Source: an uncultured Alphaproteobacteria bacterium (lineage in GTDB: Bacteria > Electryoneota > RPQS01 > DYHQ01). Taken from it: a stretch of DNA of 62,843 nt. The translations under genes and the position numbers were made by a program. The stretch is from the NCBI GenBank assembly GCA_964543855.1, contig CAZJAD010000004.1, positions 1 through 62,843 on the forward strand. Direction: 5' to 3'. The notes under the pieces are model-generated. The model ran no database searches. It saw nothing but the letters and a program-made list of their open reading frames with translations, and had not been told where the DNA came from. Shown in pieces: positions 1 through 62,843 of the stretch (positions within the stretch are counted from its first letter, which is position 1; the number at the start of each line of letters is the position of its first letter).

Positions 1-210
1 CCGGAAGAAAGAGAGAGATTTCGCATCCTTCCAACGTCTCTTCGCGAGGCGTGCCTGGCGCTGCAGGAAGATCACGAGTTCTTGACGCGAGATGGAGTGT
101 TCCCCCCAGAATTCGTGGACATTTGGACACGACAAAAACTGGACAAGGAATATGATGAAGTCCGGCGGCGCCCTCATCCGTATGAAATCGGCCTTTACTA
201 CGATGTGTAG
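1..210 (+). CDS. glnA: glutamine synthetase type I, C-terminal fragment (5' end outside window)
   Basis: Frame 1 is open from base 1 to TAG 208-210. It reads ...LPTSLREACLALQEDHEFLTRDGVFPPEFVDIWTRQKLDKEYDEVRRRPHPYEIGLYYDV, the conserved C-terminal tail of GS-I enzymes. Confidence 0.8.
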   Translation, partial: PEERERFRILPTSLREACLALQEDHEFLTRDGVFPPEFVDIWTRQKLDKEYDEVRRRPHPYEIGLYYDV

Positions 211-282
211 CGCCCTGTGGGATTTGCGGGTTAACCAAATGGCCAGTGAGGCTCAAACCTGATTATTGTCAAAGGAGATTCT

Positions 283-1608
283 GTGTCTGTTTCACGCGAC
301 GATATTCTCCGGATCCTCAAGGACGAGAAAGTCCGGTACATCCGTCTATGGTTTGCCGACATCAACGGTCGACTGCGCGGTTTGACGATTCCGGAAAACG
401 AGCTTGCCGAGGCCATGGATCGAGGCGTTGGTTTCGACGGTTCATCTATCGAGGGATTCACGCGCATCGAAGAAAGCGACCTTCTGGCCGTGCCCGACCT
501 GGACACTTTCGCCATCTTACCTCAGCAGATCTCGGACGGCCGAGTGGCGCGGTTCATCTGCAACCTGAGAACGCCGGAAGGGAAGCCCTTTGAAGGAGAC
601 TCGCGCTATGTTTTGAAACGAACCTTGGAGAAGCATGCCGCGCAAGGCTACACCTTCTATATCGGTCCCGAATTGGAGTACTTTTATTTCGTTGACGACA
701 AGATTCCCGCTCCGCTCGACCATGTCGGCTATTTTGATGACAGCGTGGTGGATGTTGGGACCCAAGCGCGCCAGATGACGGGTGAAGCCCTGATGCAGAT
801 GGGAATCTCCATTGAAGCCATCCACCATGAAGTCGCGTCCAGCCAGCACGAGATTGATCTGACCTATGCCGACGCCTTGACGATGGCCGATCGGTGTCTG
901 ACCTGTCGTTTTCTGGTCCGAGCCGTAGCTCGTCGGCAGAATCTCTACGCCAGCTTCATGCCGAAACCGGTGACAGGCCAAAACGGCTCGGGCATGCATA
1001 CACATCAGTCGGTCTTTCAAGGCAAAAAGAACCTCTTCTTCGACGCGACAGACAGTTATCACCTGTCCAAATTCGGGCGGTCGTACATGGCGGGGATTCT
1101 GAAGCACATTCGAGCCATAACAGCGGTGCTGAATCAAACCGTGAACAGTTTCAAACGGTTGGTCGCCGGCTACGAGGCACCGGTGTATATTACCTGGGGG
1201 CAGAAAAACCGCAGCGCACTGGTTCGAGTCCCTCGTTATCGCGTGGGAGATGAACGCGCTACGCGCATCGAACTGAGGTCTCCAGACCCCGTATGCAATC
1301 CGTATCTGGCTTTCTCGGTGATGATTGCAGCCGGGATGGACGGAATCCAGCAGGGCCTTGTGCCGCCACCGTCCACCGAACAGAACATCTACGAAATGCT
1401 TTTGGAAACGCGCAACCAGCACGGCATCCAGACGCTTCCGGGCAGTCTGCTCGAATCCATTCTGGAAAGCGAGAAGAGCGATCTCGTTCGCGAGACGCTC
1501 GGAGAACATGTGTTCAACCGTTTTATTGCCAATAAGAAGGTGGAGTGGGATCGCTACAGCACAGCGGTGACCGATTATGAAATTCGAGAGTATTTTCCGG
1601 TCTGTTAG
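283..1608 (+). CDS. glnA: glutamine synthetase type I (complete second copy)
   Basis: 441-aa ORF with GTG start 5 nt after AAAGGAG (271-277). GS signatures: GPELEYF, HHEVASSQHEI, KPVTGQNGSGMHTHQS, NSFKRLVAGYEAP, RSALVRVP, RIELRSPDPVCNPYL. Confidence 0.93.
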   Translation: MSVSRDDILRILKDEKVRYIRLWFADINGRLRGLTIPENELAEAMDRGVGFDGSSIEGFTRIEESDLLAVPDLDTFAILPQQISDGRVARFICNLRTPEGKPFEGDSRYVLKRTLEKHAAQGYTFYIGPELEYFYFVDDKIPAPLDHVGYFDDSVVDVGTQARQMTGEALMQMGISIEAIHHEVASSQHEIDLTYADALTMADRCLTCRFLVRAVARRQNLYASFMPKPVTGQNGSGMHTHQSVFQGKKNLFFDATDSYHLSKFGRSYMAGILKHIRAITAVLNQTVNSFKRLVAGYEAPVYITWGQKNRSALVRVPRYRVGDERATRIELRSPDPVCNPYLAFSVMIAAGMDGIQQGLVPPPSTEQNIYEMLLETRNQHGIQTLPGSLLESILESEKSDLVRETLGEHVFNRFIANKKVEWDRYSTAVTDYEIREYFPVC

Positions 1609-4291
1609 AAGAGTGGGCCGGGCTCTGAGTCTGGCCGCGGCAGGCCTCTTTTGTCTCCACACTGTGGGATTCGCGACCCCTTATCTTGCTCCGAACGAGC
1701 TCCCGCGAGTCTCCGGCTTCAATCGGGGGCTTTCGCAGGAGCGGCCTCCTTTGCCTGCACCGACGATTCGGCATTCTCTGGACGAGGTAGCCTACTTTGC
1801 CGAATATGTGCAGATCTGTGATTTTCTCGTCCGCCTCCAGCACCCGGGGCCCGGTCAGAATAGGGGCGGTATGATCGAAGGTGAGACCGGGGATGTCGCC
1901 ACTATTGTCCAGACCGATAACACGCAAGAGGCGATCCGGGTGTGGGCACAGTACGGTGCATGGACCGGGAATACCGAGCGCTACAGTCAGCCCATCCAGC
2001 GCGCATGGGAATACTGCCTCCGTTTCCCGGCCTGGGACGAGGAATCCAGCACGGGGGATTACGGGTACTACCGAAGCCACAACTGTGGGTGGGGAATCAT
2101 GGCAGAAATGAAGTACCGGGAGGTCTATCAGGATACCTCGTACAAGTGGTACGCCGATACGTGCGCTGCTTACCTGGCCTCGCATTCGCTCCCCTTCAAT
2201 CAGGCGTCATGGCTGCGCCGCCTTCTGCCGTTGGTTCAGGGTTGGTCCGCGGGAACGCTCTACCTCTACGCTCTGCACGAGGGAAACGATGGTTGGAGGG
2301 AAACGGCGCTGACCGAAGCACGCCGGGTGCGCGATTGGATTGAAGCCGCTCCATCACGCCTCTACAACAATGAGGAGTGGGCGCTCTGCGGTGGTACGGC
2401 GCTGTGGGGGGTGTGTGCGAGTCTTTTTGATGCGTACCCGGACAGTGGCGCCCTGTGGCTTCCCACTATAGCGCCGAACACAGACACCTGGCAGGCGCCG
2501 ATAGCAGGAGGATGGAACCACTCCTGGAATACATGGTATGGACACGCCCATCATCTCGTCTTCGCCGTCCTTGGAGATTCAACTTACTGGAACAACGCGG
2601 TCTATATTGCTGATTCACTCCTGCAATTCGACACCGACGACGATGGCGGTATTACCGCCAACGGTCTGGATCCCGATACGGTTGACCAGAGCTGGGTCTC
2701 GTGCTACCTGAATTGGATGGACCTCGAACGGATCATCAATGCCTTGCCGAGCGCCGATTTGGCTGCGGCGGGCTTCGTGAGCCCAGCGCCGAGCGTTCCC
2801 CACATGGCCGGAGACTCACTGACGGTCGCTGTCCGCGTGCTCAATACCGGATGGGACGATCTCGATTCCGTCCTCGTCAGAATTGAAGGTGAATACGAGG
2901 AGTCCCTACGGGTCGATATCTCCTTCGGGTTGGACACGATAATTGTCTTTGAGACTCCGTGGGTCTCTCCGATTCTTCCTACTCAACCGGACCCGATTCC
3001 GCTCACTTTGTCTGTTCACCATCCGCAGGATATGCAGCCGGACAACAATGAGATGACGGTCTCCTTCGACATCCGTCAGGGAGCCTACATTGAAGGCCAT
3101 GTTCGGAGTGATGAAACGGGCGTCGGAGTGCCGGGGACTCATCTGGCATTCTATCATGAGGCCTTCCCGGATTCTCCCCGATTCGAAGTGGATGTACTGG
3201 GAGAAGACGGCGCGTATCAGACGCCACTTATCATGCTCGGCGACTATACCGTCGAAGTCTCGCCTCCGCTGGCCTACATGCCCGTGTCTTTGCCGGTGAC
3301 GCTGACCGAACCGGCCGGCGTGTCTTATCTGGAGGCTTTGGTGGAAGGAACTCAGGTGGCACTGATTGATGATGACGCCGGGGCTGCCTACGAGACATAT
3401 CTTGTCACAACTTTGGCAGAATTCTCGTGCCGCTCACGACCCTGGGATGTCGCTCTGCACGGGGCTCCCGAGCTCGAGGAAATCCCAATCGTGATCTGGA
3501 TGACCGGCGATGACTCGCTGACGACGCTGACTCCTGAAGACCAGTCGCAACTGGAGGACTACTTGAACAGCGGAGGCCGCGTATTCTTGACGGGTCAAAA
3601 CATCACGGAAGACCTCGGCACAGGTTCGGCCTTTCTCCGAGATGTGCTTCATTGCGATGTCTGCGAGCACAATGTCAGTTCTCTTCGACTTCTTGGGACA
3701 GAAAGCGATCCTGTGAGCGAGGGACTCGAGATCTTCATCGTTGGCTCGCAGGGTGCCGGCAACCAGCACTGGCCCTCGTCTCTGACGATTCTCCCAGACG
3801 GAGCCGAGTGCTTTCACTATGCCACAGAGGACAGCCAACCGGGCGGCGTCCGAGGCGATTACGGCTCCGGCAAGTATATCTTTCTTGCGTTTGGATTAGA
3901 GGCGGTTTCCGGCACCGGCGGCACGAATACGCGAACCGATGTCCTGGCGCGTGCCTTCGACTGGTTCGGTGTCTTGGCGACCCCGCCGGTCGCAACGGGC
4001 CATCTTCCTTCCGGGATCGAGCTTTCGCAAAACTGGCCGAACCCGTTCAACAGCGGAACAGTCATTTCATTCTATGCGCCACCGGGAACGGGGCCGGTGC
4101 GTCTTGTCCTGTACAACCTCCTGGGCCAGCAGGTTCGCACACTCTTCTACGCCCCGGCATCCACTGGACATCATGCCGTGCAATGGAACGGAAAGGGCGA
4201 CACGGGCCAGGACCTGCCGACCGGCACCTACCTCTATCGGCTCTCGACGCCGGATGAAATGCAAGTGAGAAAACTGCAGATCATCCGGTAA
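1577..4291 (+). CDS. secreted protein of unknown function with T9SS-type C-terminal sorting domain
   Basis: 904-aa ORF with a signal-like N-terminus (RALSLAAAGLFCLHTVGFA). The C-terminal ~85 aa (LSQNWPNPFNSGTVISF...GTYLYRL...KLQIIR) fit the Por/T9SS type A sorting-domain pattern. ATG 1577 overlaps glnA by 32 nt; in-frame GTG 1613 is an alternative start. Confidence 0.75.
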   Translation: MKFESIFRSVRRVGRALSLAAAGLFCLHTVGFATPYLAPNELPRVSGFNRGLSQERPPLPAPTIRHSLDEVAYFAEYVQICDFLVRLQHPGPGQNRGGMIEGETGDVATIVQTDNTQEAIRVWAQYGAWTGNTERYSQPIQRAWEYCLRFPAWDEESSTGDYGYYRSHNCGWGIMAEMKYREVYQDTSYKWYADTCAAYLASHSLPFNQASWLRRLLPLVQGWSAGTLYLYALHEGNDGWRETALTEARRVRDWIEAAPSRLYNNEEWALCGGTALWGVCASLFDAYPDSGALWLPTIAPNTDTWQAPIAGGWNHSWNTWYGHAHHLVFAVLGDSTYWNNAVYIADSLLQFDTDDDGGITANGLDPDTVDQSWVSCYLNWMDLERIINALPSADLAAAGFVSPAPSVPHMAGDSLTVAVRVLNTGWDDLDSVLVRIEGEYEESLRVDISFGLDTIIVFETPWVSPILPTQPDPIPLTLSVHHPQDMQPDNNEMTVSFDIRQGAYIEGHVRSDETGVGVPGTHLAFYHEAFPDSPRFEVDVLGEDGAYQTPLIMLGDYTVEVSPPLAYMPVSLPVTLTEPAGVSYLEALVEGTQVALIDDDAGAAYETYLVTTLAEFSCRSRPWDVALHGAPELEEIPIVIWMTGDDSLTTLTPEDQSQLEDYLNSGGRVFLTGQNITEDLGTGSAFLRDVLHCDVCEHNVSSLRLLGTESDPVSEGLEIFIVGSQGAGNQHWPSSLTILPDGAECFHYATEDSQPGGVRGDYGSGKYIFLAFGLEAVSGTGGTNTRTDVLARAFDWFGVLATPPVATGHLPSGIELSQNWPNPFNSGTVISFYAPPGTGPVRLVLYNLLGQQVRTLFYAPASTGHHAVQWNGKGDTGQDLPTGTYLYRLSTPDEMQVRKLQIIR

Positions 4292-4302
4292 GGTCGGGAT
4301 TC

Positions 4303-5649
4303 ATGGGAGCATCTCTCTCTCTTTTTCAATTCCAGCGGAAGAACCGACCACAAGTCGCGGCTTGGGCATTCTACGACTTCGCGAACTCCGCTTTCGCGAC
4401 AGTCATCCTGGCCGTTCTTTACAACAAATACTACGCCGGAGTTGTCGCTGGCGGCCCCGAGGGTGTCTTGGTCGGGTCGTTGCGCGTGCCGGGAGCGACG
4501 ATGCTGGGGTTCGCGGCTGCAGCCGCCATGCTTCTGGTCGCCGTGAGCTCCCCCCTGCTCGGCGCAATGGCCGACCTGACCGGCGGCAAGAAACGGTTCC
4601 TTGGTGCCTATGCCTTGGTGGGATGCGTTGCAACCGCACTCATGGCAACGGTGAATGCGGGCGAATGGTTCTGGGGAGGATTGCTTTTCATTCTGGCGCA
4701 GATTGGCTTTGCTGGCGCCAACATCTTCTACAACGCTTTGCTCGTTGACATCGCTGACCCGGAAGACTACGGAAAAGTATCCGGTATCGGATGGGCTTGG
4801 GGCTACATCGGCGGGGGTCTCTTGCTGCTCGTCAATCTGGTGATGTTAAAATCGCCGGAGATACTGGGGTTTCCCCCAGGGTTCTTCTCTCTGGGCGATT
4901 GCTTTGTCAGTGTCGCCGTGTGGTGGGCGATATTCTCGCTGCCCCTGATCCTGATTGTGCGCGAAGTCCGAGCGAGTGTTGCCACAAGACAAGTCAACCT
5001 TGTTCGAGAAAGCTGGCGCACTCTCGCGAGCACAGTGCGCAAGGTGAAACGCCTTCCGGAGCTTGCCAAGTTCTTTCTCGCCTTCCTTATCTACAATGAC
5101 GGAGTCGAAACAGTTATTATCATGGCTTCCGTCTTTGGAGATCAGGAACTCCATATGGGAAACGACGAGCTGATCCTGTTCTTTCTGATGATTCAGGGAG
5201 TGGCCTTCCTCGGAGCGCTTTTCTTCGGATGGCTCGTTGGACGCATTGGCAATCGGAGCGCAATCCTTATCAGTCTTGCGGTCTGGAGCTTCGTTCTGAT
5301 CTGGGCTTGGGGACTTGGATGGCTTGGTGATGCACGCGGCGAGTACTGGGTCCTGGGAGTCGTGGTCGCTCTCATTATGGGCGGGACTCAAGCGGCGTCT
5401 CGATCCCTTCAGGCCTATCTGATTCCGCCGGGTCATTCCGCCGAATTCTTCAGCTTCTTCGGCATTTCAGGCAAGTTCGCCAGTGCCGTTGGGCCGCTCA
5501 TTTACGGCTTAGCCGTTCTTCTGACCGGTAGCCTCCGGATCGCCATGTTGACGCTGCTTCTCTTTTTCGTTGTCGGTTTCCTTGTGCTGTGGACGGTCAA
5601 TGAGAAAGCGGGGCGAGAGCAGGCGATCGTCTTCGAAACAGGAGGGTAG
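4303..5649 (+). CDS. MFS transporter, UMF1/Atg22-like family
   Basis: 448 aa with many hydrophobic helices. The N-terminal motif WAFYDFANSAFATVILAVLYNKYY is typical of UMF1-family MFS proteins. Confidence 0.75.
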   Translation: MGASLSLFQFQRKNRPQVAAWAFYDFANSAFATVILAVLYNKYYAGVVAGGPEGVLVGSLRVPGATMLGFAAAAAMLLVAVSSPLLGAMADLTGGKKRFLGAYALVGCVATALMATVNAGEWFWGGLLFILAQIGFAGANIFYNALLVDIADPEDYGKVSGIGWAWGYIGGGLLLLVNLVMLKSPEILGFPPGFFSLGDCFVSVAVWWAIFSLPLILIVREVRASVATRQVNLVRESWRTLASTVRKVKRLPELAKFFLAFLIYNDGVETVIIMASVFGDQELHMGNDELILFFLMIQGVAFLGALFFGWLVGRIGNRSAILISLAVWSFVLIWAWGLGWLGDARGEYWVLGVVVALIMGGTQAASRSLQAYLIPPGHSAEFFSFFGISGKFASAVGPLIYGLAVLLTGSLRIAMLTLLLFFVVGFLVLWTVNEKAGREQAIVFETGG

Positions 5650-6030
5650 ATGGCACTCCAAAGTCGCATCGTTGTCGTGGACGATGACCCCGAGGTGCTG
5701 GAGGTCATCAAGAAATTCCTGGTGCAGCACAAGTTCGAAGTGCACACGGCCCTTTCGGGTGAGGGTGCATTGTCCCTGATTCGTGCGGTGCGGCCTCATC
5801 TGGTTCTGCTTGACTTGCGGCTCCCCGGGATGGACGGTGTTGAGACACTTCGCGAGATACGCCGCTTCGACAGCACCGTTGGAGTGATCATCATGACTGG
5901 CTACGAAGACGAAGAGAAAGGACGCGAAAGCCTGGATCTGGGCGCGTCGGACTACATCCGTAAGCCAATAGATTTCAAATATTTAGAAGCAAGCGTCCTG
6001 CAGAAGATCCGGTCAATGGTAGGGGAATAA
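5650..6030 (+). CDS. stand-alone response regulator receiver (CheY-like)
   Basis: 126 aa with VVVDDD acidic pocket, phospho-Asp context LVLLDLRLPGMDG, IIMTGY and DYIRKP (conserved Thr and Lys). The start abuts the MFS stop codon. Confidence 0.88.
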   Translation: MALQSRIVVVDDDPEVLEVIKKFLVQHKFEVHTALSGEGALSLIRAVRPHLVLLDLRLPGMDGVETLREIRRFDSTVGVIIMTGYEDEEKGRESLDLGASDYIRKPIDFKYLEASVLQKIRSMVGE

Positions 6031-6047
6031 CAAACGGGATTCATGGC

Positions 6048-6076
6048 TTGACATTGTTGTTTCTTTTTGATATGTT
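6048..6076 (+). promoter_or_regulatory. sigma-70-type promoter candidate for the cytochrome gene
   Basis: TTGACA (6048-6053), 17-nt spacer, TATGTT (6071-6076). About 100 nt upstream of AGGAGG (6165-6170) and ATG 6179. Confidence 0.45.
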
Positions 6077-6178
6077 ATGGCTGTTGAGTGATACTGCAAA
6101 TGAAATCATGCCTGCCGAGAGAAGGCCGGACCGTGCGGCGCTCAGCGGGCATCGGGACATAAGCAGGAGGTAATCCAC

Positions 6179-6742
6179 ATGGGTCGAAAGATAGCCATTG
6201 CTTTCTTGGCAGCTGTCGTCCTTGCGACAATGGCGGTAGTGCCGTCGCTTGCCGAGGAAGCGCAGCATGAGTATGTTGGCAACAGCAAGTGCAAAATGTG
6301 CCACAAAGGCGAGACGAAGGGAATGATCTGGGAACGCTGGCTTGGGACCCGACACGCCTTGTCCATGGAGACCCTGGACCCCGAAAAGGGAGAAAACGAC
6401 AATCCCGATTGTGTGAAATGTCATGTCACGGGTTTTGGTCAGCCGACGGGATACAATGTTGAGGAGCCAAACGAAGACTTGGCCAGTGTGGGTTGCGAGG
6501 CGTGCCACGGCCCAGGCAGCGATTACAAGAAGCTGTCTGTCATGAAGGACAGGGAGCAGGCCGTTGCCGCCGGTTTGATCATTCCGACCGAGGAGACTTG
6601 CATACGATGCCACAACGAAGAATCACCCACCTTCAAAGGCTTCGACTACAAGGAGGCTTTGATCAAGGGAACTCACATGGGAGAAGGGGGTGAAGTGGAA
6701 GAAGGAGAGGAAGGAGAAGAGGCAGAACCTGCGAAGGAATAG
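6179..6742 (+). CDS. secreted tetraheme c-type cytochrome (c554-like small multiheme)
   Basis: 187 aa with signal peptide (IAIAFLAAVVLATMAVVPSLA). Four CxxCH motifs: CKMCH, CVKCH, CEACH, CIRCH. Acidic tail EGGEVEEGEEGEEAEPAKE. Confidence 0.88.
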   Translation: MGRKIAIAFLAAVVLATMAVVPSLAEEAQHEYVGNSKCKMCHKGETKGMIWERWLGTRHALSMETLDPEKGENDNPDCVKCHVTGFGQPTGYNVEEPNEDLASVGCEACHGPGSDYKKLSVMKDREQAVAAGLIIPTEETCIRCHNEESPTFKGFDYKEALIKGTHMGEGGEVEEGEEGEEAEPAKE

Positions 6743-6786
6743 TCACGCTGCTGTGCGTCAGCAACTCTGACAGTCACAATAATAAT

Positions 6787-6827
6787 TGCGCCGGATGCGC
6801 ACTGATGCGTCCGGCGCTTTCTTTTTT
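6787..6827 (+). terminator. Rho-independent terminator after the cytochrome gene
   Basis: Hairpin GCGCCGGATGC/GCGTCCGGCGC (6787-6816) followed by TTTCTTTTTTT (6817-6827). Confidence 0.65.
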
Positions 6828-6875
6828 TGAATGATTTCGGACAGTGGCATTTGAGCAGTCTGACAATCGGGTGGC

Positions 6876-8423
6876 TCATGTGTCGCTGCGGTAGACGATC
6901 TCGCCGCCACAAACCGTCATCAGGACCCTGGCAGAGAGGAGATTACGAGGATCACAAGTGAAGGGATTGCAGGATAGAACGGCCAGATCCGCTGATTTTC
7001 CTTCTGAAATCGTCCCGGAATCCTCCTCGCACCACGACGCGTAGGCGCCCGCCTGAGTATAAGCCTCGAGTGCTTCCTCGACCGTAAGACACTGGTTCGG
7101 AATCCAACCGCCAGGTGGATTGCCGTGTTCGTCCTGGCGGGTGACGGCCGCATGAATCCCCGCCAGAGGATTCATCGTCTCGATAGGCCAGTCGCTGCCG
7201 AAACAGAGCGGCACACCCGCACTTCGAATCGAGCGCCACGCGTAACTCAGGCCTGCCCGCTCCTTGCCGAGCCTCTCCTCCACCCACTTCATATCGGCTG
7301 TGGCGTGAATCGGTTGCATGGATACGACGACTCCAAGGTTGTGCAGTCGGTCAATATCATCCTGCCTCATCGTCTGAGCATGCTCCAGCCTCATTCGCTG
7401 GCCACGCGCACCAGCCGACTCAATAGCATTCAGCGCGACCGTGCACGCCCGATCACCGATTGCATGCAGTGCGACCTGAAAACCATCGTCGGCAGCTTCT
7501 CGAATGAAGCGACTCAGCTCCTGCTCGCTCGCAACAAGAATACCGGTGTTTTTCGGATCATTCGCGTACGGCTCCCAGAAGGCCGCAGTCTGCGAACCCA
7601 AGGCACCATCCACAAACCCCTTGAATGTGGCAAAGCGAAATCGAGCCTCTTTGCGCCGCGTGAATCTGTCCGCTCGGAAATCGAAGTCCGGCGTGACCCT
7701 CCAGAGATCCACCCGGAGTTTCACCTGCGAACCCTGAGCGAAATCGAGGTAGAACGGGATGAGATCTTGGCGGGCGGAGACTCCGACCGCCGTGATTCCC
7801 AGTGAAAAGGCGAGGCTTTGCGCTTGGAGAAGAGCTTGATGTGCGCGTTGCTTGGTGAGTGGAGGACGGAAACTGAGAAGGAGGTCACAGGCATGCTCTC
7901 GGACGAGCCCGTTCATTCGGCCGTCAGCGCCCCGGTCGAACCGTCCGCGTGTGGGATCCGCGGTCTGCTCGGTGATCCTCGCTCGCGCCAGAGTCCTGCT
8001 GTTGACGACAGCGGAGTGCAGGTCGTGACTGCGAATGAAGACGGGGATATCCGGAACAATTCGGTCTAAGACCTGACGGTCAAGGACCAGCTCACTTTCC
8101 TCGAAGCCGTGTCCGTCCAGCCATTGCCCGTCGGACTGGTGCGCCGCTGTCTCAAGACGCTCGGCGGCCTCGTCAACATCTCGCACGCCCGCAAGGGAGA
8201 CCCAGTTCAGACTCAGCGCACCGGTTAGCAGATGAGTATGACTGTCGCAGAAGCCGGGGATGAGCAGGGCTGAGTCGGGGAAGGTAATCGTCTCGAGGGT
8301 GGATGGCAGGTTTCTGGCTGGGAGAACATCGACGATCCGCTCTCCGGCGATGTCGACGGCAAGCCGCTCCACGGGAGTTCCCGCCTTCCGCCATGTGTCC
8401 GTGACGATTCGCCAGCGCCTCAT
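6876..8423 (-). CDS. amidohydrolase-family metal-dependent hydrolase (YtcJ-like)
   Basis: 515 aa with PGFCDSHTHLL metal-binding motif, HAIGD, and a late GSDWP motif typical of Amidohydro_3 proteins. The start overlaps the ymdB stop (TGATG). Confidence 0.8.
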   Translation of the reverse strand: MRRWRIVTDTWRKAGTPVERLAVDIAGERIVDVLPARNLPSTLETITFPDSALLIPGFCDSHTHLLTGALSLNWVSLAGVRDVDEAAERLETAAHQSDGQWLDGHGFEESELVLDRQVLDRIVPDIPVFIRSHDLHSAVVNSRTLARARITEQTADPTRGRFDRGADGRMNGLVREHACDLLLSFRPPLTKQRAHQALLQAQSLAFSLGITAVGVSARQDLIPFYLDFAQGSQVKLRVDLWRVTPDFDFRADRFTRRKEARFRFATFKGFVDGALGSQTAAFWEPYANDPKNTGILVASEQELSRFIREAADDGFQVALHAIGDRACTVALNAIESAGARGQRMRLEHAQTMRQDDIDRLHNLGVVVSMQPIHATADMKWVEERLGKERAGLSYAWRSIRSAGVPLCFGSDWPIETMNPLAGIHAAVTRQDEHGNPPGGWIPNQCLTVEEALEAYTQAGAYASWCEEDSGTISEGKSADLAVLSCNPFTCDPRNLLSARVLMTVCGGEIVYRSDT

Positions 8424-9232
8424 CAGAGTGCTATCTGCAGCCTTTCAATCCGGAGAGCCTTCCCGCTTTCAGAATCAATCTCCAGGAGTGCCGCTGAAAG
8501 GCGCAGATCCTCCGTTGCCATGGCTGTTCGTCCTCCGTGAGAAACCTGGAGGAATCGGTTGAGAGCCGTCACGGTATCCAGTCCGATGACACCGCCGTGA
8601 GCGCCGGTCATGCCGACATCGGTAATGTACGCCGTGCCCCCTGGAAGGACGTTTTCGTCCACGGTTTGAACATGAGTGTGCGTGCCGATGACCGCGCTGC
8701 AGAATCCATCAACAAACCGGGCGAAGGCCATCTTCTCGGCCGTTGCCTCACCGTGGAAGTCAACAACAATGACCTTCGAATCGGACGCGAGCCTTTCAAT
8801 CTCGGCGCGGCCAGTCCGGAACGGGCAATCCGCCAGAGGCATGAACGCACGGCCCTGAAGATTCAGGACCGCTACCTTGTCTCCGAGTTTCAAGTCGAAT
8901 ACGCCCGATCCGTATCCCGGAGTGCCGGGCGGATAGTTGAAGGGTCGCAAGAGGCGTGGATCCTCTTCAATGACCGGAATGATTTTGTCCCGGTAGAGGG
9001 TGTGATTGCCTCCCGTCACGACATCCACTCCCAACGACAGCATTTCCTCGAAAAGCGGTCTGGACAACCCTTTGCCTCCGTCGACATTCTCACCATTGGC
9101 GAGGCACATGTCTATACGATAGCGAAGCAGAAGCCCGGGTAGAAGGCGCCGAAGCACCTCCATCCCGGGCGTTCCCATGACATCACCGATAAAAAGTATG
9201 TTCAGACGATCTTGCACGCGGTCACTTCGCAA
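8423..9232 (-). CDS. ymdB: YmdB-family metallophosphoesterase (2',3'-cyclic-nucleotide phosphodiesterase)
   Basis: 269 aa with [14 protein letters not shown]...[13 protein letters not shown]...TGGNHT...[10 protein letters not shown]...GTHTHVQT, the calcineurin-like YmdB motifs. The conserved rny-ymdB gene order is present. Confidence 0.88.
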
Positions 9233-10811
9233 ACTCGACGGCTCGGAATTCGCGCACCACAGTCACGCGAATCTGCCCCGGGTATTCCATTTCTCCCTGA
9301 ATGCGCTCCGCGATATCGTTGGCCAGACTCTCTGCGCCCGCGTCGTTTACCTTCTCCGGTTCGACAATGACACGAATCTCGCGGCCCGCCTGCACGGCGA
9401 AGCATTTCTGCACGCCGGGGAACGAATTCGTCAACTCTTCGAGCTTCTCCAACCGCTGAATGTACGCCTCGAGCGTCTCGCGGCGGGCGCCCGGTCGACT
9501 GCTGGAGACTGCGTCACACGCTTGAATCAGCACACCGATGAGCGAGGTGGATTCGACATCACCATGATGCGAAGCGATGGCATTCTGCACGACCTTCGGC
9601 TCGCGATACTTCTTCGCTAACTCCAGCCCGATCGTCACATGAGTGCCTTCCGTGTAACGATCCATGGCTTTGCCGATATCGTGAAACAACCCGGCGCGTT
9701 TGGCCATTTTCGCGTCGAGTCCGAGTTGGGCAGCCATCAGGCCCGCCAGGTGCGCTACTTCAACCGAGTGCTGCAGACAGTTCTGCCCATAACTGGTTCG
9801 ATATTTCAGATGCCCCAGGAGCTTTGTAAGTTCTCCGTGTGCGCCGACCACTCCAACTTCCAGAGCCGCGTTCTCTCCCGCCTCAATGAGCTCTTCGTCC
9901 AACTCCTTCTCGCACTTCTTGACAAGTTCTTCGATGCGAGCCGGGTGGATACGACCGTCTGATATCAACTTCTCGAGGGCTCGTCGCGCAATCTCGCGCC
10001 GAAGCGGGTCGAATGCCGAGATGATAACGGCCTCGGGTGTGTCGTCCACAATAATATCCACGCCGGTGGCCTGTTCGAAGGCTCGGATGTTCCGGCCCTC
10101 GCGTCCAATAATGCGGCCTTTGATCTCGTCACTCGGGAGATTCACGACCGAGACGGTCGTCTCCACGGAATGATCGGCAGCGGTTCGCTGAATCGCCGAA
10201 ACGATAATCTCCTTCGCTTCGCGGTTTGCCTGCTGGCGTGCTCGGTCTCGCAATTCCCGCACCATTTCCGAGGTTTGCTCCCGGGCTTTCTCGAGGAGGT
10301 AGTCCTTGAGTTCGCTCAACGCCTCCTCTTGGGTCATCTGGCTAACGCGCTCCAGAGCCGCTTTCTGCTCCTCCACCAAGGTATCGATCACTGCTTCCTT
10401 TTCCGTGACCGTCTTCTCGCGCTGACCTAATTGCTGTTGGAGTTTGTCCAACTCCTTGCCTCGTCGTTCAGCCGTTTCGATGCGGTTTTTCAAATTGGCT
10501 TCCCGGTCCCGAATACTCCGGTCTGACCGGGCGATGTCATCGAGCTTCTGGCGATGTTCCGCGTCGTGCTTGCCTTTCAGACGAATCTGTTCGTCTTTCA
10601 ACTCGAGCAGCTTCTCGCGGAACATGGTCTCGGCTTCCTTCTGAGCATCGGCGACGATTCGGTCAGCATCTCGCTGCGCCCGAAGGTAGCGCCCCCGCTC
10701 AAGTTGCCGTCCGATGAACCATCCGAGCAGGAAAACAACGATGAGCGCTGCCGCTGTCAGAACCGCTACAATGACTAAGTTGTCGCCAAGGTTTTCCATA
10801 CTGATCTCCAT
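9222..10811 (-). CDS. rny: ribonuclease Y
   Basis: 529 aa: N-terminal TM helix, long coiled coil, KH region ([17 protein letters not shown]) and HD domain ([10 protein letters not shown]...LFHDIGKA). GGAGG precedes the ATG. Confidence 0.95.
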
Positions 10812-11098
10812 TCCTCCCCAAAAAACAATCCCTGCATGGCGCGGCGTTGTACCAAGAACCTGGTACGATACGGTGGGTGCCCTCCTGTACGGTTCTCGCT
10901 TCCACTATCCGATCCGGCAATTGCCCGACCGGAATCCACCCCAGAGGGATGGATTCAGGCTTGCGATAGACGCCAGAGATGAGCTCCCATGCTTTTTCTC
11001 TGTTGGTTCTTAAAAGCCTGGCTCAAGCAGGGATGTTTTTCAAATCCTGCATGGGGTCTTTTGTCAACGGTCTCTCGTGTCTATAGGTCCTCCGTAGA

Positions 11099-11413
11099 TT
11101 ACCGGGACGACGGGACAGGCTCTTCGACTAATCCCTGGTTCAAACTGTCGGCAAATTCTCGGGCCTTATCTTCAAATTGCGCAATGAGTTCTTCTTTTCC
11201 CCGCTTGGAGGTCAAGAGCTCATCCGCCAGATTCAGAGCCGTCAGTATAGCGATTGTGAGCGGTGGCTTGGAGGATTGCGCCGCATGGGTTTCGCGCATG
11301 CGCGCATTCACAAAAGCCGCCACCTCGCGAATATAGTCTGCGTCTACACCACCCTTGATGGTGTATTCCTGCCCGAAAACGGTCACACGAACCGTCTTAT
11401 CCCGATCATCCAT
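11099..11413 (-). CDS. zapA: cell division protein ZapA
   Basis: 104 aa with VRVTVFGQEYTIKGGVDADYIREVAAFVNARMRE...LTIAILTALNLADEL, typical of ZapA. Confidence 0.85.
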   Translation of the reverse strand: MDDRDKTVRVTVFGQEYTIKGGVDADYIREVAAFVNARMRETHAAQSSKPPLTIAILTALNLADELLTSKRGKEELIAQFEDKAREFADSLNQGLVEEPVPSSR

Positions 11414-11466
11414 GGACCGGACCCGATTTCCCGGGCATGCACCGAAAAACCCTGGCTCGACCGCTC

Positions 11467-11724
11467 TTAGGCAGCCTCCAAACGGGTGAGAAGCTCAACC
11501 ACCTTCTGGCGGATGCGCTCCTCCTTGTCTCCATCACGCTGGTTCTGTGCCAGCTTATCCCGCTGACGGCCTACATCCTCGAGCTTGTCGATGGCCTCTT
11601 TGTAGCGAGCTTCCCACTCCTGCACCTGTGTGCGGAGCTCATCGTTTTCTGAACGCAATCGGTTCAGTTTATCAAGAACTTGGTTGACCTTCTGCTCGAG
11701 ACTATCGAAAGCCTGGGTATCCAC
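11467..11724 (-). CDS. zapB: ZapB-like coiled-coil cell division protein
   Basis: 85-aa all-coiled-coil protein. FDSLEQKVNQVLDKLNRLRSENDELRTQ parallels the ZapB N-terminus. It lies immediately upstream of zapA. Confidence 0.6.
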   Translation of the reverse strand: MDTQAFDSLEQKVNQVLDKLNRLRSENDELRTQVQEWEARYKEAIDKLEDVGRQRDKLAQNQRDGDKEERIRQKVVELLTRLEAA

Positions 11725-11820
11725 GGCGTCGTCTGCCCTTCCTGACTTGATGTTGAAAGTGCGTCTTGCTGTGGCTATCCCCGTTGCCAGGCTTGTGTTT
11801 TGACGGGGAGTCCCCGAAAA

Positions 11821-14205
11821 TCAGCGCCGCACTGCTTGATATTTCTCCTTTAGACCCGTTACGATTCGTTCAACGCGCTCATCCACCTCGTCAGCCGTCA
11901 GAGTCCGATCTGGATGAAGGAATTCGAGATGGAAAGCCAGACTCTTCAAACCGGTCCCTACCTGCTTACCCCGATACAAGTCAAAGAGTTCCACATGCTT
12001 GAGGTTTTCGCCCCCGAGGTTCTGGATGGCCGCCACCAACTCCCCCGCCGTCACGGCCTCATCCACGACCAGCGCAACATCCCGAACGACGCCGGGAAAG
12101 CGCGGAACCGGTTGAATCTTGCGCTCCGCCTGAACATGCCTGAGAAGCGCTTCGATTGAGAATTCGAAGTAGACGACCTCGGCATCAATCTCTCGAGCCG
12201 CCATGTCTGTACGGCTCCAGACCCCCAGTTCGCCGAGGACCTCTTCTCCCACTTTCAAAGCCCCCCTCAGGCTCCCCCCGGCAGATTCATCATAGCAAAA
12301 AATCTCGTAATTGTCAAGGGAAATCTTGCGACAAACCGAATCCACGACACCCTTTAACTCGAAGAAGCCCGTAGGCTTAGGTGGGTCAGCCCAGCCCGGA
12401 GGATGGACCGTTCCAGTCAGAACACCGGCGAGGGTCAGCCGCTCCCAGGTCCGAGGATCATCGGGTTCGCCCTTGCGGAAAGTCCGCGCCATCTCGAAGA
12501 GGCGGAGGCTTCGGTCTCCTCGTTGCCAGTTCGCCGCCGCCGCCTGAACGAGGTCTTTCAGGAGGCTGCTCTGGAGATGGGTCATGTCATCCGTGACCGG
12601 ATTGGCAATGGCCACACTGGGAGGACTGTCCTCTGCCGCATCCCCGGTCTCCGGCTTCCCCATCGACACGCTCTGGATCTCCAGAAATCCCAAGTTGACG
12701 AGGGCGTCAGCGCTCCTGTCCGCCAGCTCCGAAAGCGGATCGCGCCAGGCCCGCAGCGGCACACGGCTGGTAATGGCCACCGGGATCGTGTCGTAACCGT
12801 GAAGACGGATCACTTCCTCGATCAGGTCGACCTCCCGGGTCAAGTCGGGCCGAAAAGTCGGCGGTGTGACGACCCAGGTTTCTGAACCCGCTTCTACTTT
12901 GCAGCCCAGACCAGTGAGTATCTGCTCGGATGCCTTGTCCGGAATATCCACTCCCACAAGGTAGCGAGCCCGCGATGGTCGGAAGACAATCGGCTCGGGT
13001 TCTATGGGCTCCGGGTATTCGTCCACAATCCCTCGATACACTCTGCCACCGCTGAGCTGAGCCATCAGAGCCGCCGTTCGGTTGATCACTCGCGGAACAC
13101 CATTGGGGTCCACACCGCGCTCGAAGCGGCGCGAAGAGTCCGTGGTGATTCCCAGCGATTTCGATGTGCGTCGAATGGATACGGGATCGAAATAGGCACA
13201 TTCGATGAGAACATCGCCCGTTGACTCGGTTATCTCGCTGTTCAGCCCGCCCATGACACCGGCCAGCGCCACACCTTTGCGCGCATCGCAAATGAGGAGT
13301 GTATCCGTGCGCAGCGACCGCTCCTCTCCATCCAAGGTCACGAAGGACTCGCCAAGCCGAGCGCAGCGCACGCGTATTTCCGCGCCCTGCAGAAATGCAT
13401 AGTCGAAAGCGTGGAGGGGATGGCCAAGCTCCAGCATGACATAGTTCGTGACATCGACGATATTGCTGATGGGCCTCAGGCCACAACGGGAGAGTCGAAG
13501 TCGCATCGCAAATGGCGCAGGTTTGATGGCCACGCCTTCCACGAACCGCGCGCCATATCGCGGGCAACCGTTCGGGTCCTCCAAGATAACATGAATGCGC
13601 TCGGAGGTCGGAGTCTCCAGCTCTGTCAAGTCTATCTCAGGTTCGCGAAGCGGCATGCGCAGCTTCGCGGCAAGATCCCGCGCGACACCAAAGTGGGACA
13701 TGAAATCGGGGCGATTGGGTGTTACTTCGGCATCGAAGACCGTGTCCTCGGGGATAGCAAGACTCGCCAAGGGCGTACCGAGCGACCAGTCCGGGTTTCC
13801 TTCAAGAACGCCTGCTCCATCCGGCGACAAACCGATCTCGGCTTCCGACACGAGCATGCCGCGCGACTCGTGACCGCGCATGCTCGCAATCCGTATCTCT
13901 CTGCCGTCCGGCATGATCGCGCTGGGCAGAGCCACCGCCACGATCATCTGCTCGCGCACATTGGGCGCACCACAGATGATCGGAAGCACCTCGCCACCCA
14001 CATCCACTCTGGTCCGCTTCAGCGTGTCCGATCCCTCGAGGGGCAGACATTCGACGACCCGACCGATAACGATCTTGTCCAAGCTGCCGCGGTAGTGAGT
14101 CGTGGACTCCACTTCAAGCCCCAGCCAGGTGAGGAGTTCCGCCGTCTCCTCCGGACCGATGGACAGATCGACAAAATCCTTGAGCCACTCGTATGAGATG
14201 AGCAT
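11821..14205 (-). CDS. pheT: phenylalanine--tRNA ligase beta subunit
   Basis: 794 aa with MLISYEWLKDFVDL start, tRNA-binding, B3/4, B5 and FDX-ACB-like C-terminal regions. It follows pheS. Confidence 0.95.
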   Translation of the reverse strand: MLISYEWLKDFVDLSIGPEETAELLTWLGLEVESTTHYRGSLDKIVIGRVVECLPLEGSDTLKRTRVDVGGEVLPIICGAPNVREQMIVAVALPSAIMPDGREIRIASMRGHESRGMLVSEAEIGLSPDGAGVLEGNPDWSLGTPLASLAIPEDTVFDAEVTPNRPDFMSHFGVARDLAAKLRMPLREPEIDLTELETPTSERIHVILEDPNGCPRYGARFVEGVAIKPAPFAMRLRLSRCGLRPISNIVDVTNYVMLELGHPLHAFDYAFLQGAEIRVRCARLGESFVTLDGEERSLRTDTLLICDARKGVALAGVMGGLNSEITESTGDVLIECAYFDPVSIRRTSKSLGITTDSSRRFERGVDPNGVPRVINRTAALMAQLSGGRVYRGIVDEYPEPIEPEPIVFRPSRARYLVGVDIPDKASEQILTGLGCKVEAGSETWVVTPPTFRPDLTREVDLIEEVIRLHGYDTIPVAITSRVPLRAWRDPLSELADRSADALVNLGFLEIQSVSMGKPETGDAAEDSPPSVAIANPVTDDMTHLQSSLLKDLVQAAAANWQRGDRSLRLFEMARTFRKGEPDDPRTWERLTLAGVLTGTVHPPGWADPPKPTGFFELKGVVDSVCRKISLDNYEIFCYDESAGGSLRGALKVGEEVLGELGVWSRTDMAAREIDAEVVYFEFSIEALLRHVQAERKIQPVPRFPGVVRDVALVVDEAVTAGELVAAIQNLGGENLKHVELFDLYRGKQVGTGLKSLAFHLEFLHPDRTLTADEVDERVERIVTGLKEKYQAVRR

Positions 14206-14216
14206 AAAGCAGCCGC

Positions 14217-15227
14217 CTAAATGAATTGCCTCAGGAACCGGGTGTCGACATCATAGACGCCACGGATGTTGTCAATTCCATAGAGGAACATGACCACGCG
14301 TTCGATGCCTAATCCAAAAGCCCAGCCGGTGTATTTCTCGCTGTCGTAGCCGACCCCGTCCAGCACATTGGGGTCGACCATGCCCGAGCCTCCCATTTCA
14401 ATCCACCCGGTGTTCTTGCAGACGCGACATCCCTTTCCGCCGCAGAAGAGGCAGGTCACATCGACTTCCGCCGATGGCTCGGTGAACGGGAAGAAGTGCG
14501 GGCGGAAACGAACCGCCGTCTGCTCTCCGAAAAGGGTGCGGTAGAATGCAACCAAAGTGCCTTTGAGGTCAGCCATGTTCACCCCGACATCCACATAGAG
14601 TCCTTCCACTTGATGGAACATCGGTGAATGTGTGGCGTCGGGTTTGTCCCGGCGATAAACGCGCCCCGGCGCGATGATACGCACCGGCGGTTGCATCTGC
14701 TCCATGACGCGAATCTGAACCGGGGAAGTCTCCGTACGCAAGACGAAGCCATTGGGAAGGTAGAGCGTGTCCGTTTCATCTCGAGACGGATGCCAGGGGG
14801 GCGTGTTCAGCGCATCGAAGTTGTAGTAGACGGTTTCAATCTCAGGCCCGCGGGCAACGGCGAATCCCATCTGCCGAAAGATACTGACGATTTTCCGCGT
14901 CACAATGGTCAAGGGATGGAGCGCACCCAGATGCGGCTTGCGGCCCGGCATCGTCGTGTCGATTCGAACCGCTTTCGTCTTCCGGGCATACTTCCCTACG
15001 GCGGTGTCGGCAATTGCCTGCAGCTCCGAGCGCAAACGATTCAACGCCTGACCTGCTTCGGGTCGGTCTTCGGCAGGAAGCTGCTGCATCCGCTTGAACA
15101 GGTCAGCGATCAGACCCTTGCGGCCGAGATACTTGAACTTCGCGGTCTCAGCCTCGCCCAAGGTCTTCGCCTCGCTGAGCTCTCGGATCGCCTGTTGCCG
15201 AATCTGCTCTATTTGCTCAAGCATCAC
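14217..15227 (-). CDS. pheS: phenylalanine--tRNA ligase alpha subunit
   Basis: 336 aa with class II aaRS motifs: HPL...FRQMGF, RVYRRD..DATHSPMFHQVEG, FPFTEPS, GMVDPNVL, GWAFGLGIERV. Confidence 0.95.
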   Translation of the reverse strand: MMLEQIEQIRQQAIRELSEAKTLGEAETAKFKYLGRKGLIADLFKRMQQLPAEDRPEAGQALNRLRSELQAIADTAVGKYARKTKAVRIDTTMPGRKPHLGALHPLTIVTRKIVSIFRQMGFAVARGPEIETVYYNFDALNTPPWHPSRDETDTLYLPNGFVLRTETSPVQIRVMEQMQPPVRIIAPGRVYRRDKPDATHSPMFHQVEGLYVDVGVNMADLKGTLVAFYRTLFGEQTAVRFRPHFFPFTEPSAEVDVTCLFCGGKGCRVCKNTGWIEMGGSGMVDPNVLDGVGYDSEKYTGWAFGLGIERVVMFLYGIDNIRGVYDVDTRFLRQFI

Positions 15228-15379
15228 GCTCGCCTTTCGCAGTGGTAGAAAGAGAGAGAGCGACAGTCCCCCTGAATCACGGGGAGTCGCTCGAAAGGCA
15301 CGGTAACTCCCGTTTCACCGTTCAGGTGATCAGGTCCTCCCCGACGCTGTGGGATATAAATCCCAAATCCATCTCTCCG

Positions 15380-15733
15380 TCAGTTGATCTGAGCCGCCTG
15401 CCGCGCCAATTCGCCAAAGGCTTCGGGATCGCGAACGGCCAAATCGGCCAATTGCCTCCGGTCGAGCTGGATCGGCATCTTGCTCAGGCGGTTCATGAAC
15501 ACGGAATAACTGAGGCCGTGGGCTCGCGCGGCTGCATTGATCCGCACAATCCAGAGGCGACGGAAGTCGCGCTTCTTGCGCCGTCGGTCGCGATAGGCAT
15601 TGGTCCACGCCTTCTCGACCGTCTCCGTGGCTATTCTGAAAAGGTTTCGGCGTCGGCCGCGATAGCCTTTGGCCGCTTTGAGAATCTTATTGCGTCGTCG
15701 TCGTGTAGCGGGACCGCTTGTTGCTCGTGGCAT
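15380..15733 (-). CDS. rplT: 50S ribosomal protein L20
   Basis: 117 aa: [28 protein letters not shown]...[25 protein letters not shown]. Confidence 0.96.
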
Positions 15734-15784
15734 AGCCGCTACGTCTCCTTTCTGTAATTCTCTACGCTCTCCAATCCGGAACCG

Positions 15785-15982
15785 TTATTCACCCGGCAGC
15801 ATGCGCGCGACTTGGCGCACGTTGGCTCCGTCCACCAAGGCGCTCTTGCCGAGATGGCGTTTCCGTTTCCGACTCTTCTTCGTCAGGATATGACTCTTGA
15901 AGGCGTGATTTCGTTTGAGTTTTCCGGTGCCGCTCCGTTTGAATCTTTTCGCGGCAGACCGTCTTGTCTTCATTTTCGGCAT
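15785..15982 (-). CDS. rpmI: 50S ribosomal protein L35
   Basis: 65 aa: [37 protein letters not shown]. Confidence 0.96.
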
Positions 15983-16050
15983 GTTTCAGAAACCGTCTTT
16001 CTGCGACAACCCATCCAAGGAGCGAGTTGTGCTGTTATCGTTCAAGCAGA

Positions 16051-16596
16051 TTACTTCTTGGTAAAGATCATAACCATGTGACGAGGGCCTTCCATCTTGG
16101 CGGGTCCTTCGGCTTTCGCCAGATCACCGACAGCTTCCGTAAAACGCTCAAGCATCTGGCTGCCAAACTCCCGGTGCGCCACCAATCTCCCACGAAAAAC
16201 GATCGTCACTTTGACCTTGGCACCATCTTCCAGGAATTCCTTCGCCCGCCGCACCTTTGTATCGAAATCGTGGTCGTCAATGAGCGGGGTGAACCGAATT
16301 CCTTTCATGACCAAAGTATGTTGCTTTTTCCGTGCCTCGCGCTCCCTCCTGGATATCTCGTACTTATATTTTCCGAAGTCCAGAATGCGGCAGACAGGTG
16401 GGTCGGCTGTTGGAGCGACCTCCACAAGATCCAGCTCCCGGTCACGGGCAACCTCCAGGGCCTTTTGGGGAGCCATGATCCCGAGTTGTTCGCCGTCCAT
16501 GTCAATCAGGCGGACGAGGGGGGCGCGGATTCGCTCATTGACCCGAACAGCCGGTGTTCTTCGCTTCTCTTTTGGGCCCGTAAAACCTCCAGACAT
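16051..16596 (-). CDS. infC: translation initiation factor IF-3
   Basis: 181 aa with RVNERIRAPLVRLIDMDGEQLGIM...ALEVARDRELDLVEV...PVCRILDFGKYKYE. The exact start codon is uncertain, because IF-3 genes often use unusual starts. Confidence 0.92.
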   Translation of the reverse strand: MSGGFTGPKEKRRTPAVRVNERIRAPLVRLIDMDGEQLGIMAPQKALEVARDRELDLVEVAPTADPPVCRILDFGKYKYEISRREREARKKQHTLVMKGIRFTPLIDDHDFDTKVRRAKEFLEDGAKVKVTIVFRGRLVAHREFGSQMLERFTEAVGDLAKAEGPAKMEGPRHMVMIFTKK

Positions 16597-16608
16597 ACCT
16601 TGGGATGA

Positions 16609-18546
16609 CTAAGCCGCTTTTGCGCGGATCTCCACTTGCAGACGGTTCATAACTTCCTCCGGCGTCATCACGCCCAAATCACCCTTCTTTCGGCGGCGCA
16701 GCGCCACTTGTCCCGCTTCGACCTCGCGGGCCCCCACAACAGCCATGAAGGGAATCTTCTGTACCTCAGCTTCGCGGATCTTGTAGCCGATCTTCTCAGA
16801 GCGCTCGTCCACTTCGGTCCGCAATCCCCCGTCCGCAAACGCTTCCTTGACCGCTGCCGCATAGCTGTTTTGCTTATCCGTAATCGGAAGCACGATCAAC
16901 TGCACCGGTGCGAGCCAGAGAGGCAAGTCCCCGGCGTAATGTTCCAACAGAATCCCGACAAAGCGCTCCAGAGATCCCAAAATGGCTCGATGAATCATCA
17001 CCGGCGTGTGAGGCGCCCCGTCTGTTCCGATATACTCCAAGCCAAAACGCTCAGGCATCGAGAAATCGCATTGCACTGTTCCACATTGCCAGGTTCGATG
17101 GAGGGCGTCTCGAATGTGGAAGTCGATCTTTGGTCCGTAGAACGCACCTTCTCCCGGATTGACCCGGTGCTCCAATCCAAGAGAATCCAAGGCACGGGCC
17201 AAAGCCTCTTCTGCCAAATCCCACACCTCATCGGAGCCGATCCGGTCCCGAGGCCGCGTCGAGAGTTCGACCTCGTAGTCTTCAAAACCAAAATCACGGT
17301 AGATCTTTGAGATCAGCCTGCAGACTTTCTCGACCTCCTCTTGTACCTGTTCAGGCATCGCGAAAATATGGGCATCATCCATAGTGAAAGACCGCACGCG
17401 AAACAGACCATGCAGAACGCCCGATTTCTCATAGCGGTGAATGATCCCCATTTCGCTGAGCTTGATCGGAAGGTCACGGTAACTGACCTGATGCGACTTG
17501 TAAATCAGGAGGTGTCCCGGGCAGTTCATGGGTTTCACCGCATAGTCCTGCTTGTCCACCTCGCTGAAATACATGTTGGTCTGATAATGATCCCAGTGTC
17601 CGGAACGGCGCCACAAATCATCGGTGAGAATCAGTGGCGCTTGCACCTCCCGATAGCCGGCCTTGCGATGTTCTTCCCGCCAATACTGTTTTATCTCTTG
17701 GACAATCGCGAGTCCCTTCGGATGCCAGAAAGCCGCTCCCGGCGCCTCAGGATGGAAACTGAACAGATCAAGTTCCTTGCCGATTTTTCGGTGGTCGCGC
17801 TTCTTGGCTTCTTCAAGACGCCGCAGGTGCTCCTCCAAGAGCTCTTTCGTGGGATACGCCGTCGCGTACAGGCGTTGGAGCATTTTGTTGCGCTCATCGC
17901 CGCGCCAGTAGGCTCCGGCCACGGAAAGAATCTTGAAATGCTTAATGCGGCCTGTTCGGTCGAGGTGCGGCCCTCGGCAGAGGTCGACGAAGTCTCCTTG
18001 CTCGTATACCGTCAGGTCGCCCTCTATGTCTTCGATAAGCTCGAGTTTGTAGTTCTCATGGAGTCTCTTGAAGAGGGCCAGACCTTCCTCGCGGCTCAGT
18101 TCCCGGCGCACGATTGGCAAATCGCGCTGAGCAATCTCAGCCATCTTCTCTTCGATTCGAGGAAAATCCTCCTGAGTGAACACATGCTCGGAATCAATGT
18201 CGTAATAGAAACCGTCGTAAATGGGAGGCCCGATCGCAAGCTGGACATCCGGCCAGAGCTCTTTGACCGCGTGAGCCATCAGGTGCGCCGCCGAATGCCA
18301 ATAGGCGTGGCGGCCTTCCTCGTCGTCGAAGGTCAGCCAGCGGAATTCTCCGCCATCGCTCAGCGGTCGCCCAAGCTCCCAGACCCGGCCATCCAACTGC
18401 GCAGCCAGTACATCGGCTGGCGCCTCAACACGACCATTCAGGAGCAAATGCGCCGGTGTTGTTCCCGGAGCGGCCTTGACGACCTGTCCACCGGGAAATT
18501 TCAGTTCCAGTTCCTTCATCATAATAGGCGACAGTCCACAGGGCAC
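16609..18546 (-). CDS. thrS: threonine--tRNA ligase
   Basis: 645 aa with TGS, editing, class II core (RVRSFTMDDAHIF, GAFYGPKIDF) and anticodon-binding domains. The true start may be the ATG pair at 18522/18519. Confidence 0.95.
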   Translation of the reverse strand: MPCGLSPIMMKELELKFPGGQVVKAAPGTTPAHLLLNGRVEAPADVLAAQLDGRVWELGRPLSDGGEFRWLTFDDEEGRHAYWHSAAHLMAHAVKELWPDVQLAIGPPIYDGFYYDIDSEHVFTQEDFPRIEEKMAEIAQRDLPIVRRELSREEGLALFKRLHENYKLELIEDIEGDLTVYEQGDFVDLCRGPHLDRTGRIKHFKILSVAGAYWRGDERNKMLQRLYATAYPTKELLEEHLRRLEEAKKRDHRKIGKELDLFSFHPEAPGAAFWHPKGLAIVQEIKQYWREEHRKAGYREVQAPLILTDDLWRRSGHWDHYQTNMYFSEVDKQDYAVKPMNCPGHLLIYKSHQVSYRDLPIKLSEMGIIHRYEKSGVLHGLFRVRSFTMDDAHIFAMPEQVQEEVEKVCRLISKIYRDFGFEDYEVELSTRPRDRIGSDEVWDLAEEALARALDSLGLEHRVNPGEGAFYGPKIDFHIRDALHRTWQCGTVQCDFSMPERFGLEYIGTDGAPHTPVMIHRAILGSLERFVGILLEHYAGDLPLWLAPVQLIVLPITDKQNSYAAAVKEAFADGGLRTEVDERSEKIGYKIREAEVQKIPFMAVVGAREVEAGQVALRRRKKGDLGVMTPEEVMNRLQVEIRAKAA

Positions 18547-18602
18547 AGTCCGCAGTGCAAGGCGCCTATCCGTTTCCTGAGGACTGTCAATCTGTGGACT
18601 TC

Positions 18603-18680
<78 letters not shown>

Positions 18681-18736
18681 TCGACTTAAAACAGGTTCGG
18701 CAGGCCACTTTCATCTTTATGCGATTTTCTCAGATT

Positions 18737-19684
18737 CTAATGGGCGTCTTCTTCACGTAGCGCTGAAGTAGGATTCACCCCCCATTGTCCCTTCTCACTA
18801 GGTGTATAAGGAGCGGTTTCCTTTATCACCCTGGCTGTAATCTGTTTCTTGGAGATTTGATTAGTTATAGCTTCGTACTCAACGATGAATGTTATATCGC
18901 TAGTAACGTCACTGACCTTTTTCAGATTCGTGACTTCAAATCCTTTAAGAGTCTTAAAACTATACCAAGCTTCTAATACTCCTGCCGGGTCCTTTTCTTT
19001 ACTGGACCAAGTCTTCTGGGTACAACTCGCCATTCTGTCCCAATCTTGGTTTTTCCATGCAAGAATGTATTCAGCTAACGCACGTTCGGCTGAATTTTTC
19101 GGGAATTCAGAGGGCTGTTGGAAAGTGTAAGAAGGCGGCGTAACGGACATTTGAAGCTCCCTTTTCTCAACTAATTCCATTACTTTGAACGTACCTACTT
19201 CTTGGACAAGCTCTCCCCCAAGATGTTCTCCGTCTTTGCCAACAAGCTTTATGATTCTGTCAGATTGGCCACGAGGAGTAAATAATACTGATAGCTCATA
19301 GGGTCCTTTTTTGAATTCATCCCTTTGAGGGACTGCGAGTGTCGCCTCAAATTTGCCGTTAAATACAGTAATTTTCTTATCGACCCCGATGTATAAATCG
19401 GAACCAGATCTTCCCCATACGTTAAATCCTACATTTAGAGTAGCGCCGTCTGGCAAATCTGTATTGCCCGAAATTGAAACATTATTACCTGAGATGCCAA
19501 TATCTGTGATCGCTAAAGTCGAAAAGGGACCTTTGGCTACTTGTTGCTCTCGCTCCGTCGGTTTCTTTCCTTCTTCCGGTGCTGTTTCTTTTTTCGCTCG
19601 GCAACCACAAGTAATAACGATTATCATAGAAAGAACAAATATGCCGGTCCACCGTCTTTTCGACAATGTCTGTCGAGATTTCAC
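18737..19684 (-). CDS. hypothetical lipoprotein (AT-rich island gene)
   Basis: 315 aa with a signal peptide ending ..IIVITCGC (lipobox-like). No recognisable catalytic motif. Sampled 100-nt stretches count 35% and 44% GC, against 66% in thrS. Confidence 0.6.
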   Translation of the reverse strand: MKSRQTLSKRRWTGIFVLSMIIVITCGCRAKKETAPEEGKKPTEREQQVAKGPFSTLAITDIGISGNNVSISGNTDLPDGATLNVGFNVWGRSGSDLYIGVDKKITVFNGKFEATLAVPQRDEFKKGPYELSVLFTPRGQSDRIIKLVGKDGEHLGGELVQEVGTFKVMELVEKRELQMSVTPPSYTFQQPSEFPKNSAERALAEYILAWKNQDWDRMASCTQKTWSSKEKDPAGVLEAWYSFKTLKGFEVTNLKKVSDVTSDITFIVEYEAITNQISKKQITARVIKETAPYTPSEKGQWGVNPTSALREEDAH

Positions 19685-19784
19685 CTCATCTCTCCCATCT
19701 CTATGGTTCTGAAATTTGACAGAATCGAGCTAGTGACTTGATCGCCGAGCGAACTAGACGACTACCGAAAATTGGAGAATCTCA

Positions 19785-19877
19785 GGTGCCGGGGGCCGGA
19801 CTCGAACCGGCACGGGGCTTTTTGAAGGCCCCCAAGGATTTTAAGTCCCCTGCGTCTACCATTCCACCACCCCGGCA
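19785..19877 (-). tRNA. tRNA-Leu (anticodon UAA), long variable arm
   Basis: The reverse complement is GCCGGGGTGGTGGAATGGTAGACGCAGGGGACTTAAAATCCTTGGGGGCCTTCAAAAAGCCCCGTGCCGGTTCGAGTCCGGCCCCCGGCACC. Anticodon loop CTTAAAA, with a class II variable stem-loop. Confidence 0.9.
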
Positions 19878-19896
19878 AACCGGCCCGTTATCCCTG

Positions 19897-19971
19897 GGAG
19901 GCGGCGAGCGGATTCGAACCGCTGCATAAAGGTTTTGCAGACCTCCGCCTTAACCACTTGGCTACGCCGCC
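19897..19971 (-). tRNA. tRNA-Cys (anticodon GCA)
   Basis: The reverse complement is GGCGGCGTAGCCAAGTGGTTAAGGCGGAGGTCTGCAAAACCTTTATGCAGCGGTTCGAATCCGCTCGCCGCCTCC. Anticodon loop CTGCAAA, discriminator U. Confidence 0.9.
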
Positions 19972-20003
19972 CAAACCGCACTGGCATTCTTAATGGTAGA
20001 CGC

Positions 20004-20079
20004 TGGAGCGGGAGACGGGGCTCGAACCCGCGACATTCACGTTGGCAACGTGATACTCTACCAACTGAGTTACTCCCGC
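20004..20079 (-). tRNA. tRNA-Gly (anticodon GCC)
   Basis: The reverse complement is GCGGGAGTAACTCAGTTGGTAGAGTATCACGTTGCCAACGTGAATGTCGCGGGTTCGAGCCCCGTCTCCCGCTCCA. Anticodon loop TTGCCAA. CCA is encoded. Confidence 0.92.
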
Positions 20080-20186
20080 AACGGATCCAATCCATCAAGC
20101 GGTCGCGACCTGCAGTGCGGCAAGTCTCATGCCACAGACAGGAGCATAACGCACAAACAGAGCCCGGCGAGATGCTTCGCCAGGTC

Positions 20187-20262
<76 letters not shown>

Positions 20263-20604
20263 GCTAAGATGCCTTTTCAAGAAATTTAAATATACATAAA
20301 TCTGCACCTTTTGTCAAGCATCTCCTCCACTCCTCCACACCCCTTTCAGCAACTCCTCCCCCAGCCTCTGTCCCCTTTTCAACCAACCTCAAATCGGGAA
20401 GTTATACCCAGAGCCCCGTCGGCGCACTTCCCGATCCCCGGTGCAACCGCGAGACATCGAATCGGACTTGCTTCGAATACCAATAGCCTATATATTGGCA
20501 AGTTAAGTTGGCCACGGGCCAGCTAAGCCTTGAACCAGTCAACTGATTAGAATCAATCGGGATATCAGCATCATCAATCCAACCTAAGCCAAAGTCTCCG
20601 CACT

Positions 20605-21600
20605 ATGAAACACAAGCCCCCACAGAAAGCGACAAAGCTCCCCTCGGAGCCGTACCGCGTACGCTTGCTGCGCCGCAACGAGCTCGATCGATTCGTGGAG
20701 CTCGGTTACCCGACTTGCGCCTTCCTCCACGGTCGGACAGGCGTGAGCGAGCTCCTTCAAAAACAAAGATTTCGCAGCTTTGTCTCCCGCCATGCGTTCG
20801 AGGAGGGGAGCGAAGTTCATGTTCTCGCCGACGAGTCGGACCGGATCGTCGGCCAGCTCTGGCTGCACACAAGCCACAACCAGTTCAACGGGCAGAAGGA
20901 GCTCTGGATATGGGACCTGACGATCGACAGGCCCTTCCAAGGGACGGGCTTAAGCAAAGGCTTGCTGGAGCTCGCGCGGCGTCGATCGGTCGAATTGGGG
21001 TGCCAGGAGCTCTGGCTCCTCGTCGCCGAAGACAATGCGCGCGCCCGAGAGGTCTACCAGACCTTCGGCCTTGCGGACGGTGCACGACTGATGAAGTTGA
21101 CCTTGGGAGTACAGAAAAAGAGTGCAACGGCGGCTTCCAGCGACTTGGCCGTTCCGGGTCTCGACGGGATCATCGTCCGCAAGCTCAACAAAGAAGATGT
21201 TGTCCCTATGCTCGAGCTCTGGCGCGAGGCTGAACTGGAGTACAAACCTCGCGGGCGCGACACCGCCGAGAAGCTTCAAGGCGAACTGCGACGCGCTCCG
21301 GACCTTTTCTGGGGAGCGTTCGATGGAGAGAGAATCATCGGCTCCATTTTTGGAACCTTGGAGGGTCGACGAAAGGGATGGTTGAACCGCTTGGCGGTGC
21401 ACCTTGACTATCGGCGAAGAGGTGTTGCCAGAGCTTTAATTGCCAAGTGTGAGGAATCTTTGTCGAAGCGGGGAGCGGGAATTATCGCGGTTTTCACTCT
21501 GGAGGAAAACGAGGCGTCAGCCCGGCTGTTGGAGTCATGCGGTTACGCACACTCTCCGGGCTTTCGATATTTCACGAAGAGGGAGCACGCCGACATTTGA
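20605..21600 (+). CDS. tandem-GNAT N-acetyltransferase
   Basis: 331 aa with two acetyl-CoA binding cores: DRPFQGTGLSKGLLELARRRSVELG and HLDYRRRGVARALIAKCEESLSKRG. Each core is followed by a ..N..A...Y...GF/GY motif. Confidence 0.8.
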   Translation: MKHKPPQKATKLPSEPYRVRLLRRNELDRFVELGYPTCAFLHGRTGVSELLQKQRFRSFVSRHAFEEGSEVHVLADESDRIVGQLWLHTSHNQFNGQKELWIWDLTIDRPFQGTGLSKGLLELARRRSVELGCQELWLLVAEDNARAREVYQTFGLADGARLMKLTLGVQKKSATAASSDLAVPGLDGIIVRKLNKEDVVPMLELWREAELEYKPRGRDTAEKLQGELRRAPDLFWGAFDGERIIGSIFGTLEGRRKGWLNRLAVHLDYRRRGVARALIAKCEESLSKRGAGIIAVFTLEENEASARLLESCGYAHSPGFRYFTKREHADI

Positions 21601-21636
21601 CACTCACGGGCGAATCGACGGCGTATCACGCTCGCC

Positions 21637-21774
21637 TCAGTCCTTGATCTCGATTTCGAGCGGAGCCTGAATGTTGGCTTTCCGAATTCGGAGCACCTTG
21701 GCAAAGCAGAAGATCAACAATCCCAGAATACCCCCCCACGAGAGGAACATGAATATCCAGCCTACGGTTGTCAT
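21637..21774 (-). CDS. NSS transporter small subunit (MetS-like), single TM
   Basis: 45 aa: MTTVGWIFMFLSWGGILGLLIFCFAKVLRIRKANIQAPLEIEIKD. Its ATG overlaps the NSS stop as ATGA (21771-21774). One TM helix followed by a basic patch. Confidence 0.6.
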   Translation of the reverse strand: MTTVGWIFMFLSWGGILGLLIFCFAKVLRIRKANIQAPLEIEIKD

Positions 21775-23360
21775 AGTTGTTTCCCCTTGAGCTTTGGGAA
21801 TCGCCCGCGACGATCCGCCTTGAGGATGAGCAGTAGGATCGTGCCGAGAAGGGCTAATAAGATAATGCGCGTTATGAGAACGAAGAGGAACTGGGTCGGA
21901 TCGGTAATGTTCCGCATCAGGATAAGCGACACCCACTCCTGATAGCCCCAAACCGCAAGAATCACCATCAGGTAGAAGGGCGTGACATATCGAATGATGA
22001 ACTTGTAAATGACCGGCACATTCATATCCGCGCCCCGGTGCATTTCCTCAAACCCCCGGCGCACTCCGAGGACATAGGCGAAAAGAACGACCATGATGGT
22101 TGCAGATACGACAGGCAATACGGTTCCCGCCCAGAAATCCATCTCATCCAGAGTACCGAAGCGCAAGGTCAGGATCACGAAAGATGTCACGCAGAAGCCA
22201 ACAGTTCCCAACAGCATTACGGCACTTTGGCGATTCAAGTTGAGTTCGTCCTCGAGAAAGGCAATCGTCGGCTGAAGGAGTGACACGGACGAAGTGATCC
22301 CAGCAACAAAGAGAAGAAAGAACCACAAGAATCCCATGACGGTTCCCCCACCCATGTGGCCAAAGATCATCGGCATCGTGACAAATCCGAGTCCGAAAGC
22401 CCCGCTCTGAGCGATCGCCTGCGCCTGGGTCGCTCCATAGAATATCGCCGCTGCAACCAGCCCAACCGATCCCCCCAATATCACTTCGACAAACTGATTC
22501 GTACTGGCTGAAGTCAGGCTGGAGAGGACGACATCGTCCTTCTGACGGAGGTAGCTGGCGTAGGCCATGATCGCACCCATTCCTACGGATAGCGTGAAGA
22601 AAATCTGCCCCGCTGCTTCAATCCAGACCCGCGCTTTCAAGAGCTGCGACCAATCCGGATTCCACATGAAGCCCAATCCTGACGCGACATTCCATTCCGG
22701 ATGATTCACGGGATCGGGCGTTCCCAGAGTCAACACGCGAATGGCCAGGATGATTCCGCAACCGAGCAAAATGGGCATCGCCACCTTGTTCAACTTCTCA
22801 ATCCCCATTGCCACACCGCGAAAAATCACGGTGTAGTTCAGCACGAAAACAAATATGAATACTGCGAAAGCCGTCCACGGGCCGGAGAAGTACTGATTGC
22901 TTTCAACTCCGAGAAATCCATTGAGGAATGCCGTCATGTTTCCGGCAGCGGCCGCTTCCTGAATTTGCCCGGTTAGCGAGAAGAGACTGAACGCCAGCGC
23001 CCAACCTTCGATATAGACATAGTAGAATGAAATGACGAGAGGGACAAAGATCGAAATCGCCCCGAGGTACTTGGCCCAGCGTCTCCCACCAGTGATTCGA
23101 TGGTAAATTCCCGGCGCGCTGCCGTGCGCATGTCGGCCGCCATAGCGTCCTAATGTCCATTCAATCCATGCCAACGGAATGCCGACCAGAAGGAAGGCCA
23201 AGAAATAGGGCACCATGAAAGCGCCTCCACCGTTCGAGGCCGCTTTCACAGGAAAACGAAGGAAGTTGCCCAATCCAACGGCACTGCCAGAGACGGCCAA
23301 AATAACCCCCAAGCGACTCCCCCAATTCCCCCGCTCACGACTGGCGGCTTTCCTGGGCAT
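21771..23360 (-). CDS. sodium-dependent neurotransmitter:sodium symporter (NSS/SNF) family transporter
   Basis: 529 aa with the diagnostic N-terminus WGSRLGVILAVSGSAVGLGNFLRFPVKAASNGGGAFMVPYFLAFLLVGIPLAWIEWTLGRYGG and about 12 TM helices. Confidence 0.92.
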   Translation of the reverse strand: MPRKAASRERGNWGSRLGVILAVSGSAVGLGNFLRFPVKAASNGGGAFMVPYFLAFLLVGIPLAWIEWTLGRYGGRHAHGSAPGIYHRITGGRRWAKYLGAISIFVPLVISFYYVYIEGWALAFSLFSLTGQIQEAAAAGNMTAFLNGFLGVESNQYFSGPWTAFAVFIFVFVLNYTVIFRGVAMGIEKLNKVAMPILLGCGIILAIRVLTLGTPDPVNHPEWNVASGLGFMWNPDWSQLLKARVWIEAAGQIFFTLSVGMGAIMAYASYLRQKDDVVLSSLTSASTNQFVEVILGGSVGLVAAAIFYGATQAQAIAQSGAFGLGFVTMPMIFGHMGGGTVMGFLWFFLLFVAGITSSVSLLQPTIAFLEDELNLNRQSAVMLLGTVGFCVTSFVILTLRFGTLDEMDFWAGTVLPVVSATIMVVLFAYVLGVRRGFEEMHRGADMNVPVIYKFIIRYVTPFYLMVILAVWGYQEWVSLILMRNITDPTQFLFVLITRIILLALLGTILLLILKADRRGRFPKLKGKQL

Positions 23361-23387
23361 GCCTTCTATCTCCTATCCGATTGACTT

Positions 23388-25073
23388 TTATCCATGAAAG
23401 TGAGATACGGTGCGCCGTGCATTATTCAGGTTGCCTCTGATAAGCCATGATGCCTCCTGAGCGATCACAAGCGACAAAGCGATAAGAACCACTGCGATTC
23501 CGGCCAGAACATATTTGCCTTCCGACCAGAACAAGAGCGCCTCATAAACAAGAGCGCCTACGGTTGTCAGCAACATGATTATTGCAGGAATGGCCGTGTA
23601 AATCCGCGGCCTCTTCACTCCCACAAGATAGGCACTGACCACAATGAGCGTCAGAGCCGCCACGAGCTGATTGGCCGCGCCGAAGAGCGGCCATATCGTC
23701 TGGTAGCCTCCGCTCGCCCCCAGATAACCGGCTGCGGCGACCGTCAGCAGGCCTCCGACCCACCGACTCCGAAGGATCGCAGACCAGCGACCTCCCAATT
23801 CCCCAACAATGAAGCGGGCCAGTCGTGTGCCGGTGTCGAGCGAGGTGATGACAAACGCATTAAGCATGAGCATCCCGATATACATACCGGCCACCAGCGT
23901 CATTCCGGGAACCGCCTCGACCATCCGGCCGAATCCTTTCGAGAAGGTGACGATGGGCCCACCACCTTGTCCCATCAGGTAGTGATAGCCGAAGGCGCTT
24001 GCTCTGCCCGATGGGTCCCAGACAAGCATGCTGCCCGCAATGAGAATCACCAGGAGCGCCAAGACCGCTTCCATGACCATGCCACCGAAACCGATAGGAC
24101 GACCGGCCGTCTCGCAGTTGAGCTGCTTGGAGGTGGTCCCGCTGGCCACCAGGGAATGGAACCCGGATATGGCGCCACAAGCCACGATCACGAAAAGCAT
24201 CGGCCAGAGAGGTCCCCCCACCGACGAGAATGTCACGAAAGCAGGCGCCGTCATCGCGGGATGAGTGAAGAACACACCGATATAACCCAGTCCCAGTCCG
24301 ATGAAGAGAATCCACATCGAGAGATAATCCCGCGGCTGCAGCAGGAACCAAACGGGCAATACGGACGCCAGCAACGCGTAACACATGAGAATCCAGAACC
24401 AGAAGGTGATCGGTGCGAGGCCGAGAACAGGACCGGCAAGCTGAATGGGAAATGATGTGCCGAGCTTGATGAGCACTCCGAGAATCGCCAGAGCGACCAA
24501 GGTCCCCAGGAGTGTGGGAACATTGCTGCGATAAACCAGATAGCCGAACGCCATCGCCACGAAAACCAGCCCGAATGTCGGGATGACGATCTCCGGTTCC
24601 TGAACAAGCGTATTAGCCGTGACAACAGCGAAGACCGCCACAACGAGCACGAGAGTGAGCCAGACGAAAATGGAGAAAAGGATGCGCGAGCGATTGCCAA
24701 GCGCGTCGTGCGCGATGTCACCCACCGAACGACCGCGGCCGCGCACGGAGGCCATCAGCGAGACATAATCGTGAACAGCACCCATCAAGATACTCCCCAA
24801 GGCCACCCAGAGGGTCGTCGCCACCCAGCCGAAGTAGAGCACGGCGATGAGCGGCCCAACAATGGGGCCCGCTCCGGCGATGGAGGAGAAATGGTGGCCG
24901 AAGAGGAGAGGCGTTTTGGCCGGTGAGAAATCGACCGAATCTTCCTGGGCGTGGGCCGGTGTCGGCCGATTGTTGTCGGGTTCAATAAGGCGCCGTTCAA
25001 TCCAGCGACCATAGACTCGGTAACCTACGAAGAGCCACGCGAGTACAAGCAAACCCAATACAAGTGCATTCAT
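23388..25073 (-). CDS. cstA: carbon starvation protein CstA (peptide/pyruvate uptake family)
   Basis: 561 aa, polytopic, with the CstA motif LFGHHFSSIAGAGPIVGPLIAVLYFGW. Confidence 0.9.
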   Translation of the reverse strand: MNALVLGLLVLAWLFVGYRVYGRWIERRLIEPDNNRPTPAHAQEDSVDFSPAKTPLLFGHHFSSIAGAGPIVGPLIAVLYFGWVATTLWVALGSILMGAVHDYVSLMASVRGRGRSVGDIAHDALGNRSRILFSIFVWLTLVLVVAVFAVVTANTLVQEPEIVIPTFGLVFVAMAFGYLVYRSNVPTLLGTLVALAILGVLIKLGTSFPIQLAGPVLGLAPITFWFWILMCYALLASVLPVWFLLQPRDYLSMWILFIGLGLGYIGVFFTHPAMTAPAFVTFSSVGGPLWPMLFVIVACGAISGFHSLVASGTTSKQLNCETAGRPIGFGGMVMEAVLALLVILIAGSMLVWDPSGRASAFGYHYLMGQGGGPIVTFSKGFGRMVEAVPGMTLVAGMYIGMLMLNAFVITSLDTGTRLARFIVGELGGRWSAILRSRWVGGLLTVAAAGYLGASGGYQTIWPLFGAANQLVAALTLIVVSAYLVGVKRPRIYTAIPAIIMLLTTVGALVYEALLFWSEGKYVLAGIAVVLIALSLVIAQEASWLIRGNLNNARRTVSHFHG

Positions 25074-25237
25074 GATTTGTTCTCTGTAGACGCCCCGCCT
25101 GATTCGCCGCTCAGAAAGCTCAACTTATAGATTCTACAAAAATCAATTGAGAATTTCAAGCCAGAAATCAGAATTTCACTCCAGAACCTCTCGCTGCCGC
25201 ACGCGGCCCCATACCCCTCTCTGGCAGTCGCAGGAGC

Positions 25238-25270
25238 AAAAAAGGGCGCCACCCCAAGTCGGTGGCACCC
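25238..25270 (-). terminator. Rho-independent terminator after the S8 protease gene
   Basis: The minus strand reads GGGTGCCACCGACTTGGGGTGGCGCCC followed by TTTTTT. Confidence 0.65.
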
Positions 25271-25296
25271 TTTCATGTTCTCGTCACGAATTCGTG

Positions 25297-28017
25297 TTAT
25301 TTCAGGAGAACCATCTTATTAGTGCCCGAATATCCGGGCGCGGTCATGTGAACGAAATATATCCCGCTGGGCAGCGACGAGCCGTTGAAGCGTACGCGGT
25401 GAGTTCCAACCGACGCCGGGCCGTCAACCAGCGTGGCGGTCAGCCGCCCCAGTACATCGTGGACGGTCAGAGTCACATGGCCCGAGGCTCGGACTTCATA
25501 GCAGACGGTCGTTGTTGGATTAAACGGGTTCGGGAAGTTGCCCAACAGAGCGTACTGCTCGGGAACACTCGGGGCAACAGGAGGCGTTGCAGACAGCGGA
25601 TGACCACGGAACCACTCCAGAATCCTCTGGACGACGACCCGATGATGGGTCGTTGCGCTGGCGCCACAGGCTGCTTCCAAAGCAAACGCACAGTAGACAA
25701 CCTGGTAGGTGGTCGTGTCTCCATACCGGACCGCGGCCGGCCGGCCGTCGGCGTCATAAGTATAGATAACCGACGCTCCTTCCAGCGGAACGATGCGGGA
25801 TTGCTCCGCAGTGCCGTTGTTCGCACAGCTGCCAACCAACAGCAGGTTCGTCTCACCCGAGATTGGATCATCCAACACGCCTGACAACACCCGCCCCGAC
25901 GAGTCAAGACTTCCGGTGGAGCAATGGAGATAGTTGGCGTAGAACGGATCGTCTCGCAAGTCGCGATCAATCAGGCGGCCACCCAAAGCCAACTTGCCTC
26001 CCCCGTCTAAGAATGTGGCCAAGGCGGCCTGGTCGTCGGCCGTCAAAGTGGCGGTTTCTTCGTTCCCGCAACACCAGAAGATCTCCTGGTAGTACGAGAT
26101 GGTCAGAGCGTCCAGCGGGCCATCCGCCACGGTACTCCAGCTGTCGAATGGGACACCCAGCTCCTCGAAATCACCCGAGAACTGAGCATCATAGTAAAGT
26201 CCGCCATCATCGTCCACGAACAAGAGCGGTGGGCGTTCGACTGGAATCTGGAAATCTATTGACACTTCGTACCCAGTCTCCGTCGTCAAGCCAAGCGTAA
26301 GATCCGCCACATAGGGTTGCTCGATCGTGTTATCTGCGGAAATCTCGACCGGAAAATCCCAGTTATCCGTTTCTGCTCCAGGCAGCAGATCGCCAAAGTA
26401 TATCGAATCCTCGGAGACAGTCAGGTGGGGATCGTCTGTCTGAACCAAACCACGAATACCGAGGGCGGTCGCCCAGTTCTCTGCGTTTTCGATCGTAATG
26501 ATGAGTTCCGCCGTCTCATTGCGTTCGAGCCGCCCATCGCCATCATCATCCCCGGTTAAGGTAATGTCGATGACAGACAAGTGAGGAAAGCGGGTTCCGA
26601 CCATGTTCGATGCGCTGATTCGGCCGTGACCGAGCTTGCCCTCAAGCCCCGGATTCAGCGCGTCGATATTGACACAGTTATCGTATATAAGGGTCTCCAT
26701 TTCGGCATTGGTCAGCTCTGGCATCATAGTCCACACCAGAGCGGCCACACCTCCGGCGTTCGGGGCTGACATCGAGGTCCCTCCCCAGCCGGAGCCACCG
26801 TAGCCATCAATAACCGTGGACCAAATGGGGTGGTCACCGGGTGCACAAATGTCCACCCAGGTCCCGCGGTTCGACCAAGACGAAAGACGGTCGCTTTCGT
26901 TGGTCGAAGCGACCGATATCACATGGGGATGACAAGCGGGATACTGCATCTGCTCACTGCCATCGTTGCCTGCTGCACCGAAAAGAAGGCAACCGTTGTC
27001 CCAGGCTCCCTGAATTGCTTCCCTTTCAGCCTGACTGGCACCGGTGCTTCCATAGGACATCGTGATGATCTTAGCACCCATGGCGGCCGCATAGATGATC
27101 GCGGGAGTGCTCGCGACTATGTAGCCGTTGCCATCGCTGGCTGCGATGCCTGCGCGGATGGCCATAGCGCGGAACCTCCATCCTGCGCCGGCAACACCAA
27201 CTTGGTTGTTCCCGCGAGCAGCCATCAGGCCCAGGCAGTGCGTGCCGTGAGGCTCCAAGCCGAAGGGATCGTTATCCGGGTCGTCGCAATCCTCGCCGGC
27301 GGCACAATTCCCCTGGTTGTCGATGAAGTCCCAGCCGATGAAGTCGTCGACATAACCGTTGCCATCGTTGTCAATCCAATCGATTTCCTCCGGATCGCCG
27401 GGAATATCGTCCCATATCCACGGAACACCGTCGCCGTTGAGATCCTCGCCTGGATTCACCCACAGATTCGGAGTCAGATCCTCGTGATTCCAGTCGGTAC
27501 CCGTATCAATCGCACAAACGATAATCGTCGAATCGCCGGTTCCGATGTCCCAGGCGATGTCGCACCCCATGATGACCTTGTCCCACTGATGTCCCCAAAG
27601 TGGATCATTTGGAGTTCGAAGGATCTTCTGCATGAGGTTTGGTTCTGCCCACTTCACATAGGCATTCGCTTCAAAATCCGGGATCATGGAAAGGACATCC
27701 ATCGCCTCCGGGAAGTACAGAACATAGAGACGACCGAAATCAGGTGGATAGTCCAGTCGCGACAGAATCCCGTCCGGCACGAGCCTCTTGGCCTCATAAA
27801 CCTGATAGGTGGCCAGCAGTTCGTCCACTGATGAAATCCCCATCGAGACGGTTCCATCATCCAGGGTCACCGGAGTCCTTGCGCCAACCGATGCCTTGAA
27901 ATTCACAATCAGGTGCCCCGGCAGCCACTCGTCGTTTTCATACGGTGCGCCAAAAACCAGGCAAGGCACCAGCAGTGCGAGTAGCGGCCAAACAGCCTTG
28001 CTCCATTGAAATCGCAT
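25297..28017 (-). CDS. secreted subtilisin-like (S8) serine protease with T9SS-type C-terminal sorting domain
   Basis: Catalytic triad contexts: VCAIDTGTDWNHEDL (Asp), HGTHCLGLMAARGNN (His), GGTSMSAPNAGGVAAL (Ser). Signal peptide MRFQWSKAVWPLLALLVPCLVFGAP. C-terminal LLGNFPNPFNPTTTVCY...GIYFVHM...KMVLLK. ATG 28017 follows GGAGG by 7 nt; the ORF track extends to 28047. Confidence 0.9.
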   Translation of the reverse strand: MRFQWSKAVWPLLALLVPCLVFGAPYENDEWLPGHLIVNFKASVGARTPVTLDDGTVSMGISSVDELLATYQVYEAKRLVPDGILSRLDYPPDFGRLYVLYFPEAMDVLSMIPDFEANAYVKWAEPNLMQKILRTPNDPLWGHQWDKVIMGCDIAWDIGTGDSTIIVCAIDTGTDWNHEDLTPNLWVNPGEDLNGDGVPWIWDDIPGDPEEIDWIDNDGNGYVDDFIGWDFIDNQGNCAAGEDCDDPDNDPFGLEPHGTHCLGLMAARGNNQVGVAGAGWRFRAMAIRAGIAASDGNGYIVASTPAIIYAAAMGAKIITMSYGSTGASQAEREAIQGAWDNGCLLFGAAGNDGSEQMQYPACHPHVISVASTNESDRLSSWSNRGTWVDICAPGDHPIWSTVIDGYGGSGWGGTSMSAPNAGGVAALVWTMMPELTNAEMETLIYDNCVNIDALNPGLEGKLGHGRISASNMVGTRFPHLSVIDITLTGDDDGDGRLERNETAELIITIENAENWATALGIRGLVQTDDPHLTVSEDSIYFGDLLPGAETDNWDFPVEISADNTIEQPYVADLTLGLTTETGYEVSIDFQIPVERPPLLFVDDDGGLYYDAQFSGDFEELGVPFDSWSTVADGPLDALTISYYQEIFWCCGNEETATLTADDQAALATFLDGGGKLALGGRLIDRDLRDDPFYANYLHCSTGSLDSSGRVLSGVLDDPISGETNLLLVGSCANNGTAEQSRIVPLEGASVIYTYDADGRPAAVRYGDTTTYQVVYCAFALEAACGASATTHHRVVVQRILEWFRGHPLSATPPVAPSVPEQYALLGNFPNPFNPTTTVCYEVRASGHVTLTVHDVLGRLTATLVDGPASVGTHRVRFNGSSLPSGIYFVHMTAPGYSGTNKMVLLK

Positions 28018-28078
28018 GTCAATACCTCCAAGAACTTTGGTGAGCAACGCAGCTCGAGGTCATATATCTAATCTTTTC

Positions 28079-28107
28079 AATTTACGATATCCCTCGTTTA
28101 ATGTCAA
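28079..28107 (-). promoter_or_regulatory. sigma-70-type promoter candidate for the S8 protease gene
   Basis: The minus strand reads TTGACA (28107-28102), 17-nt spacer, TAAATT (28084-28079). About 60 nt upstream of ATG 28017, in an AT-rich spacer. Confidence 0.45.
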
Positions 28108-28207
28108 CCTCGGCCCTTCCCTGCCTCGTCTTCTTACACCCAATGGGTCTATCACCATATATATGCGATATTTACAGGCACCTCCATCTATCAACAGACT
28201 CCGCCAA

Positions 28208-28244
28208 AATGAACAAAAGGCCTCATGATTTGGATTGAGGCCTT
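28208..28244 (-). terminator. Rho-independent terminator ending the pilus supercluster
   Basis: The minus strand reads AAGGCCTCA-ATCCAAATCA-TGAGGCCTT followed by TTGTTCATTTT. Located 110 nt downstream of the pilQ stop. Confidence 0.6.
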
Positions 28245-28352
28245 ATGATTGCGAAATGTATCGAATCCGATGATCTGACTGATGGTCCTCGCGCCCATGG
28301 ATCCGAAAAAGCGATGCGACGGCACAAGAGACGCAGCGTGAAGGTATCGGGC

Positions 28353-29588
28353 TTACTGCTGCGCCATTTTTGCCTCCACGACACGAGGTGTGACGAAGAT
28401 CATGATCTCACTTTTCTCGTGGATCGTGGAATTGTAGGTGAAAATCCGGCCAACGAGCGGGATGGCGTGCAACAGTGGGACGCGGCGCTCGACATCATCC
28501 TTCTTGGAGCGTATCACTCCACCGATGACAACGGTCTCGCCGTTGTCCACAAGCAGCTTGGTTGAAATCTGCGAAGTCAGGATGATGACTCCACCGGTGA
28601 CCGTCGCTTCTCCCGAGAGGTCGCTCACTTCAGGCTGAAGATCCATCAACACCTGGTTGTTCGGATTAATGTGCGGCGTGACTCTTAACTTGACGGCTAC
28701 ATCGTAGAACTTCGTGATGATGTTGCCCGCTTGGTCGAGAGTATTGATCGGAATCTGTTTCCCCGATATGATGGTTGCGGTCTCGTTGTCAGAGATCAAG
28801 ACGGACGGTTGGGACAGCACCTCCGCTTTCCCCTCCTCTTCGAGCGTCTTAACCATGGCTTCCAAGGCAACGCCTTTCTGCAGGCGGCCAATTGTGAATG
28901 TGCCGGTCTGGTCAGTCACTCCAAGATTCACCTCCGCCCCTGCCTTCGTCGGCTGCAGAGGATTGTCCAGATTTCCCATAGACCAATCGATGCCCACTTG
29001 TCGCATCGCCTTGGTATCGACTTCGACGACTTTGGCCTCGACCAGCACCTGGTTCATCTGGCGGTCGAGGTTCTGGATGATCTCATGGGCTGTCTCGACA
29101 TTGGCGGGAATGTCCGTCACAATCAGCGTATTGGCGCGGATATCCGCCTGGGCCTTCCCACGCTCCGTCAGAAGTTTCTGAATCACTTCACGCAAATCCT
29201 CGGCGCGGGCGTATTTGATCTGAAAGATTCCAGTTTCCAGTTTCTCATTCCGAACGGCATTCTGGATATCCTCGAGGGTTGTCACACGGATAATGCCTCG
29301 GTCCTCAACGGCGACGAAATCATTCATCTGAAGGATGTTGTCGAGCGCCTGCCGCCAAGGAACATCATTGAGCAGGACGGTCACCGGCCCTTCGACCTTG
29401 GACCCCGCCACAATGTTCATTCCGGAGAACGCCGAAATGCTTCGCAAAACGGTCCGAATATCGGCTTCCTCCACATTCAGGGAGATGTTTCCTCCGGTTC
29501 CCCGGTACGGCACGGTCTGTTGCCCGGGGAGAGCTTTGACACTTACCAGCGCAGCGATCAGTGCTGCAACGCAGATGAACTGTTTCAT
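28353..29588 (-). CDS. pilQ: type IV pilus secretin PilQ (short form, no AMIN repeats)
   Basis: 411 aa with a signal peptide. N-terminal NISLNVEEADIRTVLRSISAFSGMNIV and secretin C-domain ...VPLLHAIPLVGRIFTYNSTIHEKSEIMIFVTPRVV. Confidence 0.9.
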   Translation of the reverse strand: MKQFICVAALIAALVSVKALPGQQTVPYRGTGGNISLNVEEADIRTVLRSISAFSGMNIVAGSKVEGPVTVLLNDVPWRQALDNILQMNDFVAVEDRGIIRVTTLEDIQNAVRNEKLETGIFQIKYARAEDLREVIQKLLTERGKAQADIRANTLIVTDIPANVETAHEIIQNLDRQMNQVLVEAKVVEVDTKAMRQVGIDWSMGNLDNPLQPTKAGAEVNLGVTDQTGTFTIGRLQKGVALEAMVKTLEEEGKAEVLSQPSVLISDNETATIISGKQIPINTLDQAGNIITKFYDVAVKLRVTPHINPNNQVLMDLQPEVSDLSGEATVTGGVIILTSQISTKLLVDNGETVVIGGVIRSKKDDVERRVPLLHAIPLVGRIFTYNSTIHEKSEIMIFVTPRVVEAKMAQQ

Positions 29589-29615
29589 GATACCTTCTCC
29601 ACCACGGCACCCGTT

Positions 29616-30257
29616 TTATTTGTTCTCTTTCGTACCCTCACCAGCCCTGACTGTCAGCGTGACCCGCTCGACCTCGCCGAATTCCACAAGCTGAAAGACA
29701 GCCTTTGTCTGGGTCACGGTCACGATCTTTCCTCGAAACACAGAATCTCCTTCACGAAGAAAGAAGTTGTTACCATCTTTGTCCCTCACCATTGCCAAGT
29801 ACTGACCACCACTCCAGACCACTCCGGTCAGAACGGCTCCATCGACGCGCAACAGATCGGTTTTGATGTCCTCGTCTGCCTTGCCTTGCGATATCAGCGG
29901 GCGGAACGGATCCCTTCGCCCTCGTGAATCATAAGCGAAGGGGTCTTCGCGGCGAAGGCTCGACCTCCGTGGCGCCACCTGGTTGGCCGCTCCAGAAGAG
30001 GGTGCTCTCGTCTCGCTTGGAGGGACCACCGTCGGGATATGGCCCGCGACGGCAGTCGAGTCCGTGACTGTGACAACTCCTTCTCGTTTCGGAGACGAGG
30101 ACTTCTCGTTCTGCCCGAAAGCAGTGCTCCCGCCCATCAAGACAACAAGAACCAGAAGGGCACTCACGCAAACATGCATTTTGCCGCAGATTGACTGAGA
30201 CCGCCTGCCGACTTCGGGGCCCGAGCAAGCGACATTCTGCCACTTTGAATCCATCAC
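29616..30257 (-). CDS. pilP: PilP-like pilus assembly protein
   Basis: C-terminal DPFRPL...LTGVVWSGGQYLAMVRDKDGNNFFLREGDSVFRGKIVTVTQTKAVFQ resembles the PilP beta-domain. Positioned between pilO and pilQ. The likely true start is the MHVCVSALLVLVVL.. Met at 30179. Confidence 0.55.
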   Translation of the reverse strand: MMDSKWQNVACSGPEVGRRSQSICGKMHVCVSALLVLVVLMGGSTAFGQNEKSSSPKREGVVTVTDSTAVAGHIPTVVPPSETRAPSSGAANQVAPRRSSLRREDPFAYDSRGRRDPFRPLISQGKADEDIKTDLLRVDGAVLTGVVWSGGQYLAMVRDKDGNNFFLREGDSVFRGKIVTVTQTKAVFQLVEFGEVERVTLTVRAGEGTKENK

Positions 30258-30267
30258 AGAACTCCTG

Positions 30268-30891
30268 TTAACTCCGCTTCGCAGCCGGTTTTCGGGTCTG
30301 TGGGCTCTCTGGAGTCGACACCGTGCCTGGTGAGCCCAGGGGCTTGAAGATATAGATTGTCGCCAGGAATTCCGCTTCCACGGTGTTCACCGACCTTCCT
30401 TTGCGGGGCGCCCAAGCCGTTGTTCTGAGCTCCGAGATGCTCACGATGCGCGGCAGCGCGGCGACCCTGGAAAGGAACTGCCCCAAGCGATGATAGGTGG
30501 ACAGCGTCTTGACTCGAATCGGATTCTCCCAATAGTACGGATGCTCGACGGCATCCAGCGGCCGGAAAAGAAGAAAGGTCACTTCGCTACTCCGACCGGC
30601 AAGGGTGATCCTCTTGAGCAAATCATCCATCTCCTTTTCCGTTGGCAGCAGCTCAAGGGCGGCTTCCCAGTTGACGGTCAATTGGGCGTAGGTTGCCTGG
30701 AGAGTATGGTAACTCTTCGCCACGCGTCTGCCTCGTTCCAGGCGTTCCCGCTCCTGTTTGAGTTTCTCGGCTGATTGCTTGATCGCCTCGCTCCTCGGCC
30801 CATAGACATAGTTGGAGTATCCGTAGACGAGGGCTATCGCCAAGCCGCCAAGAAGCAGCCATTTCTGAATGGCTGGGTTGCGCAGTTTCAC
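30268..30891 (-). CDS. pilO: type IV pilus assembly protein PilO
   Basis: 207 aa: N-terminal TM helix, coiled coil (AEKLKQERERLERG), and LPTEKEMDDLLKRITLAG..., typical of PilO. Confidence 0.7.
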   Translation of the reverse strand: MKLRNPAIQKWLLLGGLAIALVYGYSNYVYGPRSEAIKQSAEKLKQERERLERGRRVAKSYHTLQATYAQLTVNWEAALELLPTEKEMDDLLKRITLAGRSSEVTFLLFRPLDAVEHPYYWENPIRVKTLSTYHRLGQFLSRVAALPRIVSISELRTTAWAPRKGRSVNTVEAEFLATIYIFKPLGSPGTVSTPESPQTRKPAAKRS

Positions 30892-30893
30892 CG

Positions 30894-31349
30894 TTAGCCT
30901 CCCCCTCCCGAACCGACGGATGCGAACTGGGTCAAGTTCACCGACGGACAGATGAAATTGCCGCCCGCTTGCACCGTCGCTCCACCCACCCAGGAGAATG
31001 TCTTATCACGGTAGTAGTAGCTCACGGCGACATCGCCCATATAGTGATACGTGATTTTTCCTGTGATTGCATCCCGTTCACTTCCCAGATACAGGGTTCC
31101 TTCGAAGTGGCCGTTTTCGTCCGTATAGAACCAGCGATCGGGACCCTCGTACGGCACATCACTGGAAGGATCCGATTCAAGCAGGACGGCCACACCTTGC
31201 ACGCCCTGGGCCTCCGTTTCATCCACGAACACCCATCCCGAGAGCATCGCCGCGTCCGGGTACTCATCAATGCCCTCGGTACAACCTGATACGAGAAGAA
31301 TAATGGCGATCATGTACAACATAAGGGCAAGGGGGCTATACCTTTCCAT
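30894..31349 (-). CDS. lipoprotein with carboxypeptidase-regulatory-like beta-sandwich, inserted between pilN and pilO
   Basis: 151 aa with lipobox LLVSGC. GWVFVDETEAQGVQGVAVLLE...YTDENGHFEG fits the CarboxypepD_reg pattern. The stop lies 2 nt from the pilO start. Confidence 0.6.
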   Translation of the reverse strand: MERYSPLALMLYMIAIILLVSGCTEGIDEYPDAAMLSGWVFVDETEAQGVQGVAVLLESDPSSDVPYEGPDRWFYTDENGHFEGTLYLGSERDAITGKITYHYMGDVAVSYYYRDKTFSWVGGATVQAGGNFICPSVNLTQFASVGSGGGG

Positions 31350-31426
31350 GGCCTCCTCCAGAAAATATGGTGTCGACTCAGAGAATTATCCAAACAGCCC
31401 AAGGTTCGCACAGCGTTCCTCACACC

Positions 31427-33142
31427 TTACGGTTTTTTCTGCTGGGCGGCGCGGGCTTCTCGAACCGCGCGTGTGCCTTGAGCGACCAAGTCCTCTTTTT
31501 CCGGCGATGCGGCGATATCCGCTGACGCCGATTTGATTTGTGCCGTCAGCGTGAACTTCGTCACTCCCGTGTTGGCGATTTCGGCCTTTTCGGTCACAGT
31601 CAAGTTAACATTCGTGAAGTAAGGCGATTCAACCAAATTCCCCATCAATTCCGCCACCTTCAAATTGGAGGAAGTCACGCCATCCAGAACCAGAGACCCG
31701 CCTCCCGCGCCCTCTTCCCGAACAGATGTCAACCAAGTCAGACTGGGCAGGGCTCGGTTTATTTCATCCAGAAGGTGAATTCGCAGAAAGCGGTCATGGT
31801 CAAGTTGCTCAATCAAAGTAATCCGCTTGGCAATGTCAGCCCGCTTCGCCGTCAACTCTTCGACAACGGCGATCTTGTCCGCGTAGAGTGCCGCCTCCTG
31901 CTGAACTTCGACCAAGCGCTTCTTCAGGATCCCAAGCTTGTTCTCCTGGACGACGGTCGCAATCACCATCACCAAGAGCAGAATCGCGAAACCGAGAATC
32001 GGTAAGACAACGGACGCTCCAGTCAGGTGGTCCTTCTTGCCGTCCTTCTGCTCCTCCGGTGGCAGAAGATTGAATCCCGGGTAGCTGTCTCCTAAGCCCC
32101 GAAGAGCCAGTCCGACCGCTGTCGTCAAATCCGGCGCCACGAGCTTGAGGTCGTCCTCTCGACCGTCCGCTCGGGATGCAAAGCGCAGGGGATCCGCCAA
32201 CTCCACATCCGTACCGAGCTTCTCACTGAGCACCGGGACGATCCCAGGCAGATGCGCGCCCCCTCCGCAGAGAAGGACACGCGATACAGGCTGCTCCGCT
32301 GCCGGACCGAAATTCGCGGGAAACGCCCGAAGAGCAGAGTCCGCCAGCCTTTCGCCGGCATGTTGAGCAATCTCCTGAAGAGCGATCTCGTCGCCTTGGG
32401 AGTGTTTCTCACTCGACAGAAGCGCGACGGCCCGCTCAAAGGTAATTCCGCGGCGACGGATCAGTCCCTCGATGTAGGTTCTGCCGGCGACATTGATGTC
32501 ACGGGAACCTTCGAATCGACCGGATTGGAAAAGGACCATCGTCGAGGCCTGAAATCCAATCTGAAGGACTGCCAGGGTCGTCTGGCTGTCAAGTTCTCCG
32601 TTTTCGATCAAGGTGGCCTGCAGTGCAAAAGGCTCCACATCCAAGAGAGACGGTTTGCATCCTGCGTCACGGAGTGCATCGGCCATCGAATACACGAGGT
32701 CATTCTTCGCGGCGACCAGCAGAACCTGCATTCCTTCTGAATCGAGGTCCGGGGGAAGAGAAGCGTAATCCAATGTCACTTCGCGCACATCAAAGGGAAG
32801 ACTCTGTTCGGCCTCATAGGGGATCGCGGCGGCCAGTTCGTCCTCGGACATCTGATCCGTCACGATTTTCTTTATCATCACTCCCTTGCCATAGACCGCC
32901 GTCGCCACATCCTTCCCACGTGTCTTTGCAGTGGTGACCATCCGCGATAGTGTCTGGCCGACCTGAACGCCGTCCATGATCTGATAATCGACAATACTCC
33001 CATGAGGGAGCGGCTCGACGTGATAGTGCTCGAGCTCAATGCCTGTCTTCGACCTCTTCAGGACGACGATTTTTATGCGGTGGGTGCCAATATCCACACC
33101 GACTGCTCGCTTGGCACGCCCAACCATATTTGGTGCCCTCAA
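31427..33142 (-). CDS. pilMN: PilM-PilN fusion protein
   Basis: 571 aa. Residues ~10-355 are an actin-like ATPase PilM (VGVDIGTHRIKIVVL..., LLCGGGAHLPG). From residue ~357, GFNLLPPEEQK plus a TM helix (VVLPILGFAILLLVMVIATVV) plus a coiled coil form a PilN/Fimbrial-assembly domain. The junction is near nt 32077. Confidence 0.8.
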   Translation of the reverse strand: MRAPNMVGRAKRAVGVDIGTHRIKIVVLKRSKTGIELEHYHVEPLPHGSIVDYQIMDGVQVGQTLSRMVTTAKTRGKDVATAVYGKGVMIKKIVTDQMSEDELAAAIPYEAEQSLPFDVREVTLDYASLPPDLDSEGMQVLLVAAKNDLVYSMADALRDAGCKPSLLDVEPFALQATLIENGELDSQTTLAVLQIGFQASTMVLFQSGRFEGSRDINVAGRTYIEGLIRRRGITFERAVALLSSEKHSQGDEIALQEIAQHAGERLADSALRAFPANFGPAAEQPVSRVLLCGGGAHLPGIVPVLSEKLGTDVELADPLRFASRADGREDDLKLVAPDLTTAVGLALRGLGDSYPGFNLLPPEEQKDGKKDHLTGASVVLPILGFAILLLVMVIATVVQENKLGILKKRLVEVQQEAALYADKIAVVEELTAKRADIAKRITLIEQLDHDRFLRIHLLDEINRALPSLTWLTSVREEGAGGGSLVLDGVTSSNLKVAELMGNLVESPYFTNVNLTVTEKAEIANTGVTKFTLTAQIKSASADIAASPEKEDLVAQGTRAVREARAAQQKKP

Positions 33143-33177
33143 TCTTCAGGAGCGATGGACAGCTGTCCGGACTCCTG

Positions 33178-34302
33178 TTACCCTTGCCCTTTCTGAAGAT
33201 CCCCCGTCGAAAACGCTCTCCGCGGAAAACGGAAGCGGAAAAGATTCCCTGTTTCGGGACCACTCTCTACGACGATCGTACCACCGAGTGATTCTGCGAG
33301 CATCTTCGCGATGGCGAGACCAAGCCCTGTGCCAACGACCTTGCCGGCCGCCTGCCCGCGGAAGAAACGTTCGAAGATGTGCGGAATCTCATCCTGCGGA
33401 ATTCCGGGGCCATTGTCTTCAACCGATACCTGCAACGCCTCTTCCGAATCCTCGACCGAGAGTCTGACGTTGCCCCCCGGAGGAGTGTAAACGATGGCGT
33501 TCTGCAAGAGATTGACCAGAATGCGACGCAGATGGTCGTGAGACGCCATAACTGGGCCCCGCACGGCGCCGAAGTTTGTCTCCACATGGAGACGCCGCCG
33601 CTCAGCCTCCGGCATGAAATCTCTGAGCACGCTCTCGATTACACCGATCACATCCACGACCTCGCTCGGACCATATAGGTAGTCTATCTCCAATCGGCGG
33701 TAGTCAAGGAGGTCCTCGGTGAATTTTGCCAACCGGTCCACCTCTTCGTCAATGATCTGCACATAGCGGGCGCGGCGCACATCGTCGATTCCCGGGTGCT
33801 GATAGAGCGTGTAGACATGCCCTTTGATCAGCCCAAGAGAGGTTCGCAGCGCAAAGTCCAGAGCTGCCCGGTGTTCTTCCGCGACATCCCAGAGTCGGCT
33901 GCCAAGAACGGTCTCTTGCGAAACATCCCGGACAATTCCCACAATCGCCCCAAGGTCACCGTCGGATGCGACACGAGCCTGGCGGCACTCGGCAGTGCGT
34001 GAGCCTCCATCAGCCGGCTGGAAGACAACGGTCGTGCGCTCCGGTCGGCCATCTTGAATAATCAACTCTACGGCCCGACGAGCCATTGGGATGCTGTCGA
34101 CCGACAAATCGTCGTAGTAACTCGTTCCAACGAGACTCTCCTCAGATTTCCCCATCAGTTGGCAGAAGACCGAGTTAGCGGCCACATACCTGCCCTCGGA
34201 ATCGAGCAGGAAGATCCCGTCGGGAGCGGCGTCGACGACTTTGTCCCAGAGGCCGACATCGGGCAGACTCTCGAGACCGGACCCAGCTTCTCTTTCAAGC
34301 AT
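33178..34302 (-). CDS. cytoplasmic PAS-domain histidine-kinase-like protein (non-canonical H-box)
   Basis: 374 aa. PAS region (PDGIFLLDSEGRYVAANSVFCQLMG), DHp-like helix DFALRTSLGLIKGH, and an intact HATPase domain (NLLQNAIVYTPPGG, VEDNGPGIP, FERFFRG, GTGLGLAIAK). Confidence 0.8.
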   Translation of the reverse strand: MLEREAGSGLESLPDVGLWDKVVDAAPDGIFLLDSEGRYVAANSVFCQLMGKSEESLVGTSYYDDLSVDSIPMARRAVELIIQDGRPERTTVVFQPADGGSRTAECRQARVASDGDLGAIVGIVRDVSQETVLGSRLWDVAEEHRAALDFALRTSLGLIKGHVYTLYQHPGIDDVRRARYVQIIDEEVDRLAKFTEDLLDYRRLEIDYLYGPSEVVDVIGVIESVLRDFMPEAERRRLHVETNFGAVRGPVMASHDHLRRILVNLLQNAIVYTPPGGNVRLSVEDSEEALQVSVEDNGPGIPQDEIPHIFERFFRGQAAGKVVGTGLGLAIAKMLAESLGGTIVVESGPETGNLFRFRFPRRAFSTGDLQKGQG

Positions 34303-34690
34303 GGCCAGCCTCCGTTGCTTTGCGAGCCGTCAAGACCTCTTCAATGCGCGAGAGGAGATCGGCAGGCAGAAAAGGCTTCGTGAGGTAATCCACAGCGCCA
34401 GCATCAAATCCCTCCAAACGATCTTCCCCCTGGCCTTTGGCGGTCAAGAAGATGATCGGCATCCCGCGCGCTTCCGGCACCTGGAGCAACGCTCGAGCGA
34501 GAGCGAAGCCATCCAACTCAGGCATCATGACATCAAGAATCGCGACATCGGGCTTTTCTCGACGAACAATCTCAACGGCCTGCGCAGGCTGAGTCGTCGC
34601 CAGTACACGATACCCTTCTTCGCTCAGATTGAACTCCAGAAGATCGACATAACGCTCATCATCGTCAACAATGAGCACACTTGCTTTCAT
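34295..34690 (-). CDS. stand-alone response regulator receiver
   Basis: 131 aa with LIVDDDE, phospho-Asp context VAILDVMMPELDG, IIFLTAKG and DYLTKPF. Overlaps both neighbouring genes (ATGA and ATGCTTGA). Confidence 0.88.
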   Translation of the reverse strand: MKASVLIVDDDERYVDLLEFNLSEEGYRVLATTQPAQAVEIVRREKPDVAILDVMMPELDGFALARALLQVPEARGMPIIFLTAKGQGEDRLEGFDAGAVDYLTKPFLPADLLSRIEEVLTARKATEAGHA

Positions 34691-36060
34691 TCGTACTGCT
34701 CCTCAAGATAGACGTCGTCTTTGGCCGTTCCTTCCGAGAGCGCCTTCTCAAAATCCTCCCGACCCGGAGACTCGGAGAGTCCCATGATATTCAACACCTC
34801 GTCCACGAGTTCCGGCTTGATCTCTTTGCGTCCAGTGATGGAAAGCGCCACAACTTGGTCCAGGATGTCGAGGAGGCGAGCAACCGTGCCATCCGCGCGA
34901 GTGACGAGATAGGCGAACACTTGCGGGGGAACCGGGATCCCACCCTTGCGCCGTGCGAGGATTTCCGTTTTGGCTTCAAGCGAGTACGGACCGATGCCGG
35001 CGACGAGTCCTTCGTCCATCGCGATCTTCAACTTGGGAAACAGACGCGGCACGGGGCGTGGATCGGTACGACAGGCCGCGATCAGCCATTTCCCATCCTG
35101 TGCCAGAGCGCGGAAGGTCTCGCAGAGTTCATCCTGAGCCCACGGTCGTTCAAAGAGATCCTCAAAATCGTCTACAAAGAGCAGGTCGAGCGCCCGATAG
35201 AAATAGCGAAAGGGACTGAGACGATTCTCTTTGAGTGCCTCCAGATATTCCATGCCGAATCGCCGTCCAGTTGTATAGAGAAAGCGCCGTTCGGGAGCAT
35301 GAGCCGTCATCCAGTTGGCGATCGCCATGAGGAGATGGGTTTTGCCACATCCAGTCTCACCAAAACAAACGAAAGGATTCGCGCTCTCCTCTCTTCTTCC
35401 TTCAGCAATCATCCTCGCGACCGAAAGGGCCAATTCGTTGGGACCATCCCTCACGAAAGAGTCGAAAGTCTTGCCCTTGTCAAGATCGACGCCGCGACCC
35501 ATCTGTTGATAGCGATCATCACACAACTGGTGTTGACGTCGCAGAAGAAAACGAGGTGGTTCCAGGGAGACGGCGCTCCTCGTATCCGGTGATGGCGGAT
35601 GACCATAATGCAAGTACAGGGCGCGTTCGATCGCTTCTCGACTGGCAATGAACGGGATGATCTCCAAATCGGTCACCTGCTTCAGAGCCATCATCGTTTC
35701 TCGGTTCAACGGGTCAGCAAACGCGATGGCCAAGCCGTTGGATGTCCGACGAATCGGCAAGAGATTGTGAGCATGAGCAAGCGCAGCCGGAATGTGGTGA
35801 ATGGCTTCCCGTTCGATCTCGATATCATCCAGCTTGAGATAGCGGTAATGGTAGATGTCACAAAGGAATGCCAACATCTCTTCTTCGGTCAAATATCCGA
35901 GAGCGACGAGGTGATCCTCGATCTCTCCTCCCTCGCGCCACTGCTTCTCCTGCGCGGTCCTGACCTGCTCTCTTGTGACGATCTCTGCCTCCAACAAGCG
36001 TTCATAGACCGGAATCTGTGACGCCAACTCAGTCATGCCCGATTGCCTTTCTCCCCACAC
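34687..36060 (-). CDS. T2SSE_N (GspE N-terminal-like) domain fused to DnaA/Hda-type AAA+ ATPase domain
   Basis: 457 aa. The N-terminal half parallels the PilB N-domain (LVALGYLTEEEMLAFLCDIY, HNLLPIRRTSNGLAIAFADPLN, IIPFIASREAIERAL). The C-terminal half has TFDSFV, Walker A GETGCGKTHLL, Walker B LLFVDDFEDL and IAACRT. No DNA-binding domain IV follows. Confidence 0.75.
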   Translation of the reverse strand: MWGERQSGMTELASQIPVYERLLEAEIVTREQVRTAQEKQWREGGEIEDHLVALGYLTEEEMLAFLCDIYHYRYLKLDDIEIEREAIHHIPAALAHAHNLLPIRRTSNGLAIAFADPLNRETMMALKQVTDLEIIPFIASREAIERALYLHYGHPPSPDTRSAVSLEPPRFLLRRQHQLCDDRYQQMGRGVDLDKGKTFDSFVRDGPNELALSVARMIAEGRREESANPFVCFGETGCGKTHLLMAIANWMTAHAPERRFLYTTGRRFGMEYLEALKENRLSPFRYFYRALDLLFVDDFEDLFERPWAQDELCETFRALAQDGKWLIAACRTDPRPVPRLFPKLKIAMDEGLVAGIGPYSLEAKTEILARRKGGIPVPPQVFAYLVTRADGTVARLLDILDQVVALSITGRKEIKPELVDEVLNIMGLSESPGREDFEKALSEGTAKDDVYLEEQYE

Positions 36061-36097
36061 AAGAATGCGGCTCCAGTCCGTTTATATGCCGTTTACC

Positions 36098-37225
36098 TCA
36101 ATGGCTCATTTCTGCGGATTCATGTTCGGCGAGCCGGGAACCGGAAGTCTTGATCCCGCGCAGGGCCAGCTCGAGGTCATTCGGATTCGTTGCCGTTTCC
36201 ATGGCGGTCTCAAGGGAGATCTTTCCTTGTCGATACAAACTCAAGATTGACTGATCAAAGCTCTGCATCCCGTGCGTACCACGATCATCCTCTACGAGTC
36301 CACCGATCAAGGATACCTTGTCCATATCCACGAGGCAATCTCGCACGGCTGCCGTCGTGATGAGGATCTCCACGACAGGCACCCGCCCTGGTTTGTCACA
36401 ACGAGGCACAAGGCGTTGCGAAACGATGGCCTGCAAAGTACCCGCGAGCATCGTTCTCACTTGCGCCTGTTCACTCAAAGGATAGAATGCGATAAGACGG
36501 TTGATCGCTTCCACGGCATTCAATGTGTGCAGCGTTGTCAGAACCAAGTGACCGGTCTCCGCAGCTTGCAATGCGACAAGCACTGTGTCTGGATCTCGAA
36601 TCTCACCGACCATAATGACATCGGGATCCTCTCGAAGCGCATGTATCAGGGCCGAATAAAAACTCGTCGTATCGATCATCACCTCGCGCTGGGCAATGAG
36701 GGATTTCTTGTTGACAAAGATGTACTCAATCGGATCCTCGATGCACAGGATATTCGTGCTGCGTGACTTGTTGATCTGCTCGACGAGGGCCGCCAGAGTC
36801 GTGGATTTACCGCAACCTGTCACTCCCGTCACAAGCACCAGCCCTCGACGCAAGGCGGCAATCTTCTCCAGCACGGGTGGCAGCGTGAGCTCTTCGAATG
36901 ACGGTATCTCCGTCTTGATCGCCCGAAGAGCTACAGCTGGTGATCCCTTCTGAAAATACAAATTCGCCCGCGTCCGACCGTACCCCGGCACGGTGAGGGC
37001 CAAGTCGAGCTCCTTTTCCCGGATAAACATATCGAGTTGCGTCGGAGTGAGGACTTCGCGCAGAAAGTTCTCCACCTCCTGCGAGGTCAACTTCTCGTTC
37101 TGAGTCCCGAAAAGCTCACCGTTGACGCGCAGTACAGGTGGCGCACCCGCTCGCAGATGCAAGTCACTTGCCTTGCGAACAAAAAGGGTTTCCAGAAGTC
37201 CTCGAAAATCCGTAGCCATATTCAA
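36098..37225 (-). CDS. pilT: type IV pilus retraction ATPase PilT (copy 1)
   Basis: 375 aa with ASDLHLRAGAPPVLRVNGEL, Walker A GVTGCGKSTT, EDPIEY, GEIRD and TGHLVLTTLHT. Confidence 0.9.
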   Translation of the reverse strand: MNMATDFRGLLETLFVRKASDLHLRAGAPPVLRVNGELFGTQNEKLTSQEVENFLREVLTPTQLDMFIREKELDLALTVPGYGRTRANLYFQKGSPAVALRAIKTEIPSFEELTLPPVLEKIAALRRGLVLVTGVTGCGKSTTLAALVEQINKSRSTNILCIEDPIEYIFVNKKSLIAQREVMIDTTSFYSALIHALREDPDVIMVGEIRDPDTVLVALQAAETGHLVLTTLHTLNAVEAINRLIAFYPLSEQAQVRTMLAGTLQAIVSQRLVPRCDKPGRVPVVEILITTAAVRDCLVDMDKVSLIGGLVEDDRGTHGMQSFDQSILSLYRQGKISLETAMETATNPNDLELALRGIKTSGSRLAEHESAEMSH

Positions 37226-37279
37226 TCTCCCGGCGCCGATTGTCCGTTGCCATCTGATGGCTCCGCTTGCGGCCGTACC

Positions 37280-38464
37280 TTAAGAAGCTCCTTCTTCTGT
37301 CATCCTCTTCTTCAAGGAATGAATCTTGTCCTCTACGTTCTCGAACATTGCCTGCTGGCTGTGGACATTCTCGAAATGGGCCAGAGCCTGAGATAGATTC
37401 CCCAACATCTTGTGAACTTCCCCTTTGATGAGCTCCAAACGAAGTCGATCCTCGGGAGGCTGCTCTTCACTTTTCTCGAAGCTCTCCAAGAGCGCCAGAG
37501 CTTTCTCCGGGTTGCCTCTCGCCATGACACATTGGGCTGTGGCCAAGTCGGCCTTGAAACAGAAGTTGCTATCACGCCGAGCCTGCTTGAATTCGCTTAT
37601 GGCCGCATCCCACAGCTTCATCTCTTGATACACGACGCCTAAGTCGTAGTGATCCCGACCTTCACCTTCCGGCAGGCCGGTCTCTTCCGGACTCTCCGGA
37701 GTCGCTTCACGCGGTGGCTCACGAGTGACCGGAGGCTGGGATGCTTCAGATGCGAATGCGCCTCTCGACTCGTCCTCAAAGGCTGGCGCACCATCTCCCG
37801 CGGTGTCCAAGGTCATCAGCCCTTCCGCGCCTCCTGCCACATGGACGGGTTCAGTCTCCGGTGGTAGCTCATCCTCGTGAGGAGCTGTCTCAACTGGTTC
37901 TGCCTGCTCCACGACTTTCTGGCGGGAGTCTACGAACTTCTCCAGATCCGTCTGAAGCTCCTGGTCCTCAATCTGCGCATCTCGGAACAGGGGCAGGAGC
38001 TCCTCAAGGAGATGAGCATGAGTCAGGTCACGTTCAATGACCCTGCGGAAGAACGCACGCAGTCCAGGTTCAGATGGGGGACTGCAGAGGCGCAAGTAGG
38101 TCCGCAGTGAGGCCAGGGAATCGGCGACATACCCCATGGCGAAGTAGTGTTCAGCGAGCATCAGATGGAGATCCGTCTCGTCGGGGCTGGTGCGGAGGAT
38201 TTTGGTCGTGAGCGCCAGCGCATTCTCGTGGAGGCCCTCGCGCGCATATCCATCGGCGGCTCGACGCCACGCCTCGACCGCTCCTTGAAGAGATTTGCTC
38301 CGAAAGCGTACGTCACCGACAGCGTTCCAAGCAGCGCAGTTCTTTTCATCAGCCGAAGCGGTTTTTTCGAGCTCAGCAAGCGCCTTTTTCCATTTTCTCT
38401 GGCGCAGCAAATCGCGTGTGCGTCGCTCGGGTCGCAGTTGGTGACCGAATAGTCTCATCAGCAT
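37280..38464 (-). CDS. TPR-repeat protein with acidic Pro/Glu-rich linker
   Basis: TPR-like helices flank an acidic low-complexity segment (EQAEPVETAPHEDELPPETEP...PPREATPESPEETGLPEGEG). The start was chosen at Met 38464, 5 nt after the upstream stop. The ORF track runs to 38680 but overlaps the PilX-like gene. Confidence 0.65.
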   Translation of the reverse strand: MLMRLFGHQLRPERRTRDLLRQRKWKKALAELEKTASADEKNCAAWNAVGDVRFRSKSLQGAVEAWRRAADGYAREGLHENALALTTKILRTSPDETDLHLMLAEHYFAMGYVADSLASLRTYLRLCSPPSEPGLRAFFRRVIERDLTHAHLLEELLPLFRDAQIEDQELQTDLEKFVDSRQKVVEQAEPVETAPHEDELPPETEPVHVAGGAEGLMTLDTAGDGAPAFEDESRGAFASEASQPPVTREPPREATPESPEETGLPEGEGRDHYDLGVVYQEMKLWDAAISEFKQARRDSNFCFKADLATAQCVMARGNPEKALALLESFEKSEEQPPEDRLRLELIKGEVHKMLGNLSQALAHFENVHSQQAMFENVEDKIHSLKKRMTEEGAS

Positions 38465-38469
38465 GTTCC

Positions 38470-40113
38470 TCAACTGATCTGTCGCCAGCTTCCTCGCTGG
38501 ATCGTATGAACTCGCGGCGTACCGGGTGGCCAGTTCGCGGGATCCAAGAGATCCACATCGAATCCCCAATTTCGATTTGGCGCCGTGTAATAGCCGCCGT
38601 ATTCCCAACTTCCGGTGGCCTTCCGGCTGAACCAGAGGTCGATGATGCTCCCGCGGAAGTTCAAGTTCACTCCAGACCATCTCTCAAGAAAGCGGAACAG
38701 GTTCTCAAGCCCTCCGCTATATGTGCCGCCGTAGATGGTTTCCACATGCCCGGTCATGATGCAGGCATTAACCGTCGTGGCGACGGCATTGCGATTGTAC
38801 AACGGACCGGACGATTTGGAATCATCCCAGTTGGAAGAAAGGATCGTGATGGCGTCGCAAATGAGCGCCGACCCCTTCTTGTTGACGTTGTTGTAGTTTC
38901 CCCACACGTAGAGGGGATTGTCGGTGGCAATCGTAAGTCCTCCATCAGGCAGGAGGGAGGCGTTGCGTATGCGCACAGCGTCGTGCGCGCCTGCTCCTGA
39001 GATGTAGAGAATTCCATTGCAGGGCGTGTATCCATTCGCCATCATCGCGCCGACATCGAGCTCGAGCACATCCATCCACTCGCCCTCGCGGTCATCCCAA
39101 TATGAATTCGGCGCGTAGTTCATCACACTGGATGGTGGGCTCAACGGGTTGCCGCTGCTGTCGGTCATGACGCCATCGACGATTCGCGTGCAGGCTTTGT
39201 ACCAGTACCTGGCATCAACGAGCTCCGGCGGGTCACCGGCTTGTCCGCGTTCGATGATCTCATACATATCCGTCAGAGGAGGCAGGGGCAGCGTGAGGTC
39301 GTGGGTGCTGTGAGCACCATCACGCACCATTCCGCCCCAGCGCTCGATCGCCTCCGTCGCCCAGGTCGCTTGTCTCTCGTCCAGCCAATAGGCGCCGGTC
39401 CACATGTTCCGATAGGTGCCCGTTTGATCGCGGATTAACACGAAACCGGGTGGGTCGACATGGCCGCCATCCTTGCGGTAATGCCAGATATCCCCCACTG
39501 CTGTTACATAGGAATCGCAGAAGATCCCCGACTCCGCGCCGATATAGAGGTCGCGGTTTGTATGTATCCGGCCAAGAAAGGTCATCTGGGGACCCGGAAA
39601 GATTTCCAGATCATCATCATAGAAAACACCGAACTGGAAGAGAGGGATGAATTGGTGTTCGATGACCCGTTCGATTCTCGCCGAACGCCGACCCCCCTGC
39701 GCCTCACTGGTAATCACATACTTTTTGATATAGCCAGTCAGACCGACGTAATCACCAGACTGGATCACTTCCTGGAGCAGACCTCCCTGTGGTACAATCG
39801 AATAGGCCGAGAACTGGAAGCCCTCCAGTGACGGCTGAGGAAGGTTGTCCAACACTGCCTGGCTGGGCGAGAGATTGTTGGGGAGCAAGGCGGCCAATTC
39901 GCCTGCGGCCCACTCGGCCCCCGCCTCTGCCGCACAAAAGGTCCTCACATCATCGACATCCCGAGCCGTGACCCGAGCCTGGCCGATGGACCGGATGGCC
40001 GTCGTGGCGCCCACAAAGAGCATCACCGACATCATCACGACGGCGAGGACCAGCACCGCGCCTTTCTCGCTGGAGCGGCGCTCTTTTTCCTTACCTTTCT
40101 TCTTCCGAATCAT
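38470..40113 (-). CDS. large PilX_N-domain pilus assembly protein
   Basis: 547 aa. The N-terminus has a basic leader, a TM helix, and GAVLVLAVVMMSVMLFVGATTAIRSIGQARVTARDVDDVRTFCAAEAGAEWA (the PilX N-terminal pattern ...AR....A...AEAG.E). A large extracytoplasmic domain follows. Confidence 0.65.
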   Translation of the reverse strand: MIRKKKGKEKERRSSEKGAVLVLAVVMMSVMLFVGATTAIRSIGQARVTARDVDDVRTFCAAEAGAEWAAGELAALLPNNLSPSQAVLDNLPQPSLEGFQFSAYSIVPQGGLLQEVIQSGDYVGLTGYIKKYVITSEAQGGRRSARIERVIEHQFIPLFQFGVFYDDDLEIFPGPQMTFLGRIHTNRDLYIGAESGIFCDSYVTAVGDIWHYRKDGGHVDPPGFVLIRDQTGTYRNMWTGAYWLDERQATWATEAIERWGGMVRDGAHSTHDLTLPLPPLTDMYEIIERGQAGDPPELVDARYWYKACTRIVDGVMTDSSGNPLSPPSSVMNYAPNSYWDDREGEWMDVLELDVGAMMANGYTPCNGILYISGAGAHDAVRIRNASLLPDGGLTIATDNPLYVWGNYNNVNKKGSALICDAITILSSNWDDSKSSGPLYNRNAVATTVNACIMTGHVETIYGGTYSGGLENLFRFLERWSGVNLNFRGSIIDLWFSRKATGSWEYGGYYTAPNRNWGFDVDLLDPANWPPGTPRVHTIQRGSWRQIS

Positions 40114-40143
40114 CGCTCACCTCCGCAGACTCAATCTCATCTC

Positions 40144-40911
40144 TTATCCAAGCCACAAATTCCGACCGCGAATCCGGCTCGTCAGCCAGAATCGCAGATA
40201 ACCATCGTACGCATAAGTTCCGTCAGGGAACGAGCTGTAGTAAGTGCGCTGCGTGTCTTCGAAATCGGACCGCGTCACCAAGACAATCTCGACCTCGGTC
40301 ACTCGGCGGCGTTCACCGGCCGTCAGCGGGCCAAGGTGGCCGGCCACCGGCACACGGTTCCCGTCACGATCGTAGTACAGAAATATACAGCGCTCCACAT
40401 TGCGTCCCAGATAGCGATCGACGGGGGCCTCCCACCTCACCGAATCTCGCGACCATTCCCATATCGTTGCATGAAGATCGAGGCCGCTGCGCCAGATCCA
40501 CACGGTTTCCGTGAATGCGTCATCGTCGACATCCCCCGTGAAAATGAGCTCGGTACCGCTGGCGAACTCAAAATCATCGAGGACAGAGTCGGCCCAGGCT
40601 TCTCCCGTCACATCGGTGTCAATGTCGTCGGATGTTCCGTCAGCGTCGAGCGATGCCACGAGACCGACCAGGCGAATCTCCTTGGCCAGACGCTTCATAA
40701 TCAGCCTTCCGTTGGCCCGCGCCTCGTCTTCACGCCCTTCGACAGCCGCGTACCGAATCATGCCATGAAAGATGCCCGCCGCCGTCCCAACAAGGACCAC
40801 CGCAAGCGTCATGCTCAGAATGAGTTCCATTAGGGAGAATCCGAGTCCCCGCGATCGGTCGGTTGTTCGCTCCCACGGCCCATTGAGCTTCAACTGTGTT
40901 TTGCTTCTCAT
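40144..40911 (-). CDS. minor pilin, PilW-like (prepilin-type N-terminal cleavage/methylation domain)
   Basis: 255 aa. Leader ...RSRGLG then FSLMELILSMTLAVVLVG, a class III signal with Glu at +5. Confidence 0.75.
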   Translation of the reverse strand: MRSKTQLKLNGPWERTTDRSRGLGFSLMELILSMTLAVVLVGTAAGIFHGMIRYAAVEGREDEARANGRLIMKRLAKEIRLVGLVASLDADGTSDDIDTDVTGEAWADSVLDDFEFASGTELIFTGDVDDDAFTETVWIWRSGLDLHATIWEWSRDSVRWEAPVDRYLGRNVERCIFLYYDRDGNRVPVAGHLGPLTAGERRRVTEVEIVLVTRSDFEDTQRTYYSSFPDGTYAYDGYLRFWLTSRIRGRNLWLG

Positions 40912-40946
40912 ACGACTCCACTCCTCTCCGCATCTAAAATCGCACC

Positions 40947-41312
40947 CTATATATTGGCAAAGAAGCTGACCAGCGTCACCCGCCTTTGATCATCGTTGAA
41001 GAAGACCCGCACGGTGACTCGCTTCACCTGTCCGGCGTCAATGACCTCGGTCTGGTGTCGGTAGTCGGGAAACTCCGCGTACTCTCCGTACGCACCCTCG
41101 CTGCTGACAATCTGGTTGAACCTTGTGTTGCGCAGATCTTCCATGACGCGACTGGCAAGATTGATGGCCGTGTCCTGTCTCTCGCTATATCGGTTCGCGC
41201 GGGCCATTGCCACGTACGAACTGGCAATGATCAGAAAGCCCAACACAAGGATCAGCGTCGTCATGACGATTTCTATCAGGGTGAATCCCCTGTCCTTGCG
41301 CCACCTTTTCAT
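40947..41312 (-). CDS. minor pilin, PilV-like (prepilin-type N-terminal domain)
   Basis: MKRWRKDRG then FTLIEIVMTTLILVLGFL. ATG 41312 lies 6 nt after AAGGAG; the ORF track starts at GTG 41330. Confidence 0.78.
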   Translation of the reverse strand: MKRWRKDRGFTLIEIVMTTLILVLGFLIIASSYVAMARANRYSERQDTAINLASRVMEDLRNTRFNQIVSSEGAYGEYAEFPDYRHQTEVIDAGQVKRVTVRVFFNDDQRRVTLVSFFANI

Positions 41313-41331
41313 CGTTCTCTCCTTTACCACT

Positions 41332-42087
41332 CTATCTCAAGGACTGAGCCACACCAAGTGAGAATCCCCATTCCCCTTGGCCGGACGCACTGACTCCGGC
41401 GGTCACATAGTAACCGTCCGGCAAGAGCCAGTTGACTCCGAGGAGTCCCTGCAGTCTCTGGGTCACATCCGTGTAGCTGCGTTTTCCACCGGCATCGGGT
41501 CGTTCGGTGCCCAGGAACTCCACCGTCGTCTCGCGCGTCCCAAAGAGAACCGTTTGCATCAAGCCCATGTAGGGCGTCACTCGGCCGAAGCGATAGCCAA
41601 CGGTCAGCGTCGGAGTGAATTCCTGCCATATATACCGGTTGCTCAATGTCTTCTGGGCACTCGAAGTCTCGCCATCTGCGATGAATCCAAGATAGCTCGC
41701 GCTTAGCTGAAGCTGCCACAGTTCTTGTCTGTGCGGATACCCCAGTCGGAGCCCGCCACCCCACGCAAAAGACCAATTCGAGTGGTAGGCTGAATAGTTT
41801 GCGGGACCCGAGCGGAACCTGAGATCGGCGGTTCCCGCGGCCACATCCGCATCAACTCCGGGAGCAAGGCCGAAGCTCGCCCGTAACAAGACCCGCTGGG
41901 TCTCGACCTCGTCATCCTGCGCCGCGCCCTCGTAAGCATCGTTTTCGACGGCGTAGTGCATGCCCGAGAACTCCACGGTCATGGCGACAGCATCGGTTCC
42001 GATACAGAAGGCTGGCCTGCCGACCAACCCTCCCCCGAAAGCCATCGGCGCACACAGCGCAATAATGAGAACCACGATCCCGAACAT
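41332..42087 (-). CDS. outer-membrane beta-barrel protein (OmpA/OmpW-size barrel)
   Basis: Signal peptide MFGIVVLIIALCAPMAFG. Eight or more amphipathic beta-strand-like segments (RVLLRASFGLA, WSFAWGGGLRLGY, WQLQLSASYLGF, TLTVGYRF, LLGVNWLL, YYVTAGVSA, WGFSLGVAQSL). ATG 42087 follows GGAGG. Confidence 0.6.
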   Translation of the reverse strand: MFGIVVLIIALCAPMAFGGGLVGRPAFCIGTDAVAMTVEFSGMHYAVENDAYEGAAQDDEVETQRVLLRASFGLAPGVDADVAAGTADLRFRSGPANYSAYHSNWSFAWGGGLRLGYPHRQELWQLQLSASYLGFIADGETSSAQKTLSNRYIWQEFTPTLTVGYRFGRVTPYMGLMQTVLFGTRETTVEFLGTERPDAGGKRSYTDVTQRLQGLLGVNWLLPDGYYVTAGVSASGQGEWGFSLGVAQSLR

Positions 42088-42167
42088 TTCGCCCTCCAAG
42101 AACTAACAGCGGCTAATTCCTTCCGTTGTGCTCAGGTCACGCAGGCGTCCGCGTCACCCGAGGTTGA

Positions 42168-45100
42168 CTACCGATCGACTCTCCCAACGGCGGGAGGATC
42201 GACCGGGGACTCCTCTGGGGGCATCTGCGGAAGCAAGAGAAAAGTCTCTGTAAAAGCCCAGAGGTCGCCGTTCTTCGACTCAACCTCAATGAGCACCGGC
42301 GTGGCCGTCGCATCATCCTGAGTCGTCAAATTATTGAAGAAAGATATGGTGTAGATGGTGTCGCCTGGACACTCCACCGTGAACACGTTTGGATAGGTTA
42401 ATCCGGCGTTCGCACTGAGGCGCACGATAGACTCCGAATCAATAGGCCAGTGATTCCCGCCTTCCCAGAGTTCGAAAGTAACCAGGGCATTCTGGCCGAT
42501 GTAGAGTGTTCGTTCATTCGGGTCGCCGTTCACTGTGGCCTGGAGGATTTGGATATAATCATAAGGCGCAGTGAAACGAACCCAGCAAGTCGCCCATACA
42601 ATGGCGCTCTGATTGTTTTGTGTTTCGCCCTCGGTGGTAACGAGGACCTTGGCAATGCCATCGCGATCCGGCGCACCCCAACAGTTTATCTGGCCACCCA
42701 GATTCGGATCTTCCAGCGTGTTCCACCATCGGTCAAGCGTTGGCATCGGATTACCGCCGAAGAGAAGCACGGAGGCAAACCCGTCGGCGTCGGTGAAACC
42801 CGTTGCCGTCGCTATGACCCCTCCCGATGTCGTGAAGTACACAGCGGTTCCCTCGGTCACAGGGTTGTTCCATCGATCACCGACGATGGCCGTGATGCGC
42901 ACCGAATCACCGACGGCGCTCCAGCCCATGAGATCACACGGCTCAGAGGCAACTTTGATGTGACTTGTATTGAAATAACCGCAGCCGTCGGGATTGTAGA
43001 TATCTTCGATGTAAGGCGGTCCGGCGTAGATGAGAATCTCCGTCGTGATGGCTGAGACATTATACGAATTGCCTTCACACGTGCCATGACTGCGGGCACG
43101 AATGCGAACGGTTCCGGAACGATAGCCACTGGTGTACGACACACTGGCCTGCCCGTTAATCGTGGGAATCGAGTCTTCGGATGAGAGACTACCCATGGAA
43201 TCAGGATGCGTTATCGGCTGGGAGTAGATGTCAAACCATACCAGGGTCCCGTCAACCACGGGATTGTTGCTGGCATCTTTAACTGTCGCCGTAATCAGGA
43301 GAGTCTCGTTGCGACCACTCTCGCGCACACCGACAGAGTGAGGGTAGTACTCCATCTCTACACTCCACGGACAGCCGGGTACCAGATAGATCGTGTAGTT
43401 ATCACTGCCGGTTCCGGCGCTTGCCGTGATCGTGGCAATGCCGGTTGTCGGCGACGAGAAGGCTACGCGCGCCACTCCGTCTCCGTTCGTTGTCCGACTC
43501 TGGGGGATGTTTCCGATTGTGGTCTGAAACTGAACCTCCACATTGGAGAGCAAATGGCCTACTGCATCCGTCACGGTGGCGTAGATCGTGTCGACCGAGA
43601 TACCATCGGCTTTCAGTGTGTCGCTCTGCGCGGCCAATTGAACAACCGCGGGCGGTCCAACCCTGTAAATCACCTGAACGCTGTCGCGAGCGCTGGGATT
43701 GGCTGCGGCCCATGCCAGAACCATCACGGTGTCCGGGTCTGCTCCGGACGTGAGGACATTCGTCGCCGCACCACCGGTGGTTGTGCGGAGATTCTCAATC
43801 GATCCCGAATTAGGCACAAGTGAGAACTGAATCTGCGTGCCGTTGGGTACGGGATTGCCACCCTGATCTGTTACGACCACCGTGATGATGGAGGTAGAGG
43901 AATTGTCTGCGAGGATGATCGTCGGATTCGCCGACAGGTACAGGTAGGTGGGTGTGGATTCCGCAAACCCGACCTCCACCGTATCTCTCAGCGTGTTGCC
44001 GTAGCGTGCGATCACCCTGGCATTGCCGGTTGTTGTCCCAGATGTCAGCGTCACGGTCGCGATCCCTGAGCTGTTGGTCATCGCCATATTCGGGATGCTA
44101 CCCAAGCTCGTTCCAAAATACACGACCGCCTCTCCAATGGCTACCGTGCTCGTCGTCTCATAGAGCTGCGCTTGAATGCTTGATGTCGAATGCCCGTCGG
44201 CCACGATCATTCCGGGGCTGGCAGAACAGACGAGTGTGACGCCAAGCACGGAGACAGTCGCTTCCGATGTTCCCCGCTCGATGAGCGCTTCGATTTGCGT
44301 CTCCACATCTTGATTAATAGCACTGCTTCTGAAAGTCGCGTAAGCGTATCCGTCCACGCCCGTCGACACGACTGAGGGAGTCACCGTCCCGACTCCCGAC
44401 AAGACCGTGAATGTCACCTCCTCGCCTGCGGTCGGCCATCCGCCTTCATCAACGACATAAGCCTGGAGTTGAGTCGTGGAAACGCCGTTGCCCAGAAGCG
44501 TTGGGCTCTCGGAGTAGAGAGCGATTACATCACCTTGTGTGGAAATCATACTGACCTGTGTCATGGCCCGCAGCGTGTCACCGTACTGAGCGGTGACGCT
44601 GGCAAGACCAACGGTCACGCCTGATGTGAGCGAGACGCTTGCCATGCCACTGGTGTTCGTCTGCCCGCTTTGTGGAATCGAGCCCAGCGTTGTCGCAAAG
44701 ATGACCGTGACATCGGCCAGAGCGACATGAGAGCTCGTTTCGGTGACCTGAGCCCGCACCTGTGTCGTTGCCTCTCCATCAGCCGGGAGAATTTGGTTTT
44801 GAGCAGTCACGGTGATCGTGATGCCGCGCATATGGATGGTCACATCGTCGGAAAGCCCACCAGTCGCTGCGGTCACCTGCTGAGTCTCATCGGCGCTCGA
44901 CGCTCCAGATCGGAATGTCGCCAGCGCAATACCCGAACTGTCGGTCACCGATTGCGTAGGATACACGGTTCCAATTCCGGAACCGACTTGCCATGTGACC
45001 TGTGCTCCGAATACCGGTACCGCACTTTCATCGACCACATAAGCCTCCAGAGCTGTGGTGGCCATCCCATCCGCGAGCAGGGATGTTGACTCTGCCTGCA

Positions 45101-47216
45101 CAGAGATGGCCGCCACATCTGGAGCCGCGAACTCGACCTCCCCATATCCTCCCGCCGAGCCGGAACTCGCCGTTATCGCCGCATTTCCCGTACGCCGTTC
45201 ACTTTGCAGTTCGGTGATGAAAATGCCTTCGGTGTTCGTATGTCCCTGCAGTGGGAACAAGCTCCCCAGAGTCGTCTGCACAGTGACATTCACACCGGCA
45301 CCAACCAGATTTCCAAAACTGTCTTTGACCCGAACCGTGATAGAAGTCGTGCTGACTCCATCCGCCGGAATGCTCTCCGCCTCCGGTTCAACGCTGATTT
45401 GAGCTGGTTCGCCGGCAAGATAAGTCACGAACTTCTGGTCAGCGACCACTCCTACGGATGCGGTTGCCGTGTCCACACCTGCCGTCGTGGCGCTCGTGAG
45501 AACGGCACTCGCATAGCCGTTGATTGTCGTCGTCGTGTAAACCGATTCCGTCGGGTTCCAACCCGGTTCGCCGGGATTGGATGATCTGCGAGAATCTGCC
45601 GTGGCGCCGTTGCCTGAAGTCAAGCCCCTTGGCCGCACCGGACCGCTCTGCCTCGCCGAATTCGTTGCCAAACGCGCGACGGAGATCTCCTCGGAATCCT
45701 CTCCCCTCACCCTCATCGCCCTTGCCCAGCCTGGCACGGATGCCGCCGGACCACCTTGGGCTCCCAGAACACCCATAATCGATGTAAAGGTGACAACGGT
45801 TCCATCCGAAACAGGCCGGCTCTCCGAATCCAGAACAAGGGCTGTCAGGGTGGCACTGCTGCTCCCATCCGCCGGGAGTTGCGTTGGCACAGCGGTCAGG
45901 GACACAGTGGCGGCCGGAGTGGACATCAGGTAGATGGATACGGAGCTTTCGACGCTGCCGTTCCACGCTCGCACCGCCGTCGGTCCCGCCGTCAAGCCAG
46001 CCTGATACACGACCATGACATACCCGTTGGCATCCACGGTCGCACTTGGCGTTATGGACCCACAATACGCTTCAAAACTTATCGGTGTCCCTTCCTGGAC
46101 CGCATTGCCGAATTCATCCGTCGCATAGACATGAATCTGTGTTGTACTGTAATTGTCAGCGTAGAGACTGTCGTCCTCGGGAATGAGCGCGATGCCAGCC
46201 AGCGGCCCTGGCACGATTTCGACATCGGTATAATCTGTCACGCCGGCACCGACATTCGCCGTCACACGAGCCACGCCAATCGAGGGAGGCGCATAGAGTC
46301 TCGTCACGGCCACGCCCGAGACGGTCCGCCCCTGAGATGAGCTCAGCGTGCCTCTGTCCGTGCTGAAAATAACGAGCGTGTTATCGACGACCGTCTGACC
46401 TTGCGCGTCGTAGACGACGGCACGAATCGTCGCGGAATCAAGACCTGCCGTTATCTGCGGAGGCAAAGCGTTCACAACGACAGAGGCCGCGGGATACGGT
46501 GCCACGAAGGCCACATCCAGCGAATCGGAGACCACACCGTAGGTGGCCTTGACTCGAGCGTTTCCCGGTGTTGCGCCGGAGTACAGGGTCGTCGCCGCGA
46601 CACCCGTAGCCGAATCGGTGATCGCCGGACTCCCAACAGTCCCCTGCGTCGTCGTGAAGGTCACCGATGCTCCCCCGATGGGATTGTTGGCTGAATTGCG
46701 TAATCGAGCATAAATCGCAACCGACGACTGCCCATTATCAGCAAACAGCGTGTCGGTGTCGGCCCAGAGGTATAGCTGTCCCTCGAGCGGCTGACCGGTG
46801 GCCGTAACGCTGACCGTGCGTGTAGCGATCTCTGACATGGCGAGCAGCTCGGCACGCAGCGTGACCGCTCCCGTATCTTCGGGTGCCACGTAGGTGACGG
46901 ATGCCCACCCGTCAGATGAGGTGTTCAGGATGGTGTCAGCATCTGCTCCGAGGAAATGACCCCGACTCGCGGTGAACCTGACAGACCGATCGCTCCCATT
47001 CTCACCGGATTCGGACAGCACATGAGCTTCGAAAGACAATTGGTCGCTGGGTGCCAGTGCCGATGTCGAAACTCGCACCGTGTCGAAGTAGAAAAGCTCT
47101 CCTTGCCCTGTCGAGGTTGGAGCAATCGTCCCTTTCTGTTCGCAACCCAGCCAGAATGCGAGGCTAGCCAAGGCGACAGTCAGAAATGCAATCCCTGTAG
47201 ATAACCGGCTATTCAT
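42168..47216 (-). CDS. giant surface adhesin with ~14 tandem bacterial Ig-like (Big_1/invasin-type) repeats
   Basis: About 1,680 aa with N-terminal signal MNSRLSTGIAFLTVALASLAFWLGC. Recurrent ~95-aa modules contain ..ADG.S...I.A.V.D..GNPV..G..V.F.TT.G.I......T...G.A...LTSG...G.A.V.A..G. ATG 47216 lies 9 nt after AAGGAG; GTG 47243 is the alternative start and overlaps the upstream stop. Confidence 0.85.
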   Translation of the reverse strand: MNSRLSTGIAFLTVALASLAFWLGCEQKGTIAPTSTGQGELFYFDTVRVSTSALAPSDQLSFEAHVLSESGENGSDRSVRFTASRGHFLGADADTILNTSSDGWASVTYVAPEDTGAVTLRAELLAMSEIATRTVSVTATGQPLEGQLYLWADTDTLFADNGQSSVAIYARLRNSANNPIGGASVTFTTTQGTVGSPAITDSATGVAATTLYSGATPGNARVKATYGVVSDSLDVAFVAPYPAASVVVNALPPQITAGLDSATIRAVVYDAQGQTVVDNTLVIFSTDRGTLSSSQGRTVSGVAVTRLYAPPSIGVARVTANVGAGVTDYTDVEIVPGPLAGIALIPEDDSLYADNYSTTQIHVYATDEFGNAVQEGTPISFEAYCGSITPSATVDANGYVMVVYQAGLTAGPTAVRAWNGSVESSVSIYLMSTPAATVSLTAVPTQLPADGSSSATLTALVLDSESRPVSDGTVVTFTSIMGVLGAQGGPAASVPGWARAMRVRGEDSEEISVARLATNSARQSGPVRPRGLTSGNGATADSRRSSNPGEPGWNPTESVYTTTTINGYASAVLTSATTAGVDTATASVGVVADQKFVTYLAGEPAQISVEPEAESIPADGVSTTSITVRVKDSFGNLVGAGVNVTVQTTLGSLFPLQGHTNTEGIFITELQSERRTGNAAITASSGSAGGYGEVEFAAPDVAAISVQAESTSLLADGMATTALEAYVVDESAVPVFGAQVTWQVGSGIGTVYPTQSVTDSSGIALATFRSGASSADETQQVTAATGGLSDDVTIHMRGITITVTAQNQILPADGEATTQVRAQVTETSSHVALADVTVIFATTLGSIPQSGQTNTSGMASVSLTSGVTVGLASVTAQYGDTLRAMTQVSMISTQGDVIALYSESPTLLGNGVSTTQLQAYVVDEGGWPTAGEEVTFTVLSGVGTVTPSVVSTGVDGYAYATFRSSAINQDVETQIEALIERGTSEATVSVLGVTLVCSASPGMIVADGHSTSSIQAQLYETTSTVAIGEAVVYFGTSLGSIPNMAMTNSSGIATVTLTSGTTTGNARVIARYGNTLRDTVEVGFAESTPTYLYLSANPTIILADNSSTSIITVVVTDQGGNPVPNGTQIQFSLVPNSGSIENLRTTTGGAATNVLTSGADPDTVMVLAWAAANPSARDSVQVIYRVGPPAVVQLAAQSDTLKADGISVDTIYATVTDAVGHLLSNVEVQFQTTIGNIPQSRTTNGDGVARVAFSSPTTGIATITASAGTGSDNYTIYLVPGCPWSVEMEYYPHSVGVRESGRNETLLITATVKDASNNPVVDGTLVWFDIYSQPITHPDSMGSLSSEDSIPTINGQASVSYTSGYRSGTVRIRARSHGTCEGNSYNVSAITTEILIYAGPPYIEDIYNPDGCGYFNTSHIKVASEPCDLMGWSAVGDSVRITAIVGDRWNNPVTEGTAVYFTTSGGVIATATGFTDADGFASVLLFGGNPMPTLDRWWNTLEDPNLGGQINCWGAPDRDGIAKVLVTTEGETQNNQSAIVWATCWVRFTAPYDYIQILQATVNGDPNERTLYIGQNALVTFELWEGGNHWPIDSESIVRLSANAGLTYPNVFTVECPGDTIYTISFFNNLTTQDDATATPVLIEVESKNGDLWAFTETFLLLPQMPPEESPVDPPAVGRVDR
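42744..47066 (-). repeat. tandem Ig-like domain-coding repeat array within the adhesin gene
   Basis: About 14 repeat cores were counted by eye, for example VTFTTTQGTVGSPAITDSATGVAATTLYSG, VIFATTLGSIPQSGQTNTSGMASVSLTSG, VYFGTSLGSIPNMAMTNSSGIATVTLTSG and VQFQTTIGNIPQSRTTNGDGVARVAFSS. Confidence 0.7.
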
Positions 47217-47239
47217 GGCGCGACTCTCCTTCACCAATG

Positions 47240-48610
47240 TCACCCGTTCATCTCCTTGAGTTTGTAGAGCAAGGAGCGGTGGGAGATCTCGAGCAGTTTC
47301 GCTGCACGAGTTCGGTTGTTGCTGGTCCGTTCAAGAGCCCGGCGAATAAGTTCCCGCTCTACTCCGGAAACGAGGGTTTTCAAAGTCCTCTTGATCGAAA
47401 GGCAATCCTCGGGGATATAGACATGGAACTCTTCGGCGGCTCGCTTGAGCTCCGGTGGCAACAGCTGCACGGTGATGGTGTTCGAATCCGACAGAACGAC
47501 CGCGCGCTCCACGATGTTTTCAAGTTCGCGGACATTGCCAGGCCACGAGTATTGCACGAGAAGTTGCATCGCATCAGGTTTCACATCTATCACACCGCGT
47601 TCTTTGGCATATTTGCGCAAGAAGTGATGGATCAGCAGCGGAATATCATCCGACCGCTCCCGCAACGGAGGCAGCATGATGGGAATGATATTCAGGCGGT
47701 AGAACAAATCTTCTCGAAATCGCCCATCGCGTACATCCCGCAAGAGATCGCGGGACGTCGCTGCGATGATCCGCACATCAATGGCAATTTCCGAAGTATC
47801 TCCGACTCGCCGAATCGCATGCTCCTGCAAGGCCCGCAAGAGCTTCACCTGGAGGCGAAGAGGAAGTTCACCGATTTCATCGAGGAAAATCGTTCCCCCG
47901 TCCGCCTCTTCGAAGAGTCCCTTTTTGGTTCGCACGGCGCCCGTGAACGATCCTTTAGCATGACCGAACAGCTCCGACTCCAGGAGTGTTTCGGGAATTG
48001 CTCCGCAGTTGATGGTGACGAAGGCGCGTTCCGAGATCGGACTGTGGAGATGGATGGCTTTCGCGATCATCTCCTTGCCGGTTCCCGACTCGCCGTTGAT
48101 GAGCACCGTGCTCTTGAATGGAGCGATACGCTCGACCTTCCCAAACACCTCGCGCATCACCCTCGATTTGCCGACAATATTCTCGAAAGTGTATTTTCGA
48201 TTGATTTCAGCACGCAGCCGCGTGTTTTCCCGCTTGAGCCGACGCTGTTCCAATGCCTTCATGACGGTGAGGTTCAGCGTGTCGGGATTCAGAGTCTCCT
48301 TCGTGATATAATCAAACGCTCCGCTCTTGATCGCCTCGACGGCTGATTGAACCAATCCATACGCCGTCATCATGACAATCTGGGTCTCCGGGGCCAAATC
48401 TTTGAACTGCCGGAGGATATCCAGGCCATCCATGCCCGGAAGCCGCAGGTCAAGGAGAACAAGGTCAAACTCTTCGTCCGTGAATAACTCGAGAGCGGCC
48501 TGCCCGTTCGGGGCGGCGCGCACCGAAAATCCTCGTTCTTCAAGCTGAGCGGTCAGATAATCGGAGTATTCACTTTCGTCTTCGACGACCAGAATTCTGT
48601 CTTTGGGCAT
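47240..48610 (-). CDS. sigma-54-dependent response regulator (NtrC/PilR family), copy 1
   Basis: 456 aa. REC domain (ILVVEDE, LVLLDLRLPGMDG), AAA+ domain (GESGTGKE, ESELFGHAKGSFTGA, a GAFTGA-type loop) and C-terminal Fis-type HTH (NRTRAAKLLEISHRSLLYKLKE). Confidence 0.9.
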   Translation of the reverse strand: MPKDRILVVEDESEYSDYLTAQLEERGFSVRAAPNGQAALELFTDEEFDLVLLDLRLPGMDGLDILRQFKDLAPETQIVMMTAYGLVQSAVEAIKSGAFDYITKETLNPDTLNLTVMKALEQRRLKRENTRLRAEINRKYTFENIVGKSRVMREVFGKVERIAPFKSTVLINGESGTGKEMIAKAIHLHSPISERAFVTINCGAIPETLLESELFGHAKGSFTGAVRTKKGLFEEADGGTIFLDEIGELPLRLQVKLLRALQEHAIRRVGDTSEIAIDVRIIAATSRDLLRDVRDGRFREDLFYRLNIIPIMLPPLRERSDDIPLLIHHFLRKYAKERGVIDVKPDAMQLLVQYSWPGNVRELENIVERAVVLSDSNTITVQLLPPELKRAAEEFHVYIPEDCLSIKRTLKTLVSGVERELIRRALERTSNNRTRAAKLLEISHRSLLYKLKEMNG

Positions 48611-48666
48611 GAGCCGAATTGCGAATGGGATGTTTCTATCACGATGGTATGGTCAAATCCCTTTAT

Positions 48667-48682
48667 TGCAAGGGTCGTGCCA
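48667..48682 (-). promoter_or_regulatory. sigma-54 (-24/-12) promoter upstream of activator copy 1 and the adhesin/minor-pilin operon
   Basis: The minus strand reads TGGCACGACCCTTGCA, an exact match to TGGCAC-N5-TTGCA. The -12 GC is about 57 nt upstream of ATG 48610. Confidence 0.7.
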
Positions 48683-48905
48683 CCCCCACTCACTCAGCAT
48701 TTGTTTTAGACTGCGCAAGGAGTTGCAGCCGACTCACGCCTCCATTTCCTCACTATCCTGCAACTTCGTTCATACCGGTGGGCGCAATTTTCCTCAGGGA
48801 GCCAAAGATGAGGTGGCACGGGCATCCATGCGTAAGGGAAGACGCTCGCAACAAGGTCGAAGGAGTCGCACATACGATGGCTTAGCCTATAGCAATTCGA
48901 TTGGA

Positions 48906-48936
48906 GAAAAAAACGAACCCACGCGAGTGGGTTCGT
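48906..48936 (-). terminator. Rho-independent terminator after pilA
   Basis: The minus strand reads ACGAACCCAC-TCGC-GTGGGTTCGT followed by TTTTTTT. Confidence 0.8.
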
Positions 48937-49001
48937 ATCGTGCCTGCAACAAGGGCCAAATTCGATTTGCCCGAGTGCGGCGCAAAAAGTTGCTTGCTGC
49001 T

Positions 49002-49424
49002 TTACTGTACGCCGTCCGGTGTCCCGGTAAGGACTGTCCCGGCGTTGTCAAGAGCCGTAACCTGAACGGTGTAAGTGGTCGGCACGGCAGCTCCGTTATA
49101 AGTGTAGGTGAAGCTCCCAGCCGCGAAGTTGCCTCCCGACGGCAGAGTCATGTACGGGTTGCCGTTCGGATCCACGAGAACCGTGGGAGCAGTTGCGAGG
49201 GTCATGGCCGCTGGGTAGTCCGCCCAGTCAATTTCGTACATTGCCAGCCCTTGGCGGAACTGGTCAAGGTCCGAACGAGCCGCTCCGACCCGGGCGCGGT
49301 CCTGTGCCCCGATAAACCGTGGCACCGCCACCGCCGCGAGAATACCGATGATCACGATAACGACCAAGAGCTCGATCAGGGTAAACCCGCGCTGATTCTT
49401 CTTGTTGCGCAAACGCTTGAACAT
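49002..49424 (-). CDS. pilA: type IV major pilin PilA
   Basis: Leader MFKRLRNKKNQRG then FTLIELLVVIVIIGILAAVAVPRF (class III signal, Glu at +5). About 140 aa. ATG 49424 lies 7 nt after GGAGG. Flanked by its own sigma-54 promoter and a strong terminator. Confidence 0.9.
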   Translation of the reverse strand: MFKRLRNKKNQRGFTLIELLVVIVIIGILAAVAVPRFIGAQDRARVGAARSDLDQFRQGLAMYEIDWADYPAAMTLATAPTVLVDPNGNPYMTLPSGGNFAAGSFTYTYNGAAVPTTYTVQVTALDNAGTVLTGTPDGVQ

Positions 49425-49486
49425 GATCACACCTCCAATAAAGGTTTAATGACCGCTTTTGACCTCGTCTTTCGCGAGATTGTTAG

Positions 49487-49502
49487 GGCAAGCCTCGTGC
49501 CA
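49487..49502 (-). promoter_or_regulatory. sigma-54 (-24/-12) promoter of pilA
   Basis: The minus strand reads TGGCACGAGGCTTGCC (TGGCAC-N5-TTGC). The -12 GC is about 60 nt upstream of the pilA start. Confidence 0.7.
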
Positions 49503-49649
49503 AGCTATCGGTCCCATGGTTTACCCTTTGGATTTCAGATATTTGCCGACGCCTCTTCGATTCGATACGCTGCATACAGCTTCCAAAACGGTGGCAAGAT
49601 GCAAACACCGTTGCAAACCGCAACCTCGTGCATTTCTGCTCACAGGTAA

Positions 49650-51104
49650 TCAGCTCTTGGTGGGCGGCTCTATCCCGTAACGCTGCAGTTTACGATAAAT
49701 TGTGGATGGATCAATCCCCAGAATCTCGGAGGCGCGCTTTTTTTGCCACCCCGTGTTTTCGAGCACCTGCAGGAGATGTTCCCGCTCCAACTCCTCCAAA
49801 GTCATTGGTGGGTCCGAAGCGCTCAGTCGGAAACTGCTGGTCTCAGACGCGTGAATCTTGCCCGGCAGCGTCTCCGGCGTCACCGTGTCCGACTCGGTCA
49901 AAATGACCGCGCGTTCAATCGTGTTCTCCAGTTCTCGGACATTCCCCGGCCAGGAGTAGGCCAGCAGAAGTTTCATCGCGTCCGGTGAAACACCTTTGAC
50001 CGGCAGTTCGTTGCGGCGACACACCCGCTCCATGAAGTGATTCACCAGTACCGGGATGTCCTCCTTTCGCTCCCGCAGCGACGCCAGTTGCACCGGGATA
50101 ACCGCCAGACGGTAGTAAAGGTCCGAGCGAAAGTCACCGCTTTTCTGTTTTTTCTCGATATCTGCGTTCGTGGCAGCAATGACTCGAACATCCACTTTGA
50201 CCGGCTTCGTCGCCCCGATTGGGAGAACTTCGCGCTCCTGCAAGGCGCGGAGCAGCTTGACCTGCAGTGTCGGACTCATCTCCGCGATCTCGTCCAAGAA
50301 AAGCGTCCCTTTTGAGGCGACCTTGAAAAGCCCCTCTTTGTCCCGCACCGCTCCGGTGAAACTCCCCCTCACATGTCCAAAGAGCTCACTCTCCAAGAGA
50401 GCATCTGGCAGTGCCCCACAGTTGACCGTCACGAAAGGGCCCTGGCTCCGCAACGAATTGGCGTGAATTGCCTGCGCGATCAATTCCTTGCCTGTCCCTG
50501 ACTCTCCAGTAATGAGGATCGTGGCGTCCGATGGCGCCACTCGCCGGACAAGATCCATGACCCGCTGCATCTGAGGCGATTTTCCGATGATCTCCAGGTT
50601 CTCCGGAGTCCGACCCAGTTGCTCACGCAAGGACTGGTTCTCCCGTCGCAGATGGAGCTGTTCGAACGCCTTGGCAACAATCAGCTTGATTTCGTCGACT
50701 TGGAAGGGCTTCACAATATAGTCTAACGAACCCAGGCGCAAAGCCTCGATGGCCGACTGAAGCGACGCAAAGGCCGTGATAACGATAACAGCAAGCTGGG
50801 GATACTTGCGACGAGTGATCTCGACCAGTTCCAACCCCGTCATCTCCGGCATCCGCAAGTCAGTGATGAGAAGAGCAAATGGCTCCTGAGCAAGAACTTC
50901 GAGTGCTTCCTTCCCGCTCGCGACAGCTCGCACGGTGTACCCCTCCTTGCCGAGCACAACCGTCAGGAACTCGCGCATGTTCTCTTCATCATCAACGACA
51001 AGAATGCGGTCAGGTCCCACAGCTCCTTCTCTCCTCCACGTGTCCGGTCGCTGCCTTGAACTCGTCCATCGATTCAAGTAATCTTTCCCTGCCACAGCAT
51101 CCAA
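49650..51104 (-). CDS. pilR: sigma-54-dependent response regulator (PilR-like), copy 2
   Basis: REC domain (ILVVDDEE, LLITDLRMPEMTG, DYIVKPF), AAA+ domain (GESGTGKE, ESELFGHVRGSFTGA) and HTH (KRASEILGIDPSTIYRKLQRYG). Lies directly upstream of pilA. In-frame GTG 51020, preceded by GGAGGAGAGAAGGAG, is a likely true start. Confidence 0.88.
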   Translation of the reverse strand: MDAVAGKDYLNRWTSSRQRPDTWRREGAVGPDRILVVDDEENMREFLTVVLGKEGYTVRAVASGKEALEVLAQEPFALLITDLRMPEMTGLELVEITRRKYPQLAVIVITAFASLQSAIEALRLGSLDYIVKPFQVDEIKLIVAKAFEQLHLRRENQSLREQLGRTPENLEIIGKSPQMQRVMDLVRRVAPSDATILITGESGTGKELIAQAIHANSLRSQGPFVTVNCGALPDALLESELFGHVRGSFTGAVRDKEGLFKVASKGTLFLDEIAEMSPTLQVKLLRALQEREVLPIGATKPVKVDVRVIAATNADIEKKQKSGDFRSDLYYRLAVIPVQLASLRERKEDIPVLVNHFMERVCRRNELPVKGVSPDAMKLLLAYSWPGNVRELENTIERAVILTESDTVTPETLPGKIHASETSSFRLSASDPPMTLEELEREHLLQVLENTGWQKKRASEILGIDPSTIYRKLQRYGIEPPTKS

Positions 51105-51360
51105 ATGACTTCAACTGACCCGTGTGACTGTCTTCATCTGTAGAGCAACACGAAGCGCCACGCTCCACTGATTCTCCAATCTTTTGCCCGTATATTCACG
51201 TTGAACATCAGCAATCCCATCTCGCCACCCATTCTCACACCAGCGCAACGGCGCGCATGCGGCCTCTCTCCTTATATATGGACAAACCACCGCGCTGCTT
51301 CCGGCCCGCCTTCAGGTCCAGAACATGCCGCGTGAGACATCCACACCCGACTGCCTCTGG

Positions 51361-51798
51361 CTATCCCTCGGCCGCTTCGTCGGGCACCGGCTGCCTCTTC
51401 CGGTTCCTGCGGATTTGTTCAAGCGCTTTGGCAACCGTGTGCTTGATCTCGTCAACCTGAAAGGGCTTGGTAATGTAATCCAAAGCCCCGAGACGCAAAG
51501 CCTCGATGGCCGACTCGAGCGAAGCAAATGCAGTAATGACGACGGCGGCAAGATGCTGATACTCCCTGCGTGCGGTTTCAATCAGCTCCAGACCCGTCAT
51601 TCCGGGCATCCACAAATCGGTAATGAGAAGGGCATAAGGCTCTTGGGCGAGAGCCTCCAGTGCTTCCTTTCCGCCGGAAACAGCCCGAACGGAATAGCCC
51701 TCTGTGCCAAGCACAACGGTCAGGAATTCGCGCATGCCCTCTTCGTCATCCACGATAAGAATGCGGTCAGGCTCCACAACTCCTCCTCTCTCCTCCAT
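51361..51798 (-). CDS. stand-alone receiver domain, paralog of the PilR-like receiver
   Basis: 145 aa. RILIVDDEEGMREFLTVVLGTEGYSVRAV...LLITDLWMPGMTGLEL...DYITKPFQVDEIK aligns almost residue-for-residue with the N-terminus of the 49650-51104 product. Confidence 0.85.
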   Translation of the reverse strand: MEERGGVVEPDRILIVDDEEGMREFLTVVLGTEGYSVRAVSGGKEALEALAQEPYALLITDLWMPGMTGLELIETARREYQHLAAVVITAFASLESAIEALRLGALDYITKPFQVDEIKHTVAKALEQIRRNRKRQPVPDEAAEG

Positions 51799-53362
51799 TT
51801 CTGGTCGCCTCCTCAGATTCGAGGATAAGTTCGAACCACGTCCCCTTCTCGGGGCGGCTGGAAAGCTTCAACTGTCCTCCATGGCCCTCGACGGCGCGCA
51901 GAGCCGTGGGAAGGGCCAGTCCCAGGCGATTCTTGGATATCTCCCCAAACGGCTGAAAGACAACATCAATCACCTCATCAGGCAACACTTTTCCCGGCAG
52001 GCAGAACTCCACACTCACCTCCCCCGCTCTGGGCTCAGGCTGGCAAATCGATATCCGGTCGCCGTCCTCCGCCCACAGTGAGAGTGTCAAGAGAACAGCA
52101 TCCATAATCAACTCCAGTTGCATCGGATCGGCCTGAACCGGCAAGTCGACTGGAAGCCGCACATCCAGCGGGACTCTGCCTGCTTGCCGTTTCTCCAGCA
52201 CATCGGAGAGATTCAGCCGCTTTTTCTGAGGCGCTTCCAGGCGCGCAAAAGCGGAAAAGTCGCGTATCAGGTTGTTCAGGCGCCGCGATTCCAGAAGCGC
52301 AAGCCGCTGAAGCTTCTTACTCTCGACAGACTCCATGTCCGTTCTGGCAAGCTCTTGAACACAACCGCTGATAGTTGCCAGCGGGTTGCGGATTTCGTGG
52401 GCCAAATCCTTGGCAAGCTCACCGACGGCAGCGAGCCGTTCCTGCCGCCGACGCTCTCGCTCTTCCTGCTTCGCAGCCGTGAGATCCGTAAATAGAATTA
52501 CTCTGCCTCGTTCGCTGGCTGCTTCGCCGCGGAGTGAAAAGATCGAGAATCCAACGGGTCGGCGTCGTCCATCGGCCAAGACGATCTCCGCCTCCGTTCG
52601 GTGCCGGTTGTCACTGTGTTCGTCCACGGCGGCAACGAATTTCTCCAATGCCAGCCGTGTATCACCCTCTGGCGCATCCAAGGAATTCCCTTCATCCTCA
52701 AGACCCAGGATTCTGCGGCCAGCAGGATTGAAATAGAGCACTTCGCCGGTTTTCGTCAGAGCCAGAAGCCCTGTCCCTAGGGACTTCAGAATCGTTTCCG
52801 TATCCAACCGGGTTTGAGACAGCTCTCGCCGTGCTGTCTCCAAGGCCTGACTTCTCGCTCGAAGCCTTTCGGCAAGATAGCCCGTCAGGGCGGCAGTGAG
52901 GGAAAAGTAGACGGCATGGAGAAAGAGCTGGAAAGAGAACGACCACGCACTCTCCGGGTGCAACCCCAAAAGAACGAAGGCGTAGCCAATCTCGGCAAGT
53001 GACGCAATCCAGAAGGCTCCCCACAGCCCCAAGAAGAGGCTCGCGGCTCCAATGGAGAAAAAGTAGAGAAAAACGAACTCACTGACTTCGCCGCCAGTGT
53101 AGTGTATCACCGCCGTGTCCAGCGCCACTCCAAGGGAAAGAAGCAGCCATCGGAGCAGCGCATCGGCACCGCGGACCTTGAACCATAGCCCAGCGGCGGT
53201 CACCAGGAAAAGATTTCCCGAGAAAAGCGCCAGGAGACGCCAGCGGTCGGCCGAGTTCTCCGCCAGAAAAATCAAGGCAAGGCCAAGGATGACACTGACA
53301 AAAAGAAGCCTCGCCAGTAAGTAAGGAGAGAAGTTCCGCTCTCTGTCTGATATGATTCCCAT
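51767..53362 (-). CDS. pilS: membrane sensor histidine kinase, PilS-like
   Basis: 531 aa. About 6 N-terminal TM helices, a PAS-like region, canonical H-box LAKDLAHEIRNPLATISG, and a HATPase domain. Confidence 0.82.
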   Translation of the reverse strand: MGIISDRERNFSPYLLARLLFVSVILGLALIFLAENSADRWRLLALFSGNLFLVTAAGLWFKVRGADALLRWLLLSLGVALDTAVIHYTGGEVSEFVFLYFFSIGAASLFLGLWGAFWIASLAEIGYAFVLLGLHPESAWSFSFQLFLHAVYFSLTAALTGYLAERLRARSQALETARRELSQTRLDTETILKSLGTGLLALTKTGEVLYFNPAGRRILGLEDEGNSLDAPEGDTRLALEKFVAAVDEHSDNRHRTEAEIVLADGRRRPVGFSIFSLRGEAASERGRVILFTDLTAAKQEERERRRQERLAAVGELAKDLAHEIRNPLATISGCVQELARTDMESVESKKLQRLALLESRRLNNLIRDFSAFARLEAPQKKRLNLSDVLEKRQAGRVPLDVRLPVDLPVQADPMQLELIMDAVLLTLSLWAEDGDRISICQPEPRAGEVSVEFCLPGKVLPDEVIDVVFQPFGEISKNRLGLALPTALRAVEGHGGQLKLSSRPEKGTWFELILESEEATRNGGERRSCGA

Positions 53363-53424
53363 GGGGCTGCAAGGCGTCGGCTCGAGCGCGGCCGACGCCC
53401 TTGTCTCCGTTCCGTTTGGATACT

Positions 53425-54624
53425 CTACTTGATGGCTCCCACCAGATCAAACATGGGCAGATACATGGCGATGAGCATACCACCGATAAGTCCCCCCATG
53501 AATACAATCACAATCGGTTCAATCAAGGCGGTCATTGCGGCCACGGCGGCGTCGACCTCTTCATCGTAGAAGTCCGCGATTTTGCCGAGCATTTCGGCAA
53601 GCTTGCCCGTCTGTTCCCCGACCGAAATCAACTGCACAACCATCGGCGGAAAGACTCCCGACTCCTTTAACGGAATCGTGATCGTCTTCCCCTGGGAGAC
53701 GTCGCGGCTCGTGCGCTCGATCGCCTTCTGAATGATAGCGTTTCCAGCCGTCTTGGCCGTGATGTCGAGGCCCTGAAGAATGGGCACACCCGATGATATC
53801 AAGACGCCAAGCGTCCGCGTGAAACGCGCCACGGCTGTCTTGCGAATCACCATGCCGATGACGGGTGTTTTGAGCAGCATCTTATCAACCACGAGCTTCC
53901 CATTCTCGGTCTTGTAAAACCTCCGAAACAGGAAGACAAAGACCACGGTCGCCCCAAGACTGGGTAGGATTCCCTTCTGCACGAGATGGGAAATCGCAAT
54001 GACGAATAGGGTTGGCGCTGGCAATTGCGCGTCCATCTGGGCAAACATGTCCGCAAACACCGGAATGACTTTGAGAAGCAGAAAAGTCGTTGCGCCGATG
54101 GCCACCGTCATGATAACCGCTGGGTAAATCATCGCGCCTTTGACTTTGCGCTTCAGGGCGTTGGCTTTTTCCAAATAAATGGCAAGACGGCCGAAGACCA
54201 TCGCGAGCACGCCACCGGTCTCTCCAGCCTCGACCATGTGCGTGAAGAGACTGTCAAACACACGCTTATGCTTTGACAGGGCTTCGGCAAGCGTGGAGCC
54301 ACCTGACACCGAATTGTGCACTTCGGCGATTACCTTGCCGAACCCTCGATTCGAGACTTGGCTCGCAAGAATGTCGAGACACTGGTCAATGGGCAACCCA
54401 GCGTTCACCATCGTCGAAAAGAGACGCGCAAAGATGGCCAAATCCTTGGTCTTCACCCGTACGGGAAATTGGAATTTAATCTCCCGGGGTTTCGGCCGTA
54501 TTTCACCGACCACGATGCGCTTGGCGCGAAGTTTCGACATCGCTTCGGCCTTGTCATGCGCTTCCATCTCCCCTTCAACATGCTTTTGGCCGGCGGATCG
54601 GCCCGTATAGACGAAGACAGGCAT
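53425..54624 (-). CDS. pilC: type IV pilus platform protein PilC (GspF family)
   Basis: 399 aa. Two T2SSF repeats (FARLFSTMVNAGLPIDQCL, FTRTLGVLISSGVPILQGL) and three TM segments. Confidence 0.92.
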   Translation of the reverse strand: MPVFVYTGRSAGQKHVEGEMEAHDKAEAMSKLRAKRIVVGEIRPKPREIKFQFPVRVKTKDLAIFARLFSTMVNAGLPIDQCLDILASQVSNRGFGKVIAEVHNSVSGGSTLAEALSKHKRVFDSLFTHMVEAGETGGVLAMVFGRLAIYLEKANALKRKVKGAMIYPAVIMTVAIGATTFLLLKVIPVFADMFAQMDAQLPAPTLFVIAISHLVQKGILPSLGATVVFVFLFRRFYKTENGKLVVDKMLLKTPVIGMVIRKTAVARFTRTLGVLISSGVPILQGLDITAKTAGNAIIQKAIERTSRDVSQGKTITIPLKESGVFPPMVVQLISVGEQTGKLAEMLGKIADFYDEEVDAAVAAMTALIEPIVIVFMGGLIGGMLIAMYLPMFDLVGAIK

Positions 54625-54670
54625 TGTGTCACACCTCTCGGTTTGCAGATTGAGATTACTTTGTCAATCC

Positions 54671-55813
54671 TTATGCAGTCACATGAGCCAGAAGTCGGGC
54701 CCGCTCGGCAGCGGTTGTCGGTTTCCTGCCGAGCATCTTCTCCAGTTCCTCCGGCAGGCTCGAATTTGCCAGAGCACGGTCCGCAGACACCGAACCAGCG
54801 ATCACCAGCTCGTAGAGTGCCTGGTTCATCGTTTGCATGCCGAAGCGCCGCGATACCTGAATGATGCCGTACATCTCATGTACCTTGGCGTCTCGAATGA
54901 GCGCACGAATGGCGGGGGTGCACATTAGCACTTCCGCTCCCAGAATCATGCCTCCTCCGGTCTTTTTCGGCAGGAGCTTCTGCGTCACCACGGACTCCAG
55001 ACACAGGGAGAGCTGAGCTCGGACCTGACCTTGTTGATGAGGTGGAAAAACATCAATAATACGATTGATGGATTCGGTCGATGAATTCGTGTGTAGCGTC
55101 GCAAAGACAAGATGTCCGGTCTCCGCCGCGGTCAGTGCCGCGCTGATAGTCTCCAGGTCCCGCATCTCTCCTACGAGAATGACATCAGGGTCCTGACGGA
55201 GTACATACTTCAGTGCCGTGGCAAATGACTTCGTGTCTGCACCCACTTCGCGCTGGTTCACCAAGGCTTGTTTATGGGCATGGACATACTCCACTGGGTC
55301 CTCAATGGTGATGATATGGACCGGTCGCTCGGCATTGATGCGGTCCACGATGCTGGCGAGACTCGTGGTTTTCCCGCAACCGGTTGGCCCGGTGACCAAG
55401 ACTAATCCCTTGGGCTTCTGAATGAAGCTCTGGCAGATTTTTGGAAGTCGAAGCTCCTCAATCGTAGGAATACTGAAAGGAATTGCTCGAATTACTGTGG
55501 ACAGTGACCCACGCTGGAGAAATACGTTTCCCCGGAAGCGTGAGAGTTTCTCGATGCCGAAAGCGAAATCGACTTCAAGTTCGAGTTCGAGCCGCTTCCG
55601 TTGTTTGTCCGCCAACAGGCTATAAGCGAGCTGCTTGCATTCCTCCGGAGTCAGTGGGTCGTAGCTCAGCGATACAAGATGTTGATCGACCCGGATGCGG
55701 GGCGGACTCCCCGCGCATACATGCAGATCCGTACCTCGGGCTTCGACAAGCTCGTGCAACAGACGCCGAATATCCACTATATAGTCCTCCTTCTCTCCTT
55801 CGCATTCCACCAT
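54671..55813 (-). CDS. pilT: type IV pilus retraction ATPase PilT/PilU (copy 2)
   Basis: 380 aa with GTDLHVCAGSPPRIRVDQHL, Walker A GPTGCGKTTS, EDPVEY, GEMRD and TGHLVFATLHT. Confidence 0.88.
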   Translation of the reverse strand: MVECEGEKEDYIVDIRRLLHELVEARGTDLHVCAGSPPRIRVDQHLVSLSYDPLTPEECKQLAYSLLADKQRKRLELELEVDFAFGIEKLSRFRGNVFLQRGSLSTVIRAIPFSIPTIEELRLPKICQSFIQKPKGLVLVTGPTGCGKTTSLASIVDRINAERPVHIITIEDPVEYVHAHKQALVNQREVGADTKSFATALKYVLRQDPDVILVGEMRDLETISAALTAAETGHLVFATLHTNSSTESINRIIDVFPPHQQGQVRAQLSLCLESVVTQKLLPKKTGGGMILGAEVLMCTPAIRALIRDAKVHEMYGIIQVSRRFGMQTMNQALYELVIAGSVSADRALANSSLPEELEKMLGRKPTTAAERARLLAHVTA

Positions 55814-55984
55814 TCATTCATGCGTCTCTCTCGACTGTCAAAACAAGCCCAACCCCCTCGTGAGTCTCTCGACCAGGATTCCCTCATTCCGGTGCCACGG
55901 ATATTTTCGGCTCGATTTTGGGGGACTCCTTTGAGGAAAACAGATGTCGGGTTGGGTGATGAATAGTGATACCCGGTTCCTGCC

Positions 55985-57673
55985 TCATTGTCCTGTTACC
56001 CGCAACACCTCTTCGATTGTCGTGATGCCGTCTTCGAACTTCCGCAACGCGCCCATCCGCAAAGTCAGCATGCCTTCCTTGACCGCCTGATCTTCGATTT
56101 CCTGGGTCGAAGCGTTCTCTAAGATAAGCACGCGCATTCTCGGAGAAATTGGCGTAACCTCATAAATACCTGTTCGTCCCTTGTAACCGCTGTTGCTACA
56201 ATCAAGGCAACCCGTTCCGTGGTAGAACACCTTCCCTTTGACATCTTTGGGATCCAGGCCGGCCTCCCGCAGCGCCTCAGGATGAATGTCAGCCGGTTCG
56301 CGGCATTTCGGGCAGATCTTGCGCATCAAACGCTGCGCCATGATCAGGTTGACGGAACTGGACACGAGAAACCGTTCGACTCCCATGTCAATCAACCGGC
56401 TAATGGTTGCCGCCGCGGAATTCGTGTGCAGCGTCGACAGAACCAGGTGTCCGGTCAGCGCGGCACGGATTGCAATCGAGGCTGTTTCAAGGTCTCGGAT
56501 CTCTCCGATCATGATAATATCCGGGTCCTGTCGCAGAAAAGATCTTAGAGCAGACGCGAATGTCAGTTTTACTTCCTCGCGTATCTGCACTTGATTCAAG
56601 CCCGGAAAACTGTACTCGACTGGGTCCTCGGCCGTGATCGTGTTGACATCTGGGGTGTTTATGTTGGTCAGTGCACTGTAGAGTGTGGTTGTTTTGCCCG
56701 AACCAGTCGGACCGGTGACCAGAATCATGCCATAGGGCATGCGAATAGCTGCGTTGAAATCCTTGAGAGCCTTCGGTTCGAATCCAAGCAAAGACAGGTC
56801 GAGCGTCAGATTCGTCTTGTCCAGAATACGCATCACGACCTTCTCGCCAAACATGGTAGGCAAGGTGGAGACGCGCAAGTCAATCGCATGATCCTCGATC
56901 TTCATCTTGATATGACCGTCCTGAGGGACTCGCCTTTCCGCGATGTCAAGATTCGCCATGATTTTGAGGCGGGAGCTGATGGCACTGCGCAAATGCAATG
57001 GCGGCGACATCACTTCGTAAAGGGTTCCATCAATGCGCGTCCGTATTCGCAGGGATTTCTCATACGGTTCAATATGAATGTCGGATGCACCTTTCTTGAC
57101 GGCGTCGGCGATAATACCGTCCACGAGCTTCACGATCGGCGCACTCTCGATCGCTTCCCTGATCTGACTGACCTCGGCGTCTTCCGCCTCCTCGACGAGC
57201 TCGATACCGGTGCCTCCCATGTCCTTCAGAAACCTATCCAGCGTCCCATCCATGTGGTAGTGCTTCTCGATCGCGCGCAGATACTGCGTCTCCGTGATGA
57301 TCACTGGCTCGACATCGAAGCCCGTGATGAACTTGATATCATCGAGGACAAAGTCAATCGTGGGATCAATCAGGCCAATCGTCAACATCTTGCCTCGACG
57401 CCTGATGGGAAAGACCTGATACTTCTGGATGAATTCGGGGGAAAGGAGATGGAGAACTTCCTCGCTGACTTCCATGTTCTCCAAATCCATGAGCGGCAGG
57501 TTGTAATAGTCGGCGACGAACTTGGCAATCTGATCCTCGGTGACAACGCCCAGCTTGACCAGTTCCGTCACGACGGAGTTCCCCGAGTCTTTCTGGCGCG
57601 ATTTGAAAACCAGAAAATTATCCTGGGTTATCTGATTCGCATTGAGGAGTAGATTAGGAATACGCGATGTCAT
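55985..57673 (-). CDS. pilB: type IV pilus assembly ATPase PilB (GspE family)
   Basis: 562 aa. N-terminal T2SSE_N domain, Walker A GPTGSGKTTT, EDPVEY, GEIRD, TGHLVLSTLHT, and a tetracysteine motif CPKC...CLDC. Confidence 0.93.
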   Translation of the reverse strand: MTSRIPNLLLNANQITQDNFLVFKSRQKDSGNSVVTELVKLGVVTEDQIAKFVADYYNLPLMDLENMEVSEEVLHLLSPEFIQKYQVFPIRRRGKMLTIGLIDPTIDFVLDDIKFITGFDVEPVIITETQYLRAIEKHYHMDGTLDRFLKDMGGTGIELVEEAEDAEVSQIREAIESAPIVKLVDGIIADAVKKGASDIHIEPYEKSLRIRTRIDGTLYEVMSPPLHLRSAISSRLKIMANLDIAERRVPQDGHIKMKIEDHAIDLRVSTLPTMFGEKVVMRILDKTNLTLDLSLLGFEPKALKDFNAAIRMPYGMILVTGPTGSGKTTTLYSALTNINTPDVNTITAEDPVEYSFPGLNQVQIREEVKLTFASALRSFLRQDPDIIMIGEIRDLETASIAIRAALTGHLVLSTLHTNSAAATISRLIDMGVERFLVSSSVNLIMAQRLMRKICPKCREPADIHPEALREAGLDPKDVKGKVFYHGTGCLDCSNSGYKGRTGIYEVTPISPRMRVLILENASTQEIEDQAVKEGMLTLRMGALRKFEDGITTIEEVLRVTGQ

Positions 57674-57816
57674 GGCACTCTGTTCTGACTCATTAAGCCG
57701 TGAGCGATTCGCGAACGAGGACGCGACTGTATGCCCCGGAACTCTGACCCGTTCGTATCTGTGAGCGCTGGCTCTCGCACCCTTGGAGCAAGCTGCAACA
57801 AATCAGCCCGTGAAAT

Positions 57817-57832
57817 TGCAAAGTGCATGCCA
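57817..57832 (-). promoter_or_regulatory. sigma-54 (-24/-12) promoter upstream of pilB
   Basis: The minus strand reads TGGCATGCACTTTGCA (TGGCAY-N5-TTGCA). About 145 nt upstream of the pilB ATG and just downstream of the ychF terminator. Confidence 0.6.
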
Positions 57833-57918
57833 CCGCTTCTCAGTCGCGAGAATACAGCAGTTCGCACGATCTTGTATTCTGCAAACCTTATGCGTCGCTG
57901 TGAATGTAGTTGCAGAGC

Positions 57919-57948
57919 AAAAAAGCCGGTGCGGGAATCTGCACCGGC
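57919..57948 (-). terminator. Rho-independent terminator after ychF
   Basis: The minus strand reads GCCGGTGC-AGATTCCC-GCACCGGC followed by TTTTTT. Confidence 0.75.
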
Positions 57949-57973
57949 CTCTTCAAAGCAACAATCTATAAAT

Positions 57974-59050
57974 TCAGTTGTGACGAATCAACACGATGTC
58001 GCCATCCGTCACCCTATAATCCTTCCCCTCCAAACGGAGCAGACCCTTTTCGCGGCACCCGGTATAACCGCCATGAGCCACGAAGTCGTCATACGAGACA
58101 ATCTCAGCACGAATAAAACGTCGAGCCAAGTCGGTGTGAACCGTCGCTGCGGCGTCCAAAGCTGTCTCGCCGCTGCGCAATGTCCATGCATGGGTCTCGT
58201 TCTCGTTCGTCGTGAAGAAGCTTAAGAGCCCCAACAGGTCAAACGAGGCGTGCAGAACTCGACGCAGTGCTGTCTCCGTCATCCCCAAATCGGCCAAAAA
58301 CGCCGCTTGCTCGTCCGGAGCCAGCTCGGCGATTTCCCGCTCGAGGTCGGCACAAAGAGCCAGGATTCTGGTGTTTCCCTCGGCGAGCTCCGCCTCAAAG
58401 TTTGGCAACTGGGACTGGACAATCGGCAGTTCAGTCTCGTCCGCGTTCACGAGAACAAGCAAGGGTTTCTCTGAAAGAAACTGGAAACCTCGCAACTGTT
58501 TCTTGTCCTCTGAACGAAGCTCCAAGAGCCGCAAAGGTCTGTTATCCTCGAGCAGCGCTCTGCCTTGCTCCAGAAGCTCCAGTTCGTGCTTATCTTCGGC
58601 GGAAAGCGGTTTGACCTTCGCCATTTTTTGCAGCCGCTTCTCCCTCCCATCCAAAACCACGAGATCCGCAAAAATCAGTTCATCCTCGACGCGCCGGATG
58701 TCGCGCAGAACATCGATTCCCTCCTCGAGCTCGCGTTTGCCATAAGCGCGCACAACTTGAACCAGCGCGTCGGCGAGTTTCAGATGGGCCGCGACTTGGG
58801 TCGTGAACCAGTCCGCTTTGGCGCTTCCGGTTTCCACCGGCGGCGTGTCACAGTATTCAACGGCGATGTGAACCGCTTTGGCCGAACCCGTGATGGCGGC
58901 AATTTTCTCCACGCGCTCATCCGGAATCGATGCCACCGCGCGCATCGCCTCGCGTCGGAACGCATGAGCCGGGTCAGGCTCAGTGCCTGTCAACAGATGG
59001 AAAGTGGTCGTCTTGCCGGACTTCGGCAGACCGACGAGCCCGATGTTCAT
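57974..59050 (-). CDS. ychF: ribosome-binding ATPase YchF
   Basis: 358 aa. P-loop IGLVGLPKSGKTT. C-terminal TGS-like domain HTDLARRFIRAEIVSYDDFVAHGG...LRLEGKDYRVTDGDIVLIRHN. Confidence 0.85.
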   Translation of the reverse strand: MNIGLVGLPKSGKTTTFHLLTGTEPDPAHAFRREAMRAVASIPDERVEKIAAITGSAKAVHIAVEYCDTPPVETGSAKADWFTTQVAAHLKLADALVQVVRAYGKRELEEGIDVLRDIRRVEDELIFADLVVLDGREKRLQKMAKVKPLSAEDKHELELLEQGRALLEDNRPLRLLELRSEDKKQLRGFQFLSEKPLLVLVNADETELPIVQSQLPNFEAELAEGNTRILALCADLEREIAELAPDEQAAFLADLGMTETALRRVLHASFDLLGLLSFFTTNENETHAWTLRSGETALDAAATVHTDLARRFIRAEIVSYDDFVAHGGYTGCREKGLLRLEGKDYRVTDGDIVLIRHN

Positions 59051-59109
59051 CTATCCGTCTCTTTCCTCCACGATCGCTCCAATCACTCGCACCGTCCGAT
59101 GTCAGCAGC

Positions 59110-59140
59110 AAAAAGGCCTCGGCGACAAAGCCCGAGGCCT
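59110..59140 (-). terminator. Rho-independent terminator after the Cys-rich protein gene
   Basis: The minus strand reads AGGCCTCGG-GCTTTGTCG-CCGAGGCCT followed by TTTTGC. Confidence 0.6.
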
Positions 59141-59206
59141 CTAAAAACGAAACCGTTTCACTTCACTCCAAATACCTATCTCGACACTCCTGCCCCTTCT
59201 GTAGCA

Positions 59207-59704
59207 TCACTCCGACAGATTGGCCAGGCGGATGAAATCCTCTTCAATGCGTTCGACCTGCTCCAGAACAGCACTGTCAGCGCCGCCGTGTACCATCTCG
59301 CGCAATCGCTTGGAATCACGGATCAATTCCTTCGCTGCGGTTTTGTAGTGCTTCTTCTGCATCCGATCGGCACAACAGGGATACGACTTACTCACTCGTT
59401 TGGCGGCTTTGTAAAGGAAGTTCGCCGATTCGCGGATGTAGGCCACTTCACGCGACTTGCGGGCTTCTCGAACCGGCAACAGGACCGCATGGAATTTCTT
59501 CAGTTCCCACGGTGCCTTGTCTGGATAGAAATCCGCCGATTGATAAGCGTATCCCCAATCCGGATGGTCACACTTTGCGCCACATTTGCCGATACACCCG
59601 CTCGCTGCGTGGCCGCATTTGCCGCCGCATTGACCTCCGGCATATCCCAGCGCAACCAGCGCCAAAAGGGTAAGAACGACTACTGAGGGAAGCCACTTCT
59701 TCAT
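59207..59704 (-). CDS. secreted Cys-rich protein of unknown function
   Basis: 165 aa with signal peptide MKKWLPSVVVLTLLALVALGYA. This is followed by GGQCGGKCGHAASGCIGKCGAKCDHP (three CG.KC-type repeats) and a helical C-terminal domain with a CC pair. Confidence 0.6.
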   Translation of the reverse strand: MKKWLPSVVVLTLLALVALGYAGGQCGGKCGHAASGCIGKCGAKCDHPDWGYAYQSADFYPDKAPWELKKFHAVLLPVREARKSREVAYIRESANFLYKAAKRVSKSYPCCADRMQKKHYKTAAKELIRDSKRLREMVHGGADSAVLEQVERIEEDFIRLANLSE

Positions 59705-59775
59705 ACTTGGTCTCCGTTCAGCTCACGATATTGATGAAGAATGATTTGACAATGGTCTGCTCTCTCTTAGCCTTG

Positions 59776-59804
59776 AATATAACACATTTCATGTGCAAAT
59801 GCAA
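59776..59804 (-). promoter_or_regulatory. sigma-70-type promoter with palindromic spacer, upstream of the Cys-rich protein gene
   Basis: The minus strand reads TTGCAT (59804-59799), 17-nt spacer, TATATT (59781-59776). The spacer contains the inverted repeat CACAT-GAA-ATGTG. Confidence 0.5.
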
Positions 59805-59874
59805 GCAGAAAAACGCGTATGTTCGGCGCGGACTCCCGAAGCGCAAGTGGGATAAGGATACTAAATACAGCAGA

Positions 59875-60963
59875 TTATCTGCCCAGTGAAATCCCGAGCA
59901 TCTCGGCCGCTTTGACGAGCTGGCCGTCAGGCGGAACCGTCTTCAGTTTGCTGACCGCTTCTTCAATCGGCACCGACGAAATCTCGTTGCCCTTCAGGCA
60001 CACCATCCAACCGAATTTCTCTTCAGCGACCAGCTCGACGCCTGCGACGCCGAATTGCGTTCCCAGGATGCGGTCGATGGTCGTCGGCGATCCCCCGCGC
60101 TGTAAATGCCCCAAAACCGTGCAGCGTGTGTCAATATCCGTCCGTTTCTTTATCTCCTGCGCCACCCAGTTGCCGATGCCACCCAATCGATCGGCCCAGT
60201 AGCCATCCGACGCCTTCTCGATGACGACCTTTTCGCCACTCTCCAGTTTCGCGCCTTCGGCGACGACGATGATGCTGAAGCGGCTACCGGTCAAATCCCG
60301 CTGCTTGATCTTGCGCACGACCTTCTCCATGGAGAAAGGTACCTCCGGGATGAGGACGACATCGGCACCACCGGCAATCCCCGCTTCGAGGGCAATCCAG
60401 CCCGCGTCGCGTCCCATGACTTCGATCACCATAACGCGATGATGGCTTTCCGCGGTCGTGTGCAGTTTGTCCAAGGCCTCGGTGGCGGTCGTAATGGCCG
60501 TGTTGTAACCAAAAGTCCGGTCCGTGCCCGACAGGTCGTTGTCGATGGTCTTTGGAATACCGACCACTGGCACGCCCAGCTTGAAAAGGTCGCGCGCGAT
60601 GGTCAGCGTGCCATCACCGCCGATGCAGACAATAGCATCCAGCCCGAGAGTCTGGATGTTTTCCAGAAGAACCGGCGTCATGTCCTCAACGACCGTCTCG
60701 CCATTCTTCTTGATGGTATGCTTGAAGGGATTGCCCCGGTTCGTTGTTCCGAGGATGGTTCCGCCGCGTGGGAGTATCCCCCGCACATCTTTGGATGTGA
60801 GTTCGCGCACTCGCTTAGCGTTGATGAGGCCGTCGAAGCCGTCTTCGATGCCGACGACTTCCCAGCGATAATAGTCGTGGGCGCTGCGCACAACCGCGCG
60901 TATCACCGCGTTCAAGCCCGGTGCGTCTCCGCCACCCGTCGAGATAGCGATTTTCCGAATCAC
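59875..60963 (-). CDS. pfkA: 6-phosphofructokinase (phosphoryl donor not assignable)
   Basis: 362 aa with TGGGDAPGLNAVIRAVV, CIGGDGT, GIPKTIDNDL, MGRDAGWIAL and LGHLQRGGSP. Confidence 0.9.
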   Translation of the reverse strand: MIRKIAISTGGGDAPGLNAVIRAVVRSAHDYYRWEVVGIEDGFDGLINAKRVRELTSKDVRGILPRGGTILGTTNRGNPFKHTIKKNGETVVEDMTPVLLENIQTLGLDAIVCIGGDGTLTIARDLFKLGVPVVGIPKTIDNDLSGTDRTFGYNTAITTATEALDKLHTTAESHHRVMVIEVMGRDAGWIALEAGIAGGADVVLIPEVPFSMEKVVRKIKQRDLTGSRFSIIVVAEGAKLESGEKVVIEKASDGYWADRLGGIGNWVAQEIKKRTDIDTRCTVLGHLQRGGSPTTIDRILGTQFGVAGVELVAEEKFGWMVCLKGNEISSVPIEEAVSKLKTVPPDGQLVKAAEMLGISLGR

Positions 60964-61014
60964 GCTTGATCCTCCCAGCCTTTTGCGGCCGCAACATCGC
61001 CCATCGTGAGAAAC

Positions 61015-62843
61015 TCAGACCTGCAGCGCGGGCTGTCTTCGCCAGAAGATCCACACAACCACCGGCAAGAGCGCTGCTGCCATCATCAGAATCCCCTGTG
61101 TCACATAGAAACCGGTTCCCTGGTGCAACCAAAGCAAAGCATCCGGAATCGTGCTCATCAGCCACACCGCTCCAAAAAGCGCCATCGGGCTCTCCTGCAG
61201 ATAGTATCTCACCAGAAGCAGGATAAGCAGCAGCATTCCAAGGAGCCGGACATACTCCCCCAAAACCTCTCCAGACCCTTGGCACTCGCCGATTGCCGAA
61301 ATCAAGGGCAGAAGCAGAATGACCAGCGTCCTCAGCGCTTTGTTCCGCACTCGTGGCAGAATCCAGAGCAGGACGAATCCGATGACAGCTGTCAGCAAAA
61401 TCGCCATACCGAGAGCCGAACTCAAGAGGCTGGCGAACGGCCATCTGAACGCCGCGTAGGAAATCCAGTACATCGGCGGCGTCCGTGTTGGCAAACCCAG
61501 TGACAGGGTGAACCACCAGAGGACCTGAGAAAGAGCCGCAAGGCTTAGGACGGCAAGAATCGCTCCAGCAACGCTCTGCTGCCGCAGATCGGCATCCGGC
61601 GCAGGTGCCCAACCTGAGAAGCTGTACGGTCGCCCGGTTCTCTTCTCAAAGAGCCAGCGCATCAGCGGAACAACCATGAAGACAAGAAGGCTGGACATCA
61701 CGACACCTGCGATCACAGCGGCGAGAGTGGAGGTCGTCCAACTCGCGAAAGGCTTTGATGTGTCATAGAGCGTCGCTACCATAATTGGCCAACTGCTCCA
61801 GAGGGAGATGAGCGCCAGCCCACCCCAGAGCAGACTCATCCCTATTCCACTGCGCCACTTCAACTCACCACTTCGGACTCCGCGAAGGAGTGCAAACAGA
61901 GCCAGCAAGGCCAGAGCCGCCCATAGTGCGATCATCAGGAAACGGGCCAAGGTGCCCAGAGCCGTCGCCTCTTCGTCCTGACGCTCCCATTCCTCGGGGA
62001 CATGCAGATACAGCCCGCCACCGGATGCTTGGCTTCCAGCCACCGAGGCATCGACCCTCAGCCGGGCTGAACCGACCGAATCGCGGTCAGTTTGATAGGT
62101 AAAGGCGTGGTCTACGCGCGCATCTCGGGCATTCGTCCCGGCAGAGAGCACATAGAATCCACTGGTGTCAAAGCTCAAGGCCGAGGCGAGAAAAGCCTCA
62201 CCCAGCGCGCGGGCACTGTCCTGAGTCAGCGAATCTCCCGGAGCTTTTTCGTCGAGCGTGTGGACAAACCCAACCACATCGCCTCCCGCGGCGACGATGA
62301 CGCTTCGGGTCTCCTTCTGCAGTGGCTTGAAAAAGCGAACCTCGAATCTCGCCACCGGCAGTCGCTGGCTGCCCACGAATCGCTGGACTCCTTCGAGGCC
62401 CACCGTGTGCATGAGATACCGAACCGTAGGCCCGAACAGATCACCTTGCGGCGCATTCACAGCGCACCTCCAGCCCTCCACCGGGAGATTCTGCTGCGCC
62501 AGAAACGCGCGAGCTTTCAGCTCGGCCTGCGCCGGATCCACTTTCCAACGGATACCGTCTCCCAACTTCTTGAGCGGCACCACCGACAACACCAGGAGTG
62601 CCACGGCCATCAAACCAAGTGAAATCAGCCACTTCGCCTTCGACCAGCGGGGCGCCTGCCAGGTAACCTCGGGCGGAAGCGCCACCGCTTCGGGTACAGC
62701 AAGCACGCGGCGCTGGGCAATCTTTGCCTCGAGCTCGCGGTTCGTCAATGCTTCGTCTGACGCGAAGCTGCCACGGCGAATGACATAAGCCAGAGCAATC
62801 CCCAAAGGCACCAGAAGCACGGCACTTACGATAACGCCCGAGA
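61015..62843 (-). CDS. polytopic membrane protein of unknown function (5' end may lie outside window)
   Basis: The ORF stays open from 62820 to the window edge (..SGVIVSA before the first Met). It has a ~250-aa extracytoplasmic segment between TM helices, then about 8 hydrophobic helices. No diagnostic motif was recognised. Confidence 0.55.
   Translation of the reverse strand, partial: SGVIVSAVLLVPLGIALAYVIRRGSFASDEALTNRELEAKIAQRRVLAVPEAVALPPEVTWQAPRWSKAKWLISLGLMAVALLVLSVVPLKKLGDGIRWKVDPAQAELKARAFLAQQNLPVEGWRCAVNAPQGDLFGPTVRYLMHTVGLEGVQRFVGSQRLPVARFEVRFFKPLQKETRSVIVAAGGDVVGFVHTLDEKAPGDSLTQDSARALGEAFLASALSFDTSGFYVLSAGTNARDARVDHAFTYQTDRDSVGSARLRVDASVAGSQASGGGLYLHVPEEWERQDEEATALGTLARFLMIALWAALALLALFALLRGVRSGELKWRSGIGMSLLWGGLALISLWSSWPIMVATLYDTSKPFASWTTSTLAAVIAGVVMSSLLVFMVVPLMRWLFEKRTGRPYSFSGWAPAPDADLRQQSVAGAILAVLSLAALSQVLWWFTLSLGLPTRTPPMYWISYAAFRWPFASLLSSALGMAILLTAVIGFVLLWILPRVRNKALRTLVILLLPLISAIGECQGSGEVLGEYVRLLGMLLLILLLVRYYLQESPMALFGAVWLMSTIPDALLWLHQGTGFYVTQGILMMAAALLPVVVWIFWRRQPALQV

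Follow-up and report, generated by a model that had tools for sequence, protein, structure and literature searches.

The window, by which we mean the whole stretch of 62,843 nucleotides, carries on its minus strand a series of type IV pilus genes (Table 1), and within it a gene whose product joins an N-terminal MshEN/GSPII domain to an AAA+ module of the DnaA domain III type (hereafter MshEN-DnaA). The open reading frame reported in the earlier note, 34687-36060, is present but lies on the minus strand and, in the ORF list, extends to 457 aa from GTG 36060. The seven orthologues, of 448-449 aa, begin at the equivalent of its residue M9; ATG 36036, preceded by GGGGAGAAAGG, is therefore the likely start (34687-36036, 449 aa). 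A scan for promoter and terminator consensus sequences around the operon returned nothing above chance.

The surroundings of the gene agree with what had been described. A PilT-like ATPase gene lies 61 nt upstream, a position kept in orthologous loci. Downstream, read directly from the sequence, the start of the receiver gene overlaps the MshEN-DnaA stop (ATGA at 34690-34687), and the receiver gene is in turn overlapped by that of a kinase-like protein (ATGCTTGA at 34302-34295). These three genes sit between the PilT-like gene and one encoding a PilM-PilN fusion, which is the cytoplasmic stator ring and, in our proposal, the docking partner. Beyond the fusion, the assignment of PilO rests on precomputed Pfam annotation of orthologous loci. 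The motors of this pilus system are encoded elsewhere in the window, by pilB, pilT and pilC.

All phosphorylation residues of the receiver are kept, D10, D11, D53, T83 and K105 being invariant in eight orthologues. Its neighbour had been called a PAS kinase; the PAS and HATPase_c domains are indeed present, but the phospho-acceptor His is not. The H-box reads D(F/Y)ALRTSL, with F or Y at the His position and no invariant His in the eight orthologues. DivL of Caulobacter is likewise a PAS kinase-like protein in which the phospho-acceptor His has become aromatic, and it is paired with the receiver DivK (PMC4211667). The pair in the window shares these features, with a PAS domain, a DHp domain bearing an aromatic residue in place of His, a CA domain and an intact single-domain receiver. 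The likeness is one of features, and, unlike DivL-DivK, which serve cell-cycle control, the pair belongs to a pilus operon.

Table 1. Features of the MshEN-DnaA gene and of the pilus genes around it.
Feature	Coordinates	Strand	Basis and remarks
MshEN-DnaA(III) gene	34687-36036	-	449 aa + stop; alternative GTG 36060 gives 457 aa; coordinates confirmed by translation
N-terminal MshEN/GSPII (PilB N1D-like) domain	35587-36036	-	Residues 1-150; Pfam, PDB profile, AF2, PilB identity
Degenerate c-di-GMP motif-1 position, PVYERLLEAEIVTREQVRTAQEKQ	35941-36012	-	Regex and NF053729
Disordered inter-domain linker	35509-35586	-	Residues 151-176; pLDDT <50
DnaA domain III-type AAA+ module (base + lid)	34762-35496	-	Residues 181-425; Pfam, PDB profile, Foldseek
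Walker A, GETGCGKT, intact	35338-35361	-	Lys invariant in all 249 modules compared
Walker B, LLFVDD, intact	35167-35184	-	DN in one orthologue
Sensor-1 region, AACRTDPR	35056-35079	-	E. coli D269 position is an invariant Arg in window clade
Box VII, KLKIAMDEG	35008-35034	-	HMM alignment to B. subtilis DnaA; census
Box VIII / sensor-2 region, DGTVARLLDIL	34861-34893	-	Sensor-2 Arg position is Ala
Receiver, single-domain response regulator	34295-34690	-	Pfam Response_reg, E=7e-29
PAS + degenerate DHp + HATPase_c kinase-like protein	33178-34302	-	Pfam; HATPase_c, E=6.5e-30
PilM-PilN fusion	31427-33142	-	Pfam PilM_2, E=2e-54; PilN, E=7e-17
151-aa lipoprotein-like ORF, PilO, PilP-like ORF, PilQ secretin	28353-31349	-	Pfam Secretin; phmmer synteny
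PilT-like ATPase, T2SSE core without N1D	36098-37225	-	Pfam T2SSE, E=5e-45
TPR protein, conserved member of the gene string	37280-38680	-	Pfam TPR families; synteny
pilB (55985-57673), pilT (54671-55813), pilC (53425-54624)	53425-57673	-	Pfam

The N-terminal half had been read as a T2SSE_N domain resembling that of the PilB encoded in the same window, and several searches agree. Pfam places MshEN (PF05157) at residues 71-155 (E=3.3e-17, 62.7 bits against a cutoff of 23.1), the best NCBIfam model for this half is PilB TIGR02538 (57 bits, residues 20-154), and a PDB profile search matched it to the N-domains of PilF, PilB and MshE. The predicted structure (AF2) superimposes on MshE-N of V. cholerae (5htl) with a TM of 0.84 and an rmsd of 2.4 A over 139 columns (Foldseek), and has the two-subdomain fold of the PilB/MshE/PilF N1D. 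Identity to the window's PilB is 27% over 141 aa (E=1e-16) and is confined to these N-terminal residues. Unlike those motors, the protein has neither N2D nor the T2SSE core (PF00437 unmatched by Pfam at E<=0.1), as previously stated. Since the T2SSE core is missing and relatives share the architecture, we rejected a PilB fragment or split gene as an explanation.

A further difference from the motors is that the tandem c-di-GMP motif is degenerate. The first helix, PVYERLLEAEIVTREQVRTAQEKQ, has lost both glycines and the leading basic residue, bearing out the view that it departs from the c-di-GMP-binding MshEN motif. The relaxed motif of Wang et al. 2016, applied as a regular expression, and the full motif were each found in 0/7 members of the window clade, the window protein included, and NF053729 scores the latter at 36.7 bits, under its 38-bit cutoff. 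On its sequence, the window protein would not be classed as an MshEN c-di-GMP receptor. The motif core is present in 65 of 76 members of a related subfamily encoded next to pilB. These pilB-linked proteins also have linkers of 200-700 residues, low-complexity or coiled, between the two domains; that of the window clade is about 30 aa long and holds a conserved short motif (EPPxFLLRRxxQL..DRY), in which E159, P161, F163, L164, R166 and L171 are invariant in the orthologue alignment.

For the C-terminal half, the earlier proposal of a DnaA domain III or Hda-type module holds, and the half is nearer DnaA than Hda. Bac_DnaA (PF00308) is matched at residues 193-353 (Pfam, E=1.5e-33, 116.7 bits against a cutoff of 23) over model positions 1-160 of 162, together with a weak match to Hda_lid. 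The PDB profile search gave DnaA 8bv3 at E=3e-42, with 148 bits for DnaA against 42 for Hda. The modelled AAA+ module superimposes on domain III of B. subtilis DnaA (8bv3) with a TM of 0.94 and an rmsd of 1.5 A over 234 columns (Foldseek), against a TM of about 0.7-0.77 for Hda. This model reached a pLDDT of 81 from an alignment of 30 diverse family members; the seven close orthologues alone gave 49. The same fold is seen in domain III of the DnaA proteins of B. subtilis (8bv3, 8btg), T. maritima (2z4r) and A. aeolicus (2hcb); the alignment is gap-free over about 230 residues at 30% identity, and the TFDxFV motif at the N-terminus, Walker A, Walker B (DD) and the lid domain are common to both.

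The protein is nevertheless neither a true DnaA nor a true Hda orthologue, and both identities were discarded: domains are missing and the scores fall under the model cutoffs, at 151 bits against 343.9 for DnaA TIGR00362 (model positions 100-337 of 437 only) and 80.3 against 194.8 for Hda TIGR03420. An IstB/DnaC-type helper was set aside on much weaker scores. Unlike DnaA, the protein lacks domains I, II and IV and is encoded in a pilus operon instead of dnaA-dnaN. Pfam matched neither the DNA-binding domain IV (Bac_DnaA_C, PF08299), whose absence had been remarked on before, nor PF11638, and only a 24-aa acidic tail follows the AAA+ module. Hda/HdaA, the DnaA inactivator of RIDA, is likewise a DnaA-III-only paralogue without a DNA-binding domain. 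It differs from MshEN-DnaA, which has an MshEN domain, lacks the essential arginine finger, and shows by eye no clamp-binding motif of the QL[SD]LF type in its N-terminus or linker.

We compared the active-site residues across 249 DnaA-III modules, among them seven of the window clade, 76 pilB-linked and 86 from ordinary DnaA. Walker A and Walker B stand where they had been placed, and the first Walker B Asp is kept in nearly all modules. The sensor-1-like and sensor-2-like stretches were also correctly positioned, but their key Asp and Arg are absent. The sensor-2 Arg (E. coli R334) is found in 0/7 of the window clade, where Ala, Asn or Glu takes its place, and in 76/76 pilB-linked and 86/86 DnaA modules; the neighbouring Arg of ARLL occurs in two of the seven orthologues. 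In box VII, where loss of the arginine finger had been suspected, the window protein has Ala at the finger position (E. coli R285) and Lys for R281. The finger is Arg in none of the seven window-clade proteins, in 75 of the 76 pilB-linked proteins and in all 86 DnaA. Unlike DnaA, then, the window clade is without the arginine finger, sensor-2 Arg and sensor-1 Asp, and it lacks the c-di-GMP motif as well.

These losses, with the P-loop and Walker B kept, suggest that the window-clade protein is most likely a pseudo-ATPase, predicted to bind ATP without hydrolysing it. The absence of sensor and finger residues could also mean that nucleotide binding has gone completely. Nor do we have an interpretable precedent for an invariant Arg at the sensor-1 position, which counts against our reading. 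The loss of several catalytic residues might be taken as the mark of a decaying or non-functional fusion hitch-hiking in the operon. We disfavour this as barely credible, given that none of the orthologues (59-89% identity) has a broken reading frame, that invariant columns number more than 100 (among them the P-loop, Walker B and an ACRxDPR / PKLK / RPW signature peculiar to the clade), and that position and translational coupling are kept down to about 35% identity.

The comparison also bears on DNA. DnaA domain III binds ssDNA in its ATP state (PDB 3r8f is among the fold matches) and type IV pili are a route of DNA uptake in many bacteria, and the module might thus bind incoming ssDNA at the base of a competence-type pilus. 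However, the position of the basic ssDNA-contact residue (E. coli R245), which holds K or R in 66 of the 68 genuine DnaA compared, has Trp throughout the window clade and Glu or Asp in 62 of the 76 pilB-linked members, the V211-equivalent position is unconserved, and the competence genes comEA, comEC and dprA were not seen in the pilus clusters surveyed. We regard a role in uptake as very improbable.

The architecture is neither rare nor an isolated oddity. A word-indexed homology search with the single protein returned seven relatives; an exhaustive profile search returned a large family, with MshEN joined to DnaA-III in at least 110 clusters at 50% identity, and one subfamily alone, drawn mostly from Hydrogenedentota, reaching as many as 556 clusters at the 90% level. 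Hundreds of members are annotated 'chromosomal replication initiator protein DnaA' or 'DnaA/Hda family protein'. As the earlier note had supposed, no characterised component with this architecture emerged, and our literature searches found no published description of the fusion. MshEN is known as a portable module from the non-motor architectures of Wang et al. 2016 (PMC5013675), which include the NfrB glycosyltransferase, MshEN-REC, MshEN_N-AAA_31 EpsG and FrgA, among others. The architecture table of that study (supplementary table) holds no DnaA-type output on MshEN; MshEN-DnaA differs from those listed in having an initiator-clade AAA+ output and in being tied to pilus clusters.

That tie is conserved, as a survey of gene neighbourhoods confirmed: of 29 contigs examined besides the window, 28 have the MshEN-DnaA gene within a type IV pilus cluster. 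The window and 11 PilM-linked contigs share the string PilT-like/(PatA_N)/MshEN-DnaA/REC/kinase-like/PilMN/PilO/PilQ, and PilM-PilN follows MshEN-DnaA, directly or past REC and the kinase-like gene, in all sufficiently long PilM-linked loci. A Hydrothermota relative has its gene immediately 5' of PilMN. The long-linker relatives lie immediately 5' of pilB-pilT-pilS-pilR in 13 of 13 cases, one of them on a closed 7.9 Mb chromosome, and three further variants were found within pilB/pilC/pilT clusters. Across the contigs examined, the REC and kinase-like neighbours accompany solely the clade without the finger. Linkage to type IVa pilus clusters is thus kept across divergent relatives and is absent from the parent DnaA family, in which 0/68 ordinary dnaA loci adjoin pilus genes.

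Two aspects of these data govern how the counts are to be read. Firstly, the sampled loci are phylogenetically linked, the pilB-linked set coming mostly from one phylum and the PilM-linked set probably from one lineage of the FCB group. Secondly, statements about taxa rest on few MAG labels, some of which look wrong (e.g. 'Puniceispirillum', 'Alphaproteobacteria'). When 234 DnaA-III modules were placed in a neighbour-joining tree, only two groups came out as clearly monophyletic, the pilB-linked subfamily (71 of its 76 members) and the window clade. The tree does not settle whether all MshEN-linked modules form one clade apart from DnaA, and the fusion may therefore have had one origin or several.

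Proximity to DnaA raises the question of whether the module acts on DnaA itself. It could co-assemble with DnaA, cap it, or stimulate its ATP hydrolysis in the manner of Hda, and surface contact sensed by the pilus would thereby reach replication initiation; in the most radical variant, subunits would be exchanged with genuine DnaA and pilus activity would time replication. The scores and fold matches that set the module nearer DnaA than Hda speak for such coupling, as do the pilB-linked relatives, in which the finger is retained and identity to DnaA domain III is about 40%. Against it, the arginine finger required for Hda-type action is missing in the window clade, domains I and IV are absent, no clamp-binding motif was seen by eye, and in the cases examined the genes do not lie near dnaA or dnaN. 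The link to DnaA-type regulation offered in the earlier note finds no support in these features, nor in the Trp at the ssDNA-contact position, and we consider each of these variants improbable.

A different reading starts from the pilB-linked relatives, whose long linkers are coupled to a full oligomerisation kit (arginine finger, R281 and sensor-2). MshEN-DnaA might here be a hub for assembly or positioning, in which DnaA-style head-to-tail self-assembly in the ATP state would nucleate or place pilus machines, for example at the pole, and MshEN would recruit PilB or PilM. By analogy, such a hub might stand in the place of TadZ/CpaE of Tad pili or of localisation factors of the FimV/FimX type. 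One pilus cluster encodes three MshEN-DnaA proteins, one a 1990-aa giant, together with an MshEN-only protein. The one relative away from core pilus genes, which tells against the pilus-base reading given below, has as its neighbours a PatA_N gene and a pair of Roadblock/LC7 (MglB-like) genes, a setting suggestive of polarity or motility regulation, and PatA_N genes lie immediately upstream in Calditrichota-like loci. The window clade fits this less well, with its short linker and without the finger and R281, which DnaA needs for ATP-dependent oligomers. Both the hub and its likeness to these localisation factors seem to us possible, if rather unlikely.

The reading that we favour, tentatively and as something close to an even prospect, is that MshEN-DnaA is an accessory of the pilus base that docks on PilM and gates the motors. 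It continues the suggestion in the earlier note of a switch or scaffold on the PilM/PilB/PilT platform. The GSPII/MshEN N1D separates extension ATPases (PilB) from retraction ATPases and is thought to dock the motor on PilM, cf. GspE-GspL; two structures of the T2SS, 4PHT and 2BH1, are the basis on which PilB N1D is taken to contact PilM, and the stator is competed for by the ATPases (PMC11656802). In our reading, the N1D-like domain would seat the protein on the PilM(N) ring, with the AAA+ module joined to it by the flexible linker in place of a motor core. The protein would then gate or bias the engagement of PilB, PilT or the adjacent PilT paralogue, and the module would serve as a nucleotide-dependent switch of conformation or self-association. 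In the wider family this switch looks fully competent, the arginine finger and sensor-2 being present and the c-di-GMP motif at least partly kept. For the window clade, we infer ATP binding without turnover, and the state of the protein would be set by the co-translated receiver and the histidine-less PAS kinase-like protein, a pair that resembles DivK/DivL 'reverse signalling'.

An accessory protein of this kind would have functional analogues. TadZ/CpaE of Tad pili and ArlH (FlaH) of the archaellum are cluster-encoded nucleotide-binding proteins with little or no ATP turnover, which organise or regulate the motor ATPase. Their folds (ParA/MinD-like and KaiC/RecA-like, respectively) are unrelated to that of MshEN-DnaA, and the analogy would be one of function without homology. 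Since the two main subfamilies adjoin different partners, PilMN and PilB, they need not act in the same way. It is quite possible, though we would not yet call it probable, that a DnaA-derived module has been recruited as a dedicated type IV pilus regulator in several uncultivated phyla (Hydrogenedentota, Calditrichota-like FCB lineages and Hydrothermota). Its ancestral form would have combined c-di-GMP binding by MshEN with ATP-driven, DnaA-style self-assembly, both acting on PilB, and the window clade would have become a pseudo-ATPase working with a DivL/DivK-like module on PilM.

Type IV pilus biology has yet to settle how extension and retraction motors are selected and controlled at the PilM/PilC platform, and the role of the PilB N1D/MshEN domain is poorly understood (PMC11656802). 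The present family offers that domain naturally removed from the motor and placed on a different, well-understood nucleotide switch. It also comes in paired natural variants, one competent and next to pilB, the other degenerate and accompanied by pilM, a receiver and a pseudokinase; despite the lack of cultivated hosts, recombinant proteins therefore give direct access to N1D docking and its regulation. As far as our searches reached, this is an unusual case of a DnaA AAA+ module outside replication control, and the annotation of so many members as DnaA or DnaA/Hda is misleading. MshEN-DnaA proteins form a widespread, unstudied family, encoded nearly always beside pilus genes in uncultivated bacteria. 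If true, the recruitment of the DnaA module would make them a class of pilus accessory ATPase that has so far gone unrecognised.

The minus-strand gene under study joins a T2SSE_N/MshEN domain to a DnaA domain-III AAA+ module (MshEN-DnaA), and its longest reading frame begins at a GTG. Seven metagenome orthologues are 448-449 aa long, with their N-terminus at the residue equivalent to M9 of that form. Because of these lengths and starts, and of the GGGGAGAAAGG that precedes the ATG at 36036, the 449-aa gene is most likely the correct one, and its residue numbering is used here. Both overlaps through which the earlier note had coupled MshEN-DnaA to a receiver, and the receiver to a PAS gene, were found when read in the sequence. 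A PilT-like ATPase gene lies upstream across a 61-nt gap, preceded by that of a TPR protein; downstream, the receiver and PAS/HATPase_c genes are followed by a PilM-PilN fusion, a small lipoprotein-like ORF, PilO, a PilP-like ORF and the PilQ secretin. The same window holds pilB, pilT, pilC, a pilS-like gene and pilR at a distance of 14-22 kb and, since housekeeping genes (glnA, pheT, thrS, the RNase Y gene and pfk) occur in the rest of it, represents chromosomal DNA.

Coordinates of features in the window and at loci of relatives (L-numbers)
Feature	Location	Strand	Detail
MshEN-DnaA, longest ORF	window 34687-36060	-	457 aa
MshEN-DnaA, preferred form	window 34687-36036	-	449 aa
MshEN-DnaA stop/receiver start overlap	window 34690-34687	-	ATGA; sequence reading
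Receiver stop/PAS-HATPase_c start overlap	window 34302-34295	-	ATGCTTGA; sequence reading
Linker motif	window 35509-35562	-	
PAS/HATPase_c kinase-like protein	window 33178-34302	-	
PilM-PilN fusion	window 31427-33142	-	~571 aa
Big_1/Invasin_D3 repeat protein	window 42168-47243	-	1691 aa
REC-Sigma54_activat-HTH_8 regulators	window 47240-48610, 49650-51104	-	
PilB	window 55985-57673	-	
TPR-DnaA-III protein	L022 763-4857	+	1365 aa
PatA_N (PATAN) adjoining MshEN-DnaA	L093 2086-3747		
PatA_N (PATAN) adjoining MshEN-DnaA	L009 9297-9977		
PatA_N (PATAN) adjoining MshEN-DnaA	L095 2988-3701		
Four consecutive MshEN proteins	L094 2359-13973		GCA_030620115.1, JAUXFG010000024.1

PilM and PilN form a single protein in the window and in all PilM-linked relatives, the wider set encoded upstream of PilMN, including the Hydrothermota locus L008. 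The minor-pilin, PilX-like and TPR part of the cluster is headed by a protein with 12 Big_1 and 10 Invasin_D3 repeats, which may be a giant adhesin associated with the pilus and whose position is kept in the orthologous loci L001, L003, L004 and L009. Where one PilR is expected after the PilS-like kinase, two adjacent sigma-54-dependent response regulators are present.

Both domains of the MshEN-DnaA protein are real. MshEN (E=3.3e-17) and Bac_DnaA (E=1.5e-33) matched far over their curated Pfam cutoffs, while Pfam found neither a T2SSE core nor DnaA domain IV in the protein, as had been read from the sequence. Among NCBIfam models, the DnaA equivalog reached 151 bits against a cutoff of 344, at domain-III positions only, Hda was weaker (80 bits against 195), and the first 138 positions of the PilB model were matched. 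A profile built from the seven orthologues aligned without gaps to B. subtilis DnaA domain III (8bv3, E=3e-42); further matches of this profile were PilF, PilB and MshE, in their N-terminal domains. An AlphaFold model built from a 30-sequence family alignment (pLDDT 81) shows both domains well defined, with residues 151-176 forming a disordered linker. With Foldseek, its C-terminal half matched 8bv3 (TM 0.94, rmsd 1.5 Å, 30% identity) better than Hda structures (TM ~0.7-0.77), and its N-terminal half matched V. cholerae MshE-N (5htl, TM 0.84); the latter half is 27% identical to the window's own PilB over 141 aa (E=1e-16). The T2SSE_N/MshEN and DnaA domain-III assignments proposed in the earlier note are thus upheld. 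Identification as a secretion ATPase was rejected, as was orthology to DnaA or Hda, despite the DnaA-family module. In the window protein's own clade (the window clade), the otherwise disordered linker holds a short conserved motif, EPPxFLLRRxxQL..DRY, which may be a docking peptide; a match to a known motif was not identified.

A word-indexed search first gave only seven relatives. When 1.84 billion representatives were searched exhaustively with a profile, and HMMs for the N and C halves were then run on the matches, about 110 of the best 150 carried both MshEN and DnaA-III domains. Proteins of this architecture make up a large family with ties to type IV pili: compact ones of the window's type (385-460 aa), a long-linker subfamily (550-1200 aa) in which 200-700 low-complexity residues separate the N-terminal MshEN from DnaA-III at the C-terminal end, and giants with extra modules. 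A search with a long-linker alignment returned 556 clusters at 90% identity (E<=1e-40), an upper figure whose weaker, uninspected matches may include ordinary DnaA; the best 120 all carried PF05157 and PF00308. Source names in this set were only 'DnaA/Hda family protein', 'ATP-binding protein' and 'chromosomal replication initiator protein DnaA', and named organisms were mostly Candidatus Hydrogenedentes. Further relatives from the profile search (P0009, P0010, P0028, P0035 and some 20 more, ~650 aa) have two tandem DnaA-III modules with neither MshEN nor domain IV. At locus L022, a long TPR array is fused to a C-terminal DnaA-III (Bac_DnaA E=5e-66), which suggests that the domain-IV-less module has been combined with several different protein-interaction domains.

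Neighbourhoods were compared across these relatives. The PilM-linked set (the window and 11 contigs, which hold another 9 distinct proteins with identities as low as 34%; a Calditrichota MAG is among the sources) shows the order TPR, PilT-like, MshEN-DnaA, receiver, PAS-kinase-like, PilMN, PilO and secretin on every contig, with PatA_N inserted between PilT-like and MshEN-DnaA in the more distant members. The Hydrothermota relative (33% identity) is encoded directly upstream of PilMN, the receiver and kinase gene being absent. Long-linker members lie directly upstream of pilB-pilT-pilS-pilR in 13 of 13 contigs, among them the closed 7.9 Mb chromosome OW818658.1, and three other variants occur inside pilT/pilB/pilC clusters. 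At L094, one of the three, the genes that separate pilD from pilB encode in succession an MshEN-DnaA protein of 983 aa, an MshEN-only protein of 436 aa, a second MshEN-DnaA protein (398 aa) and a giant of 1990 aa in which MshEN is joined by two DnaA-III modules. The one exception to pilus linkage, L093, adjoins a PatA_N gene and two Roadblock/LC7 (MglB-like) genes, the latter pointing to motility or polarity regulation. As a control in the same scan, none of 68 ordinary dnaA loci had an adjacent pilus gene; four had a PilB-like ORF 8-9 kb off on the opposite strand. Although the loci do not sample bacterial diversity independently, the linkage spans subfamilies with only 26-37% mutual identity and at least three named phyla; the pilus neighbourhood is conserved with the family.

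Two contigs with the window's pilus synteny bear the labels 'Candidatus Puniceispirillum sp.' (L006, DYHQ01000033.1, 65% identity) and 'uncultured Alphaproteobacteria' (L007, CAZGVT010000141.1, 37%). Both labels are probably binning errors, since the Calditrichota relative and the S8 peptidases with Por_Secre_tail point to an origin in the FCB group.

To compare catalytic motifs, 249 DnaA-III modules were aligned to one HMM with the B. subtilis sequence as reference; positions follow E. coli numbering. The Walker A Lys and first Walker B Asp are conserved in the window clade, the pilB-linked (long-linker) subfamily and ordinary DnaA. The arginine finger R285, which the earlier note had found missing at box VII, is Ala or Val in the window clade (0/7 Arg) and Arg in 75/76 pilB-linked and 86/86 ordinary modules. 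Sensor-2 R334 is likewise Ala, Asn or Glu (0/7 Arg), against 76/76 and 86/86, while sensor-1 D269 is an invariant Arg, against Asp in 71/76 and 86/86. The strings described as sensor-like therefore occupy the right positions but lack the residues that define the sensors. R281 is Lys in 7/7 (Arg in 65/76 pilB-linked and 85/86 ordinary modules), and the ssDNA contact R245 is an invariant Trp (Glu/Asp in 62/76 pilB-linked members, Lys/Arg in 66/68 dnaA control loci). With that contact replaced and no linkage to competence genes, handling of ssDNA during DNA uptake is very improbable. The suggested link to DnaA-type regulation is also disfavoured: the finger and the clamp motif are missing and there is no linkage to dnaA, leaving coupling to DnaA and replication improbable. 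That the gene is merely decaying is scarcely credible, being excluded by strong conservation.

In the N-terminal half, the reported absence of the c-di-GMP motif was corroborated. None of 7 window-clade members matches the relaxed MshEN motif of Wang et al. 2016 (PMC5013675). Both glycines are gone from the window protein, which scores just short of the NCBIfam motif model (36.7 bits, cutoff 38); despite its MshEN domain, it lacks the signature of a c-di-GMP receptor. The motif is also absent from the window's PilB (N-terminus MTSRIPNLLLNANQITQDNF...), and neither of this pilus system's MshEN proteins appears to be such a receptor. The core of the motif is kept in 65/76 pilB-linked members and missing in most compact members of the family.

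Among the contigs examined, the clade without finger, sensor-2 and c-di-GMP motif, distinguished by its Trp at R245, always has the receiver/kinase-like pair; where finger and sensor-2 are retained (pilB-linked members, the Hydrothermota member, and loci L092, L094 and L096), the pair is never downstream. Receiver residues D10, D11, D53, T83 and K105 show no variation among 8 orthologues; the receiver keeps every residue needed for phosphorylation. Its neighbour, previously called a PAS kinase, does retain PAS and HATPase_c but lacks the phospho-acceptor histidine: the H-box position reads D(F/Y)ALRTSLGLIKG, and no invariant His occurs anywhere in the 8 orthologues. This protein has the look of a DivL-type pseudokinase, with an intact single-domain receiver as its partner. 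Caulobacter DivL, kinase-like with Tyr replacing His, senses whether the single-domain receiver DivK is phosphorylated (PMC4211667); the window pair likewise combines a His-less kinase-like protein (Phe or Tyr) with a single-domain receiver. From a small number of lineages, we infer that small-molecule and hydrolysis control may have been replaced in the window clade by phosphorylation-state control.

The MshEN-DnaA protein is, with high probability, a dedicated pilus accessory protein; all support for its role is comparative, and its hosts are uncultivated. The GSPII/N1D domain sets extension ATPases apart from retraction ATPases, which compete with them for the stator, and probably touches the PilM stator, by analogy with GspE-GspL crystal structures (Roberge and Burrows, PMC11656802). 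For a protein that has the N1D domain but no motor, and whose gene adjoins pilM or pilB, the best explanation is an accessory at the docking site. Such a protein would occupy or bridge the motor docking site and thereby influence which motor engages, the DnaA-type module serving as a nucleotide-dependent conformational or self-association switch which, in the window clade, would probably bind ATP and be unable to hydrolyse it in the DnaA manner. This specific docking-and-gating mechanism is offered tentatively, at slightly less than an even chance. A localisation or assembly hub would better fit the long-linker subfamily; the window protein fits it more poorly, and we consider it unlikely.

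Non-motor MshEN architectures were already known, but a DnaA-type partner is absent from the supplementary table of Wang et al. 2016. No published description of the fusion was found in open-access papers and bioRxiv, in agreement with the earlier view that no characterised pilus component has this architecture. The domains are known; their combination is new and conserved, and places the DnaA module in a cellular context that is new for it. The fusion would surprise a pilus specialist, and its occurrence in two natural variants opens the poorly understood function of N1D to direct testing.
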